Source: an uncultured Candidatus Saccharibacteria bacterium (GTDB lineage Bacteria > Patescibacteriota > Minisyncoccia > Phycocordibacterales > UBA2100). Taken from it: a stretch of 64,000 nucleotides of DNA. The DNA lies in assembly GCA_964362175.1 (NCBI GenBank), contig CAYIDD010000005.1, positions 44-64,043 of the forward strand, written 5' to 3'. Under the pieces are notes generated by a model. The model made no database searches and was not told where the DNA came from. It saw nothing but the letters and a program-made list of their open reading frames with translations. Below, piece after piece: positions 1 to 64,000 of the stretch. The position numbers and the translations under genes are program-made. The stretch's first letter is position 1; each line of letters opens with the position of its first letter.

Positions 1-596
1 GTTGTGCCGCCCGCGCGGCGGAGGTCCTGCGCGCGGGCGGCGTGGTGCTGTATCCGACCGATACGCTCTACGGACTCGGCGTGGATGCGTTTTCGGATGC
101 TGCTGTTGCAAAGGTCTACGCAATAAAGGGTCGTGAGGAGGGGAAGCCGATACATGCGATCGTTTCTGATCTTGAAATGGCAGGGAAGTATGGAGACGTT
201 ACAAACGACGCGACGCGTTTGGTTGCGCAACTTCCGAAGGGCTTGTTGACGCTGATAGTAAAAAAGAAAGATGTTCAAAGCGGTATAGCAAAAGACATCG
301 AAACGTTCGGATTCCGCATTCCCGGCAATGATCTCTGCAGAGAGCTGGTACGGGCATTCGGGGGCCCCGTCACTGCCACGAGCGCAAATAAAAGTGGGGA
401 AGTGCCGGAGCGGTCTGTCGAAAAAATCCTTGAGCAGCTTGGAGGGGGTGCGAAGTATGTCGACCTCGTGATGGACGCGGGGGAGTTACCCCGGCGGGAA
501 CCCTCTTCGGTCGTTGACCTCTGCAGCCCTGAACCCGCTGTCCTGCGCGAGGCGGCCGTTTCGGCGCAGGAAATAAGGTCTATTTTGGGTCATTGA
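1..596 (+). CDS. tsaC: L-threonylcarbamoyladenylate synthase (TsaC/YrdC/Sua5 family), 5' end cut by window edge
   Basis: Reading frame is open from nt 3. Translation ...AAEVLRAGGVVLYPTDTLYGLGVDAF... and ...VTATSANKSGE... match YrdC-fold motifs. Stop at 594-596. Confidence 0.8.
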   Translation, partial: CAARAAEVLRAGGVVLYPTDTLYGLGVDAFSDAAVAKVYAIKGREEGKPIHAIVSDLEMAGKYGDVTNDATRLVAQLPKGLLTLIVKKKDVQSGIAKDIETFGFRIPGNDLCRELVRAFGGPVTATSANKSGEVPERSVEKILEQLGGGAKYVDLVMDAGELPRREPSSVVDLCSPEPAVLREAAVSAQEIRSILGH

Positions 597-652
597 CTCT
601 GGCGGACTCTGCTCTACACTGGCCTTATATCAATAATGTTTTTCGCGTGCGT

Positions 653-1195
653 ATGAATATGAACGACAGGACCAATCAGGTTATCGGGGGCGTCATAGTT
701 ATTATCCTTATTATCGGAGCATGGTACGTAGGTCAAAAGCAGTTGATTCCCGTTGGGGGAGAGAACACCACCCCCGCGGATTCCGTAGGAGCGGACACGT
801 CGTCAGACTCCGATGTGTCCGATACGGTCATCAGCGATGAAAGTACGGGGACCGATAACACTGCGACAACACCATCGGTGCGGGCGAGCGGCGAATCAAT
901 CACGGTCGCGGACCAACCGGCTGGTATGCAGGTCAAGATCGCATCTGTCACACTTCCGGAGCTTGGATGGGTAGCGGTGCGCGACAACAATGGTCGTGTC
1001 TTGGGCGCCGGACGTTTTGATGCAGGTACAAACAACAATGTCGCCGTCGAACTTCTTCGCGGCACGGTCGCCGGAGAAAAATATCAGGTACTTCTCTACA
1101 TTGATGATGGGGACATGCAGTACGATCTCCACAAGGACTCACTCGTCATGAATGCTGACGCCTCGGTCGCAGGTACCATGTTCAGCGCGCAATAG
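653..1195 (+). CDS. hypothetical membrane-anchored protein, Ser/Thr/Asp-rich extracytoplasmic region
   Basis: ORF 593..1195. Likely start is MNMNDRTNQ at 653. Single N-terminal TM (VIGGVIVIILIIGAWYV) followed by a low-complexity acidic S/T-rich segment. Confidence 0.45.
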   Translation: MNMNDRTNQVIGGVIVIILIIGAWYVGQKQLIPVGGENTTPADSVGADTSSDSDVSDTVISDESTGTDNTATTPSVRASGESITVADQPAGMQVKIASVTLPELGWVAVRDNNGRVLGAGRFDAGTNNNVAVELLRGTVAGEKYQVLLYIDDGDMQYDLHKDSLVMNADASVAGTMFSAQ

Positions 1196-1841
1196 TCCTC
1201 TTCTCCTCATCGGCGACGCGCCAAAGGTACCACGATGCAGTGGAGGCATGAGCCCGCCAATCTTTGGCGAGCTCTTCCATCGTAGCGTGATCGGGAAGGT
1301 CTTTAAGTCCGTAGGTGATCTGAAAGCCCTTCCGGATACCGAGGTCTCCGGTCGGGAGCACATCGGGTCGGTTGAGTGTGAAGATCAGGAACATGTGCAC
1401 GGTCCATACGCCGATCCCTTTGACCTGTACGAGGTGCTCAAGTATTTCGGCACTCGTCATCTTGTGCAGCTGCTTGTGTCGAATGGTCCCGTCCATGAAT
1501 TTTCTGGCGAGGTCCTTTATGTACGAGGCTTTCTGCGCTGAGAGGCCGGCGCTGCGCATTCTCTCGACCGGCGTGTTGCGTACCGCATCGGGATCGGGGA
1601 ATTTTTTAGACGGGAACGATGCGACAAACCGCTTGTAGATCGTCGCTGCGGCAGCACCGGAGACTTGTTGGTGGATGATAGAGCGTACGAGCGCTCGAAA
1701 GGGATCACGTCCCCGCTTTAGATCGGGGGGTCCGTATTTCCGAATGAGCGATGCAAAGCGCTTATCTGTCCTCAGGGCAGCAACAGACGCTGATATCGGT
1801 GGTATTCGCATAGGTGGTTCATCATATAAAGACAGGCCCAT
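1182..1841 (-). CDS. DNA-3-methyladenine glycosylase II-like (HhH-GPD superfamily, AlkA-like)
   Basis: 219 aa. HhH motif [18 protein letters not shown] followed by Asp-containing [10 protein letters not shown], typical of AlkA/HhH-GPD glycosylases. Confidence 0.7.
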
Positions 1842-1859
1842 TTACGCTACAATGACCCC

Positions 1860-2402
1860 ATGCAGGAAGGGATCCGAAAATTGCTGATACAACTCGGCGA
1901 AAACCCCGAACGAAATGGGCTCAGAGAAACCCCCCGCAGAGTCGAGGAGTCGTTGCAGTTCCTGACCCAGGGATACAGGACGAATATAGATGAGGTCATC
2001 GACGGGGCTATCTTTGAGGAGGATCATAACGAGATGGTGCTCGTGAAAGATATTGAAGTGTATAGTTTGTGCGAACATCACCTGCTTCCGTTCGTCGGTA
2101 AGGCGCATGTAGGGTACATCCCGAACGGCCGCGTTATCGGACTTTCAAAGATCGCTCGCGTCGTGGATATGTTCGCGCGGCGATTACAGTTGCAGGAGCG
2201 TCTTACGCGGGAGATCGCCGACGCTTTGGAGGAGAGCTTGAAACCAAGGGGGGTTGCGGTCATCATTGAGGCCGAGCATTTTTGCATGATGATGCGGGGT
2301 GTACAAAAACAAAATAGTAAGACGATAACATCAGCCATGCGCGGATCGTTTCTCAAAGACCAGAGATCGCGTGAAGAATTTTTGCATCTTGCAACTGCCT
2401 GA
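1860..2402 (+). CDS. folE: GTP cyclohydrolase I
   Basis: 180 aa. [10 protein letters not shown] and [19 protein letters not shown] motifs characteristic of FolE. Confidence 0.9.
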
Positions 2403-2428
2403 GGGATCGTTCGGGGATATTTCTTTTT

Positions 2429-2444
2429 GTGACCCTACCGGGAA
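2429..2444. repeat. 16-bp direct repeat (gtgaccctaccgggaa), identical to the 3' end of tRNA-Glu at 7688-7703; putative distal att site of integrated element 1
   Basis: Exact 16-mer match. Lies 27 bp downstream of the folE stop, at the transition into lower-GC DNA. Confidence 0.5.
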
Positions 2445-2987
2445 GCTTCGCGCATCGGTCACGGATAATTTTGCTCCGCAAAATTTCTGCGACCCCGACT
2501 CAGCGACCCTGAGGGTACCCCGCCTCCGTCTTTCGATTCCCGATCGGGACCCTGTAACACCTAAAAACCCGACGACATGCGTCGGGCCTTAAGGTGTTAT
2601 GAGGCCAGTGTACTTGGAATGGAACACCTTGGAAACTATGGTTATTCGATGGAAAGAGGTGTTCGCAACGATGCCCACTGGTTATCTTACCCCCTCCCTT
2701 GAGGCAGCGGTATGAGGACTTTAGGCCCAGGACTCCCGTTTAATATCTACCTTATAGGTAATAGAACGCAGAGATTACCCTCGATCCCGTCGCTAGGTAA
2801 ACTCGCAAAACTCGACTGTCAGAAAATGAAAAAACCCTACTAGGGAAACACTCCAGAAACTCAAGAGGACCCCATGGCGATTTTAGTCATATATAGAGGC
2901 ATAATTTATGCCATATGCAAAAAATAATCCCGAATAAACGGAGTGTTTTCCGAGTAAAAAACCCAGAGTTTTCTTACACAAAAACCC

Positions 2988-3665
2988 CTAGTTTTGCGAG
3001 TCATTTAGGAGCGTCATTTTGGGCACCTCTATGCCATTCCAAGCGATCCTCAGCGGCACCTCGGTAACCTGCCCGCTTTCCTGATAGAGCTTCACCAGGA
3101 GCACCGACTCGCCCAGTGCTCCTCTAGAAAAAGCAGGTACATCATTCCCCGCAGCGACCGCCAGCAAGACGGAGCGATCCCCGACCATTTCTCGGTCAAG
3201 CATGTGGTTGAAAATATCGAGATAAACAGTTTGGTTGGGATAAATGTCTCGAACAGTCAGACCGTCTTTATTCAGTTGTCCGTGCGTCCAGATAAGAGGC
3301 ATCGGAAAGAAATCGGTGCGTATTTCTCCGCTGTCGGTAATTTTCTCGATGTACGCCTCCACAGCTTTTGCCTTGAACTTACCGCTGTTCTTGATGATGA
3401 CTCTCCCAACATCGAGAAGCGCCATCGGCTCAGAGTCGCCAATCGCTTCGGCATCTCCTTGATTAGTCACTATTGCACCTTCGACCACGATCTTGCTTTT
3501 TTGTGGGCGACGCCTCCACCATTCACTTAGCGGCGGAGACAAAATACCAAGCACGAGAGCAAGAACGATTGCCCAAAATTCTGGAGTGAGATAGAAAGGC
3601 GTCGAGAAATGGGCGGCTGTCTTTTGGAGTGCATCTATCGCTGACTCAAGTTGGTTTGGCTGCAT
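2988..3665 (-). CDS. hypothetical protein with N-terminal transmembrane anchor (element 1)
   Basis: 225 aa ORF. TM segment EFWAIVLALVLGILSPPL. No recognisable catalytic motifs. Confidence 0.5.
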   Translation of the reverse strand: MQPNQLESAIDALQKTAAHFSTPFYLTPEFWAIVLALVLGILSPPLSEWWRRRPQKSKIVVEGAIVTNQGDAEAIGDSEPMALLDVGRVIIKNSGKFKAKAVEAYIEKITDSGEIRTDFFPMPLIWTHGQLNKDGLTVRDIYPNQTVYLDIFNHMLDREMVGDRSVLLAVAAGNDVPAFSRGALGESVLLVKLYQESGQVTEVPLRIAWNGIEVPKMTLLNDSQN

Positions 3666-3693
3666 GCAGTAATTCTACCGCAGCTGAGCAGAT

Positions 3694-3861
3694 TAGCTTT
3701 TGTGGTTAGAAGCCAAGTACGAATAAACAATTGGGGCCAAGATGGGAGCCACAAGGCCCGCGAAGAAAGCTACGACTCTGTTAGCTCCTATTTTCTTTGC
3801 AGAGTACAGGCAGATCGGTATGGATATTCCCCACAGTATCAGCAAGACAATCGTTTCCATA
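3694..3861 (-). CDS. small membrane protein (56 aa), hand-translated, not in ORF track (element 1)
   Basis: ATG at complement 3859-3861 gives METIVLLILWGISIPICLYSAKKIGANRVVAFFAGLVAPILAPIVYSYLASNHKS*. Two hydrophobic helices. Start lies 3 nt after the stop of the upstream gene, suggesting an operon. Confidence 0.35.
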
Positions 3862-3863
3862 TT

Positions 3864-4760
3864 TTATTGAGCAGTCACTGTCACACTCTTACTAAATCCG
3901 TTAGCAGAAAAAGTAATCGTGTGTTGGCCACTGGTTTTGAACTCGTACAGAAATGGGTAATATGACACCGTTTCAGGAACACCGTCCTTATAAATCTTTG
4001 TTACAGCGCCTATGCCCGTCTGGTCGGTTCCCGTTCCCTTTATGAACCTTCGGCAGCTGAAGCAGTCAGGATTAGGTGGATCGGTTGCCTCAATCGTTAC
4101 GTCATACTTAATAACGGCATCCCCGTTATCATTACGTGCAATAAGACCAAGAACAATAGAATTACTATCATCGGGAGTGGCACTGCCTTGGGCTAGTGTT
4201 CCGTCGGGATTTATTTGGTAGTTGTTTGCCTTGTATTGCCGCCCCAGACCCTTACCAGGAGTCGGGCTGAATATTTCAATATTCGCTTTCGATATAGGTA
4301 CGGGCGCAGGCGTCGGCTGTGGTGTTGTGGGAACTGTGGGTGTTGGTTGCGGTGCTGGATTAAGCACGGGCGCGGGAGTCGGTGCAGGATTGGCAGGTTG
4401 AGTTACCACTGGCGGAACTGTCGGCGGCGTAAGCTGTTCCTCCTTGACGGACTCCGCGAGATCCACCGAAAGTACGGCATTAGCTCGAGTGCGCGTCAGA
4501 GGTCCAAAGAAACCTGATACTGGAGTAATATTTTCTCGCGCTTGAAATACTTTTACCGCCTTCAGAGTGAGCGTATAAAAATTTCCTGTTATGGGTCCCG
4601 AATACACCCCTTGATCGGTTAGGAACTCTTGGAGCTCACGTACTTCATCGCCTTTGCTCCCGTACTTTAAATTAGTATCGAAAGAAGCAAAGACAAACTG
4701 CGGGACCAAAACCAGCACGATAGCGAGGAGTTTATAGATATTTTTCATAGCAACCAGCAT
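3864..4760 (-). CDS. secreted protein with peptidoglycan-binding-like domain and Pro/Thr-rich linker (element 1)
   Basis: 298 aa. Signal peptide MKNIYKLLAIVLVLVPQFVFA. YGSKGDEVRELQEFLTDQGVYSGPITGNFYTLTLKAVKVFQ resembles the PG_binding_1 fold. PAPTPAP linker, then a beta-rich C-terminal domain. Confidence 0.6.
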   Translation of the reverse strand: MLVAMKNIYKLLAIVLVLVPQFVFASFDTNLKYGSKGDEVRELQEFLTDQGVYSGPITGNFYTLTLKAVKVFQARENITPVSGFFGPLTRTRANAVLSVDLAESVKEEQLTPPTVPPVVTQPANPAPTPAPVLNPAPQPTPTVPTTPQPTPAPVPISKANIEIFSPTPGKGLGRQYKANNYQINPDGTLAQGSATPDDSNSIVLGLIARNDNGDAVIKYDVTIEATDPPNPDCFSCRRFIKGTGTDQTGIGAVTKIYKDGVPETVSYYPFLYEFKTSGQHTITFSANGFSKSVTVTAQ

Positions 4761-4778
4761 GAGCTTGTAATGCTGGCG

Positions 4779-4943
4779 CTAAACACTAAGCCCCGCGCCA
4801 GCTAGGCCTTGCGGCCCCACACCCGTTTCCAGGTATGGCCCATCGCTGAGTTGCTGAACACGGGGTTCAGTATCAGCGATGGGACTTGTCGACCTTGCCA
4901 CAGCGAAGCTGCGGGTTAGGCCCTTTTATTGGGTATGTGTAAC
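4779..4943. repeat. structured repeat element, copy A (homolog at 38208-38397)
   Basis: About 70% identical to copy B. Contains a perfect 11-bp stem (cccatcgctga 4850-4860 / tcagcgatggg 4884-4894). The sequence of this stem differs entirely from the 10-bp stem at the same position in copy B. Inner ctgaac/gttcag stem. Upstream ccccgcg is complementary to the loop. Confidence 0.6.
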
Positions 4944-4994
4944 TCGATGCTAACATAGCGAGCCGCGGGTATAAAGGATAAAATCAGCTCACGT

Positions 4995-5687
4995 ATGATC
5001 GACCAGCTACTAGCACAAAGAGCCGTTTTAGAGGCCCTTGAGGCCAAAATCACGGCCTTGGGCGGCGCTGACAGGCATGTTGGCGATACTACGCTCGAAC
5101 TGTACTTTTGGGACGATTTGGCGGAAAAACATCAAAAACTTTTTAGATCAGCCACACTCGAGGACATCGCCTCGGCAATTACTATCGTTGAGAAAGAGTC
5201 AGCGGGGCGCTTTAAACTTGTATCTATTAAGCCATCTACCGCCACTCGCGACGTATTGAGAGTCGGTATAATGCAAGAAAGTGGCAGACCTATTTTGGAC
5301 GTCTCGAATTTATATTGGGAAGTCCGATACACAGAAAAACTACCCGCGGGAGAAGCTCCCAGTGGTTCGCAAATCTTTTGGCTTACACCTAGGGAGCTAC
5401 ACTCGTTAATTTCAAATGAAAGGCGATCATTCGCGTTTCGGTCAGGCGGTGTTCAATTCCGATTATTGCAGTGGTTTTCCGAACACAAGGATTTAACTAA
5501 AAGCAAAGAGCTAGCGGAGGAGCTCAAGACCACAACACGAACAATTGCCACAGAGATCGGCAAGCTGAAACGTAAAGCTGACGAGGCATTTGGCCTCGAT
5601 GAGGATAATTTCGTCCAAAGCAGTTATGGCGAAGGTTACGGGCCTGGTATCGGAATAAAAATCAAATTGGAAAGAGGTACGTCGTAG
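4995..5687 (+). CDS. hypothetical protein, possible HTH DNA-binding regulator (element 1)
   Basis: 230 aa. C-terminal region SKELAEELKTTTRTIATEIGKLKRK looks helix-turn-helix-like. Upstream of the recombinase, divergent from the secreted-protein operon. Confidence 0.45.
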   Translation: MIDQLLAQRAVLEALEAKITALGGADRHVGDTTLELYFWDDLAEKHQKLFRSATLEDIASAITIVEKESAGRFKLVSIKPSTATRDVLRVGIMQESGRPILDVSNLYWEVRYTEKLPAGEAPSGSQIFWLTPRELHSLISNERRSFAFRSGGVQFRLLQWFSEHKDLTKSKELAEELKTTTRTIATEIGKLKRKADEAFGLDEDNFVQSSYGEGYGPGIGIKIKLERGTS

Positions 5688-5796
5688 CTACCGTTGATAA
5701 GACCATAGAGCGCGACTGAATTATTGGGCTCTTTTGAGGGCTTATCGTACATGCGCTGTATGTACGCTGTAGCACCCCTTTCGGCAGAATTATGAG

Positions 5797-5988
5797 GTGG
5801 AACAGAGCACCGATGACAAGCTGGCCGAGAGCGCAAGCTCAGAACTTTCTTTTGATGCCTTCAAAAAAGCGCTCGGGTCCGCTGCTCTAAAATACTCGGA
5901 TACGGAAATTGAGCGCATGCGGGCCGTCTGCGATAAGTTTGCGGATGCCTTCTTTGACGGTTGGCTTAAGCGACGAAACGAGCAATAA
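5797..5988 (+). CDS. small acidic hypothetical protein (63 aa) immediately upstream of recombinase 1
   Basis: ORF MEQSTDDKLAESASSEL...; helical and acidic. Position is consistent with a recombination accessory or directionality factor, but this is speculative. Confidence 0.3.
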   Translation: MEQSTDDKLAESASSELSFDAFKKALGSAALKYSDTEIERMRAVCDKFADAFFDGWLKRRNEQ

Positions 5989-6022
5989 TGGGCAGGAAGG
6001 GCTCGACGATTATTACAAAAAC

Positions 6023-7726
6023 ATGGAAAAAAGCACCGAGGGAGAGTATTGCATAATTCACTGTCGAGTGAGTTCAACCAAACAATCTCAGGAGGGTGAG
6101 AGCTTGGATGTGCAAGCGGGCATCTGCCGCGCCATTGCCGTTCAGAATAAATGGCCACTCGCTCATGAGCCGTGGGAAGAGAGCTTCTCAGGGCGTAAAA
6201 GTACTCGGCCAATCTTTGAAGAAGTGTTGGCATTTCTGGATGCACATCCAGGTAAAGTACGCCGCTACATTTTTCGCTCGATTGATCGCTTTACACGCGG
6301 CGGCTCATTCTCATACGAAACGATGAAGCGCGAGCTTACAAAGCGCGGGGTAGCGATGGTGGATAGCTATGGAGTAATTCAAGCTTCAAAAAACACTCTT
6401 GAGGATTTGGGGATTGAGTATGACTGGAGCAGGTACTCACCGAGTGAAATGACAGAGTCGCTTCTCGCGACGAATGCTAAACAGGAGGTTACTGGCATCC
6501 TTACCAGGATGATCGGGCAGTCAATCCGATTAACCAGGCAAGGGTATCGAGCGCGTCGAAGTACAGACGGGTTTAAGAATGAGCGGGTGTTCGTCGAGGG
6601 GAAAAAGAAGGTCATACAGGTTCCCGATAAGGAGCGGGCCCGCTTTTTTATTGCGATGTTTGAATTGCGAGCGCTGGGCCAACTTACAGACCCTGAGATA
6701 GTCGAGAGAGTGAATGCGATGGGATACCGTTCTCCGTATCAAAATAAGTACAATCACGAAAAGACCAAGATCGTCGGGCGGAGAGGCGGAGTTCCGCTGA
6801 CTGTAAAGCAACTCCAGCGCATCATGCGGAATACAATCTATGCTGGAGTCGCATGCGAAAAATGGACAAACTACAAACCAATCCATCAACAGTACGACGG
6901 TCTTGTTACGGTCGAGGTTTTCAATCGAGCCAATAGAGGAGAGTTCGCCATTATGACGGATGAGAGCGCAGAGCTCACAGTCGTTCGCGGCAAATCAAAG
7001 ACGGGCACGGAACGAGTAAGAAATAACCCGCTCTACCCCTTCAAGTTCATTCTGTGTCCTTTGTGCGAGAAACCCAAAACCATGCTTGGCAGCGCACCAC
7101 GCGGCAAGCTGGGTAAAACACATCCCACTTACCACTGCGCTCGTACACACAAGTATTTCGGTATTCCTAAAAAGGACTTTGAGGAGAGTGTGGCGAAGTA
7201 CATCAAGAGTTTGAAGTTCCAACCCGATTTGCTTAATGGCTTGGAGGCAACGTTCCTTAACAAGTATCGTAAACGTGAGAAAGAAATTGTCAGAGCATCA
7301 GGCCAAATACACTCGCACATAGGCGAGCTCGAGGCGCGTCAGGCCTCAAAACTTGAGGCGTTTGAAGCAACAAAGAGTCCCGTGCTCCGAGGAAAGCTGG
7401 AAAGAGAAATAGAAGATCTTGAGGTCCAGATCAAGCAGGCGGGTAAACAACGCCTGAAGATACAGATCACGCGAAATGATATTAAGGCCTTTATGCGAGA
7501 TGCGAAAGCGATAATGGAACACCCCGCTGAAATCCTCCTAAACCCAAAGGATATAAAGGTCCAACAGGAATTATTCGGGTTAGTTTTTGAGAAAATGCCG
7601 ACCTACTCGGAAATTGTTAATGGAACACCTAAATTGTCCTACGCCTTCGCGCTTTCTTCGACATTTACACCAGACAAAAACCAATTGGTGACCCTACCGG
7701 GAATCGAACCCGGATTAACGGCTTGA
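6023..7726 (+). CDS. large serine recombinase (resolvase N-terminal domain + recombinase domain + zinc ribbon + coiled coil)
   Basis: Start at MEKSTEGEYCIIHCRVSSTKQ, where the catalytic Ser lies in the RVSS context. Zinc ribbon CPLC...HCA. The last 38 nt read antisense through tRNA-Glu (tail VTLPGIEPGLTA). Confidence 0.85.
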   Translation: MEKSTEGEYCIIHCRVSSTKQSQEGESLDVQAGICRAIAVQNKWPLAHEPWEESFSGRKSTRPIFEEVLAFLDAHPGKVRRYIFRSIDRFTRGGSFSYETMKRELTKRGVAMVDSYGVIQASKNTLEDLGIEYDWSRYSPSEMTESLLATNAKQEVTGILTRMIGQSIRLTRQGYRARRSTDGFKNERVFVEGKKKVIQVPDKERARFFIAMFELRALGQLTDPEIVERVNAMGYRSPYQNKYNHEKTKIVGRRGGVPLTVKQLQRIMRNTIYAGVACEKWTNYKPIHQQYDGLVTVEVFNRANRGEFAIMTDESAELTVVRGKSKTGTERVRNNPLYPFKFILCPLCEKPKTMLGSAPRGKLGKTHPTYHCARTHKYFGIPKKDFEESVAKYIKSLKFQPDLLNGLEATFLNKYRKREKEIVRASGQIHSHIGELEARQASKLEAFEATKSPVLRGKLEREIEDLEVQIKQAGKQRLKIQITRNDIKAFMRDAKAIMEHPAEILLNPKDIKVQQELFGLVFEKMPTYSEIVNGTPKLSYAFALSSTFTPDKNQLVTLPGIEPGLTA

Positions 7727-7762
7727 AAAGCCGGCGTCCTAACCATTAGACGATAGGGCCAC
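7689..7762 (-). tRNA. tRNA-Glu (anticodon TTC)
   Basis: Hand-folded. Acceptor gtggccc/gggtcac. Anticodon loop ttTTCaa. T-arm ccggg-ttcgatt-cccgg. One c-t mismatch in the anticodon stem. Confidence 0.65.
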
Positions 7763-7823
7763 AAACAGCGCCATTTTAGCGCATTTTCTGTCCTATACAA
7801 AATGTGATACTGTTGTCGGGTTT

Positions 7824-7908
7824 GGAGGCGTCGGATAGTGGTTTATTCCAGCGGTTTCGAAAACCGCCATGCCGAAAGGCATCGTGAGTTCGAATCTCAC
7901 CGCCTCCG
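7824..7908 (+). tRNA. tRNA-Ser (anticodon CGA), class II with long variable arm
   Basis: Acceptor ggaggcg/cgcctcc. Anticodon stem gcggt/accgc with loop ttCGAaa. Variable arm catgccgaaaggcatcg. T-arm gtgag-ttcgaat-ctcac. Confidence 0.8.
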
Positions 7909-7911
7909 CAT

Positions 7912-8919
7912 ATGGCGTTGCATAGCACCACAGGTTTTAAACCCGTCGCCGCGGCCTTGATCGGTAACACGCTTGTCACCATCGTTAAGTTTTCTGCGGC
8001 AATGGTCTCCGGTTCCAGCTCGATGTTCTCCGAAGCGGTGCATAGTTTCGCCGACACACTCAACCAGCTTCTGCTCCTGATCGGGTTGCGCCGCTCGCTC
8101 AGGAAGGCGGATGACGATTTTGAGTATGGCTACGGCAATGAACTTTCGTTTTGGGCGCTTATTTCCGCGTGCGGGATATTTTTTGTCGGCGCAGGTGTCA
8201 CGGCATATAACGGCATTACCTCATTCCTCGATCCGCACCACATAGAGATATCGCCGCTGGTATTCGGGGTTCTTCTTTTGGCTCTCGTGATCGAGTCTTA
8301 CACACTCTGGGTCGCCGCCACGCAATTGATAACATCATTCCCCCGCTCGAAGTGGGGGAAACGGCTGGCACAGGCCGATCCCTCGACGCTTGCCGTTTTT
8401 CTCGAGGACGCGGTGGCGGTAATCGGCGTACTCGTCGCGATCGTGAGCATTTCGGTCTCGTATTACACGGGAAATTCTGCGTGGGACGCTGCGGGCTCGG
8501 TCGTTATTGCGTCCCTTCTCGCTGCGGTCGCTGTTGTCCTTATCGTCAAAAACCGCTCGTATCTTCTCGGCCGCTCGATACCCGAAGGGCTGCAGGAAGA
8601 ATTGATCGACCTTCTTCAGAGTGAGCCGGCGATAGAAAAAGTCCTCGATTTCAAATCGGTCGTGCTGGGGTTCGGCATCTACCGCATCAAATGCGACGTG
8701 GAATTTAACGGTGCGGCGCTTTTTGGAGAGGCGTATCAGCAATCGTCACTTCGCGACCAGTATGAAGAAGTGCGCGACGACTATGAATCCTTCAAAAGAT
8801 TTTGTGCGGACTACGCCGACCGCATTCCGCGCTTGATGGGTAAGAAGATAGACGAGATAGAAGCGCGGATAAAAAAGCTGCACCCGGGTATCAAACACAT
8901 AGATATAGAGATCAATTGA
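7912..8919 (+). CDS. cation diffusion facilitator (CDF) family metal efflux transporter
   Basis: 335 aa. HSFADTLNQ motif. Six predicted TM helices plus a C-terminal cytoplasmic domain. Starts 4 nt after tRNA-Ser. Confidence 0.8.
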   Translation: MALHSTTGFKPVAAALIGNTLVTIVKFSAAMVSGSSSMFSEAVHSFADTLNQLLLLIGLRRSLRKADDDFEYGYGNELSFWALISACGIFFVGAGVTAYNGITSFLDPHHIEISPLVFGVLLLALVIESYTLWVAATQLITSFPRSKWGKRLAQADPSTLAVFLEDAVAVIGVLVAIVSISVSYYTGNSAWDAAGSVVIASLLAAVAVVLIVKNRSYLLGRSIPEGLQEELIDLLQSEPAIEKVLDFKSVVLGFGIYRIKCDVEFNGAALFGEAYQQSSLRDQYEEVRDDYESFKRFCADYADRIPRLMGKKIDEIEARIKKLHPGIKHIDIEIN

Positions 8920-9000
8920 TCGATCCCGAAGGCGCCATCTTCGGCATGATGCGAGGCGACCCGAACGCAAAGTAACGAAGGACTGCTGTAGAATACGGGG

Positions 9001-9585
9001 GTGATATTCGACTACCATATCGTGTTGAGTGGTATCGGCATTGCTGTTGCGGCGTTGCGATACATCCTGTATTTCAGAGACATCAACCGCGGTACGGTAA
9101 AACCGCACGTGTTCTCGTGGTTTTTGTGGGGATTGCTCACAGGAATTATCTTTGTCGCGCAATTTGTCTCGGGGGCAGGCCCTGCCGCCTGGGTGGCGGG
9201 ATTTGTTACTGTTGCTTGCTTCGGAATCTCCGTCTTCGCTTTCTACAAAGGATCAACGGATATCGTTGCTTCGGATTGGGTCTGCCTCGTGGGGGCTCTT
9301 GGCGCTATCGGGCTGTGGCAACTAACAAGCAATCCGCTCGCGGCAGTCATCATTGTCATGATCGCGGATGGAATTAGCTACATACCAACGTATCGAAAAT
9401 CATTTCATAAACCATACGAAGAATCTGCGTCTGGTTTTGCGCTCGCGGCCTCGCGTTCGGTATTTGCGCTTGCAGCCCTTGAATCTTTTGCGACAGTCAA
9501 TTGGATCCACACCGCCTTTCTCATCTTCGCTGACGGTGGTTGCGCGGTATTTTTGTGGATCCGCCGTAAACAACTGAAGGCATGA
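9001..9585 (+). CDS. hypothetical polytopic membrane protein, paralog 1 of a tandem pair
   Basis: 194 aa. Shares FRDI, KPHVFSWF(L/I)W and SDWVCL motifs with the next gene. Confidence 0.5.
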   Translation: MIFDYHIVLSGIGIAVAALRYILYFRDINRGTVKPHVFSWFLWGLLTGIIFVAQFVSGAGPAAWVAGFVTVACFGISVFAFYKGSTDIVASDWVCLVGALGAIGLWQLTSNPLAAVIIVMIADGISYIPTYRKSFHKPYEESASGFALAASRSVFALAALESFATVNWIHTAFLIFADGGCAVFLWIRRKQLKA

Positions 9586-10181
9586 TCTACGACTATCATG
9601 TTGTTTTCGCCACGCTCGGCACTGGTATCGGACTCTTGAGCTTCGTGCCGTACTTTCGGGACATTCTGAACAACTCAACAAAGCCGCACGTATTTTCATG
9701 GTTTATCTGGTCGCTCCTTGTCGGGGTCACGTTCCTCATTCAAGTTGCCGAGGGGGGTGGCATTGGCGCGGTCGTAACGGGCATCGAGGCGCTGTGTTGC
9801 GCTGCTGTCACCGTGTTCGCGTATACGCGCGGAGAGAAAAATATCACACGCTCGGATTGGGTGTGTTTGTGTCTGGCGCTTCTGGCTATCGTACTGTGGC
9901 GCCTCGCGCACCAACCACTGCTCGCGGTCTTGCTCGTTATATGTGCGGATATGTTCGCGTATATCCCCACACTCCGGAAATCATACGTTAGACCGCACGA
10001 AGAAACGGTTTCACAGTACGCGCTCTCTGCCGTGCATTGGGTCTTGGCCGTTGCCGCATTGCAAACGTTCCTGTTGACGACCTGGCTGTATCCCGCGTGG
10101 ATGGCAGTGTTTGACGCCGTCCTTGTCGCGACCATCCTCATCCGTCGCCGACAATTACTTGCTCTGCCTCCTCGTGTTTGA
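9582..10181 (+). CDS. hypothetical polytopic membrane protein, paralog 2 of a tandem pair
   Basis: 199 aa. 4-nt ATGA overlap with paralog 1. Clearly homologous over the full length. Confidence 0.5.
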   Translation: MIYDYHVVFATLGTGIGLLSFVPYFRDILNNSTKPHVFSWFIWSLLVGVTFLIQVAEGGGIGAVVTGIEALCCAAVTVFAYTRGEKNITRSDWVCLCLALLAIVLWRLAHQPLLAVLLVICADMFAYIPTLRKSYVRPHEETVSQYALSAVHWVLAVAALQTFLLTTWLYPAWMAVFDAVLVATILIRRRQLLALPPRV

Positions 10182-10204
10182 TATACATGATATTTCTGGC
10201 AGGG

Positions 10205-10450
10205 GAATCGTTCCCCGTTAGCCCAGTGTTCCTAATCCGGGAGGTGAAAGTGGCGAAGAAGCCCTTACGCGGTGTTCGTAAACGCGGAGTACGGATCGTT
10301 CCGCGAGGCGGCAAGTCGAAAGGGCGCACGGAGAATGCCCGTTCACAAGACCAGGCTCAATCTTGGAGACGGTCATCCGGCAAGGGTTGGAAGCCGCATG
10401 ACGTGAGTCCGTGGGGCGGCTGGTGACCCAGTGTCCTGAATTAGCCGGCG
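10205..10450 (+). ncRNA. candidate structured non-coding RNA (possible SRP-RNA-like helix-8 motif); strand and identity uncertain
   Basis: About 245-nt GC-rich, non-coding-looking gap. The only ORF (10178-10426) is Arg-rich low complexity. Segment ggtcatccggcaagggttggaagccgcatgacg (10371-10403) resembles SRP RNA ...GGUCAGGUCCGGAAGGAAGCAGCC...AUGACG. Direct repeats cccagtgtYcctRaat...ccgg at 10222-10240 and 10427-10448. Confidence 0.25.
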
Positions 10451-10507
10451 GAGTCCTTGGGACCCGCCGGCTGTATCTTTTTCGGGCAAATGCTAGTATG
10501 TTCTGCA

Positions 10508-11338
10508 ATGAGTGGGCGTAACTTTCGGGACCTCCTTGAGAAGCAATGGGAGCAAGGTAAATTCCTTTGCGTGGGACTTGATAGCGATTTTGAGAAAATT
10601 CCGGAGGCGGTCCGGAAGACGGGTGTGGGCGAGACCATCGTCGCATTCAACCGTGCCATTATCGATACGACGAAAGATCTTGTAAGCGCATACAAGCCAA
10701 ACAGCGCATTTTATGAAGCACACGGCGACGAGGGATGGAGGGCGCTTCGCGAGACCGTGCAATACATTCGTGATCAGGCGCCCGATGTGCCGGTCATTCT
10801 CGATGCGAAGCGGGCTGATATCGGTAACACGAATGCGGGATATGTCGCATCGGCATTCGATCATTTGCGTGCGGATGCGATCACGGTAAATCCATATCCC
10901 GGCCGCGAGGCACTTGCCCCCTTCCTTGACCGAAAAGACAAGGGCGTCATCGTCTGGTGCCGAACCTCGAACGAAGGTGCGGGGGAATTTCAAGATATGT
11001 CAGTCAACGGCGATCCACTCTACATGGTCGTTGCCCGTCATGTTGCGCACGAGTGGAATACGAACGGAAATTGCGGGCTGGTGGTAGGGGCAACGTATAC
11101 CGAGGAGTTGCGCCGGGTGCGCGGTGCCGCAGGTGATATGCCCATTCTCATTCCGGCGATCGGCACGCAAAATGGGGACATCAAGAAAACGGTGAAAGCA
11201 GGCAAGGATTCGCGGGGGCACGGCATGATCATCAGTGCTTCGCGCGCCATCATATTCGCTTCCAGCGGAACGAATTTTGCCGAGGCTGCCCGAGAGAAGG
11301 TCACAGAGTTCGATGGCACAATCCGTGCGGCGTTATAG
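10508..11338 (+). CDS. pyrF: orotidine 5'-phosphate decarboxylase (type 2, long form)
   Basis: DAKRADIGNT motif. Start placed at MSGRNFRDLL within ORF 10457-11338. Confidence 0.85.
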   Translation: MSGRNFRDLLEKQWEQGKFLCVGLDSDFEKIPEAVRKTGVGETIVAFNRAIIDTTKDLVSAYKPNSAFYEAHGDEGWRALRETVQYIRDQAPDVPVILDAKRADIGNTNAGYVASAFDHLRADAITVNPYPGREALAPFLDRKDKGVIVWCRTSNEGAGEFQDMSVNGDPLYMVVARHVAHEWNTNGNCGLVVGATYTEELRRVRGAAGDMPILIPAIGTQNGDIKKTVKAGKDSRGHGMIISASRAIIFASSGTNFAEAAREKVTEFDGTIRAAL

Positions 11339-11349
11339 AATATCCCGAT

Positions 11350-11979
11350 ATGGACGAAGCACAAGTTCTGGAGTTGCTGCAAAAAGTCGGGGCATTCCGG
11401 AGCGGACATTTTGTGTTTACCTCCGGCAGGCACAGCGATTCATATGTACTCAAAGATGCGATGTATGCGTATACGCGCGAGACTTCTCAAGTGTGTCGTG
11501 AAATGGCCGAGCGATTCAAGGATGCGGGTGTAGAGGCCGTCATAGGTCCCGCGATCGGCGCCGCGATACTTGCGCAGTGGACGGCACATCACTTGAGCGA
11601 AATGACGGGGCGCGAGGTGTTTGGCGTGTATGCGGACAAGGACGGTAAGGGCGGGTTTATCATCAAGCGCGGATATGACCGAGTGATAAAAGGCAAAAAG
11701 ACCCTGATCGTCGAGGACCTCACAACGACCGGCGGTTCCATCGCGAAGGTGGTTGAAGCCGCGCGAGCCGCCGGAGCGGACGTGGTGGGTGCCATTGCAC
11801 TCGTTAACCGCGGTGATGTAACAAAAGAACAGGTGGGGAATCCCCCGGTGTTCGCTCAGCTCTTGAATGTGCAACTCGATTCATGGGAAGAAAAAGACTG
11901 TGAATTATGCGAGAAGGGGATTCCGGTCAATACCGATATCGGGCACGGGAGGGAGTTTTTGGCGCGAAAGGCGGCATAA
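11350..11979 (+). CDS. pyrE: orotate phosphoribosyltransferase-like (type I PRTase)
   Basis: 209 aa. PRPP-binding motif LIVEDLTTTGGS. Directly downstream of pyrF. Confidence 0.75.
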   Translation: MDEAQVLELLQKVGAFRSGHFVFTSGRHSDSYVLKDAMYAYTRETSQVCREMAERFKDAGVEAVIGPAIGAAILAQWTAHHLSEMTGREVFGVYADKDGKGGFIIKRGYDRVIKGKKTLIVEDLTTTGGSIAKVVEAARAAGADVVGAIALVNRGDVTKEQVGNPPVFAQLLNVQLDSWEEKDCELCEKGIPVNTDIGHGREFLARKAA

Positions 11980-12042
11980 TATGCGTGCAAGGATGTCGTG
12001 TGTGATACAATTCGCGCATATCAGTTTTGTTCTTAAATATTT

Positions 12043-12549
12043 ATGAAACAACTCGGGTGGATTATCGCGATCATAGCAATTCTCGGCGGTGCATATTGGT
12101 GGTGGCAGGGTTCAAGCGCTTCTCCCTCGATCGATACCGGAGCGTCTTCAGCGGTGCCAGGAACAGAAAGCGCCGCTGTCCAAGGGACACCGATGCCTGT
12201 TGTAGGCAGTGTCACGGAGGAAATGATCGTCACAGCACCGATGACAGCAACCGTGACGTACACGAGCAACGGCTTCTCACCGAAAGAGGTGACCGTTAAA
12301 AAGGGAGGCACCGTGATGTGGAAGAACACAAGTGGCGGAAAGATGTGGGTCGCCTCAGCCCAGCATCCCTCGCACACCGTCTACGCCGGCACGACACGTG
12401 AGGAGCACTGTCCGGACACGGCAAGAACCGCATTCGATCAGTGTGTGGGCGGGGGCGACTACTCATTTACCTTCGATAAAGTGGGGACGTGGGGTTATCA
12501 CGACCATCTCAAGTCCAGCTTTTTCGGAAAGATAACGGTCATTGAGTAG
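12043..12549 (+). CDS. membrane-anchored cupredoxin-like (plastocyanin/amicyanin-type) domain protein
   Basis: 168 aa. N-terminal TM. VTVKKGGTVMWKN...H...C...GYHDH pattern is compatible with a type-1 copper site. Confidence 0.4.
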   Translation: MKQLGWIIAIIAILGGAYWWWQGSSASPSIDTGASSAVPGTESAAVQGTPMPVVGSVTEEMIVTAPMTATVTYTSNGFSPKEVTVKKGGTVMWKNTSGGKMWVASAQHPSHTVYAGTTREEHCPDTARTAFDQCVGGGDYSFTFDKVGTWGYHDHLKSSFFGKITVIE

Positions 12550-12573
12550 CTCGATGGCCTCGCCACAAGCAGC

Positions 12574-12954
12574 ATGGATCGCGAAAGACTCGCACGCCTG
12601 GCATTGCAAATAGGGGTGGCGTTTGCCTTCCTGTATCCGCCCCTGAACGCACTCGTGGACCCCTCTGCGTGGGTCGGCTACTTCCCGCCTTTTATGAGGG
12701 GGTATGCACCTGACGACGTGCTTCTCCACGCGTTCGGCATCGCGGAGGTCGTGATAGCGCTCTGGATCCTTTCGGGGTGGCGCATATTCTGGCCATCGAC
12801 TGCAGCAACCGCGCTGCTTCTCGGCATCGTCGTGTTTAATCCGGGGAATTTTCAGGTGCTTTTCCGCGACCTGTCGATTGCCGCAATGGCTTTATCGCTT
12901 GCTATGGTAAGCTGGCGGGATGAAACACGATCCGGAATTGCCTCCGAAGCTTGA
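12574..12954 (+). CDS. small membrane protein, DoxX-like
   Basis: 126 aa with 3-4 hydrophobic helices. Confidence 0.4.
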
Positions 12955-13891
12955 ACTGTCGTTTGAGCGTGTCGAGGTTCTGCGTTACGGCGAGAACCCG
13001 CACCAAAATGCCGCGCTCTATCTTGACCCGAGCGACAAGCGGCCGGGCGTAGCGACTGCGCGCAAAGTGCAGGGAAAAGAGCTCAGTTTCAACAACCTGC
13101 AGGATGCCGACGCAGCATTTGAGTGTGTTGCGGAGTTCGATGAACCGGCGGTCGTTATCGTGAAGCACATGAATCCGTGCGGTGTTGCGGTCAGCGAGAA
13201 TGTGCACGACGCATATCTCCGCGCGTTCGCCTGCGACACCGTCTCTGCATTCGGTGGTATCGTCGCTTTGAATTCAACGTTGACGGCGGCGCTTGCGAGC
13301 GAGCTCGTGAAAATATTTCTCGAAGTCATCGTGGCACCTGACGCCGAAGACGATGCGCTCGCGATTCTTTCTGTAAAGCCGAACATCCGCATTCTTCTCA
13401 CGGGCGGAATGCCCGACCCTGCCGAGAAGCGAGAGGTGATCAAATCCATCGCCGGGGGCATCTTAGTGCAATCCACGGATGGCATGGTGTTTGACGGGGA
13501 AGTGAGGACGGTCACAAAACGTTCTCCGACCACGAAGGAGCTCGAAGACATGATGTTCGCGTTCACGGTGTGCAAGCATGTGAAGTCCAACGCGATCGTG
13601 TATGCGAAGAATGGCGCGACGATCGGCATCGGCGCCGGCCAGATGAGCCGCATCTATTCCGCGAGGCTCGCCGCCATCAAGGCGGGGGATGAAAGGCTCT
13701 CGCTCAAAGGAGCCGCAATGGCATCCGACGCGTTCATGCCGTTCCCTGACTGTGTGGAGGCGGCGGCGGCGGCGGGTGCGACGGCGATAATCCAGCCGGG
13801 CGGCTCACTCAGGGATCAAGATTCAATTGATGCGGCAGATGCTGCAGGAATGGCGATGGTCTTCACCGGCATCCGGCATTTCAGGCACTAA
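12920..13891 (+). CDS. purH: AICAR transformylase domain protein (PurH C-terminal AICARFT domain only; no IMP cyclohydrolase/MGS domain)
   Basis: 323 aa. [19 protein letters not shown] and [17 protein letters not shown] motifs of the PurH formyltransferase domain. Overlaps the upstream ORF by 35 nt. Confidence 0.75.
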
Positions 13892-13949
13892 AAAAGCCGC
13901 CATATACCGGGCGGCGCGGTTTCAATCGCTCATCTGCGCGCGATTGGTA

Positions 13950-14282
13950 TCAATTGTTGGAAACGACGTGCCGCGTTTCCTCCACAGGAGCTGCCGGTGG
14001 GTAATCCTCTATATCGGTTACCGAAGACGGAATGAGCCAGATGCTCGGGACGATGTCCTGGGATCCCTGCACGTTGGAGACCCGAACCTGCTCGTGGTTG
14101 CCGATCTCCTCCACCGTGAGGTCATCGCGCCCCAGATTTCTCACGACTGGTTCCATCACGCTGTTGTTGAGTTTCCCGAGCGCGCTTCGTAACCGCACCG
14201 GATCGCCGACGTTGTGCCGGTAGCGGGTCACGGGGCGGGGGATACGATACACCGGATACATGTGCCACTGATCCTTCAGCAT
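13950..14282 (-). CDS. hypothetical protein (110 aa)
   Basis: ORF 13950-14354. Start placed at MLKDQWHM, preceded by aggaaagga. No recognised motif. Confidence 0.3.
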   Translation of the reverse strand: MLKDQWHMYPVYRIPRPVTRYRHNVGDPVRLRSALGKLNNSVMEPVVRNLGRDDLTVEEIGNHEQVRVSNVQGSQDIVPSIWLIPSSVTDIEDYPPAAPVEETRHVVSNN

Positions 14283-14508
14283 GGCGCTTCCTTTCCTAAA
14301 GCAGGAACATACCTGCCTGAACGAAAGTATATAAAGGATAAGGAAATAAGCCAAGTCTTGGGGGGGGGTAAATTTGCAGATTCATCACAATTTGTTATAA
14401 ATACAACAATGCGAAAGGATCAGTTGAGTACTTAGTCGCCAGTTGCTTTCACTCTCTCGTCCGCAAGAAAGTGCCAAAGAGCAGCACTGCGGGAACTCTG
14501 GCCCCTGC

Positions 14509-15456
14509 TCATGCTCTGCGCAAGCTCATGTAAATATCCTCAAGCGCTTTCACGGCGTCGCCGGCAGCGATGTTGTTCTGGTGATAGAGGCCATCGGTGA
14601 CGTCACCCGCTGCCCAGATGCGAGGATGGGAGGTTTGATGGGTGCGTGGGTCGACTTTAATTTGTTTAACCTCCGTCATATCGATTACGTTGCCGATCCA
14701 TCCGGTATTGGGAATCAGTCCGATCTCGACGAAGACGCCCTCCACGGGAAGAAGTTCCTCTTTACCGCTCTTTGTGTCTTTCCAGCGCAAGCCGGTAACA
14801 AATTGGGAGCCTTCGACGGCAAGTATCTCCGAATTTTTTACTATTCGCATATTGGGATGCGCGAGCGCAGCGTCGACACTTATCTTGTCTGCCTTGAATG
14901 TTTCGCCACGGTTAAAAAGCGTCACCGTCTTGCAGTACGCGAGGAGTTGGAGCGCGGTCTCGAATGCGGCGTTGCCGCCGCCGATAACCGCAACATCTTT
15001 GTCGGCAAAGAGCGGACCGTCGCAGCTTGCGCAATATGTAAGGCCCTTTTGATCGAATTGCGCAGCACCGGGCACGTTAAGTTTTCGGCGATTGGCGCCT
15101 GTCGTTATGAGCAGCGCCTCTACGTTGTACGTCGTTTTTTCTTTTCCGCCCGCAGTGGCGACCACAATATCCACCGAGTCATCGTGTGGTGTGAGCGATT
15201 CTGCGAGGGCGGGGGAAACGACGGTGAGCCACCCGCCCGCGTAGGCTTCGACGTGTTTGCGCAGGTTTGCTGCAAGTTCGGCGCCCGAAAGAGACGGAGT
15301 GCCTACCCAGTTCTGCACGTCAGTCGAAACGGTGCTCTGACCGCCCCATTCGGAGGTGATAAAAACGGTTTTGAGGCGTTTGCGCGCGGCGTAAATTGCC
15401 GCGGCGGCCCCTGCGGGGCCGCCGCCTACTATCGCAAGTTCATAGGTGTCCGTCAC
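14509..15456 (-). CDS. trxB: thioredoxin-disulfide reductase
   Basis: AIVGGGPAGAAAAIYAARK FAD motif. Redox-active CASCDG. VIGGGNAAFE NADPH motif. Confidence 0.9.
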   Translation of the reverse strand: MTDTYELAIVGGGPAGAAAAIYAARKRLKTVFITSEWGGQSTVSTDVQNWVGTPSLSGAELAANLRKHVEAYAGGWLTVVSPALAESLTPHDDSVDIVVATAGGKEKTTYNVEALLITTGANRRKLNVPGAAQFDQKGLTYCASCDGPLFADKDVAVIGGGNAAFETALQLLAYCKTVTLFNRGETFKADKISVDAALAHPNMRIVKNSEILAVEGSQFVTGLRWKDTKSGKEELLPVEGVFVEIGLIPNTGWIGNVIDMTEVKQIKVDPRTHQTSHPRIWAAGDVTDGLYHQNNIAAGDAVKALEDIYMSLRRA

Positions 15457-15495
15457 GGCACCATTCTACACTATTGTGGTGAGCGATTGAAGCGC

Positions 15496-16692
15496 TTACC
15501 TTCGTCGCAGGAAAGACGGCAAACCGCCCCAGGTATCGTCCTCATCCTCTTCTTTAGGAGGGGTTACCTTAGTGGGTTCCGGTTTGGGGGCTTCTTTCAC
15601 TAGTTTTTCCTGACGATGAAGGACTTCTTCCCGCCGCATCTCTTCCCGTGCGCGCGGGTTCACGGGGGGGACATCCTGGTCTTTCCTGGCGACGACCCGT
15701 TGCGAGCCGACGAAAAGAGTACCGCGCTGCCCCGGCTCGGGAAAGCCCGTGGCGATGACAGTCACGCGTACCTGACCCTTCTTGAGCGAAGGATCGGTGA
15801 CGGCGCCGAAGATGACCTTCGCGTCCGGATCGATCGCTTCGGTGATTACATTGGCCGCATCCTGTACCTCAAGCATTCCCAGGTCATCACCGCCGGCGAC
15901 CGAGAACAGGACACCCTTGGCACCCTGAATGGAGACCTCGAGCAGCGGCGAATTGATGGCGGCACGTGCGGCCATTTCTGCGCGGTGTTCGCCGATCGCG
16001 GTACCGATACCCATGAGCGCAGAACCGGCATTGTGCATGATGGTGCGTACGTCGGCGAAGTCGACGTTGATGATACCGGTCTGCGTAATGAGGTCGGAAA
16101 TACCCTCAACCGCCTGTTTCAATATGTCGTCGCACATGGCAAAGGCATTTTTGATGCCCGTCTCACGCGATACGATGCTCAGGAGTTTGTCGTTGGGGAT
16201 GATGATGAGCGCGTCCACTGCTTTGCGTAATTCTGCCAATCCCGCTTCCGCCAAACGCATGCGCTGCTGACCCTCGAATCCGAAGGGGCGCGTTACCACC
16301 CCGACCGTGAGAGCGCCGAGTTCGCGCGCGACTTTTGCAACAACGGGCGCCGCACCCGTGCCCGTGCCGCCACCCATTCCGCACGTGATGAACACCATGT
16401 CAGAACCTTTGATCGCTTCCTGAATGTCCTCGCGCGTTTCTTCTGCGGCTTGTTTGCCGAGATCTGCATTCATCCCCGCGCCGAGGCCCCGAGTGAGATT
16501 TTTACCGATATGGATCTTGCGCTTCGCTTTTGATTTGTGGAGATCCTGTCCGTCGGTGTTGATGGCAATGAAATCGACTCCCTGCACATGCGAACTCACC
16601 ATGTGATTGACCGCGTTGCCCCCTGAACCTCCGACTCCGATTACCCGTATCCGCGCGAATGACTCGACATCCGGCTTCACTTGTTTGGTCAT
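15496..16692 (-). CDS. ftsZ: cell division GTPase FtsZ
   Basis: [14 protein letters not shown] and [18 protein letters not shown] tubulin signatures. Start placed at MTKQVKPD. Confidence 0.9.
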
Positions 16693-16832
16693 AGTGGGGA
16701 CATCATAACAGCGACGAACAAAAGGGCAAACTTGACTCATTCAGCTTATAATGTTTCAATTCTCGTCCATCAACATCGTAAGTCGTTATATAAATGAGGT
16801 CAGACCTCACTGCATATCTCCGTGGCAAGCGT

Positions 16833-18005
16833 TTACGGGAGCAAACTTCGCAAACCCTGCTTGAGAGAATCCCACGCATCGAGGAAGACGCCCCCAAGCG
16901 AATGCATGCCGCCACTCCTATCCTCCGCGTAGCCCCAACGGCACAGCCCGTAGGCGACAGCCCACGTCACGTCGATCCCTGATGAGCGGGGAAGCTGGCC
17001 GATCTGTGCGACTTGTGAGGGCAGGCGCAATACTTCGCGCGCTATTTCAGCTGCCGAGGCGAGCCCCGAGCCACCGCCGGTGATAACGATCCCTGCGGGA
17101 AGCAGGCGATGCCGACCGATGGTTCTGAGGTGGGAATTTATGAGCGTATACATTTCTTTGAGCCGCATACCGACGATGGTGAGCATCTTTCTCTCCGGAA
17201 CATCGCTGCCGGTGACACCACCGCGCTTCAGGCTCTCCGCTTCAGGAAGGGGAACGCGGAAAGAAAGGGCGATGGATTCTGTTATTGCTGAGGAGCCCGT
17301 GGGGAATATTTTGAGCGAGATCGGTATGTCGTTCTCGAACACGACGAGAGAAAGCGTCTCAGAACCGATGTTCGCAAGCACAACACCCGCGGTCTTTTGT
17401 GCCTGTGAGAGCGTTACGAGGCTCGCCGCGAGGGGGGAGGCCATCACGCCCTCCACTTCCACACCGGTCGATTCCACCGCCTCAACAAGGTCCTCCTGAT
17501 GTTGGGAGAGCATCGTGATGAGAATGGTATCGACGGAGAGCCGCGTCCCCTGCAGACCCTGTGGTTTGCCGAAGACTTTTGTACCATCAACGCGATATTC
17601 GAGCGGTATGGCATGAATGACCGTACGATTGGTCAATTTGGAAGCGGCCTTTTTCTCGCTATCCCGAAGTGCGCGTTCTATCTCGCGATTGGTAACAATG
17701 CCACCCGATGCGGTGAGCGCGGCTTCGCCCGAACTACGTATCTCATCGAGCCCGATGCCGCCTAAGCCAACACGTGCACTGCGGACCTTCACTTTCGCCG
17801 CTCCCATGGCCCGCCCGAGCGCCTCGCGGATGCTTTTGGCGGCTTCTTTCTTATCAATAATGTAACCATGGCGGAGTCCCCGTGAGGAGGATGTGCCCGT
17901 GCCGAGAATAGTGAGGGGGAGATCGGGAGTGCCGCCAGGCGCGGCGATAACGACCTTCACATGGTACGTACCGATGTCTATTCCCGTGTAGATCCGCTGT
18001 GCCAT
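16833..18005 (-). CDS. ftsA: cell division protein FtsA (actin-like ATPase)
   Basis: GIDIGTYHVKVVIA phosphate-1 motif and VITGGGSGL. Immediately upstream of ftsZ. Confidence 0.85.
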   Translation of the reverse strand: MAQRIYTGIDIGTYHVKVVIAAPGGTPDLPLTILGTGTSSSRGLRHGYIIDKKEAAKSIREALGRAMGAAKVKVRSARVGLGGIGLDEIRSSGEAALTASGGIVTNREIERALRDSEKKAASKLTNRTVIHAIPLEYRVDGTKVFGKPQGLQGTRLSVDTILITMLSQHQEDLVEAVESTGVEVEGVMASPLAASLVTLSQAQKTAGVVLANIGSETLSLVVFENDIPISLKIFPTGSSAITESIALSFRVPLPEAESLKRGGVTGSDVPERKMLTIVGMRLKEMYTLINSHLRTIGRHRLLPAGIVITGGGSGLASAAEIAREVLRLPSQVAQIGQLPRSSGIDVTWAVAYGLCRWGYAEDRSGGMHSLGGVFLDAWDSLKQGLRSLLP

Positions 18006-18394
18006 TGAAAAGAGAAAGCGCGCAGGATGCGGCGCTCCTTAGCCTCCATTGTACGCCCATGCCGCAACCCCTTCAAATGAAAACATCCGTGGACAAATAA
18101 AAGTGCCAAGCGTTCGCGGAGCGGGACACCGCACTGCCGCGCTTCGCGTTCTGCTTTGCGCACATTCAAAAATATCTCTCCCTCCCGCTTGGTAAGCGGA
18201 AAAGAGAGTACGTTGGGTGCATACGCTTTTTTCCGGTACTTCACATTCATGCGGCGGGCTAGCGTATCGCCGCAGACGACAAGCGAGAGTTCGTACGAGG
18301 GCCCGAGAATGGCGAGAGCCACTCTTTCAAAGGGAACCGACGGCACAGGGCCGTGACAAGTCCGTTTTATTGAAGTGATGGAGGTGGAACGCAT
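17978..18394 (-). CDS. ybeY: rRNA maturation endoribonuclease YbeY
   Basis: C-terminal ...FVHGCFHLKGLRHG... matches the HGxLHLxGYDH metal site. Start MRSTS overlaps the rpsU stop (TAATG). The ORF track's 246-aa extension upstream is rejected. Confidence 0.7.
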   Translation of the reverse strand: MRSTSITSIKRTCHGPVPSVPFERVALAILGPSYELSLVVCGDTLARRMNVKYRKKAYAPNVLSFPLTKREGEIFLNVRKAEREARQCGVPLRERLALLFVHGCFHLKGLRHGRTMEAKERRILRAFSFQWHSGSTRE

Positions 18395-18699
18395 TAGCGT
18401 GCCGGTGCGGTCTCTGCGGGTTTCTGTGCTTGCGGCTGCTCGCGATTGAACGGGCGACCGCGACCGACCGGGACCTCGGAGACTTTGCCCTCCTTTACGA
18501 GCCGTTTGAACTCTGCACGGCGCTTCAAAAGCTTGAGCGCGCGCTTTTTCTTGACGATCTTTGATGCTCCGCGCAGGAAATAGCGCTGGCCGCGAACTGT
18601 GCGGACCAACCCCGTGCCCTGGACGCGGCGGCTGAATTTGCGAATGGTGGAGAGCGTGCTCTCGTTGCCGCTCTTGGAAACTTCTGCGTTGATACTCAT
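18394..18699 (-). CDS. rpsU: 30S ribosomal protein S21-like with basic C-terminal extension
   Basis: 101 aa. ...IRKFSRRVQ...R..YF... and a Lys/Arg-rich tail typical of bS21. Confidence 0.55.
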   Translation of the reverse strand: MSINAEVSKSGNESTLSTIRKFSRRVQGTGLVRTVRGQRYFLRGASKIVKKKRALKLLKRRAEFKRLVKEGKVSEVPVGRGRPFNREQPQAQKPAETAPAR

Positions 18700-18844
18700 G
18701 TGGGGGAAAGAATAGCAAAGATAGGCTATAAAGTCAAAAGCTTTTTGTCGGCGCCATTGACAACATACGAAATATGGGGCATTTTGTTTTAACGAACAGG
18801 CAGTCGACCGACTGCTTGGCGAGGTCTTTTAGGAGGAGGCGACA

Positions 18845-19450
18845 GTGACAAAAAGGAACATAATACCGTACCGACGGGCCAATAGGCCGGATGAAGTGTT
18901 GGCCAAAGGATTCGGGAAGTCGCTCGTGAAGCGATACTTCGTGAATCCCGATACCAATCAGGTGGAAGAGCACTTCCACATCGAGCAAAAACCCTGGTCC
19001 GTGGTTCTGGCCGTGACGGACGACAGGGAGGTGCTCGTCGTTCGGCAGTTCAAGCAGGGGGCGGAGAAAATCCTCGACGAACTCCCGGCGGGAACCGCGG
19101 ATTGGGCGGACGAGAGTCCGATCCAAGTCATGTCGCGCGAGCTCAGGCAGGAGACTGGATATGAGGCGGGCATTGTTGAACCGCTCGCGCCGCAATGGAT
19201 GTCGACGCGCAACTCGCGAACGCGTTTTTACCCGTTCCTTGCGTTGGGTTGCAGGAAAGTGGGGGAGGCGGTTTGGGACACGCAGGAGCAGATCGAGCCG
19301 CGGGCGGTCGAGCTCGAAGTGTGGCTGCGTATGGTCTTCCTCGGTCAGGTAGAAGAGCCAAGTGCCATTGTGGCCACCATGCTTTCACTCCCTGCCTTAC
19401 TTAAGGCGGGAGTCCTCGACCCCGAGGATGTGGCGCGGGCTGCGGGCTGA
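18845..19450 (+). CDS. NUDIX hydrolase
   Basis: Nudix box ELPAGTADWADESPIQVMSRELRQETGY (GX5EX7REUXEEXGU). GTG start is likely. Confidence 0.75.
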   Translation: MTKRNIIPYRRANRPDEVLAKGFGKSLVKRYFVNPDTNQVEEHFHIEQKPWSVVLAVTDDREVLVVRQFKQGAEKILDELPAGTADWADESPIQVMSRELRQETGYEAGIVEPLAPQWMSTRNSRTRFYPFLALGCRKVGEAVWDTQEQIEPRAVELEVWLRMVFLGQVEEPSAIVATMLSLPALLKAGVLDPEDVARAAG

Positions 19451-19536
19451 TGCCCCCCGCAAGCAACGATCCCCCTGCAGCCATGCTGCCGGGGGTTTTC
19501 TACAAAACAATTTAAGTTAAGACCCCTGCACTCATT

Positions 19537-20760
19537 TTACGCGTGCGCTTCCGCGCGGCCGCCGATGCGGCGGCGCTTGAGGTAATTGGGAAGTTCGGGA
19601 AGAGGGATCGCATCCTGCGAGTTGGTCGCAACTTCGCGTACGAGGATGGTGCCTTCCATTGCCTCTTTGTGGCCCATGATGAGGATGTAGGGGACCGCGA
19701 GTTCTCGCGCTGCCGTCATTTGCTCGCCGATGCGTTCGTGCCAGAGTCCCTGATGCACGTCGATAGCCGCGCGCCGCAAATTTTCCAGTACCGAAAGCGC
19801 GCGCCTGCGAGCCTCAGACCCCAAATGTGCAAAGTAGATGGCGGGTTGTGCTTCTCCGCGCGGCACTTTCATTTCGCGCCTCATGCTCGTCTTTCCGCGC
19901 ACTTCGCAGGTGATGGAGACCATCGCGGCGGAAGCGGGCGTGCGCGCGAAGCGGCTTGCGAGCGGATCGTAGCGTCCCCCGAACGCGACGGGGACGCGTG
20001 CGCCGCTTTCTGCGTCCGGTGTTGATATTTCGAACAGAGAATGCGACCAGCAATCGCGACTTCCAAGGATGTGCGCGTTCAATTCATACGGCAGACCGAA
20101 CATTTCGAGGTACTCGAGCAGTTCCCAGAATCTGCGGCGTTCTTCCTCGGTGAGATATTCCATGGCCTGTGGCGCGCGCGATGTCGCCGGATGTCCGCGT
20201 TCGATGAGCTGCACCAAGGTGCCCAGGGGGTCGGTGGCCGCGCGCGGTCGGAGCGTGGGCGAGATCGATTCGATGTGCTTGCGCAAATACAGTCCGATGT
20301 CGCGCACGTATCGATTCGACGAATCCGGTGAGCCGAAATTATTGACCGCAAGTATGCGCTCTTTGACACCCGATTCTTCCGTGATCGCGTTTGCAACGAT
20401 GATGAGGAGTGCCTCGGCGATAGCATTGGAAGGACCGACGATGTGCAGTTCGAGTGACATTGAAGGAATGGCCGACGTATTGCCCACGATCCGCCATGCG
20501 AGCAGCGCGCCATCTTTCTGCGCGAGGGTGAGGCACTTGCGCGCGGAAGACATGAGCGCGCGCTCGTCGCGCCGCGCGAACGAGATCTCGGACTCGATCT
20601 CCGAAAGTGATCTGATGGGTTGTCGCGCGACCCCATTCATCATTGCGGCGGCGCGCGGGATATTACCAAGGGAGGAGAATCCGTAATATTCCGCGATCCG
20701 AACTGCCGAATCGAGAAATGCCGCAGTGTTCGGATGTTGGGTATCTTTGAGGCGAAGCAT
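19537..20760 (-). CDS. histidyl-tRNA synthetase-like class II protein (HisS/HisZ family); motif 2 appears degenerate
   Basis: 407 aa. Class II motif 3 AFGGRYDPL. C-terminal anticodon-binding-like domain YILIMGHKEAMEGTILVREV. The canonical motif-2 FRYERPQ was not found. Confidence 0.5.
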   Translation of the reverse strand: MLRLKDTQHPNTAAFLDSAVRIAEYYGFSSLGNIPRAAAMMNGVARQPIRSLSEIESEISFARRDERALMSSARKCLTLAQKDGALLAWRIVGNTSAIPSMSLELHIVGPSNAIAEALLIIVANAITEESGVKERILAVNNFGSPDSSNRYVRDIGLYLRKHIESISPTLRPRAATDPLGTLVQLIERGHPATSRAPQAMEYLTEEERRRFWELLEYLEMFGLPYELNAHILGSRDCWSHSLFEISTPDAESGARVPVAFGGRYDPLASRFARTPASAAMVSITCEVRGKTSMRREMKVPRGEAQPAIYFAHLGSEARRRALSVLENLRRAAIDVHQGLWHERIGEQMTAARELAVPYILIMGHKEAMEGTILVREVATNSQDAIPLPELPNYLKRRRIGGRAEAHA

Positions 20761-20766
20761 ACAGGC

Positions 20767-21420
20767 TCAATTACCTGCGGGAGTCGCAGTATCGGTGTAT
20801 CGAGAGCGGGACGGGAGAACATCAATGTCGTTGAACGGATACAGACGCAGGAGCACTTGTCCCACGATGTCTTCGCGCGGCAGCGTTCCCCAGATGCGGG
20901 AGTCCGAAGAGACACGGCGGTTGTCTCCGAGCACGAAATATCGATCCGGTTCGAGCGTGATCTTCATCTCGGTAATTCCTCCCATGTTTGTTTGCTCGAG
21001 ATATGGTTCCGAGATCACGAATCCTTCCGGATGCTCGGCGTTCTGTACCGTGACGGTGTTATCGGAAAGCACAATAGTTTCCCCCGGAAGTCCGATGACC
21101 CTCTTAATGAGTGCGCGCTTTGTGCCCGGTTGGTTAAAAATGACAACATCACCGCGTTCAGGCCCCCCAAAGTCGTATGAGACCCTGTCGACAATCAAGT
21201 ATTCCCAATCTTTGAAGTTTGGTTCCATAGATTGGCCCGAAACCACATACGGAGCGGCGATAAAGAAGCGAATGAAGAGTGCGAGACCGAGTGCCACCAC
21301 TGTGTAGCCCAAAAGAGATCCTTGCCCCCGTGCGTTGACAGACGGGTAGCCGTTGGGAATGGGTGAGGAATCGTTTTTCATATCCGGTGATGAATCATTT
21401 TGCATCACAGGATCAGGCAT
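20767..21420 (-). CDS. lepB: signal peptidase I
   Basis: SGQSMEPNF (Ser box), KRVIGLPGE (Lys box) and GDNRRVSSDSR motifs. Confidence 0.85.
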   Translation of the reverse strand: MPDPVMQNDSSPDMKNDSSPIPNGYPSVNARGQGSLLGYTVVALGLALFIRFFIAAPYVVSGQSMEPNFKDWEYLIVDRVSYDFGGPERGDVVIFNQPGTKRALIKRVIGLPGETIVLSDNTVTVQNAEHPEGFVISEPYLEQTNMGGITEMKITLEPDRYFVLGDNRRVSSDSRIWGTLPREDIVGQVLLRLYPFNDIDVLPSRSRYTDTATPAGN

Positions 21421-21439
21421 GTGCGATATTCTAACGCTC

Positions 21440-21574
21440 GCGTGGCATTGACACCAAGTGTTTGGGATGTTGCATGTAATTTTTTTGCAGATGAAAAAAT
21501 TTTATGACACATTTTTTATTTTTTTCGCACCAAGTACATATTCATTATAAAATACGCTATACTGTAGCTCTCAT
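21440..21574. promoter_or_regulatory. AT-rich divergent promoter region between lepB and pth
   Basis: ttgaca at 21448-21453. tatact at 21558-21563, 11 nt upstream of the pth ATG. Sharply lower GC than the flanks. Confidence 0.3.
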
Positions 21575-22165
21575 ATGGCGTGGATAATTATCGGCTTGGG
21601 GAATCCGGGGGAGGAATATGACGCAACACGACACAACACGGGACGTATGGCGCTCGAATATTTTGCAAAACAGCTGAAATTCGGTGAATGGAAGGAGGAT
21701 ACAAAGGCAAAAGCGCGTGTAGCAGCGGGAATGATAGGCAAAACAGCGGTTGCACTCGTTGCACCCGACACATTTATGAATAAATCCGGTACGGCGGTGG
21801 TAAAATTCGTTAAAAGCCAGAAAGCCGCAGAGCGCATGATCGTTCTCTACGACGACCTCGATCTTCCGCTCGGCTCCCTGAAACTCTCATTCAACAGGGG
21901 AAGCGGGGGACATCGGGGTGTGGAGTCGATCATGAAAGCAGTGAAAACGAAAAAGTTCACACGCGTACGCATCGGCGTATCTCCCGCCACTTCAGCGGGT
22001 ATCGTAAAGAAGCCTTCGGGGGAAAAAGAGGTCGTCAGTTTCATTCTTACAAAATTTAGATCAGCCGAACTCGCTGAGCTCAAGCCTGTGCTGAAGCGCG
22101 TTGCAGAGGCGCTGCAAATGATCGTCACTGATGGCCCCGAACGCGCGATGAATCAATTCAACTGA
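21575..22165 (+). CDS. pth: peptidyl-tRNA hydrolase
   Basis: IIGLGNPGEEYDATRHNTG N-terminal signature. Confidence 0.9.
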   Translation: MAWIIIGLGNPGEEYDATRHNTGRMALEYFAKQLKFGEWKEDTKAKARVAAGMIGKTAVALVAPDTFMNKSGTAVVKFVKSQKAAERMIVLYDDLDLPLGSLKLSFNRGSGGHRGVESIMKAVKTKKFTRVRIGVSPATSAGIVKKPSGEKEVVSFILTKFRSAELAELKPVLKRVAEALQMIVTDGPERAMNQFN

Positions 22166-22216
22166 CAACAGAGGACCCATTCGCGGTGTCTTTTCCACTC
22201 CGCTCGTATAATGCGA

Positions 22217-22254
22217 TGTTGTTTATTTTAAACTATAGCGTTTTGCAAACAACA
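22217..22254. promoter_or_regulatory. 38-bp imperfect palindrome (TGTTGTTT-N8-CTATAGC-N8-AAACAACA), upstream operator-like site for the PaaX-like regulator
   Basis: Inverted arms tgttgttt / aaacaaca around central ctatagc. Overlaps a tataat-like box at 22207-22212. 18 bp upstream of the regulator start. Second copy at 22864-22901. Confidence 0.4.
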
Positions 22255-22271
22255 CGATACGATAATTAGAT

Positions 22272-22862
22272 ATGGGACGAATGGAAACGGAGTCCAAAAA
22301 AAGAGCAAAACGCGTGAACATCGAAAACATTGTTCTCGGCACACTTTCTATCGTTGGCGTTGCAGCTCTCGCCATGGCTGCGCCGAATGCCCTCCAGCTT
22401 CTCAAGCACGTTGATCCCGACTGGGTAAGTAAACGAGATCCGAGACGTAGGTTGCGCGAGACAATATCCCGTATGAAGCGCAAAGGACTCGTCGAGTTCA
22501 AGATGCATAATGGCAGAAATCTTCCGCGCCTCACAAAGAAAGGGGAGGACGAGGCGCGTCGCGTCGCACTCGGAGAAACTATCATCAAAAAACCACTTCG
22601 CTGGGACCGGAAATGGCGCATCGTGATTTTTGACATCCCCGAGAAACGGAAGGGTTTGCGCGAACGCGTGCGCAAACTCGTTTCAAACATGGGATTCTTC
22701 CGGCTCCAAGATAGCGTGTGGGTTTTTCCCTATGATTGCGAAGAGATCGTGGCACTTTTGAAACTCGATTTGAAAATCGGACGTGAACTCATCTATATCA
22801 TTGCCGACGCGATCGAATTCGATACACCACTGCGTCAACACTTCAAACTACCTCTGGACTAA
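22272..22862 (+). CDS. PaaX-family-like transcriptional regulator (wHTH N-terminus + Cas2-like C-terminal domain)
   Basis: 196 aa. C-terminal WRIVIFDIPEKRKGLRERVRKLVSNMGFFRLQDSVWVF matches the Cas2/PaaX-C fold pattern. No CRISPR array nearby. Confidence 0.5.
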   Translation: MGRMETESKKRAKRVNIENIVLGTLSIVGVAALAMAAPNALQLLKHVDPDWVSKRDPRRRLRETISRMKRKGLVEFKMHNGRNLPRLTKKGEDEARRVALGETIIKKPLRWDRKWRIVIFDIPEKRKGLRERVRKLVSNMGFFRLQDSVWVFPYDCEEIVALLKLDLKIGRELIYIIADAIEFDTPLRQHFKLPLD

Positions 22863-22863
22863 A

Positions 22864-22901
22864 TGTTGTTTGTTTCAAGCTATAGCAATTTATAGACAAC
22901 A
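22864..22901. promoter_or_regulatory. second copy of the 38-bp palindrome, 2 bp downstream of the regulator stop
   Basis: tgttgtttgtttcaagctatagcaatttatagacaaca. Shares the tgttgttt...ctatagc...acaaca pattern with 22217-22254. Confidence 0.4.
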
Positions 22902-23193
22902 CTCTGTAATGGGCACAAAACGAAGGGGCCCTTTCCCAAGGGGCCCTGTTGGAGGAGTTTGGTTGCTCACAGCGAGCAACGGTGGCGTCAGCCAAGCTTA
23001 CGCCCGCCCGACGTGTTCGCGAGGGACTCTCGTCCCTGTGCGCCGCGTGCTCAGACGGCCGTGATGTTGTAGGCAGCCGCGATCGCGAACATCGACGACG
23101 ATGTCGTTCTCAAGGGAATACCCTCCTTCCGCGCCTTCGACCGGAAGCTTTCCGGTGGCGCTACCGCAATTGTACCTCGCTACAAATCGTTTA

Positions 23194-24315
23194 CTAGGCG
23201 ATGGGCTTCAGAGTCATTCGACGATCTTTGGGCTCGAAGAAGGTGATGGTGAACGGATATACTTTGCCGAGTTCGAGTTTGGCACGCAGATCTTCTTCGC
23301 TGGCGAATTCTGAGATGTGCACCAGACCGGCGACGCCCTCTTCAATGGACGCAAGCGCGCCATGCTTGTTGTACTTGATGACAACGGCGTCCACCTTCTG
23401 ATCCTTTTTGTATTTGGCTGCGGCAGCTTTCCATGGATCTTCGAGCAGTGCCTTGATGGAGAGCGAGATCTTGTCGTCCTTGATCTCGATCACTTTCACT
23501 TTGACAGGCTCGCCCACTTTGTAGCGGGTCTTCGGGTTCTCAACGAGCGCCCAATCCATTTCGGAAATGTGCACGAGACCTTCGAGACCTTCTTCAAGCT
23601 TCACGAATATACCGAATTCAGTCGCGCCGGTGACGATACCATTGAGCGCATCGCCCACATGGTACTTCTCGACGAGTGAGGCGCGTTCGGTAACACCTGC
23701 GCCGCGCTCGCTGAAAATGAGTTTCTGTTCTTTCGGACTCGCGGTAATGATCATGACCTCGAATTTCTGACCGACCATTCTCTTGAGTTCGGCGAATATC
23801 TTTTCTTTGTCGCCGTCAGGAACGCGCGGGTAATGCGCGGAGGAAAGCTGCGATGCCGGCAGAAATCCAGCGAGGCCGTTCCAGTTGATAATGAGGCCGC
23901 CCTTGTTGGCATCGGTAACAGGCAACTCAAACACGGTCTTCTTCTGTACCGCTTGCTCGGCTTCGTTCCAAATAACCGCCTGACGCGCTTCGCGCAGAGA
24001 AAGCTCTATGTATCCTTCAGCGTTGTCGGAACCGACGACCTTTGCGGTCACGATGTCCCCGATATTCACGTTTTTGAGCGCTTCGCGTGCCGAGAGATAT
24101 TCGCGGCCGTAAATGATACCGGTCCCGTATGGAGCGAGGTCGATGAACACGCGTGCGCGACCAATCGCGACCACGGGTCCTTCCACAACGTCATCCTGCA
24201 CGGGCGGGTTGCCCGATTTTTCGAGCAGTTCAGCCATTGGTCCGTGCTTTTCGGGTACCACCTCTTCAATTTCTTCACCCACGAGGATCTTTTGCTCCTC
24301 AGTTTCTTTAACCAT
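23194..24315 (-). CDS. rpsA: 30S ribosomal protein S1
   Basis: 373 aa. Four repeated S1 (OB-fold) domains (GDIVTAKVVG..., GDALNGIVTG..., GEPVKVKVIE...). Confidence 0.85.
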   Translation of the reverse strand: MVKETEEQKILVGEEIEEVVPEKHGPMAELLEKSGNPPVQDDVVEGPVVAIGRARVFIDLAPYGTGIIYGREYLSAREALKNVNIGDIVTAKVVGSDNAEGYIELSLREARQAVIWNEAEQAVQKKTVFELPVTDANKGGLIINWNGLAGFLPASQLSSAHYPRVPDGDKEKIFAELKRMVGQKFEVMIITASPKEQKLIFSERGAGVTERASLVEKYHVGDALNGIVTGATEFGIFVKLEEGLEGLVHISEMDWALVENPKTRYKVGEPVKVKVIEIKDDKISLSIKALLEDPWKAAAAKYKKDQKVDAVVIKYNKHGALASIEEGVAGLVHISEFASEEDLRAKLELGKVYPFTITFFEPKDRRMTLKPIA

Positions 24316-24531
24316 TGTGATGTGACGTTCGGACTATCCTGCTTGCGCTACCGTTCCAGTCTGCAGGGAAGTCTTACCGAACGCTTCTATTAATTAATAA
24401 TCGCCCCTTAGGGCGTGCGTCCAATATACACCAACAGGATAAAAAAGAAAGGGGCCTATGCATCTGGACGGAAAAAGAAATCCCCGGCGGACAAGAGCCG
24501 CCGGAGATACGTTGCGAGGCGTCGGTGCCGA

Positions 24532-24915
24532 TTATGCGCGCGCGGCGCAGACGTGAGTGCCGCCTCGATGCCACAGCGATACACCGAGGAAACGGCGCTG
24601 GCTCCATGTGCACGCTACCTTGGTGCCGACCTTGAGGCCTGCCAGATCGCCGCCGCCGACCACCCGGACCATTGAGGTGTGTACGCCCCTGCGGAAGACG
24701 TTCTTGCCGCATTTGACGAGTTGACCGGCGTTGATGGCGCACAGGCCGGTTTTGGCCCGGGCTTTGTAGGTCGAGCCCGCCCAGAGCACTACGGCCGCCG
24801 CGAGCACGATGGTGACGAGAGTACTCGGTTTCAAGGTTCTCTCCCTTGGTTGTGTCAGCGAACAGCTCGCTGACTGATCTAAACTATACCTCCCACATCT
24901 TTTTTTAAAAGACAC
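24532..24915 (-). CDS. hypothetical secreted/membrane-anchored protein
   Basis: 127 aa. Hydrophobic N-terminal segment TLVTIVLAAAVVLWAG. No motif recognised. GC-rich region, so partly uncertain. Confidence 0.3.
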   Translation of the reverse strand: MSFKKRCGRYSLDQSASCSLTQPRERTLKPSTLVTIVLAAAVVLWAGSTYKARAKTGLCAINAGQLVKCGKNVFRRGVHTSMVRVVGGGDLAGLKVGTKVACTWSQRRFLGVSLWHRGGTHVCAARA

Positions 24916-24936
24916 TACGAGGTATAATCAGCCCCC

Positions 24937-25587
24937 ATGATCCTCACATTCCACGAAGGTGCGTGCGTGCGGGCACAAGCAGGAGACACCACGCTCGTCT
25001 TCGGGCCGGTCTCGAAAGATTCAAAGAATTTCAAGCCGACGAACTTCGGCGCTGATGTCGCGCTCATTTCTTTCAACCACTCCGACATGAACGGCAGCGA
25101 TGAGGCGGGGCGGGGAGATAAACAACCGTTCGTGATCTCCGGTCCCGGCGAGTATGAAATAAAAGAGACCACCGTGGCGGGTTTTGCGACCGGTTCCACG
25201 TATGGAAACGACCCGCGTATCAACACCGTCTATTCCGTTTTGTTCGATGGCATGTCCATCCTCTATCTCGGAGCGCTCGGTGATCTCGATCTGCCGGGGG
25301 ACGTACTTGAAATGGACCCGCCGGATGTACTCATCGTTCCAATCGGGGGAAACGGCACGCTGAATCCTGCCGAGGCTCAAAAGCTTGCAGTGAAGCTCGA
25401 AGCAAAAATAGTGATACCGATCCTGTACGACCTGCCTCGCGATTCTGCAGGCAAGGCGGGCGAGAAAACCCTCAAGCAATTTTTGAAGGAAGCGGGAGAG
25501 GAAGACTCAAAGCCCGTCGACAAGCTCACCATCAAGCCGCGCGACCTCGTGGGGAAAGAGAACGATGTCGTCGTGCTGTCAGCGTAG
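24937..25587 (+). CDS. MBL-fold metallo-hydrolase (UPF0173/UlaG-like)
   Basis: 216 aa. Beta-lactamase-fold pattern with HSDMNGSDE, LYLGALGD and PIGGNGTLNPAEA. Confidence 0.65.
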   Translation: MILTFHEGACVRAQAGDTTLVFGPVSKDSKNFKPTNFGADVALISFNHSDMNGSDEAGRGDKQPFVISGPGEYEIKETTVAGFATGSTYGNDPRINTVYSVLFDGMSILYLGALGDLDLPGDVLEMDPPDVLIVPIGGNGTLNPAEAQKLAVKLEAKIVIPILYDLPRDSAGKAGEKTLKQFLKEAGEEDSKPVDKLTIKPRDLVGKENDVVVLSA

Positions 25588-25599
25588 TACAATGGTGTG

Positions 25600-25971
25600 A
25601 TGGCAGTGCAGAAAACTTTAGACAATCTCAAGCAGGGTCCTAAAGAGGACAAGGTCGCGGTCGCAGGCGGGATCGCAATTACGGTGGTAGTAGTACTCCT
25701 CGTCGCATGGGGGATCCTGTTTTTCAGAAGCATTCAAAAGGGTTCCACATCGGTCGATCTTTCTGGCGGGGCGCAGGATGAGTTCAATTTTACGAGCGTA
25801 AAAGAGGCGCAACAAAAATTGCAGGAAACATTCTCAAATACGACCGAAGAACTTCGCCAGATACGCGACGATGCCGCAGCTACCCAAATGCAATTTCAGC
25901 AGCAGGCAGATGTGCAGGAAATGCAGGGGGACGGTACGAGTCAGTTTGATCCGGGCGCGAGTACGAATTAA
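25600..25971 (+). CDS. hypothetical membrane-anchored protein with Gln-rich coiled-coil tail
   Basis: N-terminal TM GGIAITVVVVLLVAWGILFF, then a polar helical region. Confidence 0.4.
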   Translation: MAVQKTLDNLKQGPKEDKVAVAGGIAITVVVVLLVAWGILFFRSIQKGSTSVDLSGGAQDEFNFTSVKEAQQKLQETFSNTTEELRQIRDDAAATQMQFQQQADVQEMQGDGTSQFDPGASTN

Positions 25972-26065
25972 TACAAAGACTAGTCGAGACGATATAATGA
26001 AAGGCAGGATTTGTCAATTTTTTACGGTATTTTTCGCTGGCGTTCCGGTCGATTTTCTGATATAA

Positions 26066-28567
26066 TTGCCGGACATGGCACGCGAAAAAGATGAGCAGGC
26101 GGAGTCGCCCAAAGCACGACCCGAAGGGGTCGTATCGCGTAGTATTTCGACCGAAATGCGCGAGTCGTACCTCGACTACGCGATGTCCGTCATCACCGCG
26201 CGCGCGCTTCCGGATGTGCGCGATGGGCTCAAGCCCGTGCACCGACGCATTCTGTACGCGATGCAGGAGGCGGGCCTCACCGTTTCCGCGAAGACCCGCA
26301 AGTCGGCGACGGTCGTCGGCGATGTGTTGGGAAAATATCATCCGCACGGAGATGTCTCCGTATACGACGCGATGGTAAAGATGGCGCAGGATTTTTCGAT
26401 GCGATACCCCCTGATCATCGGCCAAGGCAACTTCGGTTCGATCGACGGAGACGGTGCCGCAGCGTACCGATATACGGAGGCAAAAATGTCGCGACTCGCG
26501 GGTGAAATAATGCGTGACATCGAGAAAGAGACCGTTGCGTTCACGCCGAACTATGACAACACGAAGACCGAGCCATCGGTCCTGCCTGCCGCAACACCGA
26601 ACCTGCTTTTGAATGGAACCCTCGGTATCGCGGTCGGTATGGCGACCAACATCCCGCCGCACAATCTGCGCGAAGTCTGCGGCGCGGCGATCCACCTCAT
26701 AGAAAATCCTGATGCGACGACCGACGATCTTTTGCAATTCGTACAGGGGCCTGATTTCCCGACCGGCTGCATCGCGTTCAACCAGAAGGACATTGCCCAC
26801 GCGTACGCGACAGGTCGTGGTGGTGTCGTGGTGCGCGGCAACGCTGAGATCGTAGAGGGGAAGAAGGGCGACTACCAGATCGTCATCACTTCGATCCCGT
26901 TCCGCGTCAATAAGGCCGATCTTCTCACCAAAATAGCGGATCTGGTGCACGAGAAAAAACTTGAAGGTATCCGCGACATCCGCGATGAATCCACCAAGGA
27001 CATCCGCGTCGTGATCGAGCTCAAAAATAATGCGAACGCGCAGACCGTGCTCAACTATCTCTACAAGCACACGCAGATCGAGGAGACGTTCCATTATAAT
27101 GTCGTGGCGCTCGTGGACGGCGTGCCGCAGACACTTTCACTCAAGGCGCTCCTCGAATACTACGTGGCGCATCGCAAGGATGTGGTCACCAAGCGCACAC
27201 GTTATGACCTCAAGGTCGCGCAGGCGCGCGAACATATTTTGCTCGGACTCAAAAAGGCTCTCGACCACATCGACGAGATCATCAAGCTCATAAAGAAAAG
27301 CAAGGATGTTGACGAGGCGCGTTCGGGATTGGTGAAGGTTTTCAAGTTTTCGGACATTCAGGCGCAGGCGATCCTCGACATGCGCCTGCAGAAGCTGGCC
27401 GGACTTGAGCGCAAGAAGATCGAAGATGAATTGAAGGCGGTGCAAGCCCTCATCGAGGAGCTTACGGCGCTCTTGGGAAGCGAGAAGAAATTGATGGATC
27501 TCATCAAAAAAGAGATCCGTGAAATTATCGAGAAGTACGGGGATGATAGGCGCACAAAGATAGTGAAGCGGGGAGCCACCATCCTCTCCGCCGAAGACCT
27601 CATCGCCGACGAGGATTCCGTCCTCGTCCTCACGCAAGGCGGCTACATCAAGCGCACGAATCCGGCCGAGTACCGCAGGCAAAAGCGCGGCGGTGTCGGG
27701 GTTGTGGACCTCGATACGAAAGAGGAGGATTTCGTCACGCAATTTTTGACCGCGAGCGCGCACAGCGACCTTCTCTTCTTCTCTGATCGCGGCAAGGTGT
27801 ACCAATTGAAAATGTATGATCTGCCGGAGGGAAAACGTGCGACTAAAGGCAAGTCCATCATGAACTTCATTTCCCTCGAGCAGGGCGAGCAGATCACCTC
27901 CATTCTTGCCATGCCAAAAGAGAAGAAGGCCGTTGAAGGACTCTCCCTCCTCATGGCGACGCGGGGCGGCACCGTGAAGCGCGTCGCAGCCTCGCAATTT
28001 TATGAGGTCCGTCGAAGCGGTCTCATTGCTATCGGCCTCGACAGGGGCGACGCGCTCATTTCGGCGCAGTTCGTGTATACAGGTGATGATGCGGTCCTCG
28101 TAACTTCAAAGGGGCAGGCGATACGATTTGCCGCCAAAGCGGTGCGTGAAATGGGGCGCCAAGCGGCCGGAGTGCGCGGCATGAAGCTTCGCAGCGGGGA
28201 TTCCATCGTGGGTGCCGGTGTCGTTCCCAAGGGAGCAAAAGATGCGGAGCTCCTCGTGCTTTCATCGACGGGCTACGGTAAAAAGACCAAACTTTCCGAA
28301 TACAAGACGCAGGGGCGCGGTGGTTCCGGTATCAAGACGATGTCCATCACGCCGAAAACGAAACAGCTCGTCGGAGGTGCTATCGTTTTTGCAAAGGGAG
28401 GCGAGCTTGTCGCAATGTCAAAAAAGAGCCAGACCATTCGCACCGGACTCGACGAGATCTCGACACTCAGTCGCGCGACTCAGGGCGTGCGGGTCATGAA
28501 AATGCGCGAAGGGGATTCCGTCGCATCATTCGTGGTGTTTGAATCAGTAGATTCGCCCACTGGGTGA
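26066..28567 (+). CDS. gyrA: DNA gyrase subunit A
   Basis: 833 aa. [29 protein letters not shown] active-site region. C-terminal beta-pinwheel repeats. Confidence 0.9.
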
Positions 28568-28643
28568 GGCTGATGCTGCCACCGAATAAGTTTCCCCATT
28601 TCTCCGGCGCGTGGAGCGCTTTGTGCCCCGCGCGCGGTATATA

Positions 28644-29255
28644 ATGTCAACGATGCAAGCACATACTCCGCTCGGGACGGCAGGGTTCGCACATCCGCGG
28701 CGCAATGTGGTGACGCTGGGCGTAGAACCGGGAATGTCGGTGGCTGATTTTGGTTCGGGGAGCGGGATCTATGTGCTCCATATCGCGGAGAACCTCCAAA
28801 ATTCCGGGCACGTGTACGCGATAGACGTGCAGCGCGATCTTTTGCGTCGCCTATTGAGCGAAGCGCAACGACGCGGCTTCAAGAATGTTCAAGTCATCTG
28901 GGCTGATCTTGAGCGGGAGGGTTCATCCAAACTCGCCGATGAGAAGCTCGACCTCGTGCTTATTTCGAATCTATTGTTTCAAGTTGAAAATAAACGGGCG
29001 GTTATATGCGAGGCGCGCCGGATCTTGAGCCCCCGCGGCAGACTCGCGATCGTGGATTGGTCGGAGTCGTTTGGCGGTATGGGACCGCAAAAACAAGATG
29101 TTGTCTCAAAGGAGAAAGTGCTCGCGCTCGCGCGTGAGGCGGGCTTCGGACTGCAACGCGAGTTTTCTGCGGGAGCGCATCATTACGGACTCATCTTTCG
29201 ACCCGTCTCGCCGGGGGCAAGCCGAGGCGGACCAGCCAGTCTCAAGAAGCTATGA
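28644..29255 (+). CDS. class I SAM-dependent methyltransferase
   Basis: Motif I VADFGSGSGIYVLHIAE. Start placed at MSTMQAHT within ORF 28611-29255. Confidence 0.6.
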   Translation: MSTMQAHTPLGTAGFAHPRRNVVTLGVEPGMSVADFGSGSGIYVLHIAENLQNSGHVYAIDVQRDLLRRLLSEAQRRGFKNVQVIWADLEREGSSKLADEKLDLVLISNLLFQVENKRAVICEARRILSPRGRLAIVDWSESFGGMGPQKQDVVSKEKVLALAREAGFGLQREFSAGAHHYGLIFRPVSPGASRGGPASLKKL

Positions 29256-30550
29256 AGAAACTTTCGATGTTCCAGACCATTTTGCTCGTCGTATTTGGCG
29301 GGCTCGCTATCGCGGGCGTCTTGGTGTTCTCACTCGCTATCGGAGGCGGAGAGACCAACACCGTCGGTGCCGTACGGATATGGGGGACGCTCGATCAGGG
29401 GGCATTCGCGACCGTCCTTCGGCAAGCCGCTGAAAATAATGCTCAGCTGGCTCAGGTGACGTACGAGCAAAAAGATCCCGCGACCTACGACAACGAGCTC
29501 ACCAATGCGCTTGCCACCGGCTCAGGACCGGATCTTTTTGTCATGCGGCAGGACTATGCGCTGAAGGACGCCGGAAGGGTTACGGTCATTCCGCTCTCTG
29601 CCCTTTCCCAATCTCAATTCGAAGGTACGTTCATCGAAGCATCAAGTCCGTTTCTGACGCCAAGCGGCGTCGTAGGCGTTCCGCTCTTTGCCGATCCGCT
29701 CGTACTCTATTGGAACAAAGACGTGCTCGCTTCCGGCGGGTTTGCGCAGCCGCCGAAATTCTGGGACGAACTCTTCACCATGTCCCAAAAAATGACGACC
29801 AAAGATGACACGGGCTCCATCGTTCGGGCCACGATCGCCCTCGGTGAATATCGGAACATACGTAATGCAAAGGATATTCTTGCGACACTCATTCTCCAGG
29901 CGGGCGGTTCTATAACCGCGCGCGACACCACGGGGCGTTTGACGCCGGCACTCACACCCCGCACAGGGAATACGACGCAGGCTACCGCCTCCGCGTTGCG
30001 CTTCTATACCGAATTTGCAGATCCTTCCAAAAACGATTATTCATGGAATCGGTCGCTCCCCGAGGCGCAAAAAGCGTTCGCGGCGGGCGATCTCGCCCTC
30101 TACATAGGCTACGCGAGCGAAGACCCGTTCATCGCGCGCACGAATCCGAATCTTAATTTCGCGATAGCGCCCCTGCCGCAGATCCGGAATTCCCAATCTG
30201 CCCGCAACACCGCACGTGTCTACGCACTCGCCGCGTCGCGGACAAGCACAAACCCCAATGCCGCGATCACCGCCGCATTTTTGCTGGTTTCCGCGGACAT
30301 CGGCAAAGCACTCTCAACCGCTCTCGGGATCCCCAGTGCGCGACGCGACATCATAAACCAGCCTGCTACCGGCAACGACGATCTTTTCAACAAACAGGCC
30401 ATCCTCGCGCATTCCTGGCTTGACCCCGACCCGATCAGGACAGCCGAACTCTTTCGCGCTATGATTGAGAACACGACGAGCGGATCGCAGCTCGTCACCG
30501 AAGCGGTCCAGCGCGGTGATCAGGAATTGGGCCAGATCCTCGGCTTATGA
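29252..30550 (+). CDS. ABC transporter substrate-binding protein (family 1, sugar-type), membrane-anchored
   Basis: 432 aa. N-terminal TM/signal, then the two-lobed SBP pattern (GSGPDLFVM..., ALYIGYASE...). Confidence 0.65.
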   Translation: MKKLSMFQTILLVVFGGLAIAGVLVFSLAIGGGETNTVGAVRIWGTLDQGAFATVLRQAAENNAQLAQVTYEQKDPATYDNELTNALATGSGPDLFVMRQDYALKDAGRVTVIPLSALSQSQFEGTFIEASSPFLTPSGVVGVPLFADPLVLYWNKDVLASGGFAQPPKFWDELFTMSQKMTTKDDTGSIVRATIALGEYRNIRNAKDILATLILQAGGSITARDTTGRLTPALTPRTGNTTQATASALRFYTEFADPSKNDYSWNRSLPEAQKAFAAGDLALYIGYASEDPFIARTNPNLNFAIAPLPQIRNSQSARNTARVYALAASRTSTNPNAAITAAFLLVSADIGKALSTALGIPSARRDIINQPATGNDDLFNKQAILAHSWLDPDPIRTAELFRAMIENTTSGSQLVTEAVQRGDQELGQILGL

Positions 30551-30912
30551 AAAATTTCTTACATTCTGTACATCGAATGTGCACGGTCTTTACCGGCGCG
30601 GCGATCGTTTTTGCGGCAGGTATCGTGCAGGCGGAAACCGGTCTGGGAAATCCGCTGAACAAGAGCTTTAGCACCATACCGGCGTTTCTTGCGGGTGCTC
30701 TGAAGGTGCTCGTCATCGTGGCGCTGCCGCTCATCACGCTTTTCGTCGTCGTTGCGGGGTTCATGTTTATCAAGGCACGCGGTAATCCCACAGAACTCAC
30801 AAAGGCAAAGGAGAACTTCGTCTACGTCATCATCGGCGCTCTGCTCATCCTTGGCGCGTGGCTCATCGCGACCCTCATCGGGGGAACGGTCTCTCAGTTG
30901 GTGGGAAATTGA
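30547..30912 (+). CDS. small secreted two-TM protein, paralog 1 of tandem array (VirB2/TrbC-pilin-like topology)
   Basis: 121 aa. Signal peptide, then two hydrophobic helices separated by a short charged loop (KARGNPTELTKAKE). Confidence 0.5.
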   Translation: MKNFLHSVHRMCTVFTGAAIVFAAGIVQAETGLGNPLNKSFSTIPAFLAGALKVLVIVALPLITLFVVVAGFMFIKARGNPTELTKAKENFVYVIIGALLILGAWLIATLIGGTVSQLVGN

Positions 30913-30913
30913 T

Positions 30914-31303
30914 ATGCGTACGACACGCATCATGCCAGCGTTGTTGTTTCTCCTGATACCAGCCGCTGCTTTTGCCGCGCCCCGCAATTTTCAGGAGCTC
31001 TCGAACAGTATTGTGTTCCTGCTCGACAATGCAACGGCGGTTTTGGTGGTAGCCGGTATCGCCGTCTACTTTTACGGGATTTCAAGCAACATCCTGAAAT
31101 TCAGTGACGAGGGGGGTGAAAAAATGAAAGCATATTTCTTCTGGGGGATCATCGTGCTTTTCGTGATGGTTTCTATTTGGGGGATATTGCGCCTGCTTCA
31201 GGATACCTTGTTCGGTGGGAACCAGTTCGGCGCAACTTCTCCGCTACCACAGCAGACATCGGGAGACGTTTTCAGGTCGTCCAACATGCGTTTCCCCGAG
31301 TGA
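30914..31303 (+). CDS. small secreted two-TM protein, paralog 2
   Basis: Start MRTTRIMPALLFLLIPAAAFA (signal). C-terminal motif FVMVSIWGILRLLQDTLF shared with paralog 4. Confidence 0.55.
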   Translation: MRTTRIMPALLFLLIPAAAFAAPRNFQELSNSIVFLLDNATAVLVVAGIAVYFYGISSNILKFSDEGGEKMKAYFFWGIIVLFVMVSIWGILRLLQDTLFGGNQFGATSPLPQQTSGDVFRSSNMRFPE

Positions 31304-31319
31304 CTTCAATAATTCGCGT

Positions 31320-31715
31320 ATGAATTATCTTTCCCGCGCCACCCTCACCATGTCGCTTGTTACGGCGGCAGCGCCCGCGCTCGCAAACGCCCAGACCATC
31401 TCGCAGGCGGTGGGGCTTTTTAATGTGTTCGTGGGGCTCATGCTGACCGCGGCGCTTCTCACCTACGGTGTCGGGATGGTTGTGTGGTGGGTTCGTCTCG
31501 GAACGTGGCCTACATACAGGACCGAGGCGATAAAGATCATGGAGTGGTCGGTCGTCATGCTGTTGGTTCTCGTGGTGCTTTTGGCCATCGTCCAATTTTT
31601 CCAGAATCATCCGCGCGCGGCCGGCTATACCGTTTCTATCGTCGTACTAGTTCTTATCGTGTGGGCAATTCTTGTCATGGCGGCAAAAGGTGGGAAAAAA
31701 GAGAAAGAGCACTAG
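31320..31715 (+). CDS. small secreted two-TM protein, paralog 3
   Basis: Start MNYLSRATLTMSLVTAAAPALANA (signal). Two TM helices. KKEKEH tail. Confidence 0.5.
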   Translation: MNYLSRATLTMSLVTAAAPALANAQTISQAVGLFNVFVGLMLTAALLTYGVGMVVWWVRLGTWPTYRTEAIKIMEWSVVMLLVLVVLLAIVQFFQNHPRAAGYTVSIVVLVLIVWAILVMAAKGGKKEKEH

Positions 31716-31748
31716 ACCCCGCTCGAAGAGAGCGCCCGCAGGGGCCGA

Positions 31749-31803
31749 ATATCGGCTACTGCCGATATGAGGCGAGTCTGACACGCACAAGCTTGTGCGT
31801 GTC
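31749..31803. other. two adjacent perfect hairpins downstream of paralog 3
   Basis: atatcggc-tact-gccgatat (31749-31768) and gacacgcacaag/cttgtgcgtgtc (31780-31803, 12-bp stem). No T-run follows, so the terminator role is uncertain. Confidence 0.3.
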
Positions 31804-31943
31804 ACGGAAGTTGACGTGGGGGGTGCCTCCCGGCGGGGTCGGTTATCCACACGGAGGCGGTACCATCTATTGTATTTTCAGCCCCTGTCTATACCATTGA
31901 GGTACTTAGAAAATAAAGGGGAAATCCCAAAAAACAACAGATT

Positions 31944-32303
31944 ATGCGGAAAATTATCGTTTCTTCGGGGCTGGTCGCGGCAGTGGTGGCGCTTCCTGCT
32001 CTTGCGAGCGCAGCTACTCTTCTCGACACGCTTGCGCTCGCCAACACCTTCCTGAACGCCATGATTGGCCTCTTCATCACGCTCGCCATCGTAGTTTTCT
32101 TCTGGGGCCTCATCAAGTACCTCACCACGGCGGGGGAGGACAAGGCAGCGGGGTTGTCCATTATGTTCATGGGCGTCGTTGCCATCTTCGTCATGGTCTC
32201 AATCTGGGGCATCATCCGCCTCCTCCAAAGTACCTTCAAGGTTACCTCGACAGATCCCGTCATCCCGAAAGGCATCCAGATAAATACGGGCGTCTATCAG
32301 TAA
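31944..32303 (+). CDS. small secreted two-TM protein, paralog 4
   Basis: Signal MRKIIVSSGLVAAVVALPALASA. C-terminal FVMVSIWGIIRLLQSTF. Confidence 0.55.
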   Translation: MRKIIVSSGLVAAVVALPALASAATLLDTLALANTFLNAMIGLFITLAIVVFFWGLIKYLTTAGEDKAAGLSIMFMGVVAIFVMVSIWGIIRLLQSTFKVTSTDPVIPKGIQINTGVYQ

Positions 32304-32351
32304 TAAGATCGACTGGGCTCAAGCACGGGCTCTTCGCATTGCCCACCTATT

Positions 32352-32663
32352 ATGAATGCCCTCGGAAACCTGATGGACAAGTTTTGGTCTGCCATCATTA
32401 GTCCGGCGATCCTAATAGTGCTCGCGCTCGGCTTCCTTCTCTTCGTGTACGGACTCGTCGAATTTCTCTGGAATCTTAATACGGGGGGAGACAATAAAGA
32501 GGGGAAGCAGCATATGATGTGGGGCATCGTGGGCATCCTCGTCATGTTTTCCGTCTACGGCATCCTTGATCTCCTCGACAACACCTTCAATCTCGATTTC
32601 AGGAATCCCGATGTAAGTCGCGCGCAAAATATCAAGGTGCCATCAAATTTCGGTACTCAGTGA
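32352..32663 (+). CDS. small two-TM protein, paralog 5
   Basis: 103 aa. MMWGIVGILVMFSVYGILDLLDNTF is homologous to the VMVSIWGI(L/I)RLLQ motif. Confidence 0.5.
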   Translation: MNALGNLMDKFWSAIISPAILIVLALGFLLFVYGLVEFLWNLNTGGDNKEGKQHMMWGIVGILVMFSVYGILDLLDNTFNLDFRNPDVSRAQNIKVPSNFGTQ

Positions 32664-32671
32664 TTTTTGTG

Positions 32672-32753
32672 TGGGCAGGGCGAGACTCGAACTCGCACCC
32701 CTTGCGGGACTAGGTCCTAAGCCTAGCGCGGCTACCAATTACGCCACCTGCCC
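32672..32753 (-). tRNA. tRNA-Leu (anticodon TAG), class II
   Basis: Acceptor gggcagg/cctgccc. Anticodon stem ctagg/cctag with loop ctTAGga. Long variable arm. T-arm gcgag-ttcgagt-ctcgc. Confidence 0.75.
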
Positions 32754-32894
32754 GTGCCCCTATCCTAGCATTTTGTCCGCCAGTGGGGCGAGATTGGACC
32801 GTCCCCGGTTCTTCGGGTCTGAAAGTGTGACGGGCTGATTTCGAAACACAGCGAGAGAAATAATGGCACCTATGGCGTTATCCACAATGTCCCT

Positions 32895-33734
32895 TTGTGG
32901 GGTGCTATGATGTACCCAATGAATCCGAATAAAGCATTGTGGGAGAAAGGAGATTTTACTGAGATCGCGGCCTTCATGCGTCAGTCCGGAGAAACACTCA
33001 TTAAGTCGCTCGGCATAACGCCGCCGCTGCGGGTCTTAGATCTCGGTTGCGGAGACGGCACTACCGCGATTCCTCTAGCCCTCTTGGGGGCTGAAGTTGT
33101 TGGGATCGACATCGCCAAGAACCTCGTCGACGCCGGAAACAAACGCGCTGTCGAGGCAGGTCTCAGCCAACTGACATTTCAAGAAGGTGATGCGTGCAAC
33201 CTGCAAGGAATCAGCGACCACTCATTTGATCTGACCATTTCTATATTCGGCGCCATGTTTGCTCCCAAGCCGTTCGACGTAGCCAAGGAGATGGTCCGTG
33301 TCACAAAACTGGGGGGCCGCATTGTGATGGGTAACTGGATCCCGAACGACCCAACCTCATTCGTGTCGCAATTGCTGAAGATAAGCGCAGCGTTTACGCC
33401 TCCGCCTCCGGAAGGCTTCGTGAGTCCCATGACGTGGGGTGTAGAAACTCACGTCATCGAACGTTTTGGTCAGGCCGGGGTTCCCAAGGAAAAGATATCG
33501 ATGGTCAAGGATACGTACTCCTTCATATCGAAGGACAAAAGCCCCGCAGAATTCGTTGAATTATTGGAACGATTCTATGGTCCGACAATGAACGCCGTCG
33601 AAGCGGCTCAAAAGAATGGAAAAGCGGATGAGCTCCACAGCCAACTTTTGGAGCTGGCGAAAGAGCAGAACAAGAGCACGGACGGCAGCACTTCAATACC
33701 CGCTACCTTCATGAGGGTGACCATTAACCTCTGA
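32895..33734 (+). CDS. class I SAM-dependent methyltransferase
   Basis: 279 aa. Motif I VLDLGCGDGTTAIPLA. Motif post-I VVGIDIA. Confidence 0.75.
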   Translation: MWGAMMYPMNPNKALWEKGDFTEIAAFMRQSGETLIKSLGITPPLRVLDLGCGDGTTAIPLALLGAEVVGIDIAKNLVDAGNKRAVEAGLSQLTFQEGDACNLQGISDHSFDLTISIFGAMFAPKPFDVAKEMVRVTKLGGRIVMGNWIPNDPTSFVSQLLKISAAFTPPPPEGFVSPMTWGVETHVIERFGQAGVPKEKISMVKDTYSFISKDKSPAEFVELLERFYGPTMNAVEAAQKNGKADELHSQLLELAKEQNKSTDGSTSIPATFMRVTINL

Positions 33735-33750
33735 GGCTGATTGAGGATAA

Positions 33751-33963
33751 TGGTGTCGGGTATCGTATTCACGACGGACCTACTTTCGACACTTTCCGAG
33801 CGTGGGGCTTATCTTCGAGCTCAGTAAACAATTCGAGCTTGGAAACTATGATTTAGTCCGCCTAACTATAGACCATTGGAACGCGCTCATCCAAGAAATG
33901 GAACAATGGCGAGGCATTACTAACGGGACAGATTTTGCCTTATCTTCCGAATCTCGCGTTTAA
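33751..33963 (+). pseudogene. start-less fragment homologous to the 3' end of large serine recombinase 2 (C-terminal tail variant)
   Basis: Frame open from the stop at 33748-50, with no start codon. Translation ...VSYSRRTYFRHFPSVGLIFELSKQFELGNYDLVRLTIDHWNALIQEMEQWRGITNGTDFALSSESRV*. Recombinase 2 has ...IAYSRGMGFGIARMGLIFELSKQFELGNYALVRPVGFEPTTVRLRGDCSTN*. Confidence 0.45.
33804..33862. repeat. 59-bp direct repeat (55/59 identical to 40959-41017), left boundary of integrated element 2
   Basis: ggggcttatCttcgagctcagtaaacaattcgagcttggaaaCtatgAtttAgtccgcc versus attR ggggcttatAttcgagctcagtaaacaattcgagcttggaaaTtatgCtttGgtccgcc. 32-bp identical core. The last ~9 nt correspond to the tRNA-Lys 3' end. 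Confidence 0.6.
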
Positions 33964-36448
33964 ACGACTCAGGCAGTTCTATAACTGATAGGTCTACAGT
34001 TGAGAGCCATTGAGTCGCTTGCTCCTCGTTAAGAGAAGGATTGCCAACCATCTTAGACAGTTCTGTGGCTACATGTCTGCTGAAGCCCATATTGATAAAT
34101 GAGACTTGCGTCATTTCTGATACTCCGAACTCAACCCACGTTCTAATATCTGGTATTTGTGCTAACAGTTCAGTTCTACCTGTTTGCTCGAAGAAATATC
34201 GGAGGGTATCTAAATAACACGTGATGTATTTCGCGAATCCAAAACGAATATCGTCTTCTATATTACGCATGGTATCTCGGATAACTACAGGAAGACGAGG
34301 GCTTCTGCCATGCTCCTGTAAATACTTGAAGTAATCCACGATTATCCTTGGCAAGGGGTAGCCGCGCATCCAAACAACCGCTAGCAACGCCTCTCGATAT
34401 GAGCTTATACTTTTTGTGTTTGGAGGTGCGAGATGTGTATTAACTCGACTGACAATTCGGTTGTAATCGCTCACTGCCGTTTGAGCGGCGACAGAAGGCG
34501 GCGGCAACAATTCTTCTACGTTCTCGTGTCCTTGGAAGTAATCATAAAGTCGTTTTACAGCAAGAGGACTAATGCCTGGATTTCGTTGAAAGATTTCCCG
34601 TGGCAACTGGACGTTTTCCCTGATTTTCCCTAACAGACTGATAAGTTCGTCCGAGAATATGCTGCTGTAATCGCCATCTAAGTATTTAAGAAAAAAGTAG
34701 CTCAACGCGTACTCCATATTCGCATCTCGAATATTGGCATCTTCGGCATGCTCGGCGACAAATTCAAGGAATGATGACCCCTCTCCAGTGATTTCAACAA
34801 GTGATTTCTTTATCTCATAACGACGTTCGCCCCAGAGAGGCTTATGCGTCCATTCTTCAGGTTCTATACAGAAAATATTTCCTTGAAAATCTTTGGAGAG
34901 TCTGCCTGCTCGTCCCGCCAAGTTCCAAAAATCCGCTTCTGACATCGGATTGCCACGACCACGAGATGGATTGGTAATGAAAATCGCTTTTGCCGACAGA
35001 TTCACTCCCTCTAGTAAAGTTGATGTGCAGACTAAATATTTAATAGCTCCCTCTCGGAACAATCTTTCAATTTCACGTCTAACCAAAAGCGGCATATTTC
35101 CGTAATGAAAAGCGACACCATAGGGCAATACTTGCGGTAGTGCATAGTGCGGATGAATAAGTCTTTTTGAGAGGTCTATCAACTCATCGAATGACGACTC
35201 ATCCTTTTCAACACCCATTTGTCTCAATTCATCTGCAATGCTTTGTGCGATTCTCTCAGCACTAGCTGCTCCAGATGCATATACCAAATTTCCACCGTCC
35301 TTACTCAGTAAGATTGGTAGCTTGCTACATTTCTTAGCAATTGTACCAAGAGTTTGTTCAAGTACGATTTTTCCTAAAGGAATAGATTGGGTCTTTAAGC
35401 AAAGCGTAATGTCCCATTCTTTGGGTTTACGAGGTACTTTAGAGAGCCAAATGAGGTTTTGGTTTACCGCCACATAATCCGTTAGAATGCTTACGCCCGT
35501 ATCTGAGTTCGATATTCCTAAAAGTATCTCAGGATTTCGGGAGAATGCGCTACAGAAGAGCACTCGCGAGGACGGATTAATACGCTGAACCTGCTCCACT
35601 TTCTCCTGCAGTAAAATACCACGTTGACCATCTCCTATCTTTTGTGCCTCATCAACAATTAGCAGGTCGACGGAATAGTCTGGATTATCCGTGAGAAACC
35701 AATGCAGTCTCTCCTGCGTGAAGACAAAGAGGTGATTTGAGTTCTTGTATTGGACTGGGGGCAATTTCGGGACTGAGCTTATGTAGACATTCTTTTCTAG
35801 ACCATATTCTGTGAGACTTTCATTGAAGCGGTCTTCCACTTCGTTAATAAGAGCACGAGTTGGGACGATATATACGATATGTGATGTTCTATCTGATTCT
35901 GACAAGGCTTTTGCGACAATGAGACTAAGCACGAACGACTTTCCAGCCGATGTCGGCGCGGAAGCACTTACTGTATTCTGCTCTCGTGCGGCAATATAAA
36001 GTTGTCTCTGAAATTTATTCAAATACCTAGTGTCGTTAACAATCTCAACTGTATGCAGTTGGTCGCGCCACATTTTCTCGACGAGAAGAGGACGCGGAAT
36101 GTCCTCCTCATAATTTTCGGGAATGTATTCTTTTTCTATAGCAAGATTAATCGCGGGCGCATTTGTCAGTTTCCCAAAAATAATCGCTGCTGCAACGTGA
36201 TATGACGGGTCAACCGCAGTCGTGAGACAGTATTGTGCGATGCGTAATGCCGCATCCTGACACTCCGCATCGTTTGCTTGCGCTAAAATGCTTCCGCAGA
36301 GAAGCATGTAGTTCCAGTCAATGTTCGGCTGCTGGTGGTCGTCAGAAAATCTTGTTGGCAAACTACCGAGAACGGAGGCATGGAGTATACTGCTAAATTC
36401 GTTTCTGAATTCTTGCAGTCCAAGTATTTTGCGTGCCAATTTGTCCAT
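33920..36448 (-). CDS. superfamily 2 DExH-box helicase (Ski2-like; HamB-like candidate)
   Basis: 842 aa. Motif I APTSAGKS, Ia IVPTRAL, II LLIVDEAQ, VI NLAGRAGR. Characteristic YGVAFHYGNMP...LVCTSTLLEGVNLSA RecA2 region. Confidence 0.8.
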   Translation of the reverse strand: MDKLARKILGLQEFRNEFSSILHASVLGSLPTRFSDDHQQPNIDWNYMLLCGSILAQANDAECQDAALRIAQYCLTTAVDPSYHVAAAIIFGKLTNAPAINLAIEKEYIPENYEEDIPRPLLVEKMWRDQLHTVEIVNDTRYLNKFQRQLYIAAREQNTVSASAPTSAGKSFVLSLIVAKALSESDRTSHIVYIVPTRALINEVEDRFNESLTEYGLEKNVYISSVPKLPPVQYKNSNHLFVFTQERLHWFLTDNPDYSVDLLIVDEAQKIGDGQRGILLQEKVEQVQRINPSSRVLFCSAFSRNPEILLGISNSDTGVSILTDYVAVNQNLIWLSKVPRKPKEWDITLCLKTQSIPLGKIVLEQTLGTIAKKCSKLPILLSKDGGNLVYASGAASAERIAQSIADELRQMGVEKDESSFDELIDLSKRLIHPHYALPQVLPYGVAFHYGNMPLLVRREIERLFREGAIKYLVCTSTLLEGVNLSAKAIFITNPSRGRGNPMSEADFWNLAGRAGRLSKDFQGNIFCIEPEEWTHKPLWGERRYEIKKSLVEITGEGSSFLEFVAEHAEDANIRDANMEYALSYFFLKYLDGDYSSIFSDELISLLGKIRENVQLPREIFQRNPGISPLAVKRLYDYFQGHENVEELLPPPSVAAQTAVSDYNRIVSRVNTHLAPPNTKSISSYREALLAVVWMRGYPLPRIIVDYFKYLQEHGRSPRLPVVIRDTMRNIEDDIRFGFAKYITCYLDTLRYFFEQTGRTELLAQIPDIRTWVEFGVSEMTQVSFINMGFSRHVATELSKMVGNPSLNEEQATQWLSTVDLSVIELPESFKREIRKIRQNLSR

Positions 36449-36457
36449 AAGGCATAC

Positions 36458-37423
36458 TCAACGCTCTAAGGCGCGAGTTAAGGCTTCGCGAAATTTTGCT
36501 ACCGAAGGCAGAGGAAGGATAAATAAGTGTATAACTATGGTCTCAACTTTTTGACTCTTTATTTCGGCATGGATTTTTTCAATCCATACGCTTAGGCTTT
36601 CGACTATGGCCTTTTTAACAGCTTCTACGTTGCCCGTATTTTGGACGGATGGGTAATGTTCGAAATCAAAACCAACGAGCCCAATTCCACGATAATTCAC
36701 TCGATTCGCTAAAGGTGAATCTTTTTTAAGATAACGTATCAGTGCCGACTCCAAATTCTCATCAGCAATATTTTCTGCGAGGTGGTCATGTGCCAACTGC
36801 AAATCTCTTTCTCGGCGTTCTGCGCCACCATCTACAAGAAGATAGGCGGATAAATCTTTAATGCACTCTTTAATGGCTGTTGCGGGATTTTGCTGGAGTT
36901 TTGACTCACACCAATACAGACATAAAATTGGTTCTTTACCCTCGTCATTCTCAATGGACAAGTGAATACCGTCAGAGCCGTGCACGGGCATTTCTGAGTT
37001 TGTCTTGAGAGGCATTTTGCACAGCAGTTGAGGGTACTTGAGGAATTCCTGAGCCATAAGATACAGGAGCAATTCACCACCCTCGCCAGATATACCCGTG
37101 GACTTAAATAACCCCCGTGCTGTCTTTTGTAATGCTGCAACTTTTCGGGTGGTGTTGTGCTTTGTATCGTAAGCTTTTGCTTCTGCGATTTTTGAGCGAG
37201 GAATTGCAAAATCAGCAGCGTTTGTAGCTAGGAAATCTGCCAAATCGTCAATCGGGGGCATGCCGTTCCCGTCCAATTCCAAAACGTAGCAGTGCGATGT
37301 TGCCCTTGTCGCCCCGACAACAACATTTACTTCTATTTCGGAGAAATATCGAGATAATTCAGCCTCACTGGTACTAAGTAAGCCACCCACTTCTCCTTTG
37401 AGGTCGTTGGATGACTTATTCAT
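36458..37423 (-). CDS. hypothetical protein with PD-(D/E)xK-like motif (HamA/DUF1837-like candidate)
   Basis: 321 aa, 9 bp upstream of the helicase. ...VHGSDGIHLSIENDEGKEPILCLYWCESKL... fits D...ExK nuclease spacing. GELLLYLMAQEFL segment. Size and gene order match Hachiman hamA-hamB. Confidence 0.4.
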   Translation of the reverse strand: MNKSSNDLKGEVGGLLSTSEAELSRYFSEIEVNVVVGATRATSHCYVLELDGNGMPPIDDLADFLATNAADFAIPRSKIAEAKAYDTKHNTTRKVAALQKTARGLFKSTGISGEGGELLLYLMAQEFLKYPQLLCKMPLKTNSEMPVHGSDGIHLSIENDEGKEPILCLYWCESKLQQNPATAIKECIKDLSAYLLVDGGAERRERDLQLAHDHLAENIADENLESALIRYLKKDSPLANRVNYRGIGLVGFDFEHYPSVQNTGNVEAVKKAIVESLSVWIEKIHAEIKSQKVETIVIHLFILPLPSVAKFREALTRALER

Positions 37424-37477
37424 GAATAAAGCCTACTCCAAACCACGAATATAAACAAATGGCAACAAAGTCGGCTC

Positions 37478-37648
37478 TCAATCAAATTTCTTTGAGAAAG
37501 TGGCGACGTTTTGTTTCTTTCTGTGAAAATAAACTTCTAAGGCTAACTCGGCCATGTCGTAAAGTGCCTTCCTGAGCTCATCAATTTCTTGGTCAGAGAG
37601 TTTGTTGCTATCGGGTATTAACTCGCGGCATTTTTCTAGAGAAAGCAT
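37478..37648 (-). CDS. small hypothetical helical protein (56 aa)
   Basis: ORF 37478-37732. Start placed at MLSLEKCRELIP to avoid overlap with the upstream gene. Confidence 0.3.
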   Translation of the reverse strand: MLSLEKCRELIPDSNKLSDQEIDELRKALYDMAELALEVYFHRKKQNVATFSKKFD

Positions 37649-37650
37649 AC

Positions 37651-37944
37651 CTATACTGTGAAGAAGACAGAGGCAGAGCCTAAAACAATCAAGATATTCG
37701 CCACCGCGTATATCGTAATTACATGCCACCAATTGTCGCCTGACTTAAGGGATTGGTACGAGGCAATAATTCCGGTAATAGCTGAAACAAGAGCCGTCAG
37801 AATCATCGCGTAGTACGAAATGCCAGCCACGACGATTTTCAGAGCGTCCTTAAGGTACGGCCATTCGTTTACAGACGAGAGAATGGACACGAATAAAATA
37901 CAGAGAGCCAAAGAGAACAAGCTTATTTTTAGGTATTTGTTCAT
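37651..37944 (-). CDS. small membrane protein (3 TM, 97 aa)
   Basis: MNKYLKISLFSLALCILFVSILS... has three hydrophobic helices. Holin-like size and topology, but this is speculative. Confidence 0.45.
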   Translation of the reverse strand: MNKYLKISLFSLALCILFVSILSSVNEWPYLKDALKIVVAGISYYAMILTALVSAITGIIASYQSLKSGDNWWHVITIYAVANILIVLGSASVFFTV

Positions 37945-37974
37945 AAGTCAACGACTAATTAAGGGGCGAGTAAT

Positions 37975-38190
37975 CTAAATTCCCTGAGCGTCGAGAAAGT
38001 CAGGCTTAGCATTATCTTGCTGCTGCTCGTAAGACTTTTCTTCCAAGTGAGCGCAAAGACTCGGATTGCGCGAACAATCTATCACAGTTGGTTTCGCTCT
38101 ATTGCTAGGGTCTTCCAGCAAACCCCCGAAGGTAAACCACAGAATAAAGAGCCCGAAGAGTACGCCTGCTATGAGTTTCAAATTCTCCAT
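37975..38190 (-). CDS. small secreted protein with signal peptide and two Cys
   Basis: 71 aa. MENLKLIAGVLFGLFILWFTFGG signal. Immediately downstream of structured repeat copy B. Confidence 0.45.
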   Translation of the reverse strand: MENLKLIAGVLFGLFILWFTFGGLLEDPSNRAKPTVIDCSRNPSLCAHLEEKSYEQQQDNAKPDFLDAQGI

Positions 38191-38207
38191 AAAAAAACGC
38201 TAGCTAA

Positions 38208-38397
38208 TAATGCTAGCGGGAGTGCAACACTAAACCCCGCGCCAGCTAAGCCTTGCGGCCCCACACCCCTTTCGGGATATGGCTCATGGAAGAGTCGCTG
38301 AACGCGGGGTTCAGTACCTTCCATGAGTCTTTTCGACCATGCCACCAGACGTTGGTGGGTTAGGTCGCGCCCTTACGGGCTGATATTGGGTGTGTAA
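38208..38397. repeat. structured repeat element, copy B (homolog of 4779-4943)
   Basis: Perfect 10-bp stem ctcatggaag (38283-38292) / cttccatgag (38318-38327) encloses ...gctgaacgcggggttcag.... Upstream aaccccgcg is complementary to cgcggggtt. Shares aacactaa(a/g)ccccgcgccagcta, gccttgcggccccacaccc and tattgggtRtgtgtaa blocks with copy A. Confidence 0.6.
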
Positions 38398-38595
38398 AAG
38401 CACTATATCATCACACGGAAAAACACACAGAAAACAGGTGCGTGCAAGGAGGTTTAGGATTATCCAAATGCTTGGATAGAGCCATATAAGGCGTCTGTAG
38501 GTCAAAAAAGGAGGTAGGAGGGGTACGGGGACCAAAACCCTGATTAAAACTACATACCACCGTCCCTCGACAAATTTTATATATATTTTTGTAGG

Positions 38596-38651
38596 TCTTA
38601 ACTTGAAGCCTTAACAGGATATTTAAACGCCATTAACTCAGGCTCTTAAAC
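38596..38651. promoter_or_regulatory. AT-rich region with iteron-like TTAAC-N9-TTAAC repeats upstream of the HTH/recombinase genes of element 2
   Basis: tcTTAACttgaagccTTAACa and atTTAACtcaggctcTTAAAc, about 14 bp apart. Further gcttgacttagagcc nearby. Confidence 0.3.
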
Positions 38652-38892
38652 AAAGCATTCTTTTTGTGCTATATCCTAAAATAGCTTGACTTAGAGCCAT
38701 ATTTTTGATAGGATTAGAGCATAAGATTATTAGCTAATAGGTTCATTTGAAATGGGATGATTTCTCTCGAAAAAACGCGAGAGCTCCTAAATGAAGCATC
38801 ATCTGTACAACTCCAAGATAAAGAAGTTGCGGCATTCCGCGATTCCTGCGCGGCATTAGCTCGTATTTTTGTGGACACGGTTTTAGAAGAAC

Positions 38893-39291
38893 TTGGGAGC
38901 CAACCCAAGGCTAATTAAACACGCAAATATGAGCAAACCAATTACAGGTCTATTCGTTCCAAAAGCAATACTGTTAGATGGTAATTTAGGTTCATCACAA
39001 AAACTGCTTTTTTCGGAGATTCATCACCTTTCTGGAAGTGAAAGAGGATGTTACGCCGGAAATAATCATCTCGGAGAAATGATTGGATTATCTAGCGCAC
39101 AAGTAAGCAGAATTATTTCTGGGTTACGGCGGTCAGGCTATATCCGATGGGAACTCGCTGAAGAAGAAGTGACGCGACGAAGAATGTACTCCACTCTCGA
39201 AAGAGATGACGAGGACGCAGAAGTTAATGATGTAGCAAGGGAATACGCGGATAGGGAGAGGGACTTCGACTTTTCCGATGAGGGGGTATAA
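38893..39291 (+). CDS. small HTH (winged-helix-like) DNA-binding protein with acidic tail (element 2)
   Basis: 132 aa. ...HLGEMIGLSSAQVSRIISGLRRSGYIRWE... looks like helix-turn-helix. Acidic C-terminus DDEDAEVND. Confidence 0.5.
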   Translation: MGANPRLIKHANMSKPITGLFVPKAILLDGNLGSSQKLLFSEIHHLSGSERGCYAGNNHLGEMIGLSSAQVSRIISGLRRSGYIRWELAEEEVTRRRMYSTLERDDEDAEVNDVAREYADRERDFDFSDEGV

Positions 39292-39498
39292 GCAGGACCG
39301 CTCAACGAAGATAATAGTAGAGACAATAGTTAAATAATACTCTCACTACTCCCAGCTTCGCTGGGAACGAACGATAGTTCGTTAGTGGCACTACTAAATC
39401 TTTAGTCTTAACCAACTCGATATTATCTATCCCTGTACAGCTCTACAAACAATGGCCGCGGCTAGGATTATCCAGAAGTGTTATTCTTAAAGTACGTT

Positions 39499-41073
39499 AT
39501 GAAAGCAATCATCTACACTCGTGTCAGCAGCGATGAACAAATCAAAGGCACTTCTCTTGCAGACCAAGAGCGTCGGTGTACTGCCTACTGCGAGGAAAAC
39601 GGATACGAGGTACAGGCTGTGTTTCGCGAGGAAGGCGCGTCAGCAAAAACAGCAGACCGGAAGGAGCTCTTTAGCGCAATGGAGTTCTGTCGTACACACA
39701 AGGGCGAGATAGATTTCTTTGTGGTCTTCAAGCTCGACCGCTTTGCACGGAATGTTTCCGACCACTTCGGCGTCAGGAAAAGTCTCAAAGAGTACGGAGT
39801 TGAGTTGAGGTCTGTGTCGGAGCAATTAGGCGATGAACCGTCTGAGAAGTTTATGGAAGCTGTTATCGCGGCGGCCTCTGAGTACGATAATGGCGTTCGT
39901 ACACAACGAGCCACTAATGGCATGGTGGCAAAGATACGCGAGGGTATATGGCCATGGAAAGCCCCCTTGGGCTATGTTCCCAATCCGAAGCGGGTATTAG
40001 GAGGAAAGAAAAATATGCCTGATGTTCCGGACCCTGCTACTTTCTCGATACTACAAACAGCTTTCAGAGAGTACGCACAGGGTGAACATACTCCAATAAG
40101 TCTTGGACGCAGACTTGATGCGCTTGGATTAGCTGCGATTAGAGGCAAGCAAGCGTCATCTCAGTTCATTCAGCAGTTATTAGTGGAGCGACGCATAAAG
40201 TTTTATGCGGGGAAGCTGATTACAGACCTTAATGGAGAAAATGAGGTGCAGGGCTTACACCAGCCGATGATAACTGAGACCGAATGTGCGAGCATGATTG
40301 GATATATCCATGGCAAGAAAAAGCCAGTTCAACGCCATGCATTAGTTAACCCTAATTTCCCTCTAAAGGGCGGTACAGTCCTTTGTGGCGCATGTACGAA
40401 GCCTCTGACGGGTAGTACAACGCGAGGTCGAAGTGGTTTGCACCCTTACTACCACTGCTACAACAAGCAGTGTGAGATGTACGGAAAGATTACTCAGAAA
40501 GATGTCCTAGAAAACGATTTCCTGACCTTACTAAATAAAGTTGCTCCTTCTGGAAAGTTTATTGCCTATTTCAAGAAAGCCGTGATTGATGAGTGGGAGA
40601 ATCGAGTCGGACAGATAAAGGATGTACACAAGGAATACGAGGAGAGCCGTCGTAAACTTAACGAAAGTCTAGACCGCATAAAACAGCTTCTTGAAGACGG
40701 CACTTACAGCCGCGCAGAGTATCTAGAGCGTAAGCAGAAGATTGAAAACGGATTGATGACAACGGGAATATCTGAGAACGAGTCGCACATTGAACAAATG
40801 GACATTGAGGCATTGCTTACTAAAGCAACAGAGTTCCTTACCTCGTTGGGCGAGCACTGGAAGAAAATGCCACCGACTGTACGGCCAAGATTCCAAAAGC
40901 TGGTCTATCCAGACGGAATTGCTTACTCTCGCGGTATGGGATTTGGAATCGCACGAATGGGGCTTATATTCGAGCTCAGTAAACAATTCGAGCTTGGAAA
41001 TTATGCTTTGGTCCGCCCAGTAGGATTCGAACCTACGACCGTTCGCTTAAGAGGCGACTGCTCTACCAACTGA
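39499..41073 (+). CDS. large serine recombinase (element 2)
   Basis: Start MKAIIYTRVSSDEQ, with the catalytic Ser in the resolvase domain. Zinc ribbon CGACTKPLTG...HCYNKQC. Coiled coil. The last ~65 nt read antisense through tRNA-Lys (tail VGFEPTTVRLRGDCSTN). Confidence 0.85.
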   Translation: MKAIIYTRVSSDEQIKGTSLADQERRCTAYCEENGYEVQAVFREEGASAKTADRKELFSAMEFCRTHKGEIDFFVVFKLDRFARNVSDHFGVRKSLKEYGVELRSVSEQLGDEPSEKFMEAVIAAASEYDNGVRTQRATNGMVAKIREGIWPWKAPLGYVPNPKRVLGGKKNMPDVPDPATFSILQTAFREYAQGEHTPISLGRRLDALGLAAIRGKQASSQFIQQLLVERRIKFYAGKLITDLNGENEVQGLHQPMITETECASMIGYIHGKKKPVQRHALVNPNFPLKGGTVLCGACTKPLTGSTTRGRSGLHPYYHCYNKQCEMYGKITQKDVLENDFLTLLNKVAPSGKFIAYFKKAVIDEWENRVGQIKDVHKEYEESRRKLNESLDRIKQLLEDGTYSRAEYLERKQKIENGLMTTGISENESHIEQMDIEALLTKATEFLTSLGEHWKKMPPTVRPRFQKLVYPDGIAYSRGMGFGIARMGLIFELSKQFELGNYALVRPVGFEPTTVRLRGDCSTN

Positions 41074-41084
41074 GCTATGGGCGG
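41009..41084 (-). tRNA. tRNA-Lys (anticodon CTT), CCA encoded
   Basis: 76 nt. D-arm gctc-agttggtag-agc. Anticodon loop ctCTTaa. T-arm gtagg-ttcgaat-cctac. 3' ACCA present. Confidence 0.8.
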
Positions 41085-41122
41085 TTACGTGGGATTCTAC
41101 AGGAAATAATGCTTTTTTGAAG

Positions 41123-41140
41123 TGCCGGGGGTGGGACTCG
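41123..41140. repeat. 18-nt duplicate of the 3' end of tRNA-Leu(TAA) (identical to 41289-41306)
   Basis: tgccgggggtgggactcg, exact. Separated from the tRNA by a 148-bp insert with hairpins aattcaatcg...cgattgaatt and gcatcgtgc...gcacgatgc. Confidence 0.5.
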
Positions 41141-41288
41141 GTCACAAATAATTCAATCGCCGCCGCGATTGAATTTCCGCGACCCCGGCTCGCGGTCGCG
41201 CGTACTCGCGCGACATCGCTCCGCCTTTCGAGTCCCACACGCATCGTGCGTAGGCACGATGCTCCCCGTCAATCTCACTTCGCTCGCT

Positions 41289-41371
41289 TGCCGGGGGTGG
41301 GACTCGAACCCACAAACCTGTTAAGGTCAAAGATTTTAAGTCTTCTGCGTAAACCATTCCGCCACCCCGGC
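41289..41371 (-). tRNA. tRNA-Leu (anticodon TAA), class II
   Basis: Acceptor gccgggg/ccccggc. Anticodon stem gaaga/tcttt with loop ctTAAaa. Long variable arm. T-arm gtggg-ttcgagt-cccac. Confidence 0.75.
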
Positions 41372-41415
41372 AGGAAAGCTAATCTTAGCTCAATTTATGT
41401 TAGAGTACACGCGTT

Positions 41416-41487
41416 GGCCACGTGGCGAAGGGGTAACGCGGAAGTCTGCAAAACTTTTATGCGCGGGTTCGAGTCCCGCCGTGGCCT
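41416..41487 (+). tRNA. tRNA-Cys (anticodon GCA)
   Basis: Acceptor ggccacg/cgtggcc. Anticodon stem gaagt/acttt with loop ctGCAaa. T-arm gcggg-ttcgagt-cccgc. Confidence 0.75.
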
Positions 41488-41491
41488 CAAT

Positions 41492-41815
41492 TCACTTTCG
41501 TGTTAACTCGTCGATGCGCTGACGGTTCTTCTCGCCGAGGTCTATCTCGAAATCGACGACGGGAATGGGATGTAAGAGGCTGTGCTTTTTGATGTACGCA
41601 CGGAAGTCGGTGCGGCTGCGTTTGGCAAACTTAAGGGCATCCTTTTCCATCGTTACCGGCAGAACGGAGAAATACACCGTGACGTTCTTGAACGTCGGGA
41701 CCACTTCGGCGTGCGTTACCGTGATAAGCGCCCTCACATTGGATTCGCGTGCGAGAAAATCCATCGCAAGGTGCGCGAGCGTCTCCTCCATCTGTGTTTG
41801 TCTGCGAGAAGTCAT
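41492..41815 (-). CDS. rbfA: ribosome-binding factor A
   Basis: 107 aa. LITVTHAEVVPTFKNVTVYFSVL matches the RbfA KH-like motif. Downstream of infB. Confidence 0.8.
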   Translation of the reverse strand: MTSRRQTQMEETLAHLAMDFLARESNVRALITVTHAEVVPTFKNVTVYFSVLPVTMEKDALKFAKRSRTDFRAYIKKHSLLHPIPVVDFEIDLGEKNRQRIDELTRK

Positions 41816-41817
41816 GG

Positions 41818-43332
41818 TTATTTCATCGATGTTCTGAAGCCCTCCAATGTGTCGCCCTGTGTGATCTCGCAGGGGGCGGTGATCTGCGCGCCGAATTCAC
41901 GGTCAGTCTCAATGCGATCTACGTCCTGTTTGTTGGTTTGAATATTTTTTATTTTTCCGATGCCGACCTCGGCATTACGGCGGAGGATCCGCACTGTACC
42001 GCCCCGCTCCAGAAATCCTTCCGAGACTTTGCCGCCAATGACCTGCTCATCCTTGCGGCTGGAGAATTGTTTGAGGACGCGTGCACGGCCAGTCACTTCT
42101 TCGACCAAGCGCTGGGGAGCGGTCTCGTCGAGCAGTTCTTCAAGACGCTCGGTAAGTTTGTAAATGATAGTGAATGTCTCGATGCGAATGCCGTGTTGGA
42201 GCGCGAGAGCTGTCGCGATCGCGTCGGTGCCGACATTGAATCCGATCACGACAGCCGGTACGTCGCTCGCGATAGCTGCCCTCACATCGTTTTCCGAGAT
42301 CGCGCCGATACCGGATTGGACGACCTGTACTTGCTTGTGCTCGTCGCCTAATTTTGAGATCTCCTGCACGATGGCTTCCAGCGAGCCCGAGGCATCTGCG
42401 CGAATGATGACTGGCATCGCAAAGGTCTCCCCCTCCTCTCCCTGGGCGGGGATCGTTTGGGCCGGTTGTTTGTTGCCTGCCGCGAGGGGGGCGGGACGAG
42501 CTGTCTCAGCCTCTTTTTTGTTTTTGTAGGCATGAAACTCCTCACCGACTTCGGGCAGCATATCAAAGCCGATAAGTTGGACGGGAGTCGAGAAACTGGC
42601 AGTTGAAAGCGTCTTGCCCGCGTGACTTTCCATGATACGCACGGGTGCAAGTGCGTGTCCCGCCAAAACCGCCATGCCGGAGCGTAGGGTGCCATCGGTA
42701 ATGATGAGGGTTGCCGCAAGCCCGCGCTTTTGATCGCGGTGCGCTTCTATCACGTACCCTTTTGCGGGGGCGGAGGGGTTTCCGGTGAACACCTCAATTT
42801 CTGCGACGAGCAAGATGAGGTCGAGAAGTTCTTCCACGCCTTCACCGGTCTTTGCGGAAATCGCCGCCCATGGGACGTCGCCTCCATATTTTTCAAGAAA
42901 CACATTTTGATCGAGAAGTGTTCGTATAGTGCGCTCTTGGTCGGCGCTCTGCTTGTCGATCTTATTGATGGCAACAATAAAGGGGGTCCCCGCATCGCGA
43001 ATACTTTTAAGTGCCTCAAGCGTTTGTGCCTTTACGCCGTCATCGGCGGCAACGACAAGAATGGCAATATCGGCCGCCGTGGCGCCGCGGGCGCGGATGG
43101 CGCTGAATGCGGCGTGTCCGGGCGTATCAATAAAGGTAATGCGTTTCAGGATCCCTTCCTTTTCGCGCTCCACTTCATACGCCGCCACATGCTGCGTTAT
43201 ACCTCCCGCCTCTTTCGCGACGGTATTTGATTTTCGTATGAAATCGAGAAGGGTGGATTTGCCGTGATCAACGTGCCCCAAAACTGCCACAATAGGCGGT
43301 CGCTCCATTTGCTGTGAGGTTGCTTCTTTCAT
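41818..43332 (-). CDS. infB: translation initiation factor IF-2 (short form)
   Basis: 504 aa. [15 protein letters not shown]1 motif. DTPGH G3 motif. NKID G4 motif. Confidence 0.9.
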
Positions 43333-43435
43333 ACGGGTTGGTCATAGGTACCGGTGAGGGAAACGAGTGAATATCGGCGTGAGTATACGATGTAAATACC
43401 GGTTTGTAAAAGGACGCGTTCGCGTACACAATGGG

Positions 43436-44629
43436 CGAATGTTTGGTTTTGGACGCGCGAAGCGGATATATCTTGACCATGCGAGCGCTACATCGGTATT
43501 GCCCGCTGCGAGAGATGCGGTATACCGGGCGATGGATACGTACGCAAATCCGGGCGGCATTCATGCCGACAGTGTTGCCGCAAAGCGCTTGCTCGAAAAC
43601 TCGCGCGAGCGCATCGCAGCACATCTCGGATGCAAGGCGCGGGAAGTTATTTTCACATCCGGACTTACCGAGGCGAACAATGCGGGAATAGTAGGCACCG
43701 CGCGCGCCTTAGAGCGTATGCGGCGCGGACTCTCCGGCACGCATTGGATCGTGAGCTCCATCGAGCATGCATCGGTGTTGGAGTGCTTTTCTGAGATTGA
43801 ACGGATGGGCGGGAGTGTTACCTATGTCGATCCGGAGCCGAGCGGAATTATCACCGCAAAAAGAGTTGCCGATACCCTTCGTCCTGAAACGGTTTGTGTG
43901 TCGGTCGGATGGGGGAACAATGAGATTGGAACCATCCAACCGCTTGCAGAAATCGCGCGCGCTATTCGCGATCATGAGAGGAAGCATACATCGACGATCA
44001 TTTTTCACTCCGACGCAGGCCAGGCTCCGCTCTACCGCTCGCCGCAGGTGCACACGCTCGGTGTCGACATGCTTGCGCTCGGTTCGGGCAAGCTCTATGG
44101 GCCACGCGGCATCGGCGTTCTCCACGTTGGCAATCGCGTGCAGCTCGCACCGGTTATTTTTGGCGGGGGGCAGGAGCGTGGATTGCGTAGCGGAACGGAA
44201 GATCCGGCGCTCGCCAGTGGTTTCGCCGAAGCGCTGGATATTATTACCCGCGAGCGCGAATCGGAGTGCGGGCGTTTGCGGGAATTGCGCGACAATTTCG
44301 CGCGCGAAATTGTCGCGCGCATCCCACGAGCCGTCATCAATGGCGATATGCGCCATACACTTCCGCACATGCTCAATATTTCCATTCCCGGAGAAAAAAG
44401 TGGCGAGTATCTTGTCCTTCAACTCGACCACGCGGGGGTCGCGCTCTCCACCAAGAGCGCCTGCAATGAGGGAGAGAGAGCATCGCATGTGGTGAAGGCA
44501 CTTGGAGAGAGTCCGCCGGCCAGCGGATGGCGCGCAGAAAACACCCTTCGCTTTTCACTCGGCCGCAGGACGACCGCGCGAGAGCTCTCGCGGGTGGTCG
44601 AGGTGCTCACGCAGCTTATTAAGGCTTGA
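43436..44629 (+). CDS. cysteine desulfurase (class V aminotransferase, IscS/NifS family)
   Basis: IYLDHASAT N-terminus. PLP-Lys region SGHKLYGPRG-like (GSGKLYGPRGIGVLH). Confidence 0.85.
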   Translation, partial: RMFGFGRAKRIYLDHASATSVLPAARDAVYRAMDTYANPGGIHADSVAAKRLLENSRERIAAHLGCKAREVIFTSGLTEANNAGIVGTARALERMRRGLSGTHWIVSSIEHASVLECFSEIERMGGSVTYVDPEPSGIITAKRVADTLRPETVCVSVGWGNNEIGTIQPLAEIARAIRDHERKHTSTIIFHSDAGQAPLYRSPQVHTLGVDMLALGSGKLYGPRGIGVLHVGNRVQLAPVIFGGGQERGLRSGTEDPALASGFAEALDIITRERESECGRLRELRDNFAREIVARIPRAVINGDMRHTLPHMLNISIPGEKSGEYLVLQLDHAGVALSTKSACNEGERASHVVKALGESPPASGWRAENTLRFSLGRRTTARELSRVVEVLTQLIKA

Positions 44630-44659
44630 TTTTCCCGCATTTATCGATACGATGCGCTT

Positions 44660-45487
44660 ATGGACATGGAAGAACTGTCAAAATCACAAATCGTTCTCCT
44701 GACACTCCTCACCTCCTTCGTCACATCGATCGCAACGGGCATCGTTACGGTCTCTCTCATGGATCAGGCACCGCCTGCGATCGCCCAAACGGTCAATCGC
44801 ATCATTGAGCGAACGGTGGAAAAAGTCGTGCCCTCCGGTCAGACCGCAGCGACCGTCGTGACTCAGGAGAAGACGATCATCGTAAAAGAATCAGAACTCA
44901 TCTCAAAAGCGCTCGAGCGCGTCAATCCTTCCATCGTGCGTCTCTACAGCAACAACGAAGTGAATCCCATCTTCTTGGGGCTTGGCGTTGTGGTGGATGG
45001 TTCAGGGACAGTCGCTGGCGATAGTGCGGTCATGGGCGGGGCGACAAGCGCCATGGCCGAGCTCGCCGACAAATCACGCGTACGCGCCTTTATTTCTTCG
45101 GCCGATGCTACTACGGGCTTGGTGTATTTTGCGATGGCGACGACAACGGTGGACGGAAAACCCGTCGTATGGACTCCCGTATCGGTCGCCGCCGGACAGC
45201 CCATTTTGGGTGAAACGGTCGTTGCGCTTGCGGGGAAATCGGTTGCGCGCATTGGCGCGGGTCTCGTGACGACGCTCACTGCTTCGGGAGGAGAGGGCAG
45301 CTTTCATGTTATTGAGACCGACATAACCCCCGACTCCATCATTGCGGGTTCTCCTCTCATTAATACCGACGGAAGTTTGCTCGGGATTCACACAAGCGTC
45401 GCACGAGCAGTGTCTGCCGGAGGTTTTATTCCCACGACTGTCCTTATGAAAGGGGAAAAGAAAGCGGAGGGCACGAAACTCCAATGA
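44660..45487 (+). CDS. membrane-anchored trypsin-like (S1/HtrA-type) peptidase domain protein, possibly degenerate
   Basis: N-terminal TM. C-terminal ...IETDITPDSIIAGSPLINTDGSLLGIHTS... resembles the catalytic Ser region (GxSGGPL), here AGSPL. Confidence 0.45.
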   Translation: MDMEELSKSQIVLLTLLTSFVTSIATGIVTVSLMDQAPPAIAQTVNRIIERTVEKVVPSGQTAATVVTQEKTIIVKESELISKALERVNPSIVRLYSNNEVNPIFLGLGVVVDGSGTVAGDSAVMGGATSAMAELADKSRVRAFISSADATTGLVYFAMATTTVDGKPVVWTPVSVAAGQPILGETVVALAGKSVARIGAGLVTTLTASGGEGSFHVIETDITPDSIIAGSPLINTDGSLLGIHTSVARAVSAGGFIPTTVLMKGEKKAEGTKLQ

Positions 45488-45553
45488 TAACAAAATTGTT
45501 CGCGTTTTTTCCGCATTTGTGCTACAATGCTCCAAGTATTCGTCATACATCGT

Positions 45554-48265
45554 ATGGCCCCATTCAATAATTACACAACCAAGGCAAAAGAGGCGATTCA
45601 CCGCTCCCATCAGCTTGCTGTTGAGCGCGGGCACAATCAGGTATCCACGCTGCATTTGTTCGCGGCACTCCTCATGCAAGAAGAGACAATGGTCGTGCCG
45701 ATGCTCGAACAAGTGGAGATCGACATCACTCATCTCAGCGACTCCGTGCTGGAGCTGATAGAAGGCACGAGTGGCAACACCGCAGTCTCCCCTTCATTCC
45801 AGCTCTACCTCACGCCGGAGTTGGTACGGGTCTTTGAGGCGGCTCCGCGTATCGCGGCGTCATTTAATGATCAGTTCGTTTCACCCGAACACCTTCTCCT
45901 CGGCATCGCAGAGCATCCGGGGCCGGCGGCCGATCTGCTCACGCGTTTTCGTATCGACAGAACGGCGCTCGCGCGCGTACTTACCGACATCAAGGAGGGA
46001 AAGATACGCGACACCGAGACGTCCGCAAAGCCGCGTGCCCTGACCCGCTTTGCTCGCTCACTCACCGACCGCGCGCGCGAGAACAAACTCGATCCCGTCA
46101 TCGGTCGTGACACCGAAATTATACGCGTCATCCAGATCCTTTCCCGCCGCACAAAAAACAATCCCATTCTCATTGGTGAGGCGGGAGTGGGGAAGACCGC
46201 TGTTGCGGAAGGCCTGGCGCAACGCATCGCCTCCGGAGATGTGCCGGAATCGCTGCGGGATAAGGAGTTGATACAGCTCGACTTGGGGCTTTTGATCGCC
46301 GGCACCAAATACCGCGGTGAATTTGAAGAACGTCTCAAGGCTGTGATGAAGGAAGTGGAGCGCTCGGAAGGCAAGATCATTCTTTTCATCGATGAAATTC
46401 ATACACTTGTGGGAGCCGGTGCCGCCGAGGGCTCGATGGATGCCTCAAACATGCTAAAGCCCGCGCTCGCGCGCGGGGAGATCCGTGTCGTCGGCGCGAC
46501 GACCCTCAAAGAGTACCAAAAGCACATTGAGCACGATGCAGCACTCACGCGTCGCTTCCAGCCGGTCTACGTGAACGAGCCGACCATCGATGATGCGATA
46601 GCGATCCTCCGCGGCCTCAAAGAGCGCTATGAGCTCTATCACGGCGTACACATCACCGACGACGCCATGGTGTCTGCGGTCCAGCTTTCAGCGCGGTACA
46701 TCACGGAGCGATTTTTGCCGGACAAGGCGATCGACCTCATTGATGAGGCGTCATCAGCCCTGCGCCTCTCACTTGAAAATAAACCGCCGATCCTCGAAGA
46801 AGCGCATCGCAAGGTGACGCGACTCGAAATAGAGCGCGAGGCGCTGAAAAAAGAGGCTGAAGAGGGCGAAGGCAAAGCACGAACGCGCGTGAAATCTATT
46901 GAAAAAGAGATCGCCGATCTTCGCGATTCGACCCGTGAGCTCGAAATGAAGTGGAAAAATGAGAAAGAAACGCTCGCTGAGATCAAACGTGCGAAAGGCG
47001 AGCTCGAACAGGCACGTCTCAATGCGGACGCCGCTGAGTCCGCGGGTGATTTCACCAAGACCGCAGAAATACGGTATGGCAGAATCCCGCTTTTGGAAAA
47101 AGAGATCGAGACCGCGACCAAGCGCCTGAAGAAACTGCAGCAGACGCGTCGTGTTTTGAAAGAAGAGATCACAGAAGAGGATATTGCGGCCGTTGTCTCG
47201 CGGTGGACGGGCGTACCCGTTTCCCGCATGCTTGAGGAGGAGGCCGAAAAACTCTCGCGCATGGAGGGCGATCTTAAAAAGCGTATCGTGGGTCAGGACG
47301 AAGCTGTGCAAAAGGTTTCCGATGCCATTAAGAGGAGCCGCGCAGGGATCGCAGATCCAAACCGCCCTGTCGGCTCATTCCTCTTCTTGGGCCCGACGGG
47401 CGTAGGCAAGACGGAGCTCACTCGATCCCTCGCAGAATTTCTCTTCAACAGCGAAAAGTCTTTGATCCGCGTAGACATGTCGGAATACATGGAGAAGCAC
47501 TCAGTCTCCAAGATGATCGGCTCTCCTCCCGGGTATGTCGGCTATGACGAGGGCGGGGGACTCACCGAGCTGGTGCGCCATCGGCCGTATTCCGTCATCC
47601 TTTTCGATGAGATCGAAAAAGCCCATCCGGAGGTATTCAACATTTTGCTGCAGGTCCTCGACAACGGACGTCTGACCGATGCCAAGGGCCGCACGGTCAA
47701 TTTCAAGAACTGCGTCATCATCATGACCTCCAACATCGGTTCCGAGCACATCGACAAGATGTCGGGCTTGGGCTTCGGCAGCGGCCTTTCCAAGACCGAG
47801 GGGGAGCGCTATGAGCATGTGAAGGAGAAAGTGACGAGCTCTCTCAAAGAGTTTTTCCGCCCCGAATTCTTGAACCGTCTCGATGAGATCATCCTCTTCA
47901 ACATTCTCTCGACAGAAGCGATCAAGGAGATCGTTCGCATGCAGGTGGATATCGTGGCAAAGCGTCTGGAGGAAAAACATATTTCACTCACGCTCTCGGA
48001 TGCGGCTTTGGCCCACTTGGCAAAGGAGGGGTACAGTCCGCACTACGGTGCCCGCCCGCTCAAAAGATTGATACAGACAAAGATACTGACACCCGTCGCC
48101 AACATGATGGTCGCACGAGGAGTGCTTGAGGGTGGCTCCGTGGCGGTGGACTTTAAGACAGACGGTGGCGCTGATGGTAAGGGTGATTTCTCGTTCGACG
48201 TGCGCAGGGGTCCCGAACGTCATCGCTCCGTCCGCTCTCGCGCAAAGAGCTCAGTTGGTGCATAA
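45554..48265 (+). CDS. clpB: ATP-dependent chaperone ClpB
   Basis: Two AAA+ modules ([15 protein letters not shown]; [15 protein letters not shown]) and a long coiled-coil M-domain between them. Clp N-domain repeats. Confidence 0.9.
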
Positions 48266-48275
48266 TATCCCCACT

Positions 48276-48358
48276 GCGTCGGTGGCAGAGTGGTCAAATG
48301 CACGTGGCTGTAAACCACGCGACTTCGGTCTCCGCAGGTTCGAATCCTGCCCGGCGCA
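48276..48358 (+). tRNA. tRNA-Tyr (anticodon GTA), class II
   Basis: Acceptor gcgtcgg/ccggcgc (one G-U). Anticodon stem cgtgg/ccacg with loop ctGTAaa. Long variable arm. T-arm gcagg-ttcgaat-cctgc. Confidence 0.75.
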
Positions 48359-48388
48359 CCCATGTTTTCCCATGATAAACTGAGCGGC

Positions 48389-48793
48389 ATGACCCAAAGA
48401 CGAGTGATGGTAGGTTTCATACTATTCCTCACTATCGCTACATCCGCCCCCTCGCTTGCACTCGCCGCCAATGCGCTTCCGAGCCAGATCGTTCCGGAAG
48501 AGTGCAACCAGAAGGGCGGCTGTCAGTCGATCTGCGATCTAGCACAAGTCGCCCACAACATCCTCAATACCGGCATTTATATCGCTGTGTTTCTCTCCGC
48601 CATCCTTTTTGCGTGGGCGGGGTGGCTGTATCTGACGGATGTTGCCAACGCAGGGCAGCATTCAAAGGCAGTAGAGGTATTTCAGTATGTCGCTACAGGC
48701 CTTGTCATCATCCTTATAGGATGGCTAGTTGTGGACGTACTCATACGAACGTTGGCAGGGGACAACTTTAGTTCATGGAATAAGATTTGTTAA
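48389..48793 (+). CDS. small secreted two-TM protein, distant sixth member of the 30.5-32.7 kb paralog family
   Basis: Start MTQRRVMVGFILFLTIATSAPSLALA (signal). Two TM helices. GLVIILIGWLVVDVLIRTLAG is comparable to the family C-terminal helix. Confidence 0.45.
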   Translation: MTQRRVMVGFILFLTIATSAPSLALAANALPSQIVPEECNQKGGCQSICDLAQVAHNILNTGIYIAVFLSAILFAWAGWLYLTDVANAGQHSKAVEVFQYVATGLVIILIGWLVVDVLIRTLAGDNFSSWNKIC

Positions 48794-48907
48794 TCCTCTC
48801 CTAGAGTCCACACCCCGCAGCTTGCTGCGTGGAGGATGTCATTTTTTCTTTTATGGTGGTATTGTTCCCCAGCCTGTACTCACAGGCTGCTCTTACAGGA
48901 GAAGTTC

Positions 48908-49145
48908 AATGTCCCTCACTTTTAGGGTAAAGATCGTTGACGGAGATGGAAACCCTGTATCTGGCGAAACGGTTCTCGTCGTTGAGTCGGCGATAACGGG
49001 GCCGTCTCAGAGTCAATGTACGGATAGCGACGGGTGGGCTGAATTTGAGTTTGAACGGAACAGGCTCTATGCCTACGTCCATGTCGCTGGCGAAGAACAT
49101 CACGTTATCGTTGATGACGGTGATGAACTTTCCTTCACAATCTAG
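48908..49145 (+). CDS. small hypothetical protein (79 aa), beta-rich
   Basis: MSLTFRVKIVDGDGNPVSGETVLVVES... resembles the carboxypeptidase-regulatory/Ig-like pattern. Confidence 0.3.
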
Positions 49146-49329
49146 TGAGCAGTATCGGCGGAATCTCCCGCCAAGCCGCGCCTGGAAGGCGCGGCTTCTT
49201 TTTCGACACCCAGTCATTTGGATATGAGATGCCATGGGAGTATTATTTCAAGACCGCTAGAGTGTCACCGAGAGAGTCGTTCAGTGCAAATAGTTGCAAA
49301 ATGGGGCCATTTCCCGTATAGTGCCGCGC

Positions 49330-49488
49330 ATGTCTCAGGATCAGCTATTCAAACTCGCGTGCTCGAAGTGCGCCCGTATCAACTATTGGTCACGCAAAAA
49401 TCGCAAGCTCGTAACGCGTAAGATCGAGCTCAAGAAGTATTGCAAATGGTGTAAAGCGCACACCAAGCACAAGGAAGCGAAGAAGTAG
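49330..49488 (+). CDS. rpmG: 50S ribosomal protein L33
   Basis: MSQDQLFKLACSKCARINYWSRKNRKLVTRKIELKKYCKWCKAHTKHKEAKK. CxxC...CxxC zinc ribbon typical of bL33. Confidence 0.7.
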   Translation: MSQDQLFKLACSKCARINYWSRKNRKLVTRKIELKKYCKWCKAHTKHKEAKK

Positions 49489-49621
49489 GAGTTTGGAGCC
49501 GGACAAATCCGGCTCTATACTTAGCGAGCGGGGGTACTCCTCGTTCAGGGTTCATTATATTCATATAGACCCTGCGTTCGGAGAAAGTGAGAATCAGCTA
49601 CTCTCACGTTGCTCCTCTCTT

Positions 49622-49692
49622 GGGTCCATAGTTCAATGGTAGAACAGCGGTCTCCAAAACCGCTGACCTAGGTTCGATTCCTAGTGGGCCCG
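49622..49692 (+). tRNA. tRNA-Trp (anticodon CCA)
   Basis: Acceptor gggtcca/tgggccc. Anticodon stem gcggt/accgc with loop ctCCAaa. T-arm ctagg-ttcgatt-cctag. Confidence 0.8.
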
Positions 49693-49816
49693 CAATGCAA
49701 AAACCTGTACGCCGTTAGGCGTCATGTTTTGGCATATGCGGATTTTAGGAATCGAACTGCGGGCCGCAGCCCCCGAAGAGGGGGCGAAGGTCTCGAGTCG
49801 CAGCAGCGACGAGAGG

Positions 49817-49836
49817 CGATTCCTAGTGGGCCCGCA
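49817..49836. repeat. 20-nt duplicate of the tRNA-Trp 3' end (identical to 49675-49694)
   Basis: cgattcctagtgggcccgca, exact. The ~122-bp insert between copies contains ccccgaagaggggg. Confidence 0.5.
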
Positions 49837-49838
49837 CC

Positions 49839-50752
49839 TCAGTTTTTTAGCCAGTTCTGAATGACTCCTTCAATATTCCGATCTGTTGGTTTCTCGAACC
49901 AGACGATGTCCATATTTCGTTTCCAATAAACCATCTGCCGCTTGGCATATTTGCGGATGGCACGATTGAGTTCTTCGATCATTTGTGCGCGCGTAATTTT
50001 TCCCCGTAGCAGGCGAGCGAGCGCGCGATACTCAAGCCCAAGCTCCTCCATGCGCTTGTATGAAAGCCCGCTTGTGTGCAATCGTTTCGCTTCTCCTATC
50101 AATCCGCGGCTAATTCGCGCGGACAGGCGAATAGTTATTTTCTTTTCAAGCTCTTTCAAGGGGGGTGCGATCCCTATCCACAGTGCATCGTGGGGGTTTC
50201 GCAAACCCCCGCTTTTTGGAACACGCCCGATGACGTAGGTAATTTCCAAAGCACGGATGAGGCGTACCTTGTTGTTACGTTCGCTCGGCGAATTCATCGT
50301 TTTTGCTCGCTGCGGATCGCGTTTTTCGAGGATCGCGAACAGTTCAGCGGCGGATTTTTTCTCCAACCCCGCCCGCAAAGCGGGGTTGGGGGGCACGTCG
50401 GGAAATGCGATCCGGCCCGTCAGGGCGTCAATGTAGAGCCCGGTCCCGCCCGCGATAATGGGTAATTTCCCCCTACACACAATGTTGCCTATAGCCCGAG
50501 TTGCGTGTGTGACGTAGTCATGCGCTGAGAATGGTTTTTTGGGAGAAGCGACATCGAGGAGGTAATGCGGTACCCCTTTCATCTCACGCTTTGTTATCTT
50601 TCCCGTCCCGATATTTAGCCCGCGATATACTTGCCGCGAATCCGCCGATATCACTTCGCCGCTGAACTTTCGTGCCAATTCGACCGCGAGCGCGCTTTTG
50701 CCGGATGACGTCGGCCCGACGATTATCAGTACCTTTTGTTTCTTGCCCATAG
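49839..50752 (-). CDS. miaA: tRNA dimethylallyltransferase
   Basis: P-loop GPTSSGKSALA. ISADSRQVYRGLNIGTGK. Start placed at MGKKQKVL. Confidence 0.85.
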
Positions 50753-50804
50753 CTAGCGTATTATAGCCATTAAGCCCACCTTCGCATAAAGCTACGGAGG
50801 GCGA

Positions 50805-50820
50805 TGCCGGAGTGGCGAAA
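50805..50820. repeat. 16-nt duplicate of the 5' end of tRNA-Leu(CAA) (identical to 50883-50898)
   Basis: tgccggagtggcgaaa. The upstream copy continues as a non-tRNA sequence. Confidence 0.35.
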
Positions 50821-50883
50821 GTGGTAGGCTGGGCCATCGGTGCCATGATAGCGAAGGTCATTGCAGTTCTTTATTCGGAAAAT

Positions 50884-50964
50884 GCCGGAGTGGCGAAATG
50901 GTATACGCGCACGACTCAAAATCGTGTGGGGCAACCCATGAGAGTTCGAGTCTCTCCTCCGGCA
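50884..50964 (+). tRNA. tRNA-Leu (anticodon CAA), class II
   Basis: Acceptor gccggag/ctccggc. Anticodon stem cacga/tcgtg with loop ctCAAaa. Long variable arm. T-arm gagag-ttcgagt-ctctc. Confidence 0.75.
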
Positions 50965-51019
50965 CAAAAAACAGCGAAGCAGGCACGCATCTCTCGCGTG
51001 CGAATCTTCAGGATCGAAG

Positions 51020-51415
51020 TTATTTTCTGTACCTTCTATACAGGGGATCCCAGTTCGTTTTTGTTTTTACTATCTGATAGAGGCAGAAAAGGACTCCCGA
51101 GTTAACGATAAGAGAGCCGAAAATGAGTGACCAGTCATGAAAAAAGACCCCCTTCACGAACAGAATACATTGCACAATAAAAACGATCGAGGGCAAGACA
51201 AAAGAAACATTCACCGTCGTGTGTCCCTTATGGATCATCCAGCCTTGGTAATAGTATCCCGCCGCAACCATCGTCCAGCAGACGATAAGTGCCATGCTCC
51301 AAACAAACTGCGCATCCCAAAAAGCGGTGTTATTTGCCAGCTGACCATACAGTAAAAACGTTCCTCCGAGGACAAAGATCATGCTAGCCACTATTTCCCA
51401 ATGTACTTTTTTCAT
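51020..51415 (-). CDS. hypothetical 4-TM membrane protein
   Basis: Start placed at MKKVHWEIVASMIFVLGG. Four hydrophobic helices. Confidence 0.4.
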   Translation of the reverse strand: MKKVHWEIVASMIFVLGGTFLLYGQLANNTAFWDAQFVWSMALIVCWTMVAAGYYYQGWMIHKGHTTVNVSFVLPSIVFIVQCILFVKGVFFHDWSLIFGSLIVNSGVLFCLYQIVKTKTNWDPLYRRYRK

Positions 51416-51435
51416 ACACACATTATACTGTCTCT

Positions 51436-52020
51436 GTGGACGCACCCAGGAAGATATTCATACTGCTCGGTTACTCCTATCTCAAGGGATTTACAGCGGA
51501 ACTCACCGACGCATATGAGAGCGCTGCGCGCGCGGCTGGTCACGACGTCAAACGGCTTAATCTGAGCGAGCTGAAGTTCGATCCGATCCTCCACAAGGGG
51601 TACAGCGAGATCCAGCCGCTTGAGCCGGACCTTGTGAAGATACAGGAACTTATACGATGGGCAGATCACGTGCTTATTCTGTACCCGAACTGGTGGACGA
51701 GTATGCCCGCGATCCTCAAGGGGATGTTCGACCGGATGTGGCTTCCCGGATTCGCTTTTTCATTCGATAAAGAGACGCATGAGGTTCACGAATTACTGAA
51801 GGGGAAGACGGCACGCGTTATCGTCGTCGATGGCGCACACAGTCCTTTCATGACGCGGCTCAACTACGGCGACTACACCAACGAAATATCGCGCGGCATT
51901 CTCGGTTTCTCCGGAATGAAAGTGCACGTGACGACCATGGGTCCGTGCGAACACGCAGATGTCGCCAAACATGATGCGTGGGTGGCGGAGGTACGCGAAC
52001 TCGGGTCAAAGGGCGAGTGA
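51436..52020 (+). CDS. flavodoxin-like fold NAD(P)H-dependent oxidoreductase (quinone reductase/MdaB-like)
   Basis: 194 aa. Flavodoxin_2-like pattern ILLGYSY...LILYPNWWTSMPAILKG. Confidence 0.6.
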   Translation: MDAPRKIFILLGYSYLKGFTAELTDAYESAARAAGHDVKRLNLSELKFDPILHKGYSEIQPLEPDLVKIQELIRWADHVLILYPNWWTSMPAILKGMFDRMWLPGFAFSFDKETHEVHELLKGKTARVIVVDGAHSPFMTRLNYGDYTNEISRGILGFSGMKVHVTTMGPCEHADVAKHDAWVAEVRELGSKGE

Positions 52021-52052
52021 CTACGACGATATCCCCACTCGTACTCAGCGCG

Positions 52053-52940
52053 TCATACGAACAACACCCCATCCCAATCCGGGCTCACGCGCGTCGTCCC
52101 GTCAGTGCGGAAGACCAAATAACGGGATCTGAGGAATTTCGCGACCTCATCACACCGGTTCTCATCAGAGAAAAAGAGGGCAGAGGTCGCGCAATCGGCG
52201 TCCCATGCGTTCCGGGCAGTCGCCGTGACCCCAATTACAGTCTCGATCGGGACCCGTAAAAGCGGATGTACGATATGGTGCCATTCTTTCCACCGGCACC
52301 GAAAGCTGTCCGACACGGCAATTCCCCGATTCTCGAGTTCAACGGTGCCTACGGCGACATCCGGTTTTCCCGGATATTCGATGGCAACTCTCCACGGCCC
52401 TCCATCCCGTTTTGTCGTTGCATACATGTCTCCCCCGCCGTCGACAAGATAATGCCGATGGTTGTGATTTTCGAGAATTTCCGCAACCCGATCGATACAA
52501 AATCCTTTCCCCATTCCCCCGAGATCAAAGACGACCGGTCCATCGATGGTGAGCATCTGGCCAGTGATCTCCCATTTCGGCAAAACAAACTGCACGACAT
52601 CGGGGCGAGGCACCATGCTATACGCCGCATCGTAACCGGCTTGCTCCAATAAACCACCCACCGCGGGGTCGTACAGACCTCCCGTGAGGCGGCGTAATTC
52701 GTCCGCGCGGGAAAGAAGTGTCGCGAACTCCTCTGATATGGGGTATTCGCCCGCTTCGGCGTTACGAAAAGCACTGGCTTCCGAGTCATTTAGGAAGCGC
52801 GAAAACCGCGCATTGAAGACGCGCATATAGCAAAGAACACACTCTACGGTCTCCTCACGCAGCGACCCGTCGTCGGTGAGTATGCACCAGCTCGTACCTA
52901 TTCCGTCAAAGGTAAACTCTGCGCCTCGTTTGTCCATCAT
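52053..52940 (-). CDS. apbE: FAD:protein FMN transferase (ApbE family)
   Basis: 295 aa. FDLGGMGKGFCIDRV and ...EWHHIVHP... match ApbE conserved sites. No obvious signal peptide. Confidence 0.75.
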   Translation of the reverse strand: MMDKRGAEFTFDGIGTSWCILTDDGSLREETVECVLCYMRVFNARFSRFLNDSEASAFRNAEAGEYPISEEFATLLSRADELRRLTGGLYDPAVGGLLEQAGYDAAYSMVPRPDVVQFVLPKWEITGQMLTIDGPVVFDLGGMGKGFCIDRVAEILENHNHRHYLVDGGGDMYATTKRDGGPWRVAIEYPGKPDVAVGTVELENRGIAVSDSFRCRWKEWHHIVHPLLRVPIETVIGVTATARNAWDADCATSALFFSDENRCDEVAKFLRSRYLVFRTDGTTRVSPDWDGVLFV

Positions 52941-52949
52941 CTCGCCTCC

Positions 52950-53390
52950 TTAGAGCCGTTTCTGCAGGTCAGGTAGAATGGTGTTAAATGCGGCTGTGGT
53001 AAGTGAAGATTTGCCAACGCGATCGATGGAGGTGAGTTCGCTCAATTTTTTGCCGCGTATGACGAGAAGTAAACCCTCGGAAAATTTCGCCAGATTCTCA
53101 TTCGTGGCATCTCCCTTGAGCGCGTCGGTGGACTTGACCGCCACCACTGCATCTCCGGAATCAAGGCCCAGCGTGAAGCGGACCTTATCGGTGCCGTTCG
53201 GAGCATCATAGGTGGCCACGGCGCTCACTTCGCGTGCGACGATGAGATCGGATCCACTTGCCATCTGAGGCGACGCATTACCCCCGATCGACCGAACTAT
53301 GGTAGGGACAAATCGGTATGAGAGGAGCGCCCCGACGCCGACGACGAGCGCGCCGATGATAGCGTTCCGTCTCGTCCTCGGGAAAGTCAT
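52950..53390 (-). CDS. membrane-anchored FMN-binding-domain-like protein
   Basis: 146 aa. N-terminal TM. C-terminal ...VGKSSLTTAAFNTIL resembles the end of the FMN_bind domain. Adjacent to apbE. Confidence 0.4.
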   Translation of the reverse strand: MTFPRTRRNAIIGALVVGVGALLSYRFVPTIVRSIGGNASPQMASGSDLIVAREVSAVATYDAPNGTDKVRFTLGLDSGDAVVAVKSTDALKGDATNENLAKFSEGLLLVIRGKKLSELTSIDRVGKSSLTTAAFNTILPDLQKRL

Positions 53391-53499
53391 ATATTGCTAT
53401 GGTATCGCTCTCTTAGAAGAACGAAACATGAGTTATCCCCAGCCTTTCGGGTGTCTACAGTAATTACTGCTAAATTTAGCGTACGTAGCGTGCGTTTGT

Positions 53500-54006
53500 A
53501 TGACCCTGTACGGATTTCTGATAATCATGCACATAGTGGGAACCGTTCTTGGTGTCGGTGCTGCCACATTTGCCGAGATCCACTATGCGCGTTTTAACAG
53601 CGATGACATCATCACAGACGACGAAAAAAAGACCCTCGCGACGACCTACACCGTGATGCGGACGGGCCTCTTCCTTCTCGTCATTTCGGGATTCGGAATG
53701 TTGCTGTACTTCCGCCTTACGGAATACGTGGACATTCTTTCCAGCCCGTCATTTTGGGCGAAAATGACCATCGTTGCGATCCTTGTCGGGAATGCGCTTC
53801 TCTTGCAGGCACGAATAATGCCGTTCGCCGTGGGCGCTGCGGTGTCGCTCACGTCGTGGTATGCCGCGCTGGTCCTTGGGGTCATCGGCAAGACGATAAG
53901 CGCGTCGTATGTTGAAATACTCATATATTATGTGATCGCTATCGCGCTCGTAGGAGTCTCTCTGCGATGGATCCACGAGTGGATGCACGCCCCGCGAAAC
54001 ATATGA
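53500..54006 (+). CDS. hypothetical polytopic membrane protein (paralog 1 of 3 tandem genes)
   Basis: 168 aa. Four to five TM helices. Confidence 0.45.
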   Translation: MTLYGFLIIMHIVGTVLGVGAATFAEIHYARFNSDDIITDDEKKTLATTYTVMRTGLFLLVISGFGMLLYFRLTEYVDILSSPSFWAKMTIVAILVGNALLLQARIMPFAVGAAVSLTSWYAALVLGVIGKTISASYVEILIYYVIAIALVGVSLRWIHEWMHAPRNI

Positions 54007-54449
54007 CGCCGATCCTCGCCACCTTGCTCATCGTCCACGTCATTGGCGGCGTTATTGCCATCGGCATGCACAATGTCATCCTTATGCATCTCCTCAAAAA
54101 GGCACCGAACTACATATTCGTGTCGCGCCTTGCGTGGTCGGCGGCGACGCTCTTCTTCCTTTCATGGGCAACTTCGGCCTACTACTACGTGACGTACTAC
54201 GGTTCTGCCGTCAAACCGCGCATTCTGGCGGGAGCCACGCCTGCCGCGCATACCTTTTTTATGGAGACGAAAGAACATATTTTTCTCGTACTGCCGTTCG
54301 TTGCGATCTCGATCGCGCTCTGCACTACATATCTGCGCGCGGTTCCCGATGATGCGTTGCGAAAAAGCACGGCGCTCCTCACCCTCATTGCGCTTATTAT
54401 CGGAGCGGCAACAGCCGCGTCGGGCATTTTTGTCTCCGGATCCATATGA
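54003..54449 (+). CDS. hypothetical polytopic membrane protein (paralog 2)
   Basis: Start MTPILATLLIVHVIGG. Homologous N-terminal helix to paralog 1 (MHIVGTVLGVGA / VHVIGGVIAIGM). Confidence 0.45.
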   Translation: MTPILATLLIVHVIGGVIAIGMHNVILMHLLKKAPNYIFVSRLAWSAATLFFLSWATSAYYYVTYYGSAVKPRILAGATPAAHTFFMETKEHIFLVLPFVAISIALCTTYLRAVPDDALRKSTALLTLIALIIGAATAASGIFVSGSI

Positions 54450-54763
54450 TCTCATCACCACTTGCGTCATGGATCCGTTCAGTCGCGCTCGCAACGATCG
54501 TGACGTCTCTCCTGCTTGCGGCACTCATCGTCAGCGCAGAGGAAATTCCCGCCCTTAAAGATTGGCTCAAGGCGACGTTTTATCACCACTGGCTCGGCAA
54601 AGGCGCTCTCGCACTCGGATCATTCGCTATCGTCAGTCTCGTTTTCCGGTTGAAGCGTGCACCGCGGCTCTCCACCGTTATTCTGGCTGAGACGATCTTT
54701 GTCGCTCTTTCAGCGTGTGTGATCGCAGGATTCTTCCTGCTCCACCTGTTGAAGGTGGTATAG
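54446..54763 (+). CDS. hypothetical membrane protein (third in row)
   Basis: 105 aa. Three hydrophobic helices. Confidence 0.4.
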   Translation: MISSPLASWIRSVALATIVTSLLLAALIVSAEEIPALKDWLKATFYHHWLGKGALALGSFAIVSLVFRLKRAPRLSTVILAETIFVALSACVIAGFFLLHLLKVV

Positions 54764-54807
54764 GACGTGCGCGCGCGGCGATGAAATGCGCCTTTCGAAC
54801 ATCCCGT

Positions 54808-56460
54808 TCAGTGGGGGATCGGTCGGGACATGAATTTCCTGATGTCGGCGATCGTGCCACCGACTTTTTTGCCGGGGTTGAAGATGTTTTGAGGATCAAA
54901 GATCCGCTTGGTCTCGGCAAATAATTCCAGTATCTTCGGACCGAACATCATATTGAGGTATGGCGTACGGATAATCCCGTCCCCATGTTCCCCCGTTATC
55001 GAGCCTTTGTATTTGGCGACCAACGCATAGACCTTCGGTGTCAACTCCATGATCGCTTTCCGGTGTTCCGGCCGTCCGAGGTCGACAAGGGGGATGATGT
55101 GGAAATTCGCGTCGCCGATGTGCCCTGCGACCGTGTGCATGATGTCATACTGCCCGAGAAGCACATTCAATTCCGGGAGAAACCTCGGATAATCGTCTGG
55201 ATGGACGACGATGTCGTCGATGAAGGGCGCTGCATGGAGGCCGTGAACGTGTTTCCGCAGGAGCGCGAAACTTTCCCGCCTGATCTTCCAGTATTTCTTT
55301 TCCATTGTCCCGAGAGCGATCTTTGTTGAAATGGACAGATCATGCAGGGCGGCGCGCGCATCGCGCGCCCCTTCCTGCGCCTCCGCATCGGTATCTTCCG
55401 CAAATTCAGCAAGCAAGACGAGCTTGGGAATACCGCCGGTCATAGCCATCCACACTTCGGGAAGAAAAGCGAAGGCGAGCGTAATGGATTGCCATAACCC
55501 CATGTGTTTGAGGAAGTCGTATGCGTAGCGGGCCGCGAGCTTGAACGTATGGTCGTCGTATGACTCGAATGACTCCGGATCGAATGTCCGTACGCGCCGC
55601 ACGATTTCCGGCAGTTTCCCGAGATCGGAAAGGAAGATAACGAGCATCGCGTGGCGGGGCTTGGGCTTGAGGAGCGAGACTTGCGCTTTGGTGATGAGTC
55701 CGAGCGTGCCCTGCGAACCAACGATCAGTTTCGTGAGATCGAACGTGCCGCGTTTCGGATCTATGACATCCCAGAGCGCATATCCCGCCGAATTTTTCGT
55801 CACATTCGGACGAGCCGCCTCAATGATATCTCGATTGTTCGTGAGAAGTTCGTCCATGCGACGATAGATCTCTCCTTCGAAGGACTGCTCGGTTTTCTTT
55901 TGGGCAAGTTCTGCAGCAGAGAGCGGACGGAATGTTGCCCGCGAACCATCAGAGAGCACCATATCGAGCTCCTGCACATAGCGGTCCATCTTGCCGTATC
56001 GTAGGGTCAGCTCACCGCCGGCGTTGTCCGCGACCATGCCGCCCAGAGCACATAGCTCACGTGAAGCGGGGTATGGGGGGAGGATCGACCCGTTCTTTGC
56101 GAGCGTTTGTTTTTCAAGATCACGATAGTACATGCCTGGCTCGGCGATAGCGTAATCAGCGCCGATCCCGCGCAGAGCATTCATATATTTCGTGAAAGAA
56201 ACGACGACCGAGTCGGTGAGGGGACCTCCCGACATATCGGTCCCCGCCGCGCGCGCCGTAAGAGATACCTGCTCGCCCCGTTTTTTAGCGTCTGAGGCGA
56301 ATCGGACGATGGCCGACACGTCGTCTGCATCCTTGGGCGACACGACGAGAGCGGGACGGCGTTCAAAAATACTCGTGTCGCGGCTGAATTTGCGAAGCGT
56401 TTCCGCGTCGTCGAGCGCATCGCCTTTGATAAGCGGGGCTATCGCGGCGCGTAAATCCAT
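54808..56460 (-). CDS. FAD-linked oxidase (PCMH-type FAD-binding, GlcD/D-lactate dehydrogenase-like)
   Basis: 550 aa. FAD-binding region ...AEPGMYYRDLEKQTLAKNGSILPPYPASRELCALGGMVADNAGG.... Confidence 0.8.
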   Translation of the reverse strand: MDLRAAIAPLIKGDALDDAETLRKFSRDTSIFERRPALVVSPKDADDVSAIVRFASDAKKRGEQVSLTARAAGTDMSGGPLTDSVVVSFTKYMNALRGIGADYAIAEPGMYYRDLEKQTLAKNGSILPPYPASRELCALGGMVADNAGGELTLRYGKMDRYVQELDMVLSDGSRATFRPLSAAELAQKKTEQSFEGEIYRRMDELLTNNRDIIEAARPNVTKNSAGYALWDVIDPKRGTFDLTKLIVGSQGTLGLITKAQVSLLKPKPRHAMLVIFLSDLGKLPEIVRRVRTFDPESFESYDDHTFKLAARYAYDFLKHMGLWQSITLAFAFLPEVWMAMTGGIPKLVLLAEFAEDTDAEAQEGARDARAALHDLSISTKIALGTMEKKYWKIRRESFALLRKHVHGLHAAPFIDDIVVHPDDYPRFLPELNVLLGQYDIMHTVAGHIGDANFHIIPLVDLGRPEHRKAIMELTPKVYALVAKYKGSITGEHGDGIIRTPYLNMMFGPKILELFAETKRIFDPQNIFNPGKKVGGTIADIRKFMSRPIPH

Positions 56461-56627
56461 CGCACAAGTATATCATCGGGGAGCAAGCTCCCGAATTGGT
56501 ACGGAAACCGTGTGGACGATCAGGGCTGATGGTATAGCACACGGTGCGTGCGCATCATATAGTATTCCTGCCAACATGTACCCGATCAGCGTCGTAGATA
56601 CCCATAGGTGATATAATCTCCCTATCT

Positions 56628-57614
56628 ATGGAAGGTGCGTATCAGGGAAATTCGATATTTTGGGTCGAGGTGGACCGTATTAAGCCCAATCCGTTCCAGC
56701 CGCGCAAAACGTTCGACGAGGCGGCGCTTTTGTCTTTGGCAGAATCTATCCGGCAGTACGGGGTTTTGCAGCCCCTCACCGTTAGCCGAAAAGAGATCGA
56801 GCGGCCGGGAGAGGGTATTTATGTGGAATATGAGCTGATCGCCGGCGAGCGCCGATTGCGCGCCTCAAAGATCGCGGGCATCGCGCAGGTCCCTGTCGTC
56901 ATCCGTACGGGGGAAGACAGCGACCGGATGAAGCTTGAGCTTGCCATCATTGAAAATTTACAGCGTGAAGACCTCAACGTCGTCGATCGCGCGCTCGCAT
57001 TTGACCGACTTGTCAAAGAATTCGGCCTCAAACACATCGAAATAGGGAAGCGGGTGGGTAAGAGCCGCGAGTATGTTTCCAACACACTTCGCATTCTTCT
57101 TTTGCCGCAGGACATGCGTGATGCACTTGGGGCGGGGGAAATAAGCGAGGGCCACACACGTCCGCTCCTTATGCTCATGGATCGATCTGCCGAGCAGCAG
57201 ACGCTCTTTAAGGAGATCATCTCAAAGCGGCTCACAGTGCGTGATTCTGAGCAAGTCGCACGGCGCGTTGCCACCGAGCGCGCGCGCAAGGGCGACCTTA
57301 CTCCGGAACTTCTGCTCCTTGAGCGCGAATTGACCGAAAAATTGGGCACGCGCGTGCGCATTGAAAAGAAAGATCAGGGGGGGAAGGTTCTCATCGATTT
57401 CTTTTCGGTAGACGACCTCGCGCATATTCGTGCCATGATCTCAAGTGGCACATTTCCCAATGCCGCCGTACGAAATACGCCTGCTCCCGCGCCAGTTGCT
57501 GTTGAGGAGACGCCAGTCGTTCCTCCCCCGGCAACATCTGGATCGGGATCCCAAAATCCCCCAAAAGCGGAGGAGGAGAACGATCTCTACTCCATCAGCA
57601 ATTTCAGCGTTTAG
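56628..57614 (+). CDS. parB: chromosome partitioning protein ParB
   Basis: LIAGERRLRAS motif. HTH. Pro/Ala-rich C-terminal linker. Confidence 0.85.
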   Translation: MEGAYQGNSIFWVEVDRIKPNPFQPRKTFDEAALLSLAESIRQYGVLQPLTVSRKEIERPGEGIYVEYELIAGERRLRASKIAGIAQVPVVIRTGEDSDRMKLELAIIENLQREDLNVVDRALAFDRLVKEFGLKHIEIGKRVGKSREYVSNTLRILLLPQDMRDALGAGEISEGHTRPLLMLMDRSAEQQTLFKEIISKRLTVRDSEQVARRVATERARKGDLTPELLLLERELTEKLGTRVRIEKKDQGGKVLIDFFSVDDLAHIRAMISSGTFPNAAVRNTPAPAPVAVEETPVVPPPATSGSGSQNPPKAEEENDLYSISNFSV

Positions 57615-59158
57615 GTCCTCCCCGTTTTTTTTGCCTCCATCGCGGCAAGTTCGGCGCGGATGTGTTTTTTCGCCATACTGGTCTTTGCGATATCGTGCCA
57701 CTTGCGTGAAGGCTTTGCCGAAGGCTTGGTGATGATCTCGACCGTGTCGCCATTTCGGAGCGCTGTTTCGAGGGAGACCATTTTTCCGTTCACGCGCGCG
57801 CCCGACATTCTGTTGCCGAGGTCTGAGTGGACCGCGTATGCGAAATCGATGGGTGTCGCGGAGATCGGCAGGTCAATGACATCGCCCTTGGGGGTGAAGG
57901 TGAAAACGCGATGACTGAAGAAATCGGACCTAAGCGTATCGAGGTACTCCTCTGACTGTTGATCCCCATGGTGCGCATGGGCCAGTTCCTGCAGCCATTC
58001 GGGCACACTTTCTTTCACTGTCGTATCGGTCTGTGTGGTGCTTCCCCGCAGACGGGGAAAGAATTGGCGGATCCACTCGAGTCCGCGCTTGCTTTCGGCA
58101 CTCCCGCCTTGCATCTCCTTGTAACTCAGGTGCGAGGCAATGCCGTAGAGCGCCTCCCGATGCATGGCCTCCGTACGCAACTGCATCTCGAGGGCGCTCC
58201 CGTCACCCGTATAGACGGTCGTATGGATACTTTGATAGCCATTCGGCTTCGGGAATGCGATGTAGTCTTTGATCTTTCCCGGCACCGGTCGCCAGTGGGC
58301 ATGAATGACGCCGAGCGCCGAATAGCAATCGGCAACGGTGGAAAAAATAACGCGGAGCGCGAGGATGTCGTATATCTTGTCGATGTCCCAATCCTTCCGC
58401 CCCAACTTGAGGTAGAGGCTGTACATGCCCTTGATGCGCGCTTCGGTACGGAACGTGCGGATGCCCGCATCGCCCAATTCACGCTTCATATCTTTTTCCA
58501 CTTTTTCAAGTCGCCTCTCATTCTCCTTTTTACGCTCTTTCAAAAGTTCGCGCGTCTTTTCGTATTCTTTGGGAAGCGCATAGGGGAACGCCGCATCTTC
58601 CAACTCCTGCTTCGCGACGCTCATACCGAGCCGGTCGGCGATGGGCGCATAGATTTCCAGCGTTTCCTCTGCAATGCGCGTGCGCTTCTCCATGCGCGGC
58701 ACGTGCTCAAGGGTGCGCGCATTGTGGAGGCGGTCCATCAGTTTGATGATGAGGACGCGGATGTCTTTCGCGGTCGCCGCGAAAAGTTTGCGTAGAGATT
58801 CGGTGTGACGCTCAAGACCCCGATAGCGCAGCGTTCCCAATTTCGTCACGCCCTCTACCAGCGAAAGTACCTCGGTTCCGAATTGCTCTTCTATCATGCT
58901 CGGCTTGATGCCGGCGTCTTCTATCGTGTCATGCAAAAGCCCCGCCGCGATCGCGCGGCTATCCATCCCCGCTTCGGCGAGCAGGTATCCCACCTCCGCC
59001 GGGTGAGTGAAGTACGGATCTCCCGAATACCGTTTTTGCTCCTTGTGGGCGTCTTTCGAAAGCTCGTACGCTTTTGTGACCAATGCCACATCAGCGTCGA
59101 GCTTGCCCGACATCGCGGCGAGTATCTCGGAAAGGGGGCGGGGATTGGCGGGACCCAT
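57611..59158 (-). CDS. Rel/SpoT-family (p)ppGpp synthetase/hydrolase (HD + synthetase + TGS; ACT domain apparently absent)
   Basis: HD motif LLHDTIEDAG. Synthetase region ...GYQSIHTTV.... TGS VFTFTPKGDVIDLP. Start placed at MGPANPRPL. Confidence 0.85.
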   Translation of the reverse strand: MGPANPRPLSEILAAMSGKLDADVALVTKAYELSKDAHKEQKRYSGDPYFTHPAEVGYLLAEAGMDSRAIAAGLLHDTIEDAGIKPSMIEEQFGTEVLSLVEGVTKLGTLRYRGLERHTESLRKLFAATAKDIRVLIIKLMDRLHNARTLEHVPRMEKRTRIAEETLEIYAPIADRLGMSVAKQELEDAAFPYALPKEYEKTRELLKERKKENERRLEKVEKDMKRELGDAGIRTFRTEARIKGMYSLYLKLGRKDWDIDKIYDILALRVIFSTVADCYSALGVIHAHWRPVPGKIKDYIAFPKPNGYQSIHTTVYTGDGSALEMQLRTEAMHREALYGIASHLSYKEMQGGSAESKRGLEWIRQFFPRLRGSTTQTDTTVKESVPEWLQELAHAHHGDQQSEEYLDTLRSDFFSHRVFTFTPKGDVIDLPISATPIDFAYAVHSDLGNRMSGARVNGKMVSLETALRNGDTVEIITKPSAKPSRKWHDIAKTSMAKKHIRAELAAMEAKKTGRT

Positions 59159-59216
59159 ATAGGGGGATAATACTGCGTGCCGGCGTGTTGGCAACCGCAC
59201 ACAGAAAAAGGCCGCG

Positions 59217-61388
59217 CTACTTTGACGCTTTCAACTTGTGCGGGTTGTGATTCGGACAGGTCTTGTTGGAACAACGTTCGGGGATCGTTTTCGTGCCCTC
59301 CATCATGAGCGAGCCGCACATGTCGCACATCTTTCCGGTAGGCCGCGCCTTGATGGCGTTTTTGCATTCGGGATAATTCGAGCAGGAAAAGAAGATGCCA
59401 AATCGTCCGCGACGCTCTATCATCTCCCCCTTTTTGCATGTGGGGCAGGTAACGCCGGTCTTTCCTTTTGCCTCTTCGATCGGATCCTTCCGCACGTATT
59501 TGCACTTCGGGTAATTCGAGCAGGCGATGAATCTGCCAAAACGCCCCTCCCGTTCCATCAGTTTTCCGTCTTTGCACTCCGGACACGCTTCGCCAATATC
59601 TTTAGGTGGCGCGATCTCGCTGCCATCCTCTTTTCGAGCGCCGAGGCATGTGGGGAAATTTGCACAACTCATAAAGCGTCCCGTCTTTGAAAGCTTGTAT
59701 ACCATCGGACCGCCACAGAGCGGGCAGAGGAATTCTTTCGGTACATCGCCCATATTGGTAATTTTTTCTATTTTGTTCTTGCTTTTAATCGCTTTGTTGA
59801 AGGGGCCGTAAAAATCCTTGAGCGTTTTTTCGTATTTGCGTTTTCCCTCGGCGATCTCGTCGAGCTCATTCTCCATTTCCGCGGTGAAGGTGTCGCTGAT
59901 GTATTCGGCGAAATTTCCCTCGATAAATGTAGAAACGACGTCGCCGGTCGCTGTGGGAAGAAGCGTGCGCCCCTGTTTTTCCACATACCCGCGGGTTTCA
60001 AGCGTGCGGATAATGGCGGCGTAGGTGGAAGGGCGGCCGATGCCGCGCTTTTCAAGCTCCTTCACAAGCCCTGCCTCCGAGTAGCGAGCGGGTGGTTGTG
60101 TTTGTTTTTCTTCGGATCGGGCCTCAACCAGCGCAAGCGCCTCGTCCCTCTCAACCTTTGGAAGCTGTACATCCTCTCCCCGTGCATCGGGGTCGGCCGC
60201 AAGCCACCCATCGAAGATCACACGCGAACCATTCGCAGCAAAATCGGGAATGGATGATCCGGAGACGTTCGCAAATACCTTTGTGCGCAGCATGCGTGCA
60301 TCGGCCATCTGGCTTGCGAGCGCGCGAGCGCATATCAATTGATAGAGTTTTTTCTGCTCTTCATTGTGACCAGCGCTGTGTTTCGTGGGGTCAGTGGGGC
60401 GTACCGCCTCGTGCGCCTCCTGTGCGCTCTTGCTTTTGGTCTTATATACGCGCGGAACAGCGTACTTCTCACCAAATTCGCTGCTCACCGCCGCAATGAG
60501 TGCCTCTTGCGCCTCTTTCGCGAGATTGGTGCTGTCGGTGCGCATGTACGTGATATAACCGGATTCGTAGAGTTTTTGCGCGATGCCCATCGTGCGCGAA
60601 GGTGAAAAGCCAAGGCGCGTTGAAGCGGCCTGTTGCAGGGTCGAGGTCGTGAAAGGTGCGCGCGGGGAACGGGCCTGCTCAGACTCTTCAACATCCTTGA
60701 CCTCCCACGATCCGCTTTGTGCCGCTTTCAAAATGCGCTCCGCCTCGCTCTCAGTTTTCGGCTCTTCCGTGCAAGTGACCGTAAACCGTTCGTTCTTTTT
60801 TGTCTTTACGTCCGCGCTTACCACCCAGAAATTTTCCGGAACGAACGCGCGTATCTCCCGTTCGCGTTCCATGAGGATCCGAAGCGCGGGAGATTGTACG
60901 CGGCCAGCCGAGAGTCCATAGCGCACTTTTTTCCAGATGAGACCCGAGAGGTCGTAGCCGAAAAGTCGGTCCAGGACGCGCCGTGCTTCCTGTGCCCGTA
61001 CGAGCTCCACATCTATCTTTCGGGGATGGGCGAGCGCTTCCTGAACGGCCTTCTCGGTGATCTCATGAAATACGATACGTTTTGGTTTTTTGAGCCCGAT
61101 CGTTTCCGCCAAATGCCATGCAATAGCCTCGCCTTCGCGATCGGGGTCGGTCGCGAGAATGACCTCGTCGGCACGTTTCGCGACCGTGTGGAGCTCATCG
61201 ATGATCTTCTGCTTCTCCTTTACGATGAGGTAGCGGGGTACAAATCCCGCCGCCACGTCGACGGCGTCTTTGTTGCTTTTGGGGAGATCGCGAACGTGGC
61301 CCACCGATGCGCGCACGGTAAAACCCTTACCGAGATATTTCTCGATGGTCTTCGCTTTCGCTGGCGATTCAACAATTACAAGCTTCAT
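59217..61388 (-). CDS. topA: DNA topoisomerase I
   Basis: MKLVIVESPAKAKTIEKYLG Toprim start. Active-site Tyr region. Three C-terminal C4 zinc ribbons. Confidence 0.9.
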   Translation of the reverse strand: MKLVIVESPAKAKTIEKYLGKGFTVRASVGHVRDLPKSNKDAVDVAAGFVPRYLIVKEKQKIIDELHTVAKRADEVILATDPDREGEAIAWHLAETIGLKKPKRIVFHEITEKAVQEALAHPRKIDVELVRAQEARRVLDRLFGYDLSGLIWKKVRYGLSAGRVQSPALRILMEREREIRAFVPENFWVVSADVKTKKNERFTVTCTEEPKTESEAERILKAAQSGSWEVKDVEESEQARSPRAPFTTSTLQQAASTRLGFSPSRTMGIAQKLYESGYITYMRTDSTNLAKEAQEALIAAVSSEFGEKYAVPRVYKTKSKSAQEAHEAVRPTDPTKHSAGHNEEQKKLYQLICARALASQMADARMLRTKVFANVSGSSIPDFAANGSRVIFDGWLAADPDARGEDVQLPKVERDEALALVEARSEEKQTQPPARYSEAGLVKELEKRGIGRPSTYAAIIRTLETRGYVEKQGRTLLPTATGDVVSTFIEGNFAEYISDTFTAEMENELDEIAEGKRKYEKTLKDFYGPFNKAIKSKNKIEKITNMGDVPKEFLCPLCGGPMVYKLSKTGRFMSCANFPTCLGARKEDGSEIAPPKDIGEACPECKDGKLMEREGRFGRFIACSNYPKCKYVRKDPIEEAKGKTGVTCPTCKKGEMIERRGRFGIFFSCSNYPECKNAIKARPTGKMCDMCGSLMMEGTKTIPERCSNKTCPNHNPHKLKASK

Positions 61389-61453
61389 ACAAGTCCGCAT
61401 TGATATCCCAACAGCCTAGCACGTGTCAAGCGCTGTTGTCCGAGGAGGCAAGT

Positions 61454-62320
61454 TTATCGAACTCTCACCACTCCCAATTCTTCTACGATCAACCCTTTAA
61501 TTTCCATCGTCGAAAGCAGCACATTTGCCTCGGTGATGGGGAGGTCAAGTGATGAAATGAGCTCGTCGCGCGGTACCGGAGAGTGAATGATCTCGAAGAC
61601 CCGAAGTTCATCTTCAGACAGATCGTCGCGTAATTCTGAAAGCGACATCGGGCCCTCCCGCTTGGTGATCCCAAGCGCAATTAAAATATCTTCAGGCGAT
61701 GTAACGGCGGTCGCACCGAGCCGGAGGAATTGGTGCGTGCCCTTGCTCTCGGCACTGAAGATGGAGCCGGGGACGACGAGGAGGTCGCGATTGTATTCGG
61801 TCACGAGCTTCGCAGTAATGAGGGAGCCGGATTTTTCTTTTGCTTCAATAATAAGCGTCGCGTGTGATAGCCCCGCCATAATGCGATTGCGTTGGGGGAA
61901 CGTATAGTCAGCCGCTCTTTGGTCAGGCTTGAACTCCGAAAGGAGCGCGCCATCGGCCTTCAGTATTTCGCGTGCGAGTCCCACATTCGCTTTTGGATAA
62001 AGCACATTCCAATCCAAGCCGGAACCGGGTACTGCGATTGTCGTAAGGCCCGCATCAAGCGCGCAACGATGGGCCTCTGCGTCCACCCCATAGGCGAGTC
62101 CGGAGACGACAACGACGGGGTAGCCCCGCAGACCCCCTATCAAATGATGGCAGGCCTGTTTGCCGTAGGTCGTCATCGCGCGGCTCCCAACGACGGCGAG
62201 CCATTTGTGCTCGAAGCGTGGCATTGTTCCGCGAAGGTACAGCTGCTTTGGCGCATCAGGAATTTCCCGCAGGAGCGGGGGAAAGTCAGCGGGAGCAAGG
62301 AGTTTGAGGTCGTCTTCCAT
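61454..62320 (-). CDS. dprA: DNA-processing protein DprA (SMF family)
   Basis: ...VVGSRAMTTYGKQ...VVVSGLAYGVDAEAHRCALDAGLTTIAVPGSGLD... Rossmann-like DprA core. Confidence 0.8.
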   Translation of the reverse strand: MEDDLKLLAPADFPPLLREIPDAPKQLYLRGTMPRFEHKWLAVVGSRAMTTYGKQACHHLIGGLRGYPVVVVSGLAYGVDAEAHRCALDAGLTTIAVPGSGLDWNVLYPKANVGLAREILKADGALLSEFKPDQRAADYTFPQRNRIMAGLSHATLIIEAKEKSGSLITAKLVTEYNRDLLVVPGSIFSAESKGTHQFLRLGATAVTSPEDILIALGITKREGPMSLSELRDDLSEDELRVFEIIHSPVPRDELISSLDLPITEANVLLSTMEIKGLIVEELGVVRVR

Positions 62321-62340
62321 AGTGGTATGATTTTACCATC

Positions 62341-63615
62341 ATGTTAGACATCAAATTCATCCGAGAGAATAAGGATATTGTCATCGCGGGTGCGAAGAAG
62401 AAACACATCGAAGTTGATATCGAGAGGCTCATCGCGGTAGACGACAAGCGGCGGGAGCTCCAACTCTCCGTAGATCAAAAGCGCGCCGAACAGAACACGG
62501 CGTCGAATGCCATTGCCTCCGCTAAGACCGACGATGAGCGAAGGGAGGTCATCACCCGCATGCAGGGCGTGAAAGAGACGCTGCGTCTCGAGGAGGAGTC
62601 GATGCAGGACGTTATGAAAGAGTGGCGGGCGCTGATGGTGCAGGTGCCCAATGTGCCCGATATGTCTGTGCCGGATGGCGCATCGGATGCCGACAATCAA
62701 GAAGTGCGGACATGGGGGGAGGCGACGAGATTTGATTTCGAGCCAAAAACCCACTCGGAGCTACTCCTCATGCATGACATGGCCGATTATGAACGAGGGG
62801 CGAAGGTCGCGGGATTTCGCGGCTATTTTTTGAAAGACGACGGGGCACGATTGGTGTGGGCGCTTGAGCGTTTTGTGCAAGACAGATTCATGTCACGCGC
62901 GGGATTCACGCCGATGATCGTCCCGTCGCTCGTGCGTCGCGAGTCATTCGTCGGTACCGGATACCTGCCGCAAAGTGAGGACGACCTCTACAAAACGCAG
63001 GATGGGGAATACCTCGCGGGCACCGCGGAGGTTGCCTCGATGGGTCTCTATATGGAGGAAATTCTCGACAAAAAAGACCTGCCTATCAAATTTTTCGCAT
63101 TTTCACCATGCTTCCGGCGCGAAGCGGGGAGTCACGGGAAAGACACGAAGGGAATTTTCCGCATTCATGAGTTCGTAAAATACGAGCAAGTGGTGCTCTG
63201 CGAGGCGAGCCACGAAGAGTCGGTGAAATATCATGAAGAGCTCACGGCAAATTCCGAAGCGCTGCTACAGGAGCTGAAATTGCCGTATCGGGTCGTCGTG
63301 AATTGCGGGGGAGACCTCGGGTTGGGGCAGGTGAAAAAGTACGACATTGAGGCGTGGATGCCGAGCGAAAAACGATATCGGGAGACGCACTCGTCGTCAT
63401 ATTTTCACGACTTCCAAACACGTCGTTTGAACATTCGCTACCGTGGAGACGACGGAACGATCCGGTACGTTCACTCTCTTAACAACACAGCGCTCGCGAT
63501 GCCCCGCATACTCTGTCAGATCGTGGAAAACAATCAGCGCGCCGACGGTTCGATCACTATCCCTGCGGTACTCCAGGGCTACATGGGTAAAGATGTCATT
63601 GGGAAGACTCGTTGA
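62341..63615 (+). CDS. serS: seryl-tRNA synthetase
   Basis: N-terminal coiled coil. Class II motifs ...FSPCFRREAGSHGKDTKGIFRIHEF... and GDLGLGQ.... Confidence 0.9.
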   Translation: MLDIKFIRENKDIVIAGAKKKHIEVDIERLIAVDDKRRELQLSVDQKRAEQNTASNAIASAKTDDERREVITRMQGVKETLRLEEESMQDVMKEWRALMVQVPNVPDMSVPDGASDADNQEVRTWGEATRFDFEPKTHSELLLMHDMADYERGAKVAGFRGYFLKDDGARLVWALERFVQDRFMSRAGFTPMIVPSLVRRESFVGTGYLPQSEDDLYKTQDGEYLAGTAEVASMGLYMEEILDKKDLPIKFFAFSPCFRREAGSHGKDTKGIFRIHEFVKYEQVVLCEASHEESVKYHEELTANSEALLQELKLPYRVVVNCGGDLGLGQVKKYDIEAWMPSEKRYRETHSSSYFHDFQTRRLNIRYRGDDGTIRYVHSLNNTALAMPRILCQIVENNQRADGSITIPAVLQGYMGKDVIGKTR

Positions 63616-63655
63616 TCTGCGTCCGGGTAAGAGGGACAAACATGCTTCGCGGACA

Positions 63656-64000
63656 TTGCGGACACTTCCGGTACGTTCGTCTCGCGCACCGGGGGGTTCA
63701 CAGCGACCCCCCTCTCTTCGCGCGAGACGACGGAAAGCCCGCATACTCGTGGCGCTCGGCGCACTGCTTCTTTTTTCGGGTCTTGTGTATGCGGTCAGTT
63801 GGGCGTCGTACCTCCCGTACGTATCCGTACATTCAATTGTGGTCGTTGGCGCCAAGGAAGTTCCCGCGAATATGATCCAACGCCAAGCAGAAACCGTTCT
63901 CAACGACGGCTCTCGCCACTTTTTCTCGCGCACCAACATCTTCATCTATCCGCGCGCGGTGATCGAAAAATCGATCGAGAGTTTTTTCCCCCGCATTGAG
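63656..64000 (+). CDS. FtsQ/DivIB-like cell division protein (N-terminal part; continues beyond window; start codon uncertain)
   Basis: Frame 2 reads ...RRRKARILVALGALLLFSGLVYAVSWASYLPYVSVHSIVVVGAKEVPANMIQRQAETVLNDGSRHFFSRTNIFIYPRAVIEKSIESFFPRIE. That is a basic tail, a TM helix and a POTRA-like region. It is open to nt 64000. No in-frame ATG; TTG at 63656 is possible. Confidence 0.35.
   Translation, partial: MRTLPVRSSRAPGGSQRPPSLRARRRKARILVALGALLLFSGLVYAVSWASYLPYVSVHSIVVVGAKEVPANMIQRQAETVLNDGSRHFFSRTNIFIYPRAVIEKSIESFFPRIE

What the first reader, a model, noticed from the sequence alone, without database searches (positions are those of the whole stretch)
33804..41017. Integrated element 2 (~7.2 kb) at tRNA-Lys, flanked by 59-bp direct repeats
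The segment between the 59-bp repeats (33804-33862 and 40959-41017; 55/59 identical; 32-bp perfect core) is visibly lower in GC than its surroundings. It carries a large serine recombinase next to tRNA-Lys(CTT), an HTH protein, a Hachiman-like cassette, small membrane and secreted proteins, and structured repeat copy B. The right repeat includes the last ~9 nt of the tRNA. Large serine recombinases normally need no long att homology. The repeat may therefore reflect restoration of the tRNA 3' end, an SCC-like arrangement, or a remnant of an earlier tandem insertion, rather than a classical att core duplication.
Basis: partly seen in the sequence, partly recalled or inferred. Interest (0 to 1): 0.7.

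Follow-up and report, generated by a model that had tools for sequence, protein, structure and literature searches.

The report
Recombinase island docked on tRNA-Lys
A 7.2-kb mobile island carrying a Hachiman anti-phage system sits at the very tip of a tRNA-Lys gene, and the serine recombinase that put it there has its own attachment site inside the end of its own gene, an arrangement I found described only for archaeal tyrosine integrases.

Summary
In detail: repeat, GC trough, tRNA-Lys, large serine recombinase (LSR), HTH protein and a complete Hachiman pair. Relatives (Kaiserbacteria-like Patescibacteria) have 31-350 bp, at most 2.4 kb, between tRNA-Lys(CTT) and tRNA-Leu(TAG). The window has 8,256 bp there, so this is an insertion.

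The left repeat continues in the same frame into a conserved C-terminal helix (WNxxIxEMxxW). So attP lies inside the LSR gene, and integration swaps its last 33 codons.

The true crossover core is 7 bp (GTCCGCC, at tRNA positions A73/C74). The attP right arm carries TTGGAAC 5 bp farther out than the tRNA T-loop TTCGAAC, the published attP/attB signature of serine integrases.

Seven other complete elements share only 4-9 bp cores. The extra 52 bp of the left repeat is therefore the 3' arm of a recombinase gene belonging to a neighbouring 1.1-kb methyltransferase unit, in a tandem (SCC-like) array.

The "structured repeat" is LOOT RNA, a recurrent part of these elements.

What the tail swap does to the enzyme is inferred, not shown. 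Interest 0.75; a new variant of a known kind.

The parts
32671..32753 (-). tRNA-Leu(TAG). In relatives it is the immediate neighbour of tRNA-Lys(CTT), so it marks the outer edge of the ancestral locus.
   Evidence: Lys-to-Leu(TAG) spacing is 31-350 bp in six relatives with both genes in the window's orientation and at most 2.4 kb in the 12 scanned, against 8,256 bp here.
32775..32800 (+). Outer, old attL. Core GTCCGCC (32775-32781) lies 21 nt from tRNA-Leu(TAG) and is followed by a degenerate attP right arm with TTGGAC at +19.
   Evidence: The context cATTTTGTCCGCCa resembles gATTTAGTCCGCCt at 33850. A chance 7-mer on this strand within a 100-bp target has a probability of roughly 0.006.
32782..33803 (+). 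Recombinase-less unit carrying a SAM-dependent methyltransferase gene (32895-33734). It is the first member of the tandem array.
   Evidence: Pfam Methyltransf_11/25. No homologue at this locus in any relative. GC 0.515-0.53.
33804..33855 (+). Left repeat, arm part: the last 52 bp upstream of the core of a recombinase gene (encodes GLIFELSKQFELGNYDL). It is the attP-type left arm belonging to the methyltransferase unit.
   Evidence: The 59-bp left repeat containing this arm (33804-33862) is 93% identical to the element's own recombinase 3' end and 80% to that of L002. Differences are 3 synonymous and 1 nonsynonymous. There is no recombinase similarity left of 33803.
33856..33862 (+). attL core GTCCGCC, the true crossover region.
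   Evidence: Cores of 4-9 bp at the same codon (the V of ..LV..) occur in L094, L095, L102, L111, L152, L162 and L002.
33863..33963 (+). attP right arm, which is also the native C-terminal 33 codons of the recombinase (LTIDHWNALIQEMEQWRGITNGTDFALSSESRV*). It carries TTGGAAC at +20 from the core.
   Evidence: In frame with the recombinase (offset 7155 = 3 x 2385). It matches the WNQIIxELxxW tails of 53 homologues. W512, N513, E518, L519 and W522 are at least 90% conserved. Predicted helix 512-538.
33920..36448 (-). HamB, the Hachiman helicase (cargo).
   Evidence: PADLOC HamB1 E 3.4e-262 over 3-839 of 842 aa. Pfam DEAD and Helicase_C.
36458..37423 (-). HamA, the Hachiman DUF1837 effector (cargo).
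   Evidence: Pfam HamA E 4.7e-55; PADLOC HamA1 E 3.2e-102.
37478..37732 (-). Small ORF. From M at 37645 it belongs to a small-protein family (xSLExxRELxxxxxLSDxE..) that is also conserved in the cassette arrays of L168.
37651..37944 (-). 97-aa hydrophobic protein, a backbone gene shared with the L002 and L004 elements.
   Evidence: tblastn 38% identity to L002 and L004 element genes. No Pfam hit.
37975..38190 (-). 71-aa hydrophobic ORF immediately downstream of LOOT on the same strand.
   Evidence: No convincing homology to the equivalent ORFs in L002 and L004.
38248..38366 (-).
   Evidence: 78.2 bits against a gathering score of 46.4. The same RNA occurs upstream of the recombinase in the tRNA-Glu element, in L002 and L004, and in about 20 further recombinase loci.
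38757..38918 (+). 53-aa ORF of the same small-protein family, first gene of the rightward HTH-recombinase module.
38893..39291 (+). HTH protein (HTH_36-like; probable start ATG 38929). Backbone gene upstream of the recombinase.
   Evidence: Pfam HTH_36 E 8e-5. 48-52% identity to the equivalent gene in L002 and L004. The L002 copy shows weak DnaD_N similarity.
39499..41073 (+). Large serine recombinase in its integrated form (524 aa). Its last 18 codons are antisense tRNA-Lys (..LVRPVGFEPTTVRLRGDCSTN*).
   Evidence: (P0001, 100% identity).
40959..41010 (+). Right repeat, arm part: the attP left arm, inside the recombinase ORF. TTCGAG lies at -24..-19.
41011..41017 (+). attR core GTCCGCC, the reverse complement of tRNA-Lys positions ..GGCGG-A73-C74.
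41009..41084 (-). tRNA-Lys(CTT), intact; the attB right arm. Its T-loop TTCGAAC lies at about +15 from the core.
   Evidence: ARAGORN; Rfam tRNA 70.5 bits; consensus of 35 attR sites.

Best explanation
The segment is a small integrative island (7,155 bp between the cores at 33856 and 41011) in a Kaiserbacteria-like Patescibacterium. It carries a complete Hachiman defence pair as cargo. Its conserved backbone is a small hydrophobic protein, LOOT RNA, an HTH protein and a large serine recombinase (LSR).

The LSR inserted the circular element at the extreme 3' tip of the tRNA-Lys(CTT) gene, at discriminator A73 / C74, so the mature tRNA stays whole. The element-side site (attP) lies inside the LSR's own coding sequence, about 33 codons before its natural stop. 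The attP right arm imitates a tRNA acceptor/T-arm: it has TTGGAAC, which is also the W-N codons, 5 bp farther from the crossover than the T-loop TTCGAAC in the tRNA. That offset is the geometry by which serine integrases tell attP from attB.

Integration therefore cuts the LSR gene in two. The gene next to the tRNA keeps residues 1-506 and acquires a meaningless antisense-tRNA tail. The conserved native C-terminal helix is left 7 kb away at attL. Excision would rebuild the native gene.

The 59-bp direct repeat is not the att core. It is 7 bp of true core plus 52 bp of LSR 3' coding sequence (an attP-type left arm). That arm belongs to a neighbouring, recombinase-less 1.1-kb methyltransferase unit lying between tRNA-Leu(TAG) and the island. 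The locus is thus a two-member tandem array: either a decayed older element or a cassette mobilised in trans.

Shown: the insertion, the anatomy of the sites, the two states of the gene, and the family-wide geometry. Inferred: that the tail swap changes LSR activity or directionality, that the element is still mobile, and the order of insertion in the array.
For: Insertion. Six relatives with both genes in the window's orientation have tRNA-Lys(CTT) 31-350 bp from tRNA-Leu(TAG), and none of the 12 scanned exceeds 2.4 kb. The window has 8,256 bp, and none of the seven relatives whose sequence downstream of tRNA-Lys was read has LSR-like sequence there.

Gene split. The LSR ORF reads through the right repeat into antisense tRNA. 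The left repeat is in the same frame and continues as LVRLTIDHWNALIQEMEQW.... Of the 120 closest homologues, 59 end in antisense-tRNA peptides (GFEP, RIEL...) and 53 end in the conserved LVDx5WNQIIxELxxW tail. P0024 (native tail) and P0148 (tRNA tail) are 99% identical over residues 1-500 and diverge exactly after that V. A syntenic relative (L002) has a different 6.3-kb element at the same tRNA-Lys, with the native tail at its attL and only a 7-bp core.

Geometry. The consensus of 20 native sites has TTGGAAC at +20..26. The consensus of 35 attR sites has TcGAAC at +16..21. The 5-bp inward shift of the zinc-ribbon motif in attB is published for LI integrase (PMC3783163). Cores of 4-9 bp overlap only at positions 0-2 of the V codon, which places the crossover at A73/C74.

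LSR identity. Pfam Resolvase. The AlphaFold model has pLDDT 82 with a coiled coil at 352-429 and a tail helix at 512-538. Foldseek matches SPbeta, Bxb1, PhiC31 and LI integrases at E down to 1.5e-15.

Tail under protein-level constraint. E518, L519 and W522 are at least 90% conserved, 39-53 nt from the core, beyond an LSR half-site.

Tandem array. Left-arm identity is 46/50 here, against 10-18/50 in six other complete elements. L111 holds two full elements in tandem, the upstream LSR carrying a native-type tail. A third core with a degenerate TTGGAC arm is at 32775. The methyltransferase is absent from relatives. L168 and L171 show arrays of recombinase-less units bounded by the same kind of site, with one unit present or absent.
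Against: No excised circle, empty-site allele or second copy from the same species was available. P0001 is on one contig only. A search for the circular junction in viral contigs found nothing.

Roughly half of the homologues keep the native tail while sitting on long chromosomal contigs, up to 2 Mb. Integration through the intragenic site is therefore not the only state in which the family resides in chromosomes. Arrays explain some of these cases (L111, L168, L086) but not all that were inspected (L085, L116).

The attB left arm shows no conserved motif, which is unusual for a serine integrase. Canonical serine integrases do not recombine attP with attL or attR, yet building the array requires such a reaction or a cointegrate.

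The third core at 32775 rests on a 7-mer plus a 6-mer offset by 1 bp. Part of the WN conservation is a DNA-level constraint, so the tail's protein function is not proven.
Confidence: 0.75

Rival explanations
1. The 59-bp repeat is itself the functional attachment site. attB in this lineage naturally carries about 50 bp downstream of tRNA-Lys that matches the element, and recombination (site-specific or homologous) needs that long identity, as with tyrosine-integrase islands.
For: The repeat has 55/59 identity with a 32-bp perfect run, and mismatches lie on both sides of the run, as expected for a crossover inside it. 59 bp could support RecA-dependent recombination.
Against: None of seven relatives with an unoccupied tRNA-Lys has this sequence downstream. 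L002, at the same tRNA with a 68%-identical LSR, has only a 7-bp core and an unrelated left arm. Six other complete elements have 10-18/50 left-arm identity. The 52 bp are LSR coding sequence in frame, with mostly synonymous differences. No tyrosine recombinase is present.
Confidence: 0.07
2. The left 52-bp arm is simply the stump of a once complete older element, whose LSR and backbone were deleted. Under this reading the methyltransferase segment is dead debris, not a mobilisable unit.
For: The arm codes for the LSR peptide, with 3 synonymous and 1 nonsynonymous differences. This suggests divergence while it was part of a working gene. L111 shows the undeleted equivalent. The outer attL arm at 32775 is degenerate: its tail ORF is lost and TTGGAC is shifted by 1 bp. 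The unit lacks the about 70-aa ORF conserved in the L168 cassettes.
Against: The boundary at 33803/33804 is sharp and leaves a full-length attP-type half-site intact, more than a random deletion endpoint needs to. Recombinase-less units bounded by such arms do exist in this family. The two readings differ only in whether the unit can still move. Both are tandem arrays.
Confidence: 0.35
3. The island is a fixed fossil. Losing the native C-terminal helix inactivates the LSR, as with archaeal 'suicidal' integrases, so the element cannot excise without a second, intact copy. The arrangement then has no regulatory role beyond locking the element in.
For: The tail residues E518, L519 and W522 are highly conserved, so their loss could matter. 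The archaeal parallel is described in PMC8371274. No circular form was seen.
Against: Residues 1-506 are kept, so all catalytic and DNA-binding domains and the coiled coil are retained. The ORF is intact with invariant R8 and S10. attL and attR keep identical cores. The same LSR is found at several different tRNAs (P0111 cluster) and in both states, which indicates recent mobility in the family.
Confidence: 0.3

Closest known systems
Phage and ICE large serine integrases (Bxb1, PhiC31, SPbeta SprA, A118/LI integrase)
   Same: Same enzyme architecture: resolvase domain, recombinase domain, zinc ribbon with an inserted coiled coil. Short att sites and a tiny crossover core. An attP arm motif 5 bp farther out than in attB (PMC3783163).
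   Different: The target is the tip of tRNA genes. Many different tRNAs are used across the family: Ala, Glu, Lys, Tyr, Arg. One 90% cluster shows several different tRNA tails. The attB half-site is the conserved acceptor/T-arm. attP lies inside the integrase ORF, so the enzyme's C-terminus changes with integration state. The attB left arm is not conserved. No phage genes are present, and there are very few relatives in viral contigs. The Islander paper (2015) stated that serine integrases were not known to target tRNA genes (PMC4383910).
SSV1-type 'suicidal' tyrosine integrases of archaeal viruses and plasmids
   Same: attP is inside the integrase gene. The target is a tRNA gene. Integration splits the integrase gene, and excision restores it (PMC8371274).
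   Different: Those are tyrosine recombinases, reported as exclusive to archaea, and the split separates the enzyme into two large parts. Here a bacterial serine recombinase exchanges only its last 33 of 539 codons.
SCC elements (CcrAB/CcrC serine recombinases at the 3' end of rlmH in staphylococci)
   Same: Serine-recombinase islands inserted at the 3' end of a conserved gene without inactivating it. They stack into tandem composite arrays separated by repeated att sequences and include recombinase-less members.
   Different: A different recombinase lineage and target. In SCC the att site is not inside the ccr gene. Here the repeated unit includes part of the recombinase coding sequence.
Integration-dependent immunity of mycobacteriophages (BPs, Brujita, Charlie)
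   Same: attP inside a phage gene, so that integration changes the C-terminus of the encoded protein and thereby its stability or activity. (From my own knowledge; the term appears in the papers listed.)
   Different: There the gene is the repressor and the integrase is a tyrosine recombinase. Here the affected gene is the serine recombinase itself. An ssrA-like -LAA ending occurs in only about 10 of 53 native tails and not in this element.
Integrons
   Same: In non-CPR relatives (L168, L171), a recombinase gene heads a directly repeated array of about 1-1.4-kb single-gene units. Each unit is bounded by the same recombination site, with presence/absence variation.
   Different: The recombinase is serine-type, not IntI. 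The sites are attP-like arms that overlap the recombinase's own 3' end. Each unit carries a conserved about 70-aa ORF. There is no attC hairpin.

Membership tests
Large serine recombinase (serine integrase) | N-terminal resolvase catalytic domain with the catalytic serine and conserved arginine | tested here: met
   Pfam PF00239 E 6.5e-31 over residues 10-157. R8 and S10 are invariant in alignments of 48 and 51 homologues. PDB sequence hits are 3guv and TP901-1 3bvp.
Large serine recombinase (serine integrase) | C-terminal recombinase domain plus zinc ribbon domain with an inserted coiled coil | tested here: met
   Zn_ribbon_recom scores 23 bits, just below the cut-off of 25.3. The AlphaFold model has a beta ribbon at 294-320 and 474-482 and a helical hairpin at 352-429. 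Foldseek gives full-length matches to SPbeta (9dxd, E 1.5e-15), Bxb1 (9iu2), PhiC31 (9rah) and LI (4kis) integrases.
Large serine recombinase (serine integrase) | attP and attB with a very short crossover core and the zinc-ribbon motif 5 bp closer to the centre in attB | tested here: met
   Cores are 4-9 bp. TTGGAAC lies at +20..26 in 20 attP-type sites, against TcGAAC at +16..21 in 35 attR sites. The rule is from PMC3783163. This is sequence inference only.
Large serine recombinase (serine integrase) | Catalyses attP x attB recombination through a 2-bp staggered cut | not testable with these tools
   Needs a recombination assay.
Hachiman defence system | Adjacent HamA (DUF1837) and HamB (superfamily 2 helicase) genes | tested here: met
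   HamA: Pfam E 4.7e-55, PADLOC E 3.2e-102. HamB: PADLOC E 3.4e-262. Both are full length, on the same strand and 9 bp apart.
Hachiman defence system | Confers phage resistance | not testable with these tools
Classical tRNA-gene genomic island (Islander type) | Tyrosine integrase encoded on the island | tested here: not met
   The only recombinase is serine-type.
Classical tRNA-gene genomic island (Islander type) | Integration inside the tRNA, with a displaced tRNA fragment as the direct repeat | tested here: not met
   Only 7-9 nt of the tRNA tip are repeated. The rest of the repeat is recombinase coding sequence.
SSV-type 'suicidal' integrase module | attP located within the integrase ORF, so that integration splits the gene | tested here: met
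SSV-type 'suicidal' integrase module | Tyrosine recombinase of archaeal elements | tested here: not met
   This is a serine recombinase in a Patescibacterium.
SCC-like composite array | Several units in tandem at one att site, separated by repeated att sequences | tested here: met
   Three co-oriented cores lie at 32775, 33856 and 41011, bounding a 1.1-kb unit and a 7.2-kb unit. The outer site is degenerate.
SCC-like composite array | Ccr-family recombinases and an rlmH target | tested here: not met
   The target is tRNA-Lys, and the element carries a single recombinase gene rather than a ccrAB pair. Its relationship to Ccr proteins was not tested directly.
LOOT RNA (Rfam RF03000) | Score above the family's gathering threshold against the covariance model | tested here: met
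   78.2 bits against 46.4, covering the full model 1-121.

The most novel reading that the evidence does not exclude
This island belongs to a widespread, undescribed class of serine-recombinase elements, abundant in Patescibacteria and also present in Omnitrophota and Smithella-like bacteria. These elements recognise the universal acceptor/T-arm of tRNA genes by carrying a T-arm mimic inside the recombinase's own reading frame. Integration, excision and stacking therefore rewrite the enzyme's conserved C-terminal helix. That rewriting would act as a built-in, state-dependent switch of recombinase activity or direction, a bacterial serine-type counterpart of archaeal 'suicidal' integrases. The same site chemistry builds tandem and integron-like arrays of recombinase-less cassettes, and LOOT RNA is a dedicated component of these elements.
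Probability: 0.4. Interest if true: 0.85.

Novelty: new variant of a known kind. Interest (0 to 1): 0.75.

Why it matters
Serine integrases are prized genome-engineering tools because they need only short sites and no host factors. A family that docks on the conserved tip and T-arm of tRNA genes would offer natural landing pads in almost any genome. One 90% cluster appears at several different tRNAs.

Biologically, three points stand out. It would extend tRNA-gene targeting to large serine recombinases, which were stated in 2015 not to do this. It would give a bacterial counterpart to the 'attP inside the integrase gene' design, reported in 2021 as exclusive to archaea. It suggests a way to control direction through a swap of the enzyme's own C-terminus rather than, or in addition to, a separate directionality factor.

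It also shows how streamlined CPR bacteria acquire defence systems (here Hachiman) on 5-11-kb islands. And it gives the orphan LOOT RNA a genomic home that makes its function testable.

Tried and rejected
1. A tblastn hit suggested that recombinase similarity at the left end extends back to 33568. This was rejected. The nucleotide alignment shows no similarity left of 33803, and the frame contains stops.

2. I looked for a long repeat at the same tRNA in the syntenic relative L002. There is none, only a 7-bp core.

3. I tested whether the 50 bp downstream of tRNA-Lys is native chromosome. It is absent from seven unoccupied sites.

4. An ssrA-like degron idea for native tails is weak. Only 10 of 53 end in -AA, and this element's tail does not.

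5. A sequence search of the PDB found only the catalytic domain. The full architecture needed a predicted structure and a fold search.

6. I tried to explain all native-tail homologues on chromosomal contigs as tandem arrays. This works for L111, L168/L171 and L086. L085 has no second site, and L116 has no recombinase remnant before its downstream tRNA-Ser. These remain unresolved.

7. The small ORF downstream of LOOT is not a conserved protein across elements.

8. Literature on LOOT: nothing beyond the family name in the text held.

9. Five literature searches on serine recombinases or integrases at tRNA genes or with an intragenic attP found no description of this arrangement. The library lacks most subscription papers.

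10. The exact circular-junction sequence was not found in viral contigs, and only four distant relatives (27-33% identity) were found there.

11. A loose DNA motif for the attP arm is not specific on its own: 10 hits against about 12 expected by chance. Only hits at the predicted positions were used.

Full report
OBSERVATION

- The two repeat copies (33804-33862 and 40959-41017) are 55/59 identical with a 32-bp perfect run, or 56/60 if one more base is counted.
- GC falls to 0.43-0.475 between 34 and 41 kb, against 0.52-0.58 outside.
- tRNA-Lys(CTT) is at 41009-41084 on the minus strand, and its last 9 nt lie inside the right repeat.
- The cargo is a complete Hachiman pair: HamA 36458-37423 and HamB 33920-36448, both on the minus strand, with full-length PADLOC matches at E 3e-102 and 3e-262.
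- The recombinase (39499-41073, +) has a Resolvase domain (E 6.5e-31) and a weak zinc-ribbon hit.
- An AlphaFold model of the recombinase has pLDDT 82. It shows the full large-serine-recombinase (LSR) layout, including a long coiled coil at 352-429. It matches SPbeta, Bxb1, PhiC31 and LI integrases over its whole length.
- 'Structured repeat copy B' is a LOOT RNA (Rfam RF03000) at 38248-38366(-).

HOST AND EMPTY SITE

The flanking IF-2 gene is 77-82% identical to genes on contigs labelled Kaiserbacteria, Nomurabacteria or 'Saccharibacteria', so the host belongs to the Patescibacteria. These relatives share the backbone ClpB ... IF-2, RbfA, tRNA-Cys, tRNA-Leu(TAA), tRNA-Lys(CTT), tRNA-Leu(TAG), pilin-like genes, a solute-binding protein.

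Six relatives with both genes in the window's orientation have tRNA-Lys 31-350 bp from tRNA-Leu(TAG). None of the 12 relatives scanned exceeds 2.4 kb. The window has 8,256 bp (32754-41008). Downstream of the unoccupied tRNA-Lys genes there is nothing resembling the repeat. The tRNA gene ends GGGCGGAC followed by unrelated sequence, and CCA is not encoded.

The inserted DNA also includes the methyltransferase gene 32895-33734, which has no counterpart at this locus in any relative.

The recombinase ORF does not stop before the repeat. It runs through the repeat and 65 nt into the antisense tRNA, ending ...GLIFELSKQFELGNYALVRPVGFEPTTVRLRGDCSTN*.

The left repeat lies in the same frame (offset 7155 = 3 x 2385). 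It continues as ...GLIFELSKQFELGNYDLVRLTIDHWNALIQEMEQWRGITNGTDFALSSESRV*.

I searched with the joined (circular-form) protein. Among the 120 best homologues:
- 59 end in peptides that are translated antisense tRNA (GFEPxT, RIELLT, GIEPR ...);
- 53 end in a conserved tail LVDx5WNQIIxELxxWQxL, which matches the sequence at the window's left end.

In an alignment of 51 native-tail proteins that are only about 45% identical overall, W512, N513, E518, L519 and W522 are at least 90% conserved. The model predicts a helix at 512-538.

Two proteins of one 90% cluster, P0024 (native tail) and P0148 (tRNA tail), are 99% identical over residues 1-500. They part exactly after the V of ..SLIV.

So attP lies inside the recombinase gene, and integration exchanges the last 33 codons.

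CONFIRMATION IN OTHER LOCI

- The syntenic relative L002 has a different 6.3-kb element, with no Hachiman, at the same tRNA-Lys. Its native tail (LVRLTIDDWNALIQELEQW...) is at attL, and only GTCCGCC is shared between the ends.
- In metagenome contigs, L094, L095, L102, L152 and L162 are complete elements of 8-11 kb with cores of 4-9 bp. Their left arms are unrelated, usually a terminator-like hairpin.
- The tRNAs used include Ala (three anticodons), Glu (two), Lys, Tyr and Arg.
- One 90% cluster (P0111) is fused to at least four different tRNA tails.
- The window's other low-GC segment is built the same way. A distant serine recombinase (5909-7726, 25% identity) ends ...KNQLVTLPGIEPGLTA* inside tRNA-Glu(TTC). 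Its attL at 2593-2596 is followed by ...YLEWNTLETMVIRW.

SITE GEOMETRY

I aligned all sites on the V codon.
- Twenty native sites give ...AAAAATCcc.TtTG|GTGGACttc.CgcTcA.taaTTGGAACCAgAT.
- Thirty-five attR sites give ...|GTGGaCC...ggGGA.TcGAACccc.

The T-loop hexamer of the tRNA and its look-alike TTGGAA (the W-N codons) are 5 bp apart in register. In the window this reads GTCCGCC+13 nt+TTGGAA at attL and GTCCGCC+8 nt+TTCGAA at attR. The tRNA-Glu element shows 17 against 12 nt.

For LI integrase the zinc-ribbon motif of attB is shifted 5 bp toward the centre relative to attP. This shift is what sets the coiled coils for attP x attB synapsis (PMC3783163).

The left arm of attP carries TTCGAG (window) or TTCCAA (L095) at -24..-19, symmetric to +20..25 about the G|T of the V codon. 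The shortest cores (GTAG in L094, GGTG in the tRNA-Glu element) overlap only at positions 0-2. The crossover is therefore at the reverse complement of A73-C74. The mature tRNA is untouched, and the element contributes CA and a new trailer.

These are sequence inferences. No cleavage site was mapped.

THE 59-BP REPEAT

Left-arm identity between attL and attR is 46/50 in the window, against 10-18/50 in six other complete elements. Long homology is therefore not a property of the system.

The extra 52 bp (33804-33855) are recombinase coding sequence. The 59-bp left repeat that contains them (33804-33862) is 93% identical to the element's own gene and 80% to that of L002. The differences are three synonymous and one nonsynonymous. 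Similarity stops sharply at 33803.

L111 shows what this means. Its attL is a whole second recombinase gene (1569-3095) with a native-type tail, followed by a second element whose recombinase is fused to tRNA-Glu. It is a tandem pair, and each member has its own LOOT RNA.

In the window a third co-oriented core (GTCCGCC, 32775-32781) lies 21 nt from tRNA-Leu(TAG), exactly where the outermost attL should be. It is followed by TTGGAC at +19, a decayed right arm.

The locus reads as follows: tRNA-Leu(TAG) | spacer | core | methyltransferase unit ending in a 52-bp recombinase-type arm | core | Hachiman island | core::tRNA-Lys.

Whether the 1.1-kb unit is the stump of a full element or a recombinase-less cassette moved in trans is open. 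Such cassettes exist in the family. In L168 a native-tail recombinase is followed by four units of 0.96-1.45 kb. Each is bounded by ...cctctgtttcgtg|GTGGTCTTTGCGTTCxCCCATTGGAACCAG and each carries a conserved about 70-aa ORF. L171 lacks one unit.

BACKBONE AND CARGO

The window island, L002 and L004 share the following:
- a 97-aa hydrophobic protein (38% identity);
- LOOT RNA on the minus strand;
- an HTH protein (48-52% identity; HTH_36, and the L002 copy has weak DnaD_N similarity);
- the recombinase.

A covariance model built from four LOOT copies finds LOOT-like RNAs in about two dozen recombinase loci. Nearly all lie on the strand opposite the recombinase and upstream of it.

A small-protein family (xSLExxRELxxxxxLSDxE...) occurs twice in the island, at 38757-38918(+) and 37478-37645(-). 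It is the conserved ORF of the L168 cassettes. It and the HTH protein are candidates for directionality or replication functions, but that is conjecture.

The family is nearly absent from viral contigs, and the islands carry no structural or conjugation genes.

MECHANISM, WITH STATUS OF EACH STEP

- Shown: the insertion; the intact tRNA; the LSR fold; the position of attP in the ORF; the two gene states; the 5-bp offset; small cores; tandem stacking in the family.
- Inferred with good support: the crossover at A73/C74; the tRNA acceptor/T-arm serving as the attB half-site; the 52-bp arm belonging to a neighbouring unit.
- Inferred with weak support: that loss of helix 512-538 changes activity, stability or direction; that the island can still excise; the order of insertions; any role for LOOT, the HTH protein or the small protein.

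Caveats:
- Canonical serine integrases do not pair attP with attL or attR, yet arrays require that reaction or a cointegrate.
- The attB left arm shows no conserved motif.
- Many native-tail genes sit on long chromosomal contigs that arrays only partly explain.

COMPARISON AND NOVELTY

The enzyme is a member of the large serine recombinases. All sequence and fold features that could be tested were met.

The system works like the archaeal SSV-type 'suicidal' integrases: attP inside the integrase gene, a tRNA target, and the gene split on integration. It is not a member of that family, because those are tyrosine recombinases and were described in 2021 as exclusive to archaea (PMC8371274).

[quoted passage not shown] A small resolvase-like recombinase of phage phiRSM is cited; that it targets a tRNA gene is from my own memory. 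A few large serine recombinases occur in Prochlorococcus tycheposons and cryptic elements.

Five literature searches found no description of a T-arm mimic inside an LSR ORF, of the C-terminal swap, or of LOOT's association with such elements. The library is incomplete, so prior description cannot be excluded.

VERDICT

A real, well-delimited LSR island with ordinary cargo (Hachiman) and an unusual, apparently undescribed attachment design. The 59-bp repeat is explained as core plus a neighbour's arm in a tandem array. It is a new variant of a known kind; interest 0.75.

Noticed in passing
window 2593-7760: A second island of the same design, about 5.1 kb. The attL core GGTG at 2593-2596 is followed by a WNTLETMVIRW tail ORF. 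It holds a PG_binding_1 protein (3864-4760, -), LOOT RNA (4804-4922, -), an HTH_11 protein (4995-5687, +) and a distant serine recombinase (5909-7726, +; 25% identity). The recombinase ORF ends inside antisense tRNA-Glu(TTC) at 7686-7760. The 5-bp TTGGAA/ATCGAA offset holds here too.
   Followed up: partly
window 38248-38366 and 4804-4922; L002 8664-8780; L004 2157-2276; L111 1111-1216 and 7927-8045; about 18 further loci: LOOT RNA (Rfam RF03000; to my knowledge no function has been assigned) is a recurrent component of these recombinase islands. It almost always lies on the strand opposite the recombinase, 0.1-4.5 kb upstream, with one copy per element even in tandem arrays. A small ORF follows it on its own strand, but that ORF is not conserved.
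   Followed up: partly
L168 11498-16480; L171 11498-14950; L086 and L087 11498 and 12725: In non-CPR relatives (Smithella-like and other contigs), a native-tail recombinase is followed by a direct array of 1-1.4-kb units. Each unit starts with a copy of the recombinase's C-terminal tail sequence and ends with a conserved arm plus a conserved about 70-aa ORF. One unit is present in L168 and absent in L171. This resembles an integron built on a serine recombinase.
   Followed up: partly
L086 and L087, about 8850-8900: Sequence shared by two contigs with different left flanks begins exactly at an antisense tRNA 3' half (TGGTGCCCCTGGGGCGATTCGAACGCC...). ARAGORN does not call it a tRNA. It lies about 1.1 kb upstream of a native-tail recombinase. 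Its role (captured attB arm, or docking site) is unexplained.
   Followed up: no
L010, L012, L028, L065 (relatives of the window's locus): tRNA-Lys(CTT) is inverted relative to its neighbours in several related genomes. In L012 and L028, tRNA-Leu(TAG) is inverted as well. This could reflect past recombinase-mediated inversions at this hotspot.
   Followed up: no
L002 5304-5333: Directly after the native-tail stop codon at attL of the L002 element lies a tRNA-Leu-like T-arm fragment (GAGGTGGGACTCGAACCCACA). It may be a trace of an earlier integration at another tRNA.
   Followed up: no
proteins P0008, P0018, P0033, P0037, P0038, P0043, P0044, P0063, P0101, P0115: About a fifth of native recombinase tails end in -LAA or -AA, like the ssrA degradation tag. 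The window's tail does not.
   Followed up: partly
window 41009-41011 compared with L006, L013, L024, L028, L036, L037, L055: The unoccupied tRNA-Lys genes of relatives do not encode CCA. In the window the CCA is completed by element DNA (GGGCGGAC|CAAAGC).
   Followed up: yes
window 37478-37645(-) and 38757-38918(+): Two copies of a small-protein family (M[IL]SLEKxRELxxxxx..) lie on opposite strands within the island. The same family is the conserved ORF of the L168 cassettes and also occurs in L121 and L123.
   Followed up: partly

Follow-up and report, generated by a model that had tools for sequence, protein, structure and literature searches.

The window, by which we mean the whole 64,000-nucleotide stretch of DNA analysed here, encodes a large serine recombinase (LSR), rec2, whose att crossover is placed by sequence within its own open reading frame, so that the integrated and circular forms are predicted to encode different proteins. 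In the overall explanation that we favour, at a probability of roughly 0.8, an intragenic attP splits rec2 upon integration, the native tail of the enzyme is displaced to the far end of the island, the effect depends on integration state, and 51 nucleotides next to the displaced tail are the stump of an older insertion. What is new is a recombinase split by its own integration in a large bacterial LSR family, found twice in one window; the kind of arrangement is itself known and little studied.

The original prediction had offered two readings of the segment 33751-33963 as alternatives, namely an attachment site placed within the terminal (3′) part of the recombinase gene, so that excision gives the enzyme a tRNA-independent C-terminus, or the decayed 3′ end of an earlier element inserted at the same tRNA. 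Both are supported, each for a different half of the fragment. The first holds for 33863-33963, on the strength of motif, reading frame, displaced tails in relatives and a second island in the window, and fails for 33803-33853. The second holds for 33803-33853, which has no parallel in the family and is matched by a tandem junction at another locus (L209), and fails for 33863-33963, the native tail.

Recombinase 2, its island and its target tRNA

Island 2 (33803-41017; 7.2 kb) is an integrative element that carries Hachiman genes as cargo and was inserted by its own LSR, the target being the 3′ end of a tRNA-Lys gene. The island is low in GC, the content of the window dropping from ~55% to ~44% between ~33750 and ~41000, and is bracketed by a direct repeat. 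A repeat search placed the two 60-nt copies at 33803-33862 and 40958-41017, identical at 56 of 60 positions (93%); by our own estimate the chance expectation for such a repeat is ~1e-29 in 10.5 kb.

In its integrated form, rec2 occupies 39478..41073 on the plus strand, with a likely start at ATG 39499 that gives 524 aa (531 from 39478). Its last 18 residues are antisense to tRNA-Lys; the protein ends in PVGFEPTTVRLRGDCSTN, as originally read, with the stop codon in the antisense D-arm. Rec2 is an LSR by Pfam, AF2 model and Foldseek. A Resolvase domain (PF00239, E 6.5e-31) covers residues 10-157, a Zn_ribbon_recom match scores 23 bits, just below the Pfam cut-off of 25.3, and the RVSS motif is invariant across the family alignment. 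The AF2 model of the reconstructed protein has a mean pLDDT of 81 with long helices at 359-435, and Foldseek returned near full-length matches to the SPbeta, Bxb1 and phiC31 integrases as well as a C-terminal fragment of A118 (E 1e-15 to 1e-9). The enzyme is thus modelled with a resolvase-type catalytic domain followed by a recombinase and a zinc-ribbon/coiled-coil domain, the same architecture and fold as in phiC31, Bxb1, A118 and SPbeta integrases, whose att sites are short. Viral, phage and plasmid collections yielded only distant LSRs (≤38% identity, none covering 80% of the query), indicating that this family lies outside the integrases known from phages and plasmids.

The only conserved neighbour of rec2 is an HTH protein encoded directly upstream (38893..39291, plus strand; Pfam HTH_36), which we regard as a member of a conserved integration module. 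The nearest relative of rec2 (69% amino-acid identity) was recovered from three samples, at the same tRNA-Lys of a syntenic genome (loci L001-L003); L002 has a 136-aa HTH_36 gene at the equivalent place, and DNA around the 5′ end of the HTH gene (38810-38979) is conserved with the L002 element. A tblastn search of the window with rec1, a second LSR described below, and rec2 returned no further serine recombinase, and no RDF candidate was identified in island 2.

The target, tRNA-Lys(CTT), lies at 41009-41084 on the minus strand, and the island now provides its 3′ end, CCA included. The right repeat copy (attR; 40958..41017, plus strand) lies inside the rec2 frame; it comprises the recombinase-side attP arm and the core, and overlaps the last 9 nt of the tRNA gene, namely CCA, the discriminator and five acceptor bases. 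At the left end, the attL core (33854..33862, plus strand; TAGTCCGCC) is a copy of the tRNA-Lys 3′ end. Uninterrupted identity within the core is confined to GTCCGCC (33856-33862 and 41011-41017; tRNA positions 68-74, antisense), and L002 carries the same core. The left copy reads TAG where the island supplies TGG (CCA), a pattern shared with L002; because of mismatches such as this one, the crossover must fall in GTCCGCC. Dyad symmetry of the reconstructed attP is weak, too weak to place the crossover. Joining the island ends gives an attP in which ATGCTTTGGTCCGCC meets TAACTATAGACC, or over a longer stretch GGAATCGCACGAATGGGGCTTATATTCGAG, further on TTTGGTCCGCC, then TAACTATAGACCATTGGAACGC; on excision, the restored target is expected to consist of 33803-33862 joined to CAGTAGGATTCGAACC.

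The displaced C-terminus of recombinase 2

The start-less frame at the left end is open from 33751, directly after a TAA at 33748-33750, to a TAA at 33961-33963, and translates as WCRVSYSRRTYFRHFPSVGLIFELSKQFELGNYDLVRLTIDHWNALIQEMEQWRGITNGTDFALSSESRV. It contains the left repeat and the homology to the rec2 C-terminus exactly as described beforehand. The frame reads VGLIFELSKQFELGNYDLVR and then LTIDHWNALIQEMEQWRGITNGTDFALSSESRV; the latter, previously counted as a private tail of 20 residues, is 33 residues long. Its DNA (33863..33963, plus strand) would be the far attP arm, and the first tail codon, CTA, begins at 33862, the last base of the core. The original prediction had joined 39499-41000 to 33846-33963; the in-frame rejoining is borne out, and the exact join is 39478..41017 with 33863..33963, which yields a protein of 546 aa.

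From the tail profile, the in-frame join and the pattern of synonymous change, we read 33863-33963 as the native C-terminus of rec2. A profile built from 32 homologue tails matches the window tail at E 3.4e-5, and the tail, LVR-LTIDH-WNALIQEMEQW, fits the C-terminal motif of the family with the right spacing. Over the first 16 tail codons, the window and L002 differ by seven synonymous and two conservative changes (H/D, M/L), which points to selection on the translated peptide beyond the DNA arm alone; past the second tryptophan the two tails diverge freely. In the model of the joined protein, the tail is a predicted helix (residues 509-545; pLDDT 54-68) located beyond the closing strands and short helix of the zinc ribbon. 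Since it comes after the last elements of that domain, the integrated enzyme is predicted to retain all known LSR domains and to lose only the terminal helix.

LSR sites are short, roughly ±27 bp, with little identity between attB and attP, and in phiC31 attP the recombinase and zinc-ribbon domains contact approximately ±4-27 bp around the centre (10.1101/2025.05.02.651858). If the phiC31 contacts hold here, the first ~25 nt of tail-coding DNA would double as the far attP arm.

With the joined 70-aa C-terminus as query, no candidate for a closely related, uninterrupted rec2 gene emerged. A metagenome scan for an empty site with the methyltransferase gene that flanks the island returned 80 loci, none of them syntenic, and homology stops at the end of that gene, by 33744; the methyltransferase seems mobile itself and is therefore unusable as an anchor for such a search. 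No terminal overlap indicative of a circular form was present in any fetched locus, among them six examined individually, five of which (L210, L208, L006, L003 and L012) span a whole contig.

Displaced tails in the family and a second island in the window

Alignment of C-termini across the 120 best rec2 homologues (43-69% identity apart from P0001, the window's own protein, which is 100% identical; mostly Patescibacteria) separated two kinds of ending. Antisense-tRNA sequence (..LVDPxGFEPxT..STN; for example LVDPSGFEPLTSSLQMRRSTN) terminates 74 of the 120, and a conserved tail of the family's own, LVx-x5-WNQIIxELxxWQxL, terminates 32. In its general form, LVx-x5-WNxxIxE[LM]xxW, which the window tail fits, the motif ends about a quarter of the homologues.

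Genomic loci were then fetched from species-representative genomes. Most full-length family genes in these loci stop within an antisense tRNA (Ala, Ile, Met, Glu, Lys, Asn, Leu, Arg or His). A six-frame search with the tail profile detected start-less tail frames on the recombinase strand only, with zero minus-strand matches. In ten tRNA-terminated loci with a mapped tRNA end (L012, L023, L024, L025, L027, L029, L031, L034, L038 and L049), the tail lies 3.6-10 kb upstream of that end; upstream tails are also present in L030 and L048. At the clear junctions of five loci (L027, L029, L034, L049 and L002), a 7-17-nt copy of the tRNA 3′ end runs straight into the tail without a break in frame; these core copies consist of TGGT plus the first acceptor bases. 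The nearest element (L001-L003) has the same tail, LTIDDWNALIQELEQW, immediately after the core GTCCGCC. Att cores in relatives measure 3-17 nt, as against the 60-nt repeat of the window, which we read as core plus relic.

At L209, a chromosomal recombinase gene runs into a foreign tail, and the canonical tail that belongs to it is found 8.3 kb upstream (E 5e-11); we interpret this arrangement, from sequence, as the recombinase-core-tail junction formed where one island is stacked on another. The long chromosomal contigs L004, L005 and L008 also carry uninterrupted family genes, with no tRNA within 10 kb and with defence cargo after the recombinase gene. These are probably the same tandem situation, their downstream ends lying beyond the fetched flanks. 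The family has hundreds of database matches, mostly in Patescibacteria and also in other phyla. Our literature search found no description of this LSR family or of its intragenic attP in Patescibacteria, and papers on tycheposons and marine satellites contained no relevant precedent.

Island 1, in the same window, repeats the arrangement. Its recombinase, rec1 (5909..7726, plus strand), is an LSR only ~22% identical to rec2, and ends, as previously noted, in IEPGLTA and a stop within antisense tRNA-Glu (7686-7760, minus strand). Its displaced native tail (GVMRPVYLEWNTLETMVIRWKEVFATMPTGYLTPSLEAAV) lies at 2593..2715 on the plus strand (rec1-type tail HMM, E 3.5e-9); the rec1-type profile has a single match in the window, on the plus strand at 2602. 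The rec1 homologues divide likewise, 68 ending in tRNA-type sequence and 38 in a tail resembling LVSPVYLDWNTLETMVLKWK. The core is 3 nt, TGA, at 2600-2602 and 7689-7691, and the joined rec1 gene aligns throughout with uninterrupted homologues. Contig L210 (72% amino-acid identity) has an uninterrupted attP whose DNA is nearly identical to the junction rebuilt from the island 1 ends. The search proposed beforehand, for another genome with fragment and full gene contiguous, thereby succeeded for island 1; for rec2, no close relative of this kind was found. The helix WN..[IL]..[LV]..W is kept at the C-terminal position in both subfamilies. A 19-nt repeat at 2426-2444 was considered as attL of island 1 and rejected, the true junction being 2600-2602, where the tail starts; it is a separate, older orphan copy of the tRNA-Glu 3′ end. 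Another orphan tRNA 3′-end fragment lies at 41123-41140.

The left 51 nucleotides of the repeat

The part of the repeat outside the tRNA, 33803..33853 on the plus strand, encodes GLIFELSKQFELGNYD and is a copy of the attP arm on the recombinase-gene side of the core. It is 92% identical to the 3′ end of rec2, compared with 80% for the nearest known relative, and the 60-nt repeat as a whole contains four differences, three of them synonymous. At attL of L002 and of five other islands with clear cores, nothing recombinase-like lies to the left of the core. Since no other island has such sequence there, 33803-33853 stands outside the general mechanism and is best accounted for as a relic of a former occupant: a stump left by the recombinase gene of a closely related island that once stood in tandem at the same tRNA and was later deleted. 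The start-less frame would then be a chimera of old stump, core and current tail, and deletion of all but the end of the left island at a junction such as that in L209 would yield exactly this chimera.

Upstream of 33803, the signal is marginal. The start-less in-frame stretch 33751..33801 (plus strand; WCRVSYSRRTYFRHFPS) scores 2.0 bits against the family profile, a value equalled by 283 of 20000 random window peptides (p ~0.014), and DNA similarity is not significant there (p ~0.1). The ~9 residues of upstream protein similarity once taken to favour descent are therefore poorly supported, and an extension of the stump beyond 33803 was not retained; the stretch may be further decayed recombinase or unrelated DNA. 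A tblastn extension still further out (33568-33750) is spurious, as it crosses stop codons. Identity falls sharply at 33803, from 93% to background, unlike in a simple decayed homologue, so that a deletion end point or a mosaic ancestor is required.

These observations also bear on other accounts of the fragment. The whole of 33751-33963 might be the decayed 3′ end of an older element, its tail never rejoined to rec2; the left part resembles a recombinase stump, and the orphan tRNA 3′ ends at 2426-2444 and 41123-41140 indicate that old insertions leave debris. We consider this barely credible, because L002 has the tail right after the core with no stump, the far ends of at least ten other islands carry such tails, in frame and on the strand of the recombinase, and the codon changes in the tail are mostly synonymous; on the circle, moreover, the tail and the HTH-recombinase module, both conserved, would lie side by side as a single block. 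It is also quite improbable that the 60-nt repeat is plain att identity, the native tRNA-Lys flank having already matched over 51 nt without any older element. Family cores of 7-17 nt argue against it, as do LSR sites of about ±27 bp with little attB/attP identity (10.1101/2025.05.02.651858), even though long att identities are common for tRNA-targeting islands generally and the repeat stops exactly at the tail start; a 51-nt match in coding frame, with three of four differences synonymous, indicates a gene fragment rather than a tRNA flank. Alternatively, the stump could come from the same element, through a tandem dimer or second copy of island 2 and a deletion that spared the last 51 nt of the left copy. 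The 93% identity, higher than the 80% to the nearest known relative, and the sharp boundary at 33803 would suit such an origin, which we nevertheless hold to be unlikely: the four differences over 60 nt are synonymous in three cases, which suggests divergence as a working gene in another lineage, and the stump has TAG where the island has TGG (CCA), as in L002.

Mechanism, precedents and consequences

In the explanation that we favour, attP lies inside the rec2 gene, ~33 codons before its stop, with the crossover in GTCCGCC. Integration parts the gene body (39499-41017) from its native last 33 codons, which are left 7.2 kb away at attL, and the body runs on into the antisense tRNA and acquires 18 substitute residues. 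Rejoining the ends gives the 546-aa protein, with a C-terminus like that of uninterrupted family members. Full-length enzyme could then be made only from the excised circle or from a copy adjoining the left end of another island; the chromosomal copy would produce a tail-swapped enzyme from a gene whose 3′ end is antisense to an expressed tRNA gene.

In our view, the tail swap would most likely make recombinase activity or expression state-dependent; such a switch, thrown by integration, would stabilise the island or bias its direction. A more specific version is tentative and rather unlikely: across a large family of bacterial serine recombinases, the C-terminal helix would serve as an inbuilt switch of directionality or commitment. 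Full-length enzyme, made only from the circle, would integrate; integration, by exchanging the helix for a tRNA-antisense peptide and setting the 3′ end of the gene antisense to a tRNA, would then alter or silence the enzyme, with no separate directionality factor. If true, this would give bacteria a serine-type parallel to the archaeal 'suicidal' integrases. Against any function of the swap stands a serious rival, in which the architecture is as described and attP simply overlaps a dispensable extension, any downstream stop sufficing. Authors of a Dehalococcoides study listed a trivial explanation of this kind (PMC3146451), and the modest AF2 confidence of the tail (pLDDT 54-68) would agree with it. 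Neutral overlap stays in contention because many different tails are tolerated: integrated copies bear many tRNA-encoded tails of varying length, and tandem copies use foreign ones. We give it somewhat less than even odds, since the WN..[IL]..[LV]..W helix is conserved in two subfamilies ~22% identical and the seven synonymous versus two conservative changes indicate selection on the peptide and not on the DNA site only.

Textbook large serine integrases are simple and strictly directional, need a separate factor for reversal, and have become leading genome-engineering tools. Their attP lies outside the integrase open reading frame, and direction is set by a separate RDF; rec2 differs in that its attP is intragenic. 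A large LSR family with attP inside its own gene, in which every integration would rewrite the C-terminus of the enzyme, thus amounts to a natural experiment on how the zinc-ribbon end relates to activity and direction. In mycobacteriophage BPs, an altered gene end is reportedly used as a switch, in what is called integration-dependent immunity. There the gene that changes encodes the repressor, in a phage whose integrase is of the tyrosine type, whereas here the serine recombinase gene itself is changed. The attP of BPs and its relatives lies within a phage gene, and integration alters the 3′ end of the product (PMC4557955).

DsiB of Dehalococcoides (McMurdie et al. 2011) is an LSR of ~540 aa at the edge of ssrA islands that are stacked in tandem (PMC3146451). 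The 3′ end of dsiB always overlaps att, with the stop codon in antisense ssrA or in the adjoining island, and its authors proposed in 2011 that the gene is perhaps fully functional or complete only on the circle or beside an island that supplies the 3′ fragment (PMC3146451). As compared by published description, rec2 resembles DsiB in an LSR gene that overlaps att at its 3′ end and in tandem islands (PMC3146451). The DsiB target is the tmRNA gene ssrA, with a T-loop crossover and a 20-bp repeat, whereas the family described here uses many tRNAs with 3-17-nt cores at the acceptor end; rather than the ssrA integration that characterizes the Dehalococcoides islands, we find tRNA-Lys and tRNA-Glu as targets. 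DsiB belongs to a six-gene module together with a second, small serine recombinase, DsiA, and four further genes; no such companions are seen here. DsiB C-termini looked divergent in the 2011 study, whereas a conserved displaced tail can be identified here, which gives sequence-level support to the 2011 suggestion (PMC3146451).

SSV-type tyrosine integrases of archaeal viruses and plasmids have attP inside the integrase gene. Integration at a tRNA breaks that gene into fragments and excision makes it whole again, a step believed to require an intact copy (PMC8371274). The original prediction drew this comparison, and the logic of an intragenic attP stands. Only serine-recombinase domains were found here, in a bacterial enzyme that retains every catalytic and DNA-binding domain and gives up no more than a terminal helix, the final ~33 residues, so that the likeness is one of analogy only. 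Our finding contradicts the statement of a 2021 review that recombinases disrupting their own gene are exclusively archaeal (PMC8371274).

For annotation, gene callers give such recombinases spurious tRNA-encoded ends and miss the true C-terminus, and the displaced tail offers a precise marker for the far boundary of such islands. These islands carry defence systems in genomes whose mobile elements have been little mapped, with Hachiman, CBASS and type I restriction-modification located downstream of related recombinases. In island 2, HamA (36458..37423, minus strand; Pfam PF08878, E 4.7e-55) is encoded beside a HamB-like superfamily-2 helicase (33920..36448, minus strand; 842 aa; Pfam DEAD, 1.9e-19, plus Helicase_C), the pairing by which Hachiman is recognized, and the last 44 nt of the displaced tail overlap the 3′ end of hamB on the opposite strand. 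The window as a whole resembles a chromosome of Patescibacteria (candidate phyla radiation): the nearest homologues and loci come from Kaiserbacteria, Parcubacteria and other Patescibacteria genomes, and the window also encodes small membrane proteins resembling T4SS pilins.

Second tail-like ORFs and tRNA-Lys ends

In two loci with uninterrupted genes of the rec2 family, the large serine recombinase family of island 2, a second, degenerate tail-like start-less ORF lies directly 3' of the recombinase gene (L004, 11623-11700, ..YWNQTVAELQ..; L008, 11664-11800, ..CNKIITELKHWQKW..). The presence of these second ORFs suggests stacked left-end relics of successive islands.

At the tRNA-Lys target, the displaced copy of the tRNA end (window 33854-33856) reads CTA, not CCA, as does the end of tRNA-Lys (11516-11518) in L002, the closest relative of the island; the encoded CCA of tRNA-Lys is provided by island 2's own copy (window 41009-41011). 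Integration of island 2 therefore altered whether the CCA of tRNA-Lys is genome-encoded.

Fragments of other tRNA genes

The 3' end of tRNA-Leu(TAA) (41289-41306) has an exact 18-nt copy at window 41123-41140, located 166 nt downstream of this gene and between tRNA-Lys and tRNA-Leu; this copy resembles the trace that an island since lost from a third tRNA would leave behind. In L002, the displaced tail, the native recombinase C-terminus left at attL, has a tRNA-Leu 3' fragment (5313-5335, GAGGTGGGACTCGAACCCACACG) directly after its stop codon; this fragment may represent what is left of another att site within the L002 island. Near island 1, the 3' end of tRNA-Glu (7685-7703) is repeated as a 19-nt copy at window 2426-2444, 156 nt left of the true attL. 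This copy is an orphan fragment, probably the remains of an earlier tRNA-Glu insertion.

Neighboring methyltransferase and defence cargo

A class I methyltransferase gene (window 32895-33734) adjoins the start-less ORF at 33751-33963. Its copies, with protein identities of 76-92%, lie in unrelated surroundings in 80 metagenome contigs and, among the minority of metagenome loci with a detected tRNA, often adjoin that tRNA. DNA similarity among these loci ends at the gene borders, at the latest at window 33744. In its behaviour the gene resembles a single-gene cassette that hops, and it may represent cargo left over from the older island.

The rec2 family seems to serve as a frequent carrier of defence islands; Hachiman, CBASS and type I restriction-modification genes come after rec2 relatives in other phyla (L004, 13777-17294; L005, 11677-21587).

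Follow-up and report, generated by a model that had tools for sequence, protein, structure and literature searches.

Type I Hachiman, represented by the systems of Bacillus cereus and E. coli ECOR31 (PDB 8VX9, 8ZUE), couples the nuclease HamA with the helicase HamB. The E138A/K140A mutation in the D-E(X)K motif of E. coli HamA abolishes defence (PMC12278908). Expression of hamAB can be controlled as well: in the Pez-Ham system, genes upstream of hamAB tune its expression, which provides a precedent for a regulated Hachiman (PMC13064477). An RNA element of relevance to the locus described below is the LOOT motif (Rfam RF03000; Weinberg et al. 2017, PMC5737381).

The window, i.e., the whole stretch of 64,000 nucleotides analysed here, carries a predicted canonical two-gene (type I) Hachiman, in which hamA encodes a DUF1837 PD-(D/E)xK nuclease and hamB a Ski2-like SF2 helicase (probability about 0.9). 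The pair is cargo of a 7,155-bp serine-recombinase island, together with a Rep-N-like winged-HTH protein and a LOOT leader, at the 3′ end of tRNA-Lys(CTT). Family membership, the intactness of the catalytic motifs, the island boundaries, and the empty site come directly from the analysis. On sequence grounds, the host chromosome is that of Candidatus Kaiserbacteria (Patescibacteria/CPR), an ultra-small groundwater bacterium, its GyrA being 91–92% identical to that of named Kaiserbacteria MAGs. The features of the locus are collected in Table 1.

Table 1. Features of the island and of its integration site, in order of position in the window.
Feature	Position	Strand	Evidence
Left direct repeat (attL-type), 60 nt, ending in a 7–9-nt copy of the tRNA-Lys 3′ end (…GTCCGCC)	33803..33862		56/60 positions identical to the right repeat
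hamB, 842-aa SF2 Ski2-like helicase, predicted sensor/motor subunit	33920..36448	-	PADLOC, Pfam, PDB matches
hamA, 321 aa, DUF1837 PD-(D/E)xK nuclease, predicted effector subunit, catalytic D151/E173/K175	36458..37423	-	Pfam, PADLOC, alignment, fold model
hamA-proximal conserved non-coding region (…ATTCGTGGTTTGGAGTAGGCTT…ATG) with a GGAG Shine-Dalgarno-like motif	37424..37470	-	comparison with L006 and L009
ORF-C, helical orphan, 56 aa from ATG (84 aa from TTG at 37732)	37478..37648	-	ORF list
ORF-B, 97-aa orphan, about three predicted TM segments	37651..37944	-	ORF list
ORF-A, 71-aa orphan, N-terminal hydrophobic/TM segment	37975..38190	-	ORF list
Terminator-like hairpin (CGCUAGC-AUUAUUA-GCUAGCG) followed by U7, ending at the ORF-A ATG	38191..38218	-	-11.2 kcal/mol, z=-2.8
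LOOT RNA, putative cargo operon leader (Rfam part 38248-38366, conserved 3′ tail to 38228)	38228..38366	-	RF03000 match
LOOT pseudoknot, 3′ strand (GCUGG-CGCGGGGUUUAG)	38230..38246	-	covariation
LOOT pseudoknot, 5′ strand (CUGAACCCCGCG-U-UCAGC), apical loop of a LOOT hairpin	38297..38314	-	covariation
ORF-D, 53-aa orphan, first gene of the divergent recombination module	38757..38918	+	weak ORF-C paralog
Winged-HTH protein, 132 aa from TTG (120 aa from ATG at 38929)	38893..39291	+	HTH_36 and other HTH families (Pfam)
Large serine recombinase, 531 aa, N-terminal YTRVSSDEQ	39478..41073	+	Resolvase E=6.5e-31, Zn_ribbon_recom, phrog_95 integrase E=1.6e-64
Right direct repeat (attR-type), 60 nt, overlapping the last 9 nt of tRNA-Lys	40958..41017		repeat comparison
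tRNA-Lys(CTT), integration target	41009..41084	-	empty site in L113

The HamA and HamB Proteins

An earlier note on this DNA had placed a 321-aa ORF directly upstream of an 842-aa ORF, and the ORF listing reproduces both to the base: hamA precedes hamB, both on the minus strand, with a gap of 9 bp. The motifs quoted there were likewise found, HGSDGIH...LYWCESK in the 321-aa protein and APTSAGKS, (V)DEAQ(K), and AGRAGR in the 842-aa protein. The proposal of a Hachiman-like pair is borne out by the Pfam and PADLOC profiles and by the fold match, with domain-profile E-values from 1e-55 to 1e-262, far beyond chance.

In the HMM search recommended by that note, HamA matches Pfam PF08878 over the entire profile (positions 1–230 of 230; E=4.7e-55, 187 bits against a cut-off of 25) and PADLOC HamA1 over 305 of 314 positions (E=3.2e-102). 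Its homologs number 303 at E<1e-10 and include the Bacillus cereus HamA cluster at 40% identity. In the family alignment of 39 sequences, D151, E173, and K175 are invariant columns, and they correspond to the D-E(X)K motif defined in PMC12278908. Although no direct sequence match for HamA was found in the PDB, structure prediction gave a confident AlphaFold (AF2) model (pLDDT 88.6, pTM 0.89), for which the only Foldseek matches in the PDB at E<=0.001 are 8zue_A and 8vx9_A, both of them HamA chains (probability 1.00). The TM-scores of 0.46–0.54 are modest because the solved HamAs are distant, with 12–16% identity over the fold alignment. The possibility that the 321-aa protein has no DUF1837 or nuclease-fold similarity is ruled out by PF08878, HamA1, and the matches to HamA chains.

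HamB, with its Pfam domains DEAD and Helicase_C, is recognised by PADLOC HamB1 along its full length (E=3.4e-262, 870 bits; residues 3–839 against profile positions 5–860 of 864), and the match extends past the helicase core on both the N- and the C-terminal side, suggesting that the family-specific regions, among them the N-terminal HamA-interaction domain, are present. Its neighbours in the PDB are Brr2, Hel308, Ski2, and HamB; sequence matches include 9wh1_B (E=3e-47) and 8vx9_B, the E. coli HamB (E=1e-21). Motifs I (APTSAGKS, K170), II (DEAQ, D266/E267), and VI (AGRAGR) are all intact and are invariant across four HamBs, except for the last position of motif II. That this motif reads DEAQ rather than DExH counts against the assignment, but Q and H alternate inside the clade.

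The Integrative Island

The element that carries the pair is a large-serine-recombinase integrative island, as judged from the recombinase domains, the flanking repeats, and the empty site in a relative. Its GC content is about 44%, against about 56% in the flanks. The 60-nt direct repeats are spaced by 7155 bp and show sharp boundaries, with no homology found past the ends of the left repeat. The 3′ end of the recombinase gene crosses the right repeat into the antisense strand of tRNA-Lys. In a syntenic Kaiserbacteria contig (L113), tRNA-Lys follows the orthologous methyltransferase at a distance of 25 nt, and the island is missing from this junction. A 60-nt attL/attR repeat exceeds the length typical for large serine integrases, and the recombination mechanism is therefore not certain. 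The matches of the winged-HTH protein to phrog_2880 (E=1.8e-13) and phrog_270 (E=3e-10) are confined to the N-terminal ~100 of the ~400 profile positions, a similarity to the DNA-binding domain at the N terminus of phage replication initiators.

The direct repeats and the empty site in the related genome confirm the earlier placement of the pair on a serine-recombinase element. The presence of a defence system on a recombinase element thus stands, but it is not the notable circumstance it was taken for, since small integrative islands are where the HamAB of this clade is normally found: the closest HamAB pairs (68–69% and 45–50% identity) are likewise cargo of small integrative or defence islands.

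Small ORFs and the Region Upstream of hamA

Between LOOT and hamA lie three small co-directional genes, ORF-A, ORF-B, and ORF-C. None of them matches a family in Pfam, PADLOC, PHROGs, or NCBIfam, and tblastn of related loci found no homologs in the nearest HamAB loci. ORF-C and the divergent ORF-D match only themselves among 5.8 billion proteins and are weak paralogs of each other (37% identity over 38 aa, E=0.005). The three upstream ORFs are orphans without a counterpart in the nearest HamAB loci and therefore not parts of Hachiman. This agrees with their earlier description as lying outside the canonical system, while the suggestion that they might co-occur with the pair found no support, as they do not travel with HamAB.

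The hamA-proximal region of about 40 nt is nearly identical in the window and in two metagenomic islands, L006 and L009, even though HamA identity is only 68–69%; we infer from sequence that this region has a function. The earlier note had assigned the three small genes to the same operon as hamAB. Their position and direction are as described, but the common operon has to be qualified: since the hairpin with its U7 tract precedes ORF-A and about 40 nt are conserved before hamA, a single transcript of LOOT, small ORFs, and hamAB is regarded here as putative.

The LOOT Leader

The LOOT RNA of this island scores 78.2 bits against the RF03000 gathering score of 46.4, and a second copy, located in the other island of the window, scores 77.4; both cover model positions 1–121 of 121. 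LOOT heads the cargo in this island, in the other island of the window, and in the two closest HamAB loci, and across ~95 CPR genomes it lies directly upstream of variable mobile-element cargo, in the same direction. The 3′ extension of LOOT is conserved, and the LOOT folds are very stable (z from -5 to -7). The extension contributes the 3′ strand of a strongly covarying pseudoknot; this strand lies outside the Rfam model, from which the pseudoknot is missing. In 98 sequences, 88% of the cells are paired, and changes on both sides are seen in 10 of the 17 pairs. The same 3′ strand can alternatively pair with positions 38212-38222 (CUCCCGCUAGC), which overlap the 5′ arm of the terminator. Pairing of the LOOT tail with the sequence downstream of it is stronger than in controls (p=4e-15). 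The terminator is not a general feature of LOOT loci, as a T5+ run is present in only 17 of 99.

Expression of hamAB is probably governed by the conserved hamA-proximal region together with the upstream LOOT leader. As for the mechanism, the pseudoknot might compete with an antiterminator hairpin and in this way control the terminator, so that the LOOT pseudoknot and the alternative hairpin could gate read-through before the operon. An operon ending in a self-toxic nuclease-helicase would then be off by default and could be released by some signal, for instance a ligand, a protein, or the state of the element or of the infection. It may be tentatively suggested, as a possibility that falls well short of an even chance, that LOOT is not a free-standing sRNA but a cis-acting pseudoknotted leader, part of the backbone of CPR/Patescibacteria mobile islands and prophages, which gates whatever cargo follows, with competition between pseudoknot and antiterminator controlling the terminator in front of hamAB and keeping the operon off by default. 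Parts of this description of LOOT placement and of the pseudoknot may already be contained in the original account of the motif.

Mode of Action and Alternative Explanations

By analogy with E. coli Hachiman (PMC12278908; PMC11914072), HamA and HamB would assemble into a heterodimer that scans intact dsDNA, with HamA kept in check by HamB during the scanning. Upon encountering 3′ single-stranded ends or damaged DNA arising in phage replication, HamB would engage them, its ATP-driven helicase activity would free or activate HamA, and the released HamA would degrade DNA indiscriminately, with the infection being aborted.

It can practically be dismissed that the helicase is a housekeeping DNA-repair enzyme of the Hel308/Lhr type and the 321-aa protein an unrelated neighbour, with no defence system present. 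The RecA-like core of HamB is indeed common to Hel308, Brr2, and Ski2, and there are weak NCBIfam matches to Hel308-type equivalogs, but the score for the Hel308 equivalog is 60.8 bits, where the cut-off is 1200 (PRK01172, 86.5 against 891), which, beside the 870 bits of the full-length HamB1 match with its regions beyond the core, rules out a housekeeping Lhr/Hel308 assignment; moreover, the partner is unambiguously HamA, and the low-GC island on which the pair resides was acquired horizontally and is missing in a close relative. Hachiman type II is a form with a third gene, and both PADLOC HamA2 (308 bits) and HamB2 (796 bits) score highly; with three small co-directional ORFs in front of hamA, one might think of an extended variant, be it type II with a third component, an AbpAB-like system, or one in which the small ORFs are partners. 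This is very improbable, since the type I profiles outscore those of type II for both proteins, no PADLOC model matches any of the orphan small ORFs, and HamA is a single-domain protein with its active-site triad, unlike AbpA. Hardly more credible is a decaying, non-functional remnant travelling as a passive passenger of the island. CPR genomes are streamlined, and the GC content of the island is 12 points off that of the host, yet both ORFs are full length with respect to the profiles, the catalytic and ATPase motifs are all intact, the 9-bp spacing and the conserved upstream region have been kept, and exactly the same proteins occur in several independent assemblies from the 0.1-μm fraction of Hainich groundwater.

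It is also rather unlikely that HamAB mainly serves the island, be it as a module for addiction or stabilisation or to attack plasmids and mobile elements that compete with the island. All of the closest relatives do reside on small integrative islands, whose recombinases differ, HamAB is reported to degrade plasmid DNA in vitro and to be toxic upon DNA damage, and in Streptococcus an adjacent toxin-antitoxin system tunes Hachiman expression and limits its fitness cost. On the other hand, every experimentally tested Hachiman protects against phages, and carriage on mobile elements, being general among defence systems, is no sign of another function; the sequence itself holds nothing to tell the two roles apart. 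A type I Hachiman carried as island cargo is the reading that we prefer.

Comparison with Known Systems

With the type I systems of B. cereus and E. coli, the locus shares the tightly spaced hamA-hamB order on one strand, a DUF1837 HamA with a D-E(X)K triad, and a Ski2-like SF2 HamB of about 850 aa with full profile coverage; its HamA is 40% identical to the B. cereus cluster, whereas identity to the solved E. coli HamAs is 12–16% in the fold alignment. It differs from these systems in its CPR (Kaiserbacteria) host, in the DEAQ form of motif II, and in its location on a serine-recombinase island behind a LOOT leader. The islands L006 and L009 (HamA 68–69%, HamB 68% identity) are built on the same plan, with a recombinase module, a divergent LOOT, variable small genes, hamA-hamB, and the conserved 40 nt next to hamA. 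However, they carry tyrosine integrases (in L006 with an HTH_17 excisionase) in place of the serine recombinase, and their intervening genes are unrelated to those found here: 191-aa and 79-aa proteins in L006, small ORFs and an IS1595 transposase in L009.

AbpAB, a Hachiman variant, is similar as a pair of a nuclease and a Ski2-like helicase responding to DNA damage, but in AbpA a Cap4-like nuclease at the N terminus is joined to a HamA domain that lacks catalytic activity, whereas the HamA of the window has 321 aa, a single domain, and an intact triad. Pez-Ham of Streptococcus thermophilus (PMC13064477) likewise has accessory genes upstream of hamAB; there they encode the PezAT toxin-antitoxin, while here they are orphan small ORFs without a TA or HTH signature, accompanied by an RNA leader. 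The hamAB pair is an ordinary member of a system already known, and the LOOT leader is the more unusual feature. Rfam files LOOT (RF03000) as an sRNA gene with no function assigned, whereas here it is found immediately upstream of co-directional, highly variable CPR mobile cargo. The leader is the lead worth following.

HamA and HamB

The gene pair on element 2 that the earlier note described as a Hachiman-like cassette, a PD-(D/E)xK protein of 321 aa followed on the same strand, after a 9-bp gap, by a Ski2-like DExH helicase of 842 aa, is found exactly as described, and all of the quoted motif strings occur in the two translations. The claimed Hachiman identity likewise holds in the profile searches and the structure prediction. 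By both Pfam and PADLOC, the 321-aa protein is HamA/DUF1837: PF08878 is matched over its full length (E=4.7e-55, 187 bits, cut-off 25), and PADLOC HamA1 nearly end to end (E=3.2e-102). A large protein collection holds 303 HamA homologs at E<1e-10, nearly all ~320-340 aa long with PF08878, among them a HamA cluster from Bacillus cereus at 40% identity. D151, E173, and K175, which make up the previously noted HGSDGIH...LYWCESK motif, are invariant in a 39-sequence alignment and are the counterparts of the HamA D-E(X)K motif, known to be essential from the E138A/K140A mutant described in a Cell 2024 study (PMC12278908). Searched by sequence against the PDB, HamA alone gives no match and the 39-sequence profile gives only a weak one, to 9wh1_A, so that a fold comparison was needed. 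The AlphaFold model (pLDDT 88.6, pTM 0.89) matches just two PDB chains significantly, 8zue_A and 8vx9_A, both HamA, with a probability of 1.00.

The 842-aa protein is matched by PADLOC HamB1 over residues 3-839 (E=3.4e-262), and its score with the NCBIfam model of the Hel308-type housekeeping helicase, 60.8 bits, falls far below the cut-off of 1200. Its closest PDB relative is 9wh1_B (E=3e-47), deposited alongside a HamA chain, and E. coli HamB (8vx9_B) is also among the matches. The four HamBs compared do not differ in motifs I (GKS), II, and VI, apart from a Q/H alternation in motif II; since DEAQ and DEAH alternate within the HamB clade, the DEAQ of this protein is not a defect. On every criterion that can be tested in sequence, the locus is thus a two-gene Hachiman. 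Chain B of 9wh1, 9whk, and 9whu (853 aa) bears the label "DNA polymerase theta (helicase domain only)", and the chain deposited with it goes by the name HamA; chain B is evidently a HamB and would therefore escape a search by name.

By analogy with published work on the E. coli system, the HamAB heterodimer would scan DNA, and 3′ single-stranded ends or damage would activate the HamB helicase. HamB would then release or activate the HamA nuclease, which would clear DNA and so abort infection.

The Island Carrying hamAB

The claim that the pair resides on a serine-recombinase element is confirmed by flanking repeats, a recombinase gene, and an empty site in a relative. GC content around the pair is ~44% versus ~56% in the rest of the window; a further dip, to ~49%, is seen elsewhere (see the table below). 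The island is bounded by a 60-nt imperfect direct repeat with sharp edges (56/60 identical), the two copies lying 7,155 bp apart. The right copy overlaps the final 9 nt of tRNA-Lys(CTT) and falls within the 3′-terminal part of a large serine recombinase gene, whose 531-aa product has Resolvase and zinc-ribbon domains and matches the phrog_95 integrase family (E=1.6e-64). A recombinase remnant to the left of the island, suggested by a tblastn signal (33% identity, 98 aa), was rejected because this signal comes from the 60-nt repeat alone, the sequence upstream of which contains stop codons and lacks similarity. In a syntenic Kaiserbacteria contig (L113), 25 nt separate the orthologous methyltransferase gene (80% nucleotide identity) from the tRNA-Lys(CTT) that follows it, with no recombinase, LOOT RNA, or hamAB at this junction. 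This is an empty site and therefore demonstrates that the 33.8-41.0 kb region is an insertion. As for the host, the GyrA encoded in the window shares 91-92% identity with its counterparts in named Candidatus Kaiserbacteria MAGs, and records of the exact HamA protein are limited to 0.1-um-fraction assemblies from Hainich groundwater well H43 and one NCBI contig.

The window bears a second integrative island of the same design, element 1, the cargo of which matches no known defence system in PADLOC. The serine recombinase ORFs of both islands run through the att-type repeat and end in the antisense strand of the target tRNA gene. Since the ORF spans the repeat, excision would exchange the C-terminal tail of the recombinase; in element 2, the tail …LVRPVGFEPTTVRLRGDCSTN would become …LVRLTIDHWNALIQEMEQWRGITNGTDFALSSESRV. 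The HTH protein of element 2 matches phage replication-initiator families (phrog_2880, E=1.8e-13, and phrog_270) only over their N-terminal DNA-binding part, and may be either a regulator or a Rep protein in vestigial or minimal form.

Two side observations concern the chromosomal surroundings. Five small membrane or secreted ORFs in a row upstream of tRNA-Leu and a methyltransferase gene are conserved in related Kaiserbacteria contigs, and the first has a T4SS_pilin/TrbC match in the gene calls of L113 and of another contig, L001. Upstream of gyrA, L113 encodes a toxin-antitoxin pair of the MNT/HepT-like type (NTP_transf_2 with HepT-like), and in this region the nucleotide similarity of the window is only partial.

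Coordinates of the features discussed (positions in the window unless another contig is named)
Feature	Position	Remark
hamA	36458..37423 (-)	321 aa
hamB	33920..36448 (-)	842 aa
Conserved hamA-proximal region	37424-37470 (-); L006 ~2930-2976; L009 ~3140-3186	exceeds conservation of following proteins
ORF-A	37975..38190 (-)	71 aa
ORF-B	37651..37944 (-)	97 aa
ORF-C	37478-37648 (-)	56 aa
ORF-D	38757-38918 (+)	
HTH protein, element 2	38893-39291 (+)	
LOOT, element 2	38248-38366 (-); 38228-38366 (-)	Rfam full-length; with tail; heads cargo side
LOOT pseudoknot	38297-38314 with 38230-38246 (-)	alignment columns 83-100 with 171-188
LOOT, related loci	L006 1924-2039; L009 1656-1773	Rfam; equivalent position, between divergent recombinase module and cargo
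60-nt direct repeats, element 2	33803-33862; 40958-41017	
Recombinase 3′ ends at att-type repeats	40958-41073 and 33802-33963; 7685-7726	element 2; element 1
Element 1	2426-7703	second integrative island
19-nt direct repeats, element 1	2426-2444; 7685-7703	
Serine recombinase, element 1	5909..7726	605 aa; extends into tRNA-Glu
HTH_11 protein, element 1	4995..5687	
LOOT, element 1	4804-4922 (-); 4784-4922 (-)	Rfam full-length; with tail
PG_binding_1 protein, element 1	3864..4760	cargo; peptidoglycan-binding
225-aa protein, element 1	2988..3665	cargo; no assigned function
Five small membrane/secreted ORFs	30547-32663 (+)	
Toxin-antitoxin pair	L113 7992-8815	
Further GC dip	~21000-23000	

Region Upstream of hamA

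Three small, closely packed ORFs, ORF-A, ORF-B, and ORF-C, precede hamA in the same direction; the earlier note had placed them outside canonical Hachiman and asked whether they co-occur with the pair. Neither they nor ORF-D have a family match in Pfam, PADLOC, PHROGs, or NCBIfam; tblastn finds no counterpart of the small ORFs in the nearest HamAB loci, and a profile of ORF-C and ORF-D run against 5.8 billion proteins returns only self-matches. They have therefore been rejected as Hachiman components, in agreement with that view, and are, on these searches, orphans of element 2. ORF-C and ORF-D are both small and helical, with a common start motif M-[LI]-S-L-E-K-x-R-E-L; ORF-C heads hamA, while ORF-D, its weak paralog, heads the HTH/recombinase module.

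Immediately before the hamA ATG, ~40 non-coding nt (ATTCGTGGTTTGGAGTAGGCTT…), which include GGAG, are near-identical across the three closest loci, while the proteins there are only ~68% identical. This suggests that the hamAB module brings its own proximal translation or regulatory signals; the 40 nt may be a ribosome-binding site, an operator, or a promoter travelling with hamAB.

The LOOT RNA

LOOT (Rfam RF03000) has been an RNA of unknown function since 2017. A copy leads the cargo side in each of the two islands of the window and in the two closest HamAB islands, L006 and L009. Its occurrence was surveyed with a search pattern built from four copies (the two in the window and those of the related loci L006 and L009), and within the bounds of this pattern, 95 stretches were found in species-representative genomes, almost all of Patescibacteria (Saccharibacteria, Paceibacterota, Kaiserbacteria, Magasanikbacteria, and others), along with matches in 3 IMG/VR contigs. 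A co-directional ORF begins within 110 nt after LOOT in 75 of 97 loci, most often 36-48 nt past the tail. The downstream genes are highly diverse and mostly unannotated (e.g., DUF4352, SNase, PG-binding, and Cap15), and those upstream are of mobile-element types, including recombinases, terminases, ParB, methyltransferases, and Abi-type genes. Upstream sequence reaches 3 kb or more in 59 loci, and in 23 of these a divergent recombinase lies within 4 kb, a raw count. A conserved upstream protein partner was considered and rejected, the neighbours there falling into many small unrelated clusters. No positional conservation of a fixed-distance promoter upstream of LOOT is found across 97 loci, and generic promoter and terminator scans of element 2 stay at background level. 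None of the 95 genome loci with LOOT carries HamAB, which rules against a Hachiman-specific RNA; LOOT is thus a mobilome feature rather than a Hachiman component.

A MAFFT alignment of 98 LOOT copies, made without fitting to structure, reveals a strongly covarying long-range helix, a pseudoknot, in which the apical loop of a LOOT hairpin pairs with a conserved 3′ tail outside the Rfam model. In this helix, 88% of cells are paired versus 37-52% with the partner slid, both sides change in 10 of 17 pairs, and compensatory cells number 192, against 2-35 when the partner is slid. The search pattern had preset the GGG of the tail together with portions of the 5′ motifs; the covarying columns lie in its unspecified gaps. 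Pairing is complete (100%) in the core pairs, among which as many as six pair types and numerous G-U pairs occur. A local hairpin at the same site is poorly supported in this set (61% paired).

The tail also pairs with downstream sequence (-16.0 versus -10.5 and -10.9 kcal/mol in controls, p=4e-15). In element 2, an alternative hairpin of the tail (-18.5 kcal/mol) ties up the 5′ arm of a terminator; this terminator hairpin and its U7 extend as far as the ATG of ORF-A. With the pseudoknot partner available, the terminator would be free to form, a predicted layout that resembles an attenuator, and LOOT would hypothetically gate transcription into the hamAB operon. As a family-wide feature, a terminator after LOOT was rejected: a T5+ run is present in 17 of 99 loci only, so that the terminator read-out is limited to this copy and is not general.

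Comparison with Related HamAB Loci and Known Systems

The closest HamAB pairs (68-69% identity for HamA, 68% for HamB), at the metagenomic loci L006 and L009, lie on small islands with tyrosine integrases. Of the next closest (45-50%), one (L010) is located beside another serine recombinase and one (L012) next to a type I restriction-modification system. Carriage on small integrative or defence islands is thus the rule for this Hachiman clade. Unlike L006 and L009, element 2 uses a serine recombinase, and this difference among nearest members indicates that the LOOT-to-hamAB cargo region is exchanged as a module between element backbones.

Kaiserbacteria have very small genomes and are generally regarded as poor in defence machinery. 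A literature search combining Patescibacteria and Hachiman found no related work. An intact abortive-infection-type system is documented here in a Kaiserbacteria genome, with its active sites intact and its mechanism proposed by analogy, and its arrival route is visible: a 7.2-kb island that targets a tRNA gene, the corresponding site being empty in a relative. For LOOT, the gains are a defined taxonomic range (CPR), a niche immediately before variable cargo genes of mobile elements, an extended structure that includes a covarying pseudoknot, and a testable switch model. The LOOT leader with its pseudoknot is the less expected and more valuable result; the identification as Hachiman is itself routine and of modest interest, this locus being a further case of an established system, from a lineage that is under-sampled and on a well-delimited island.
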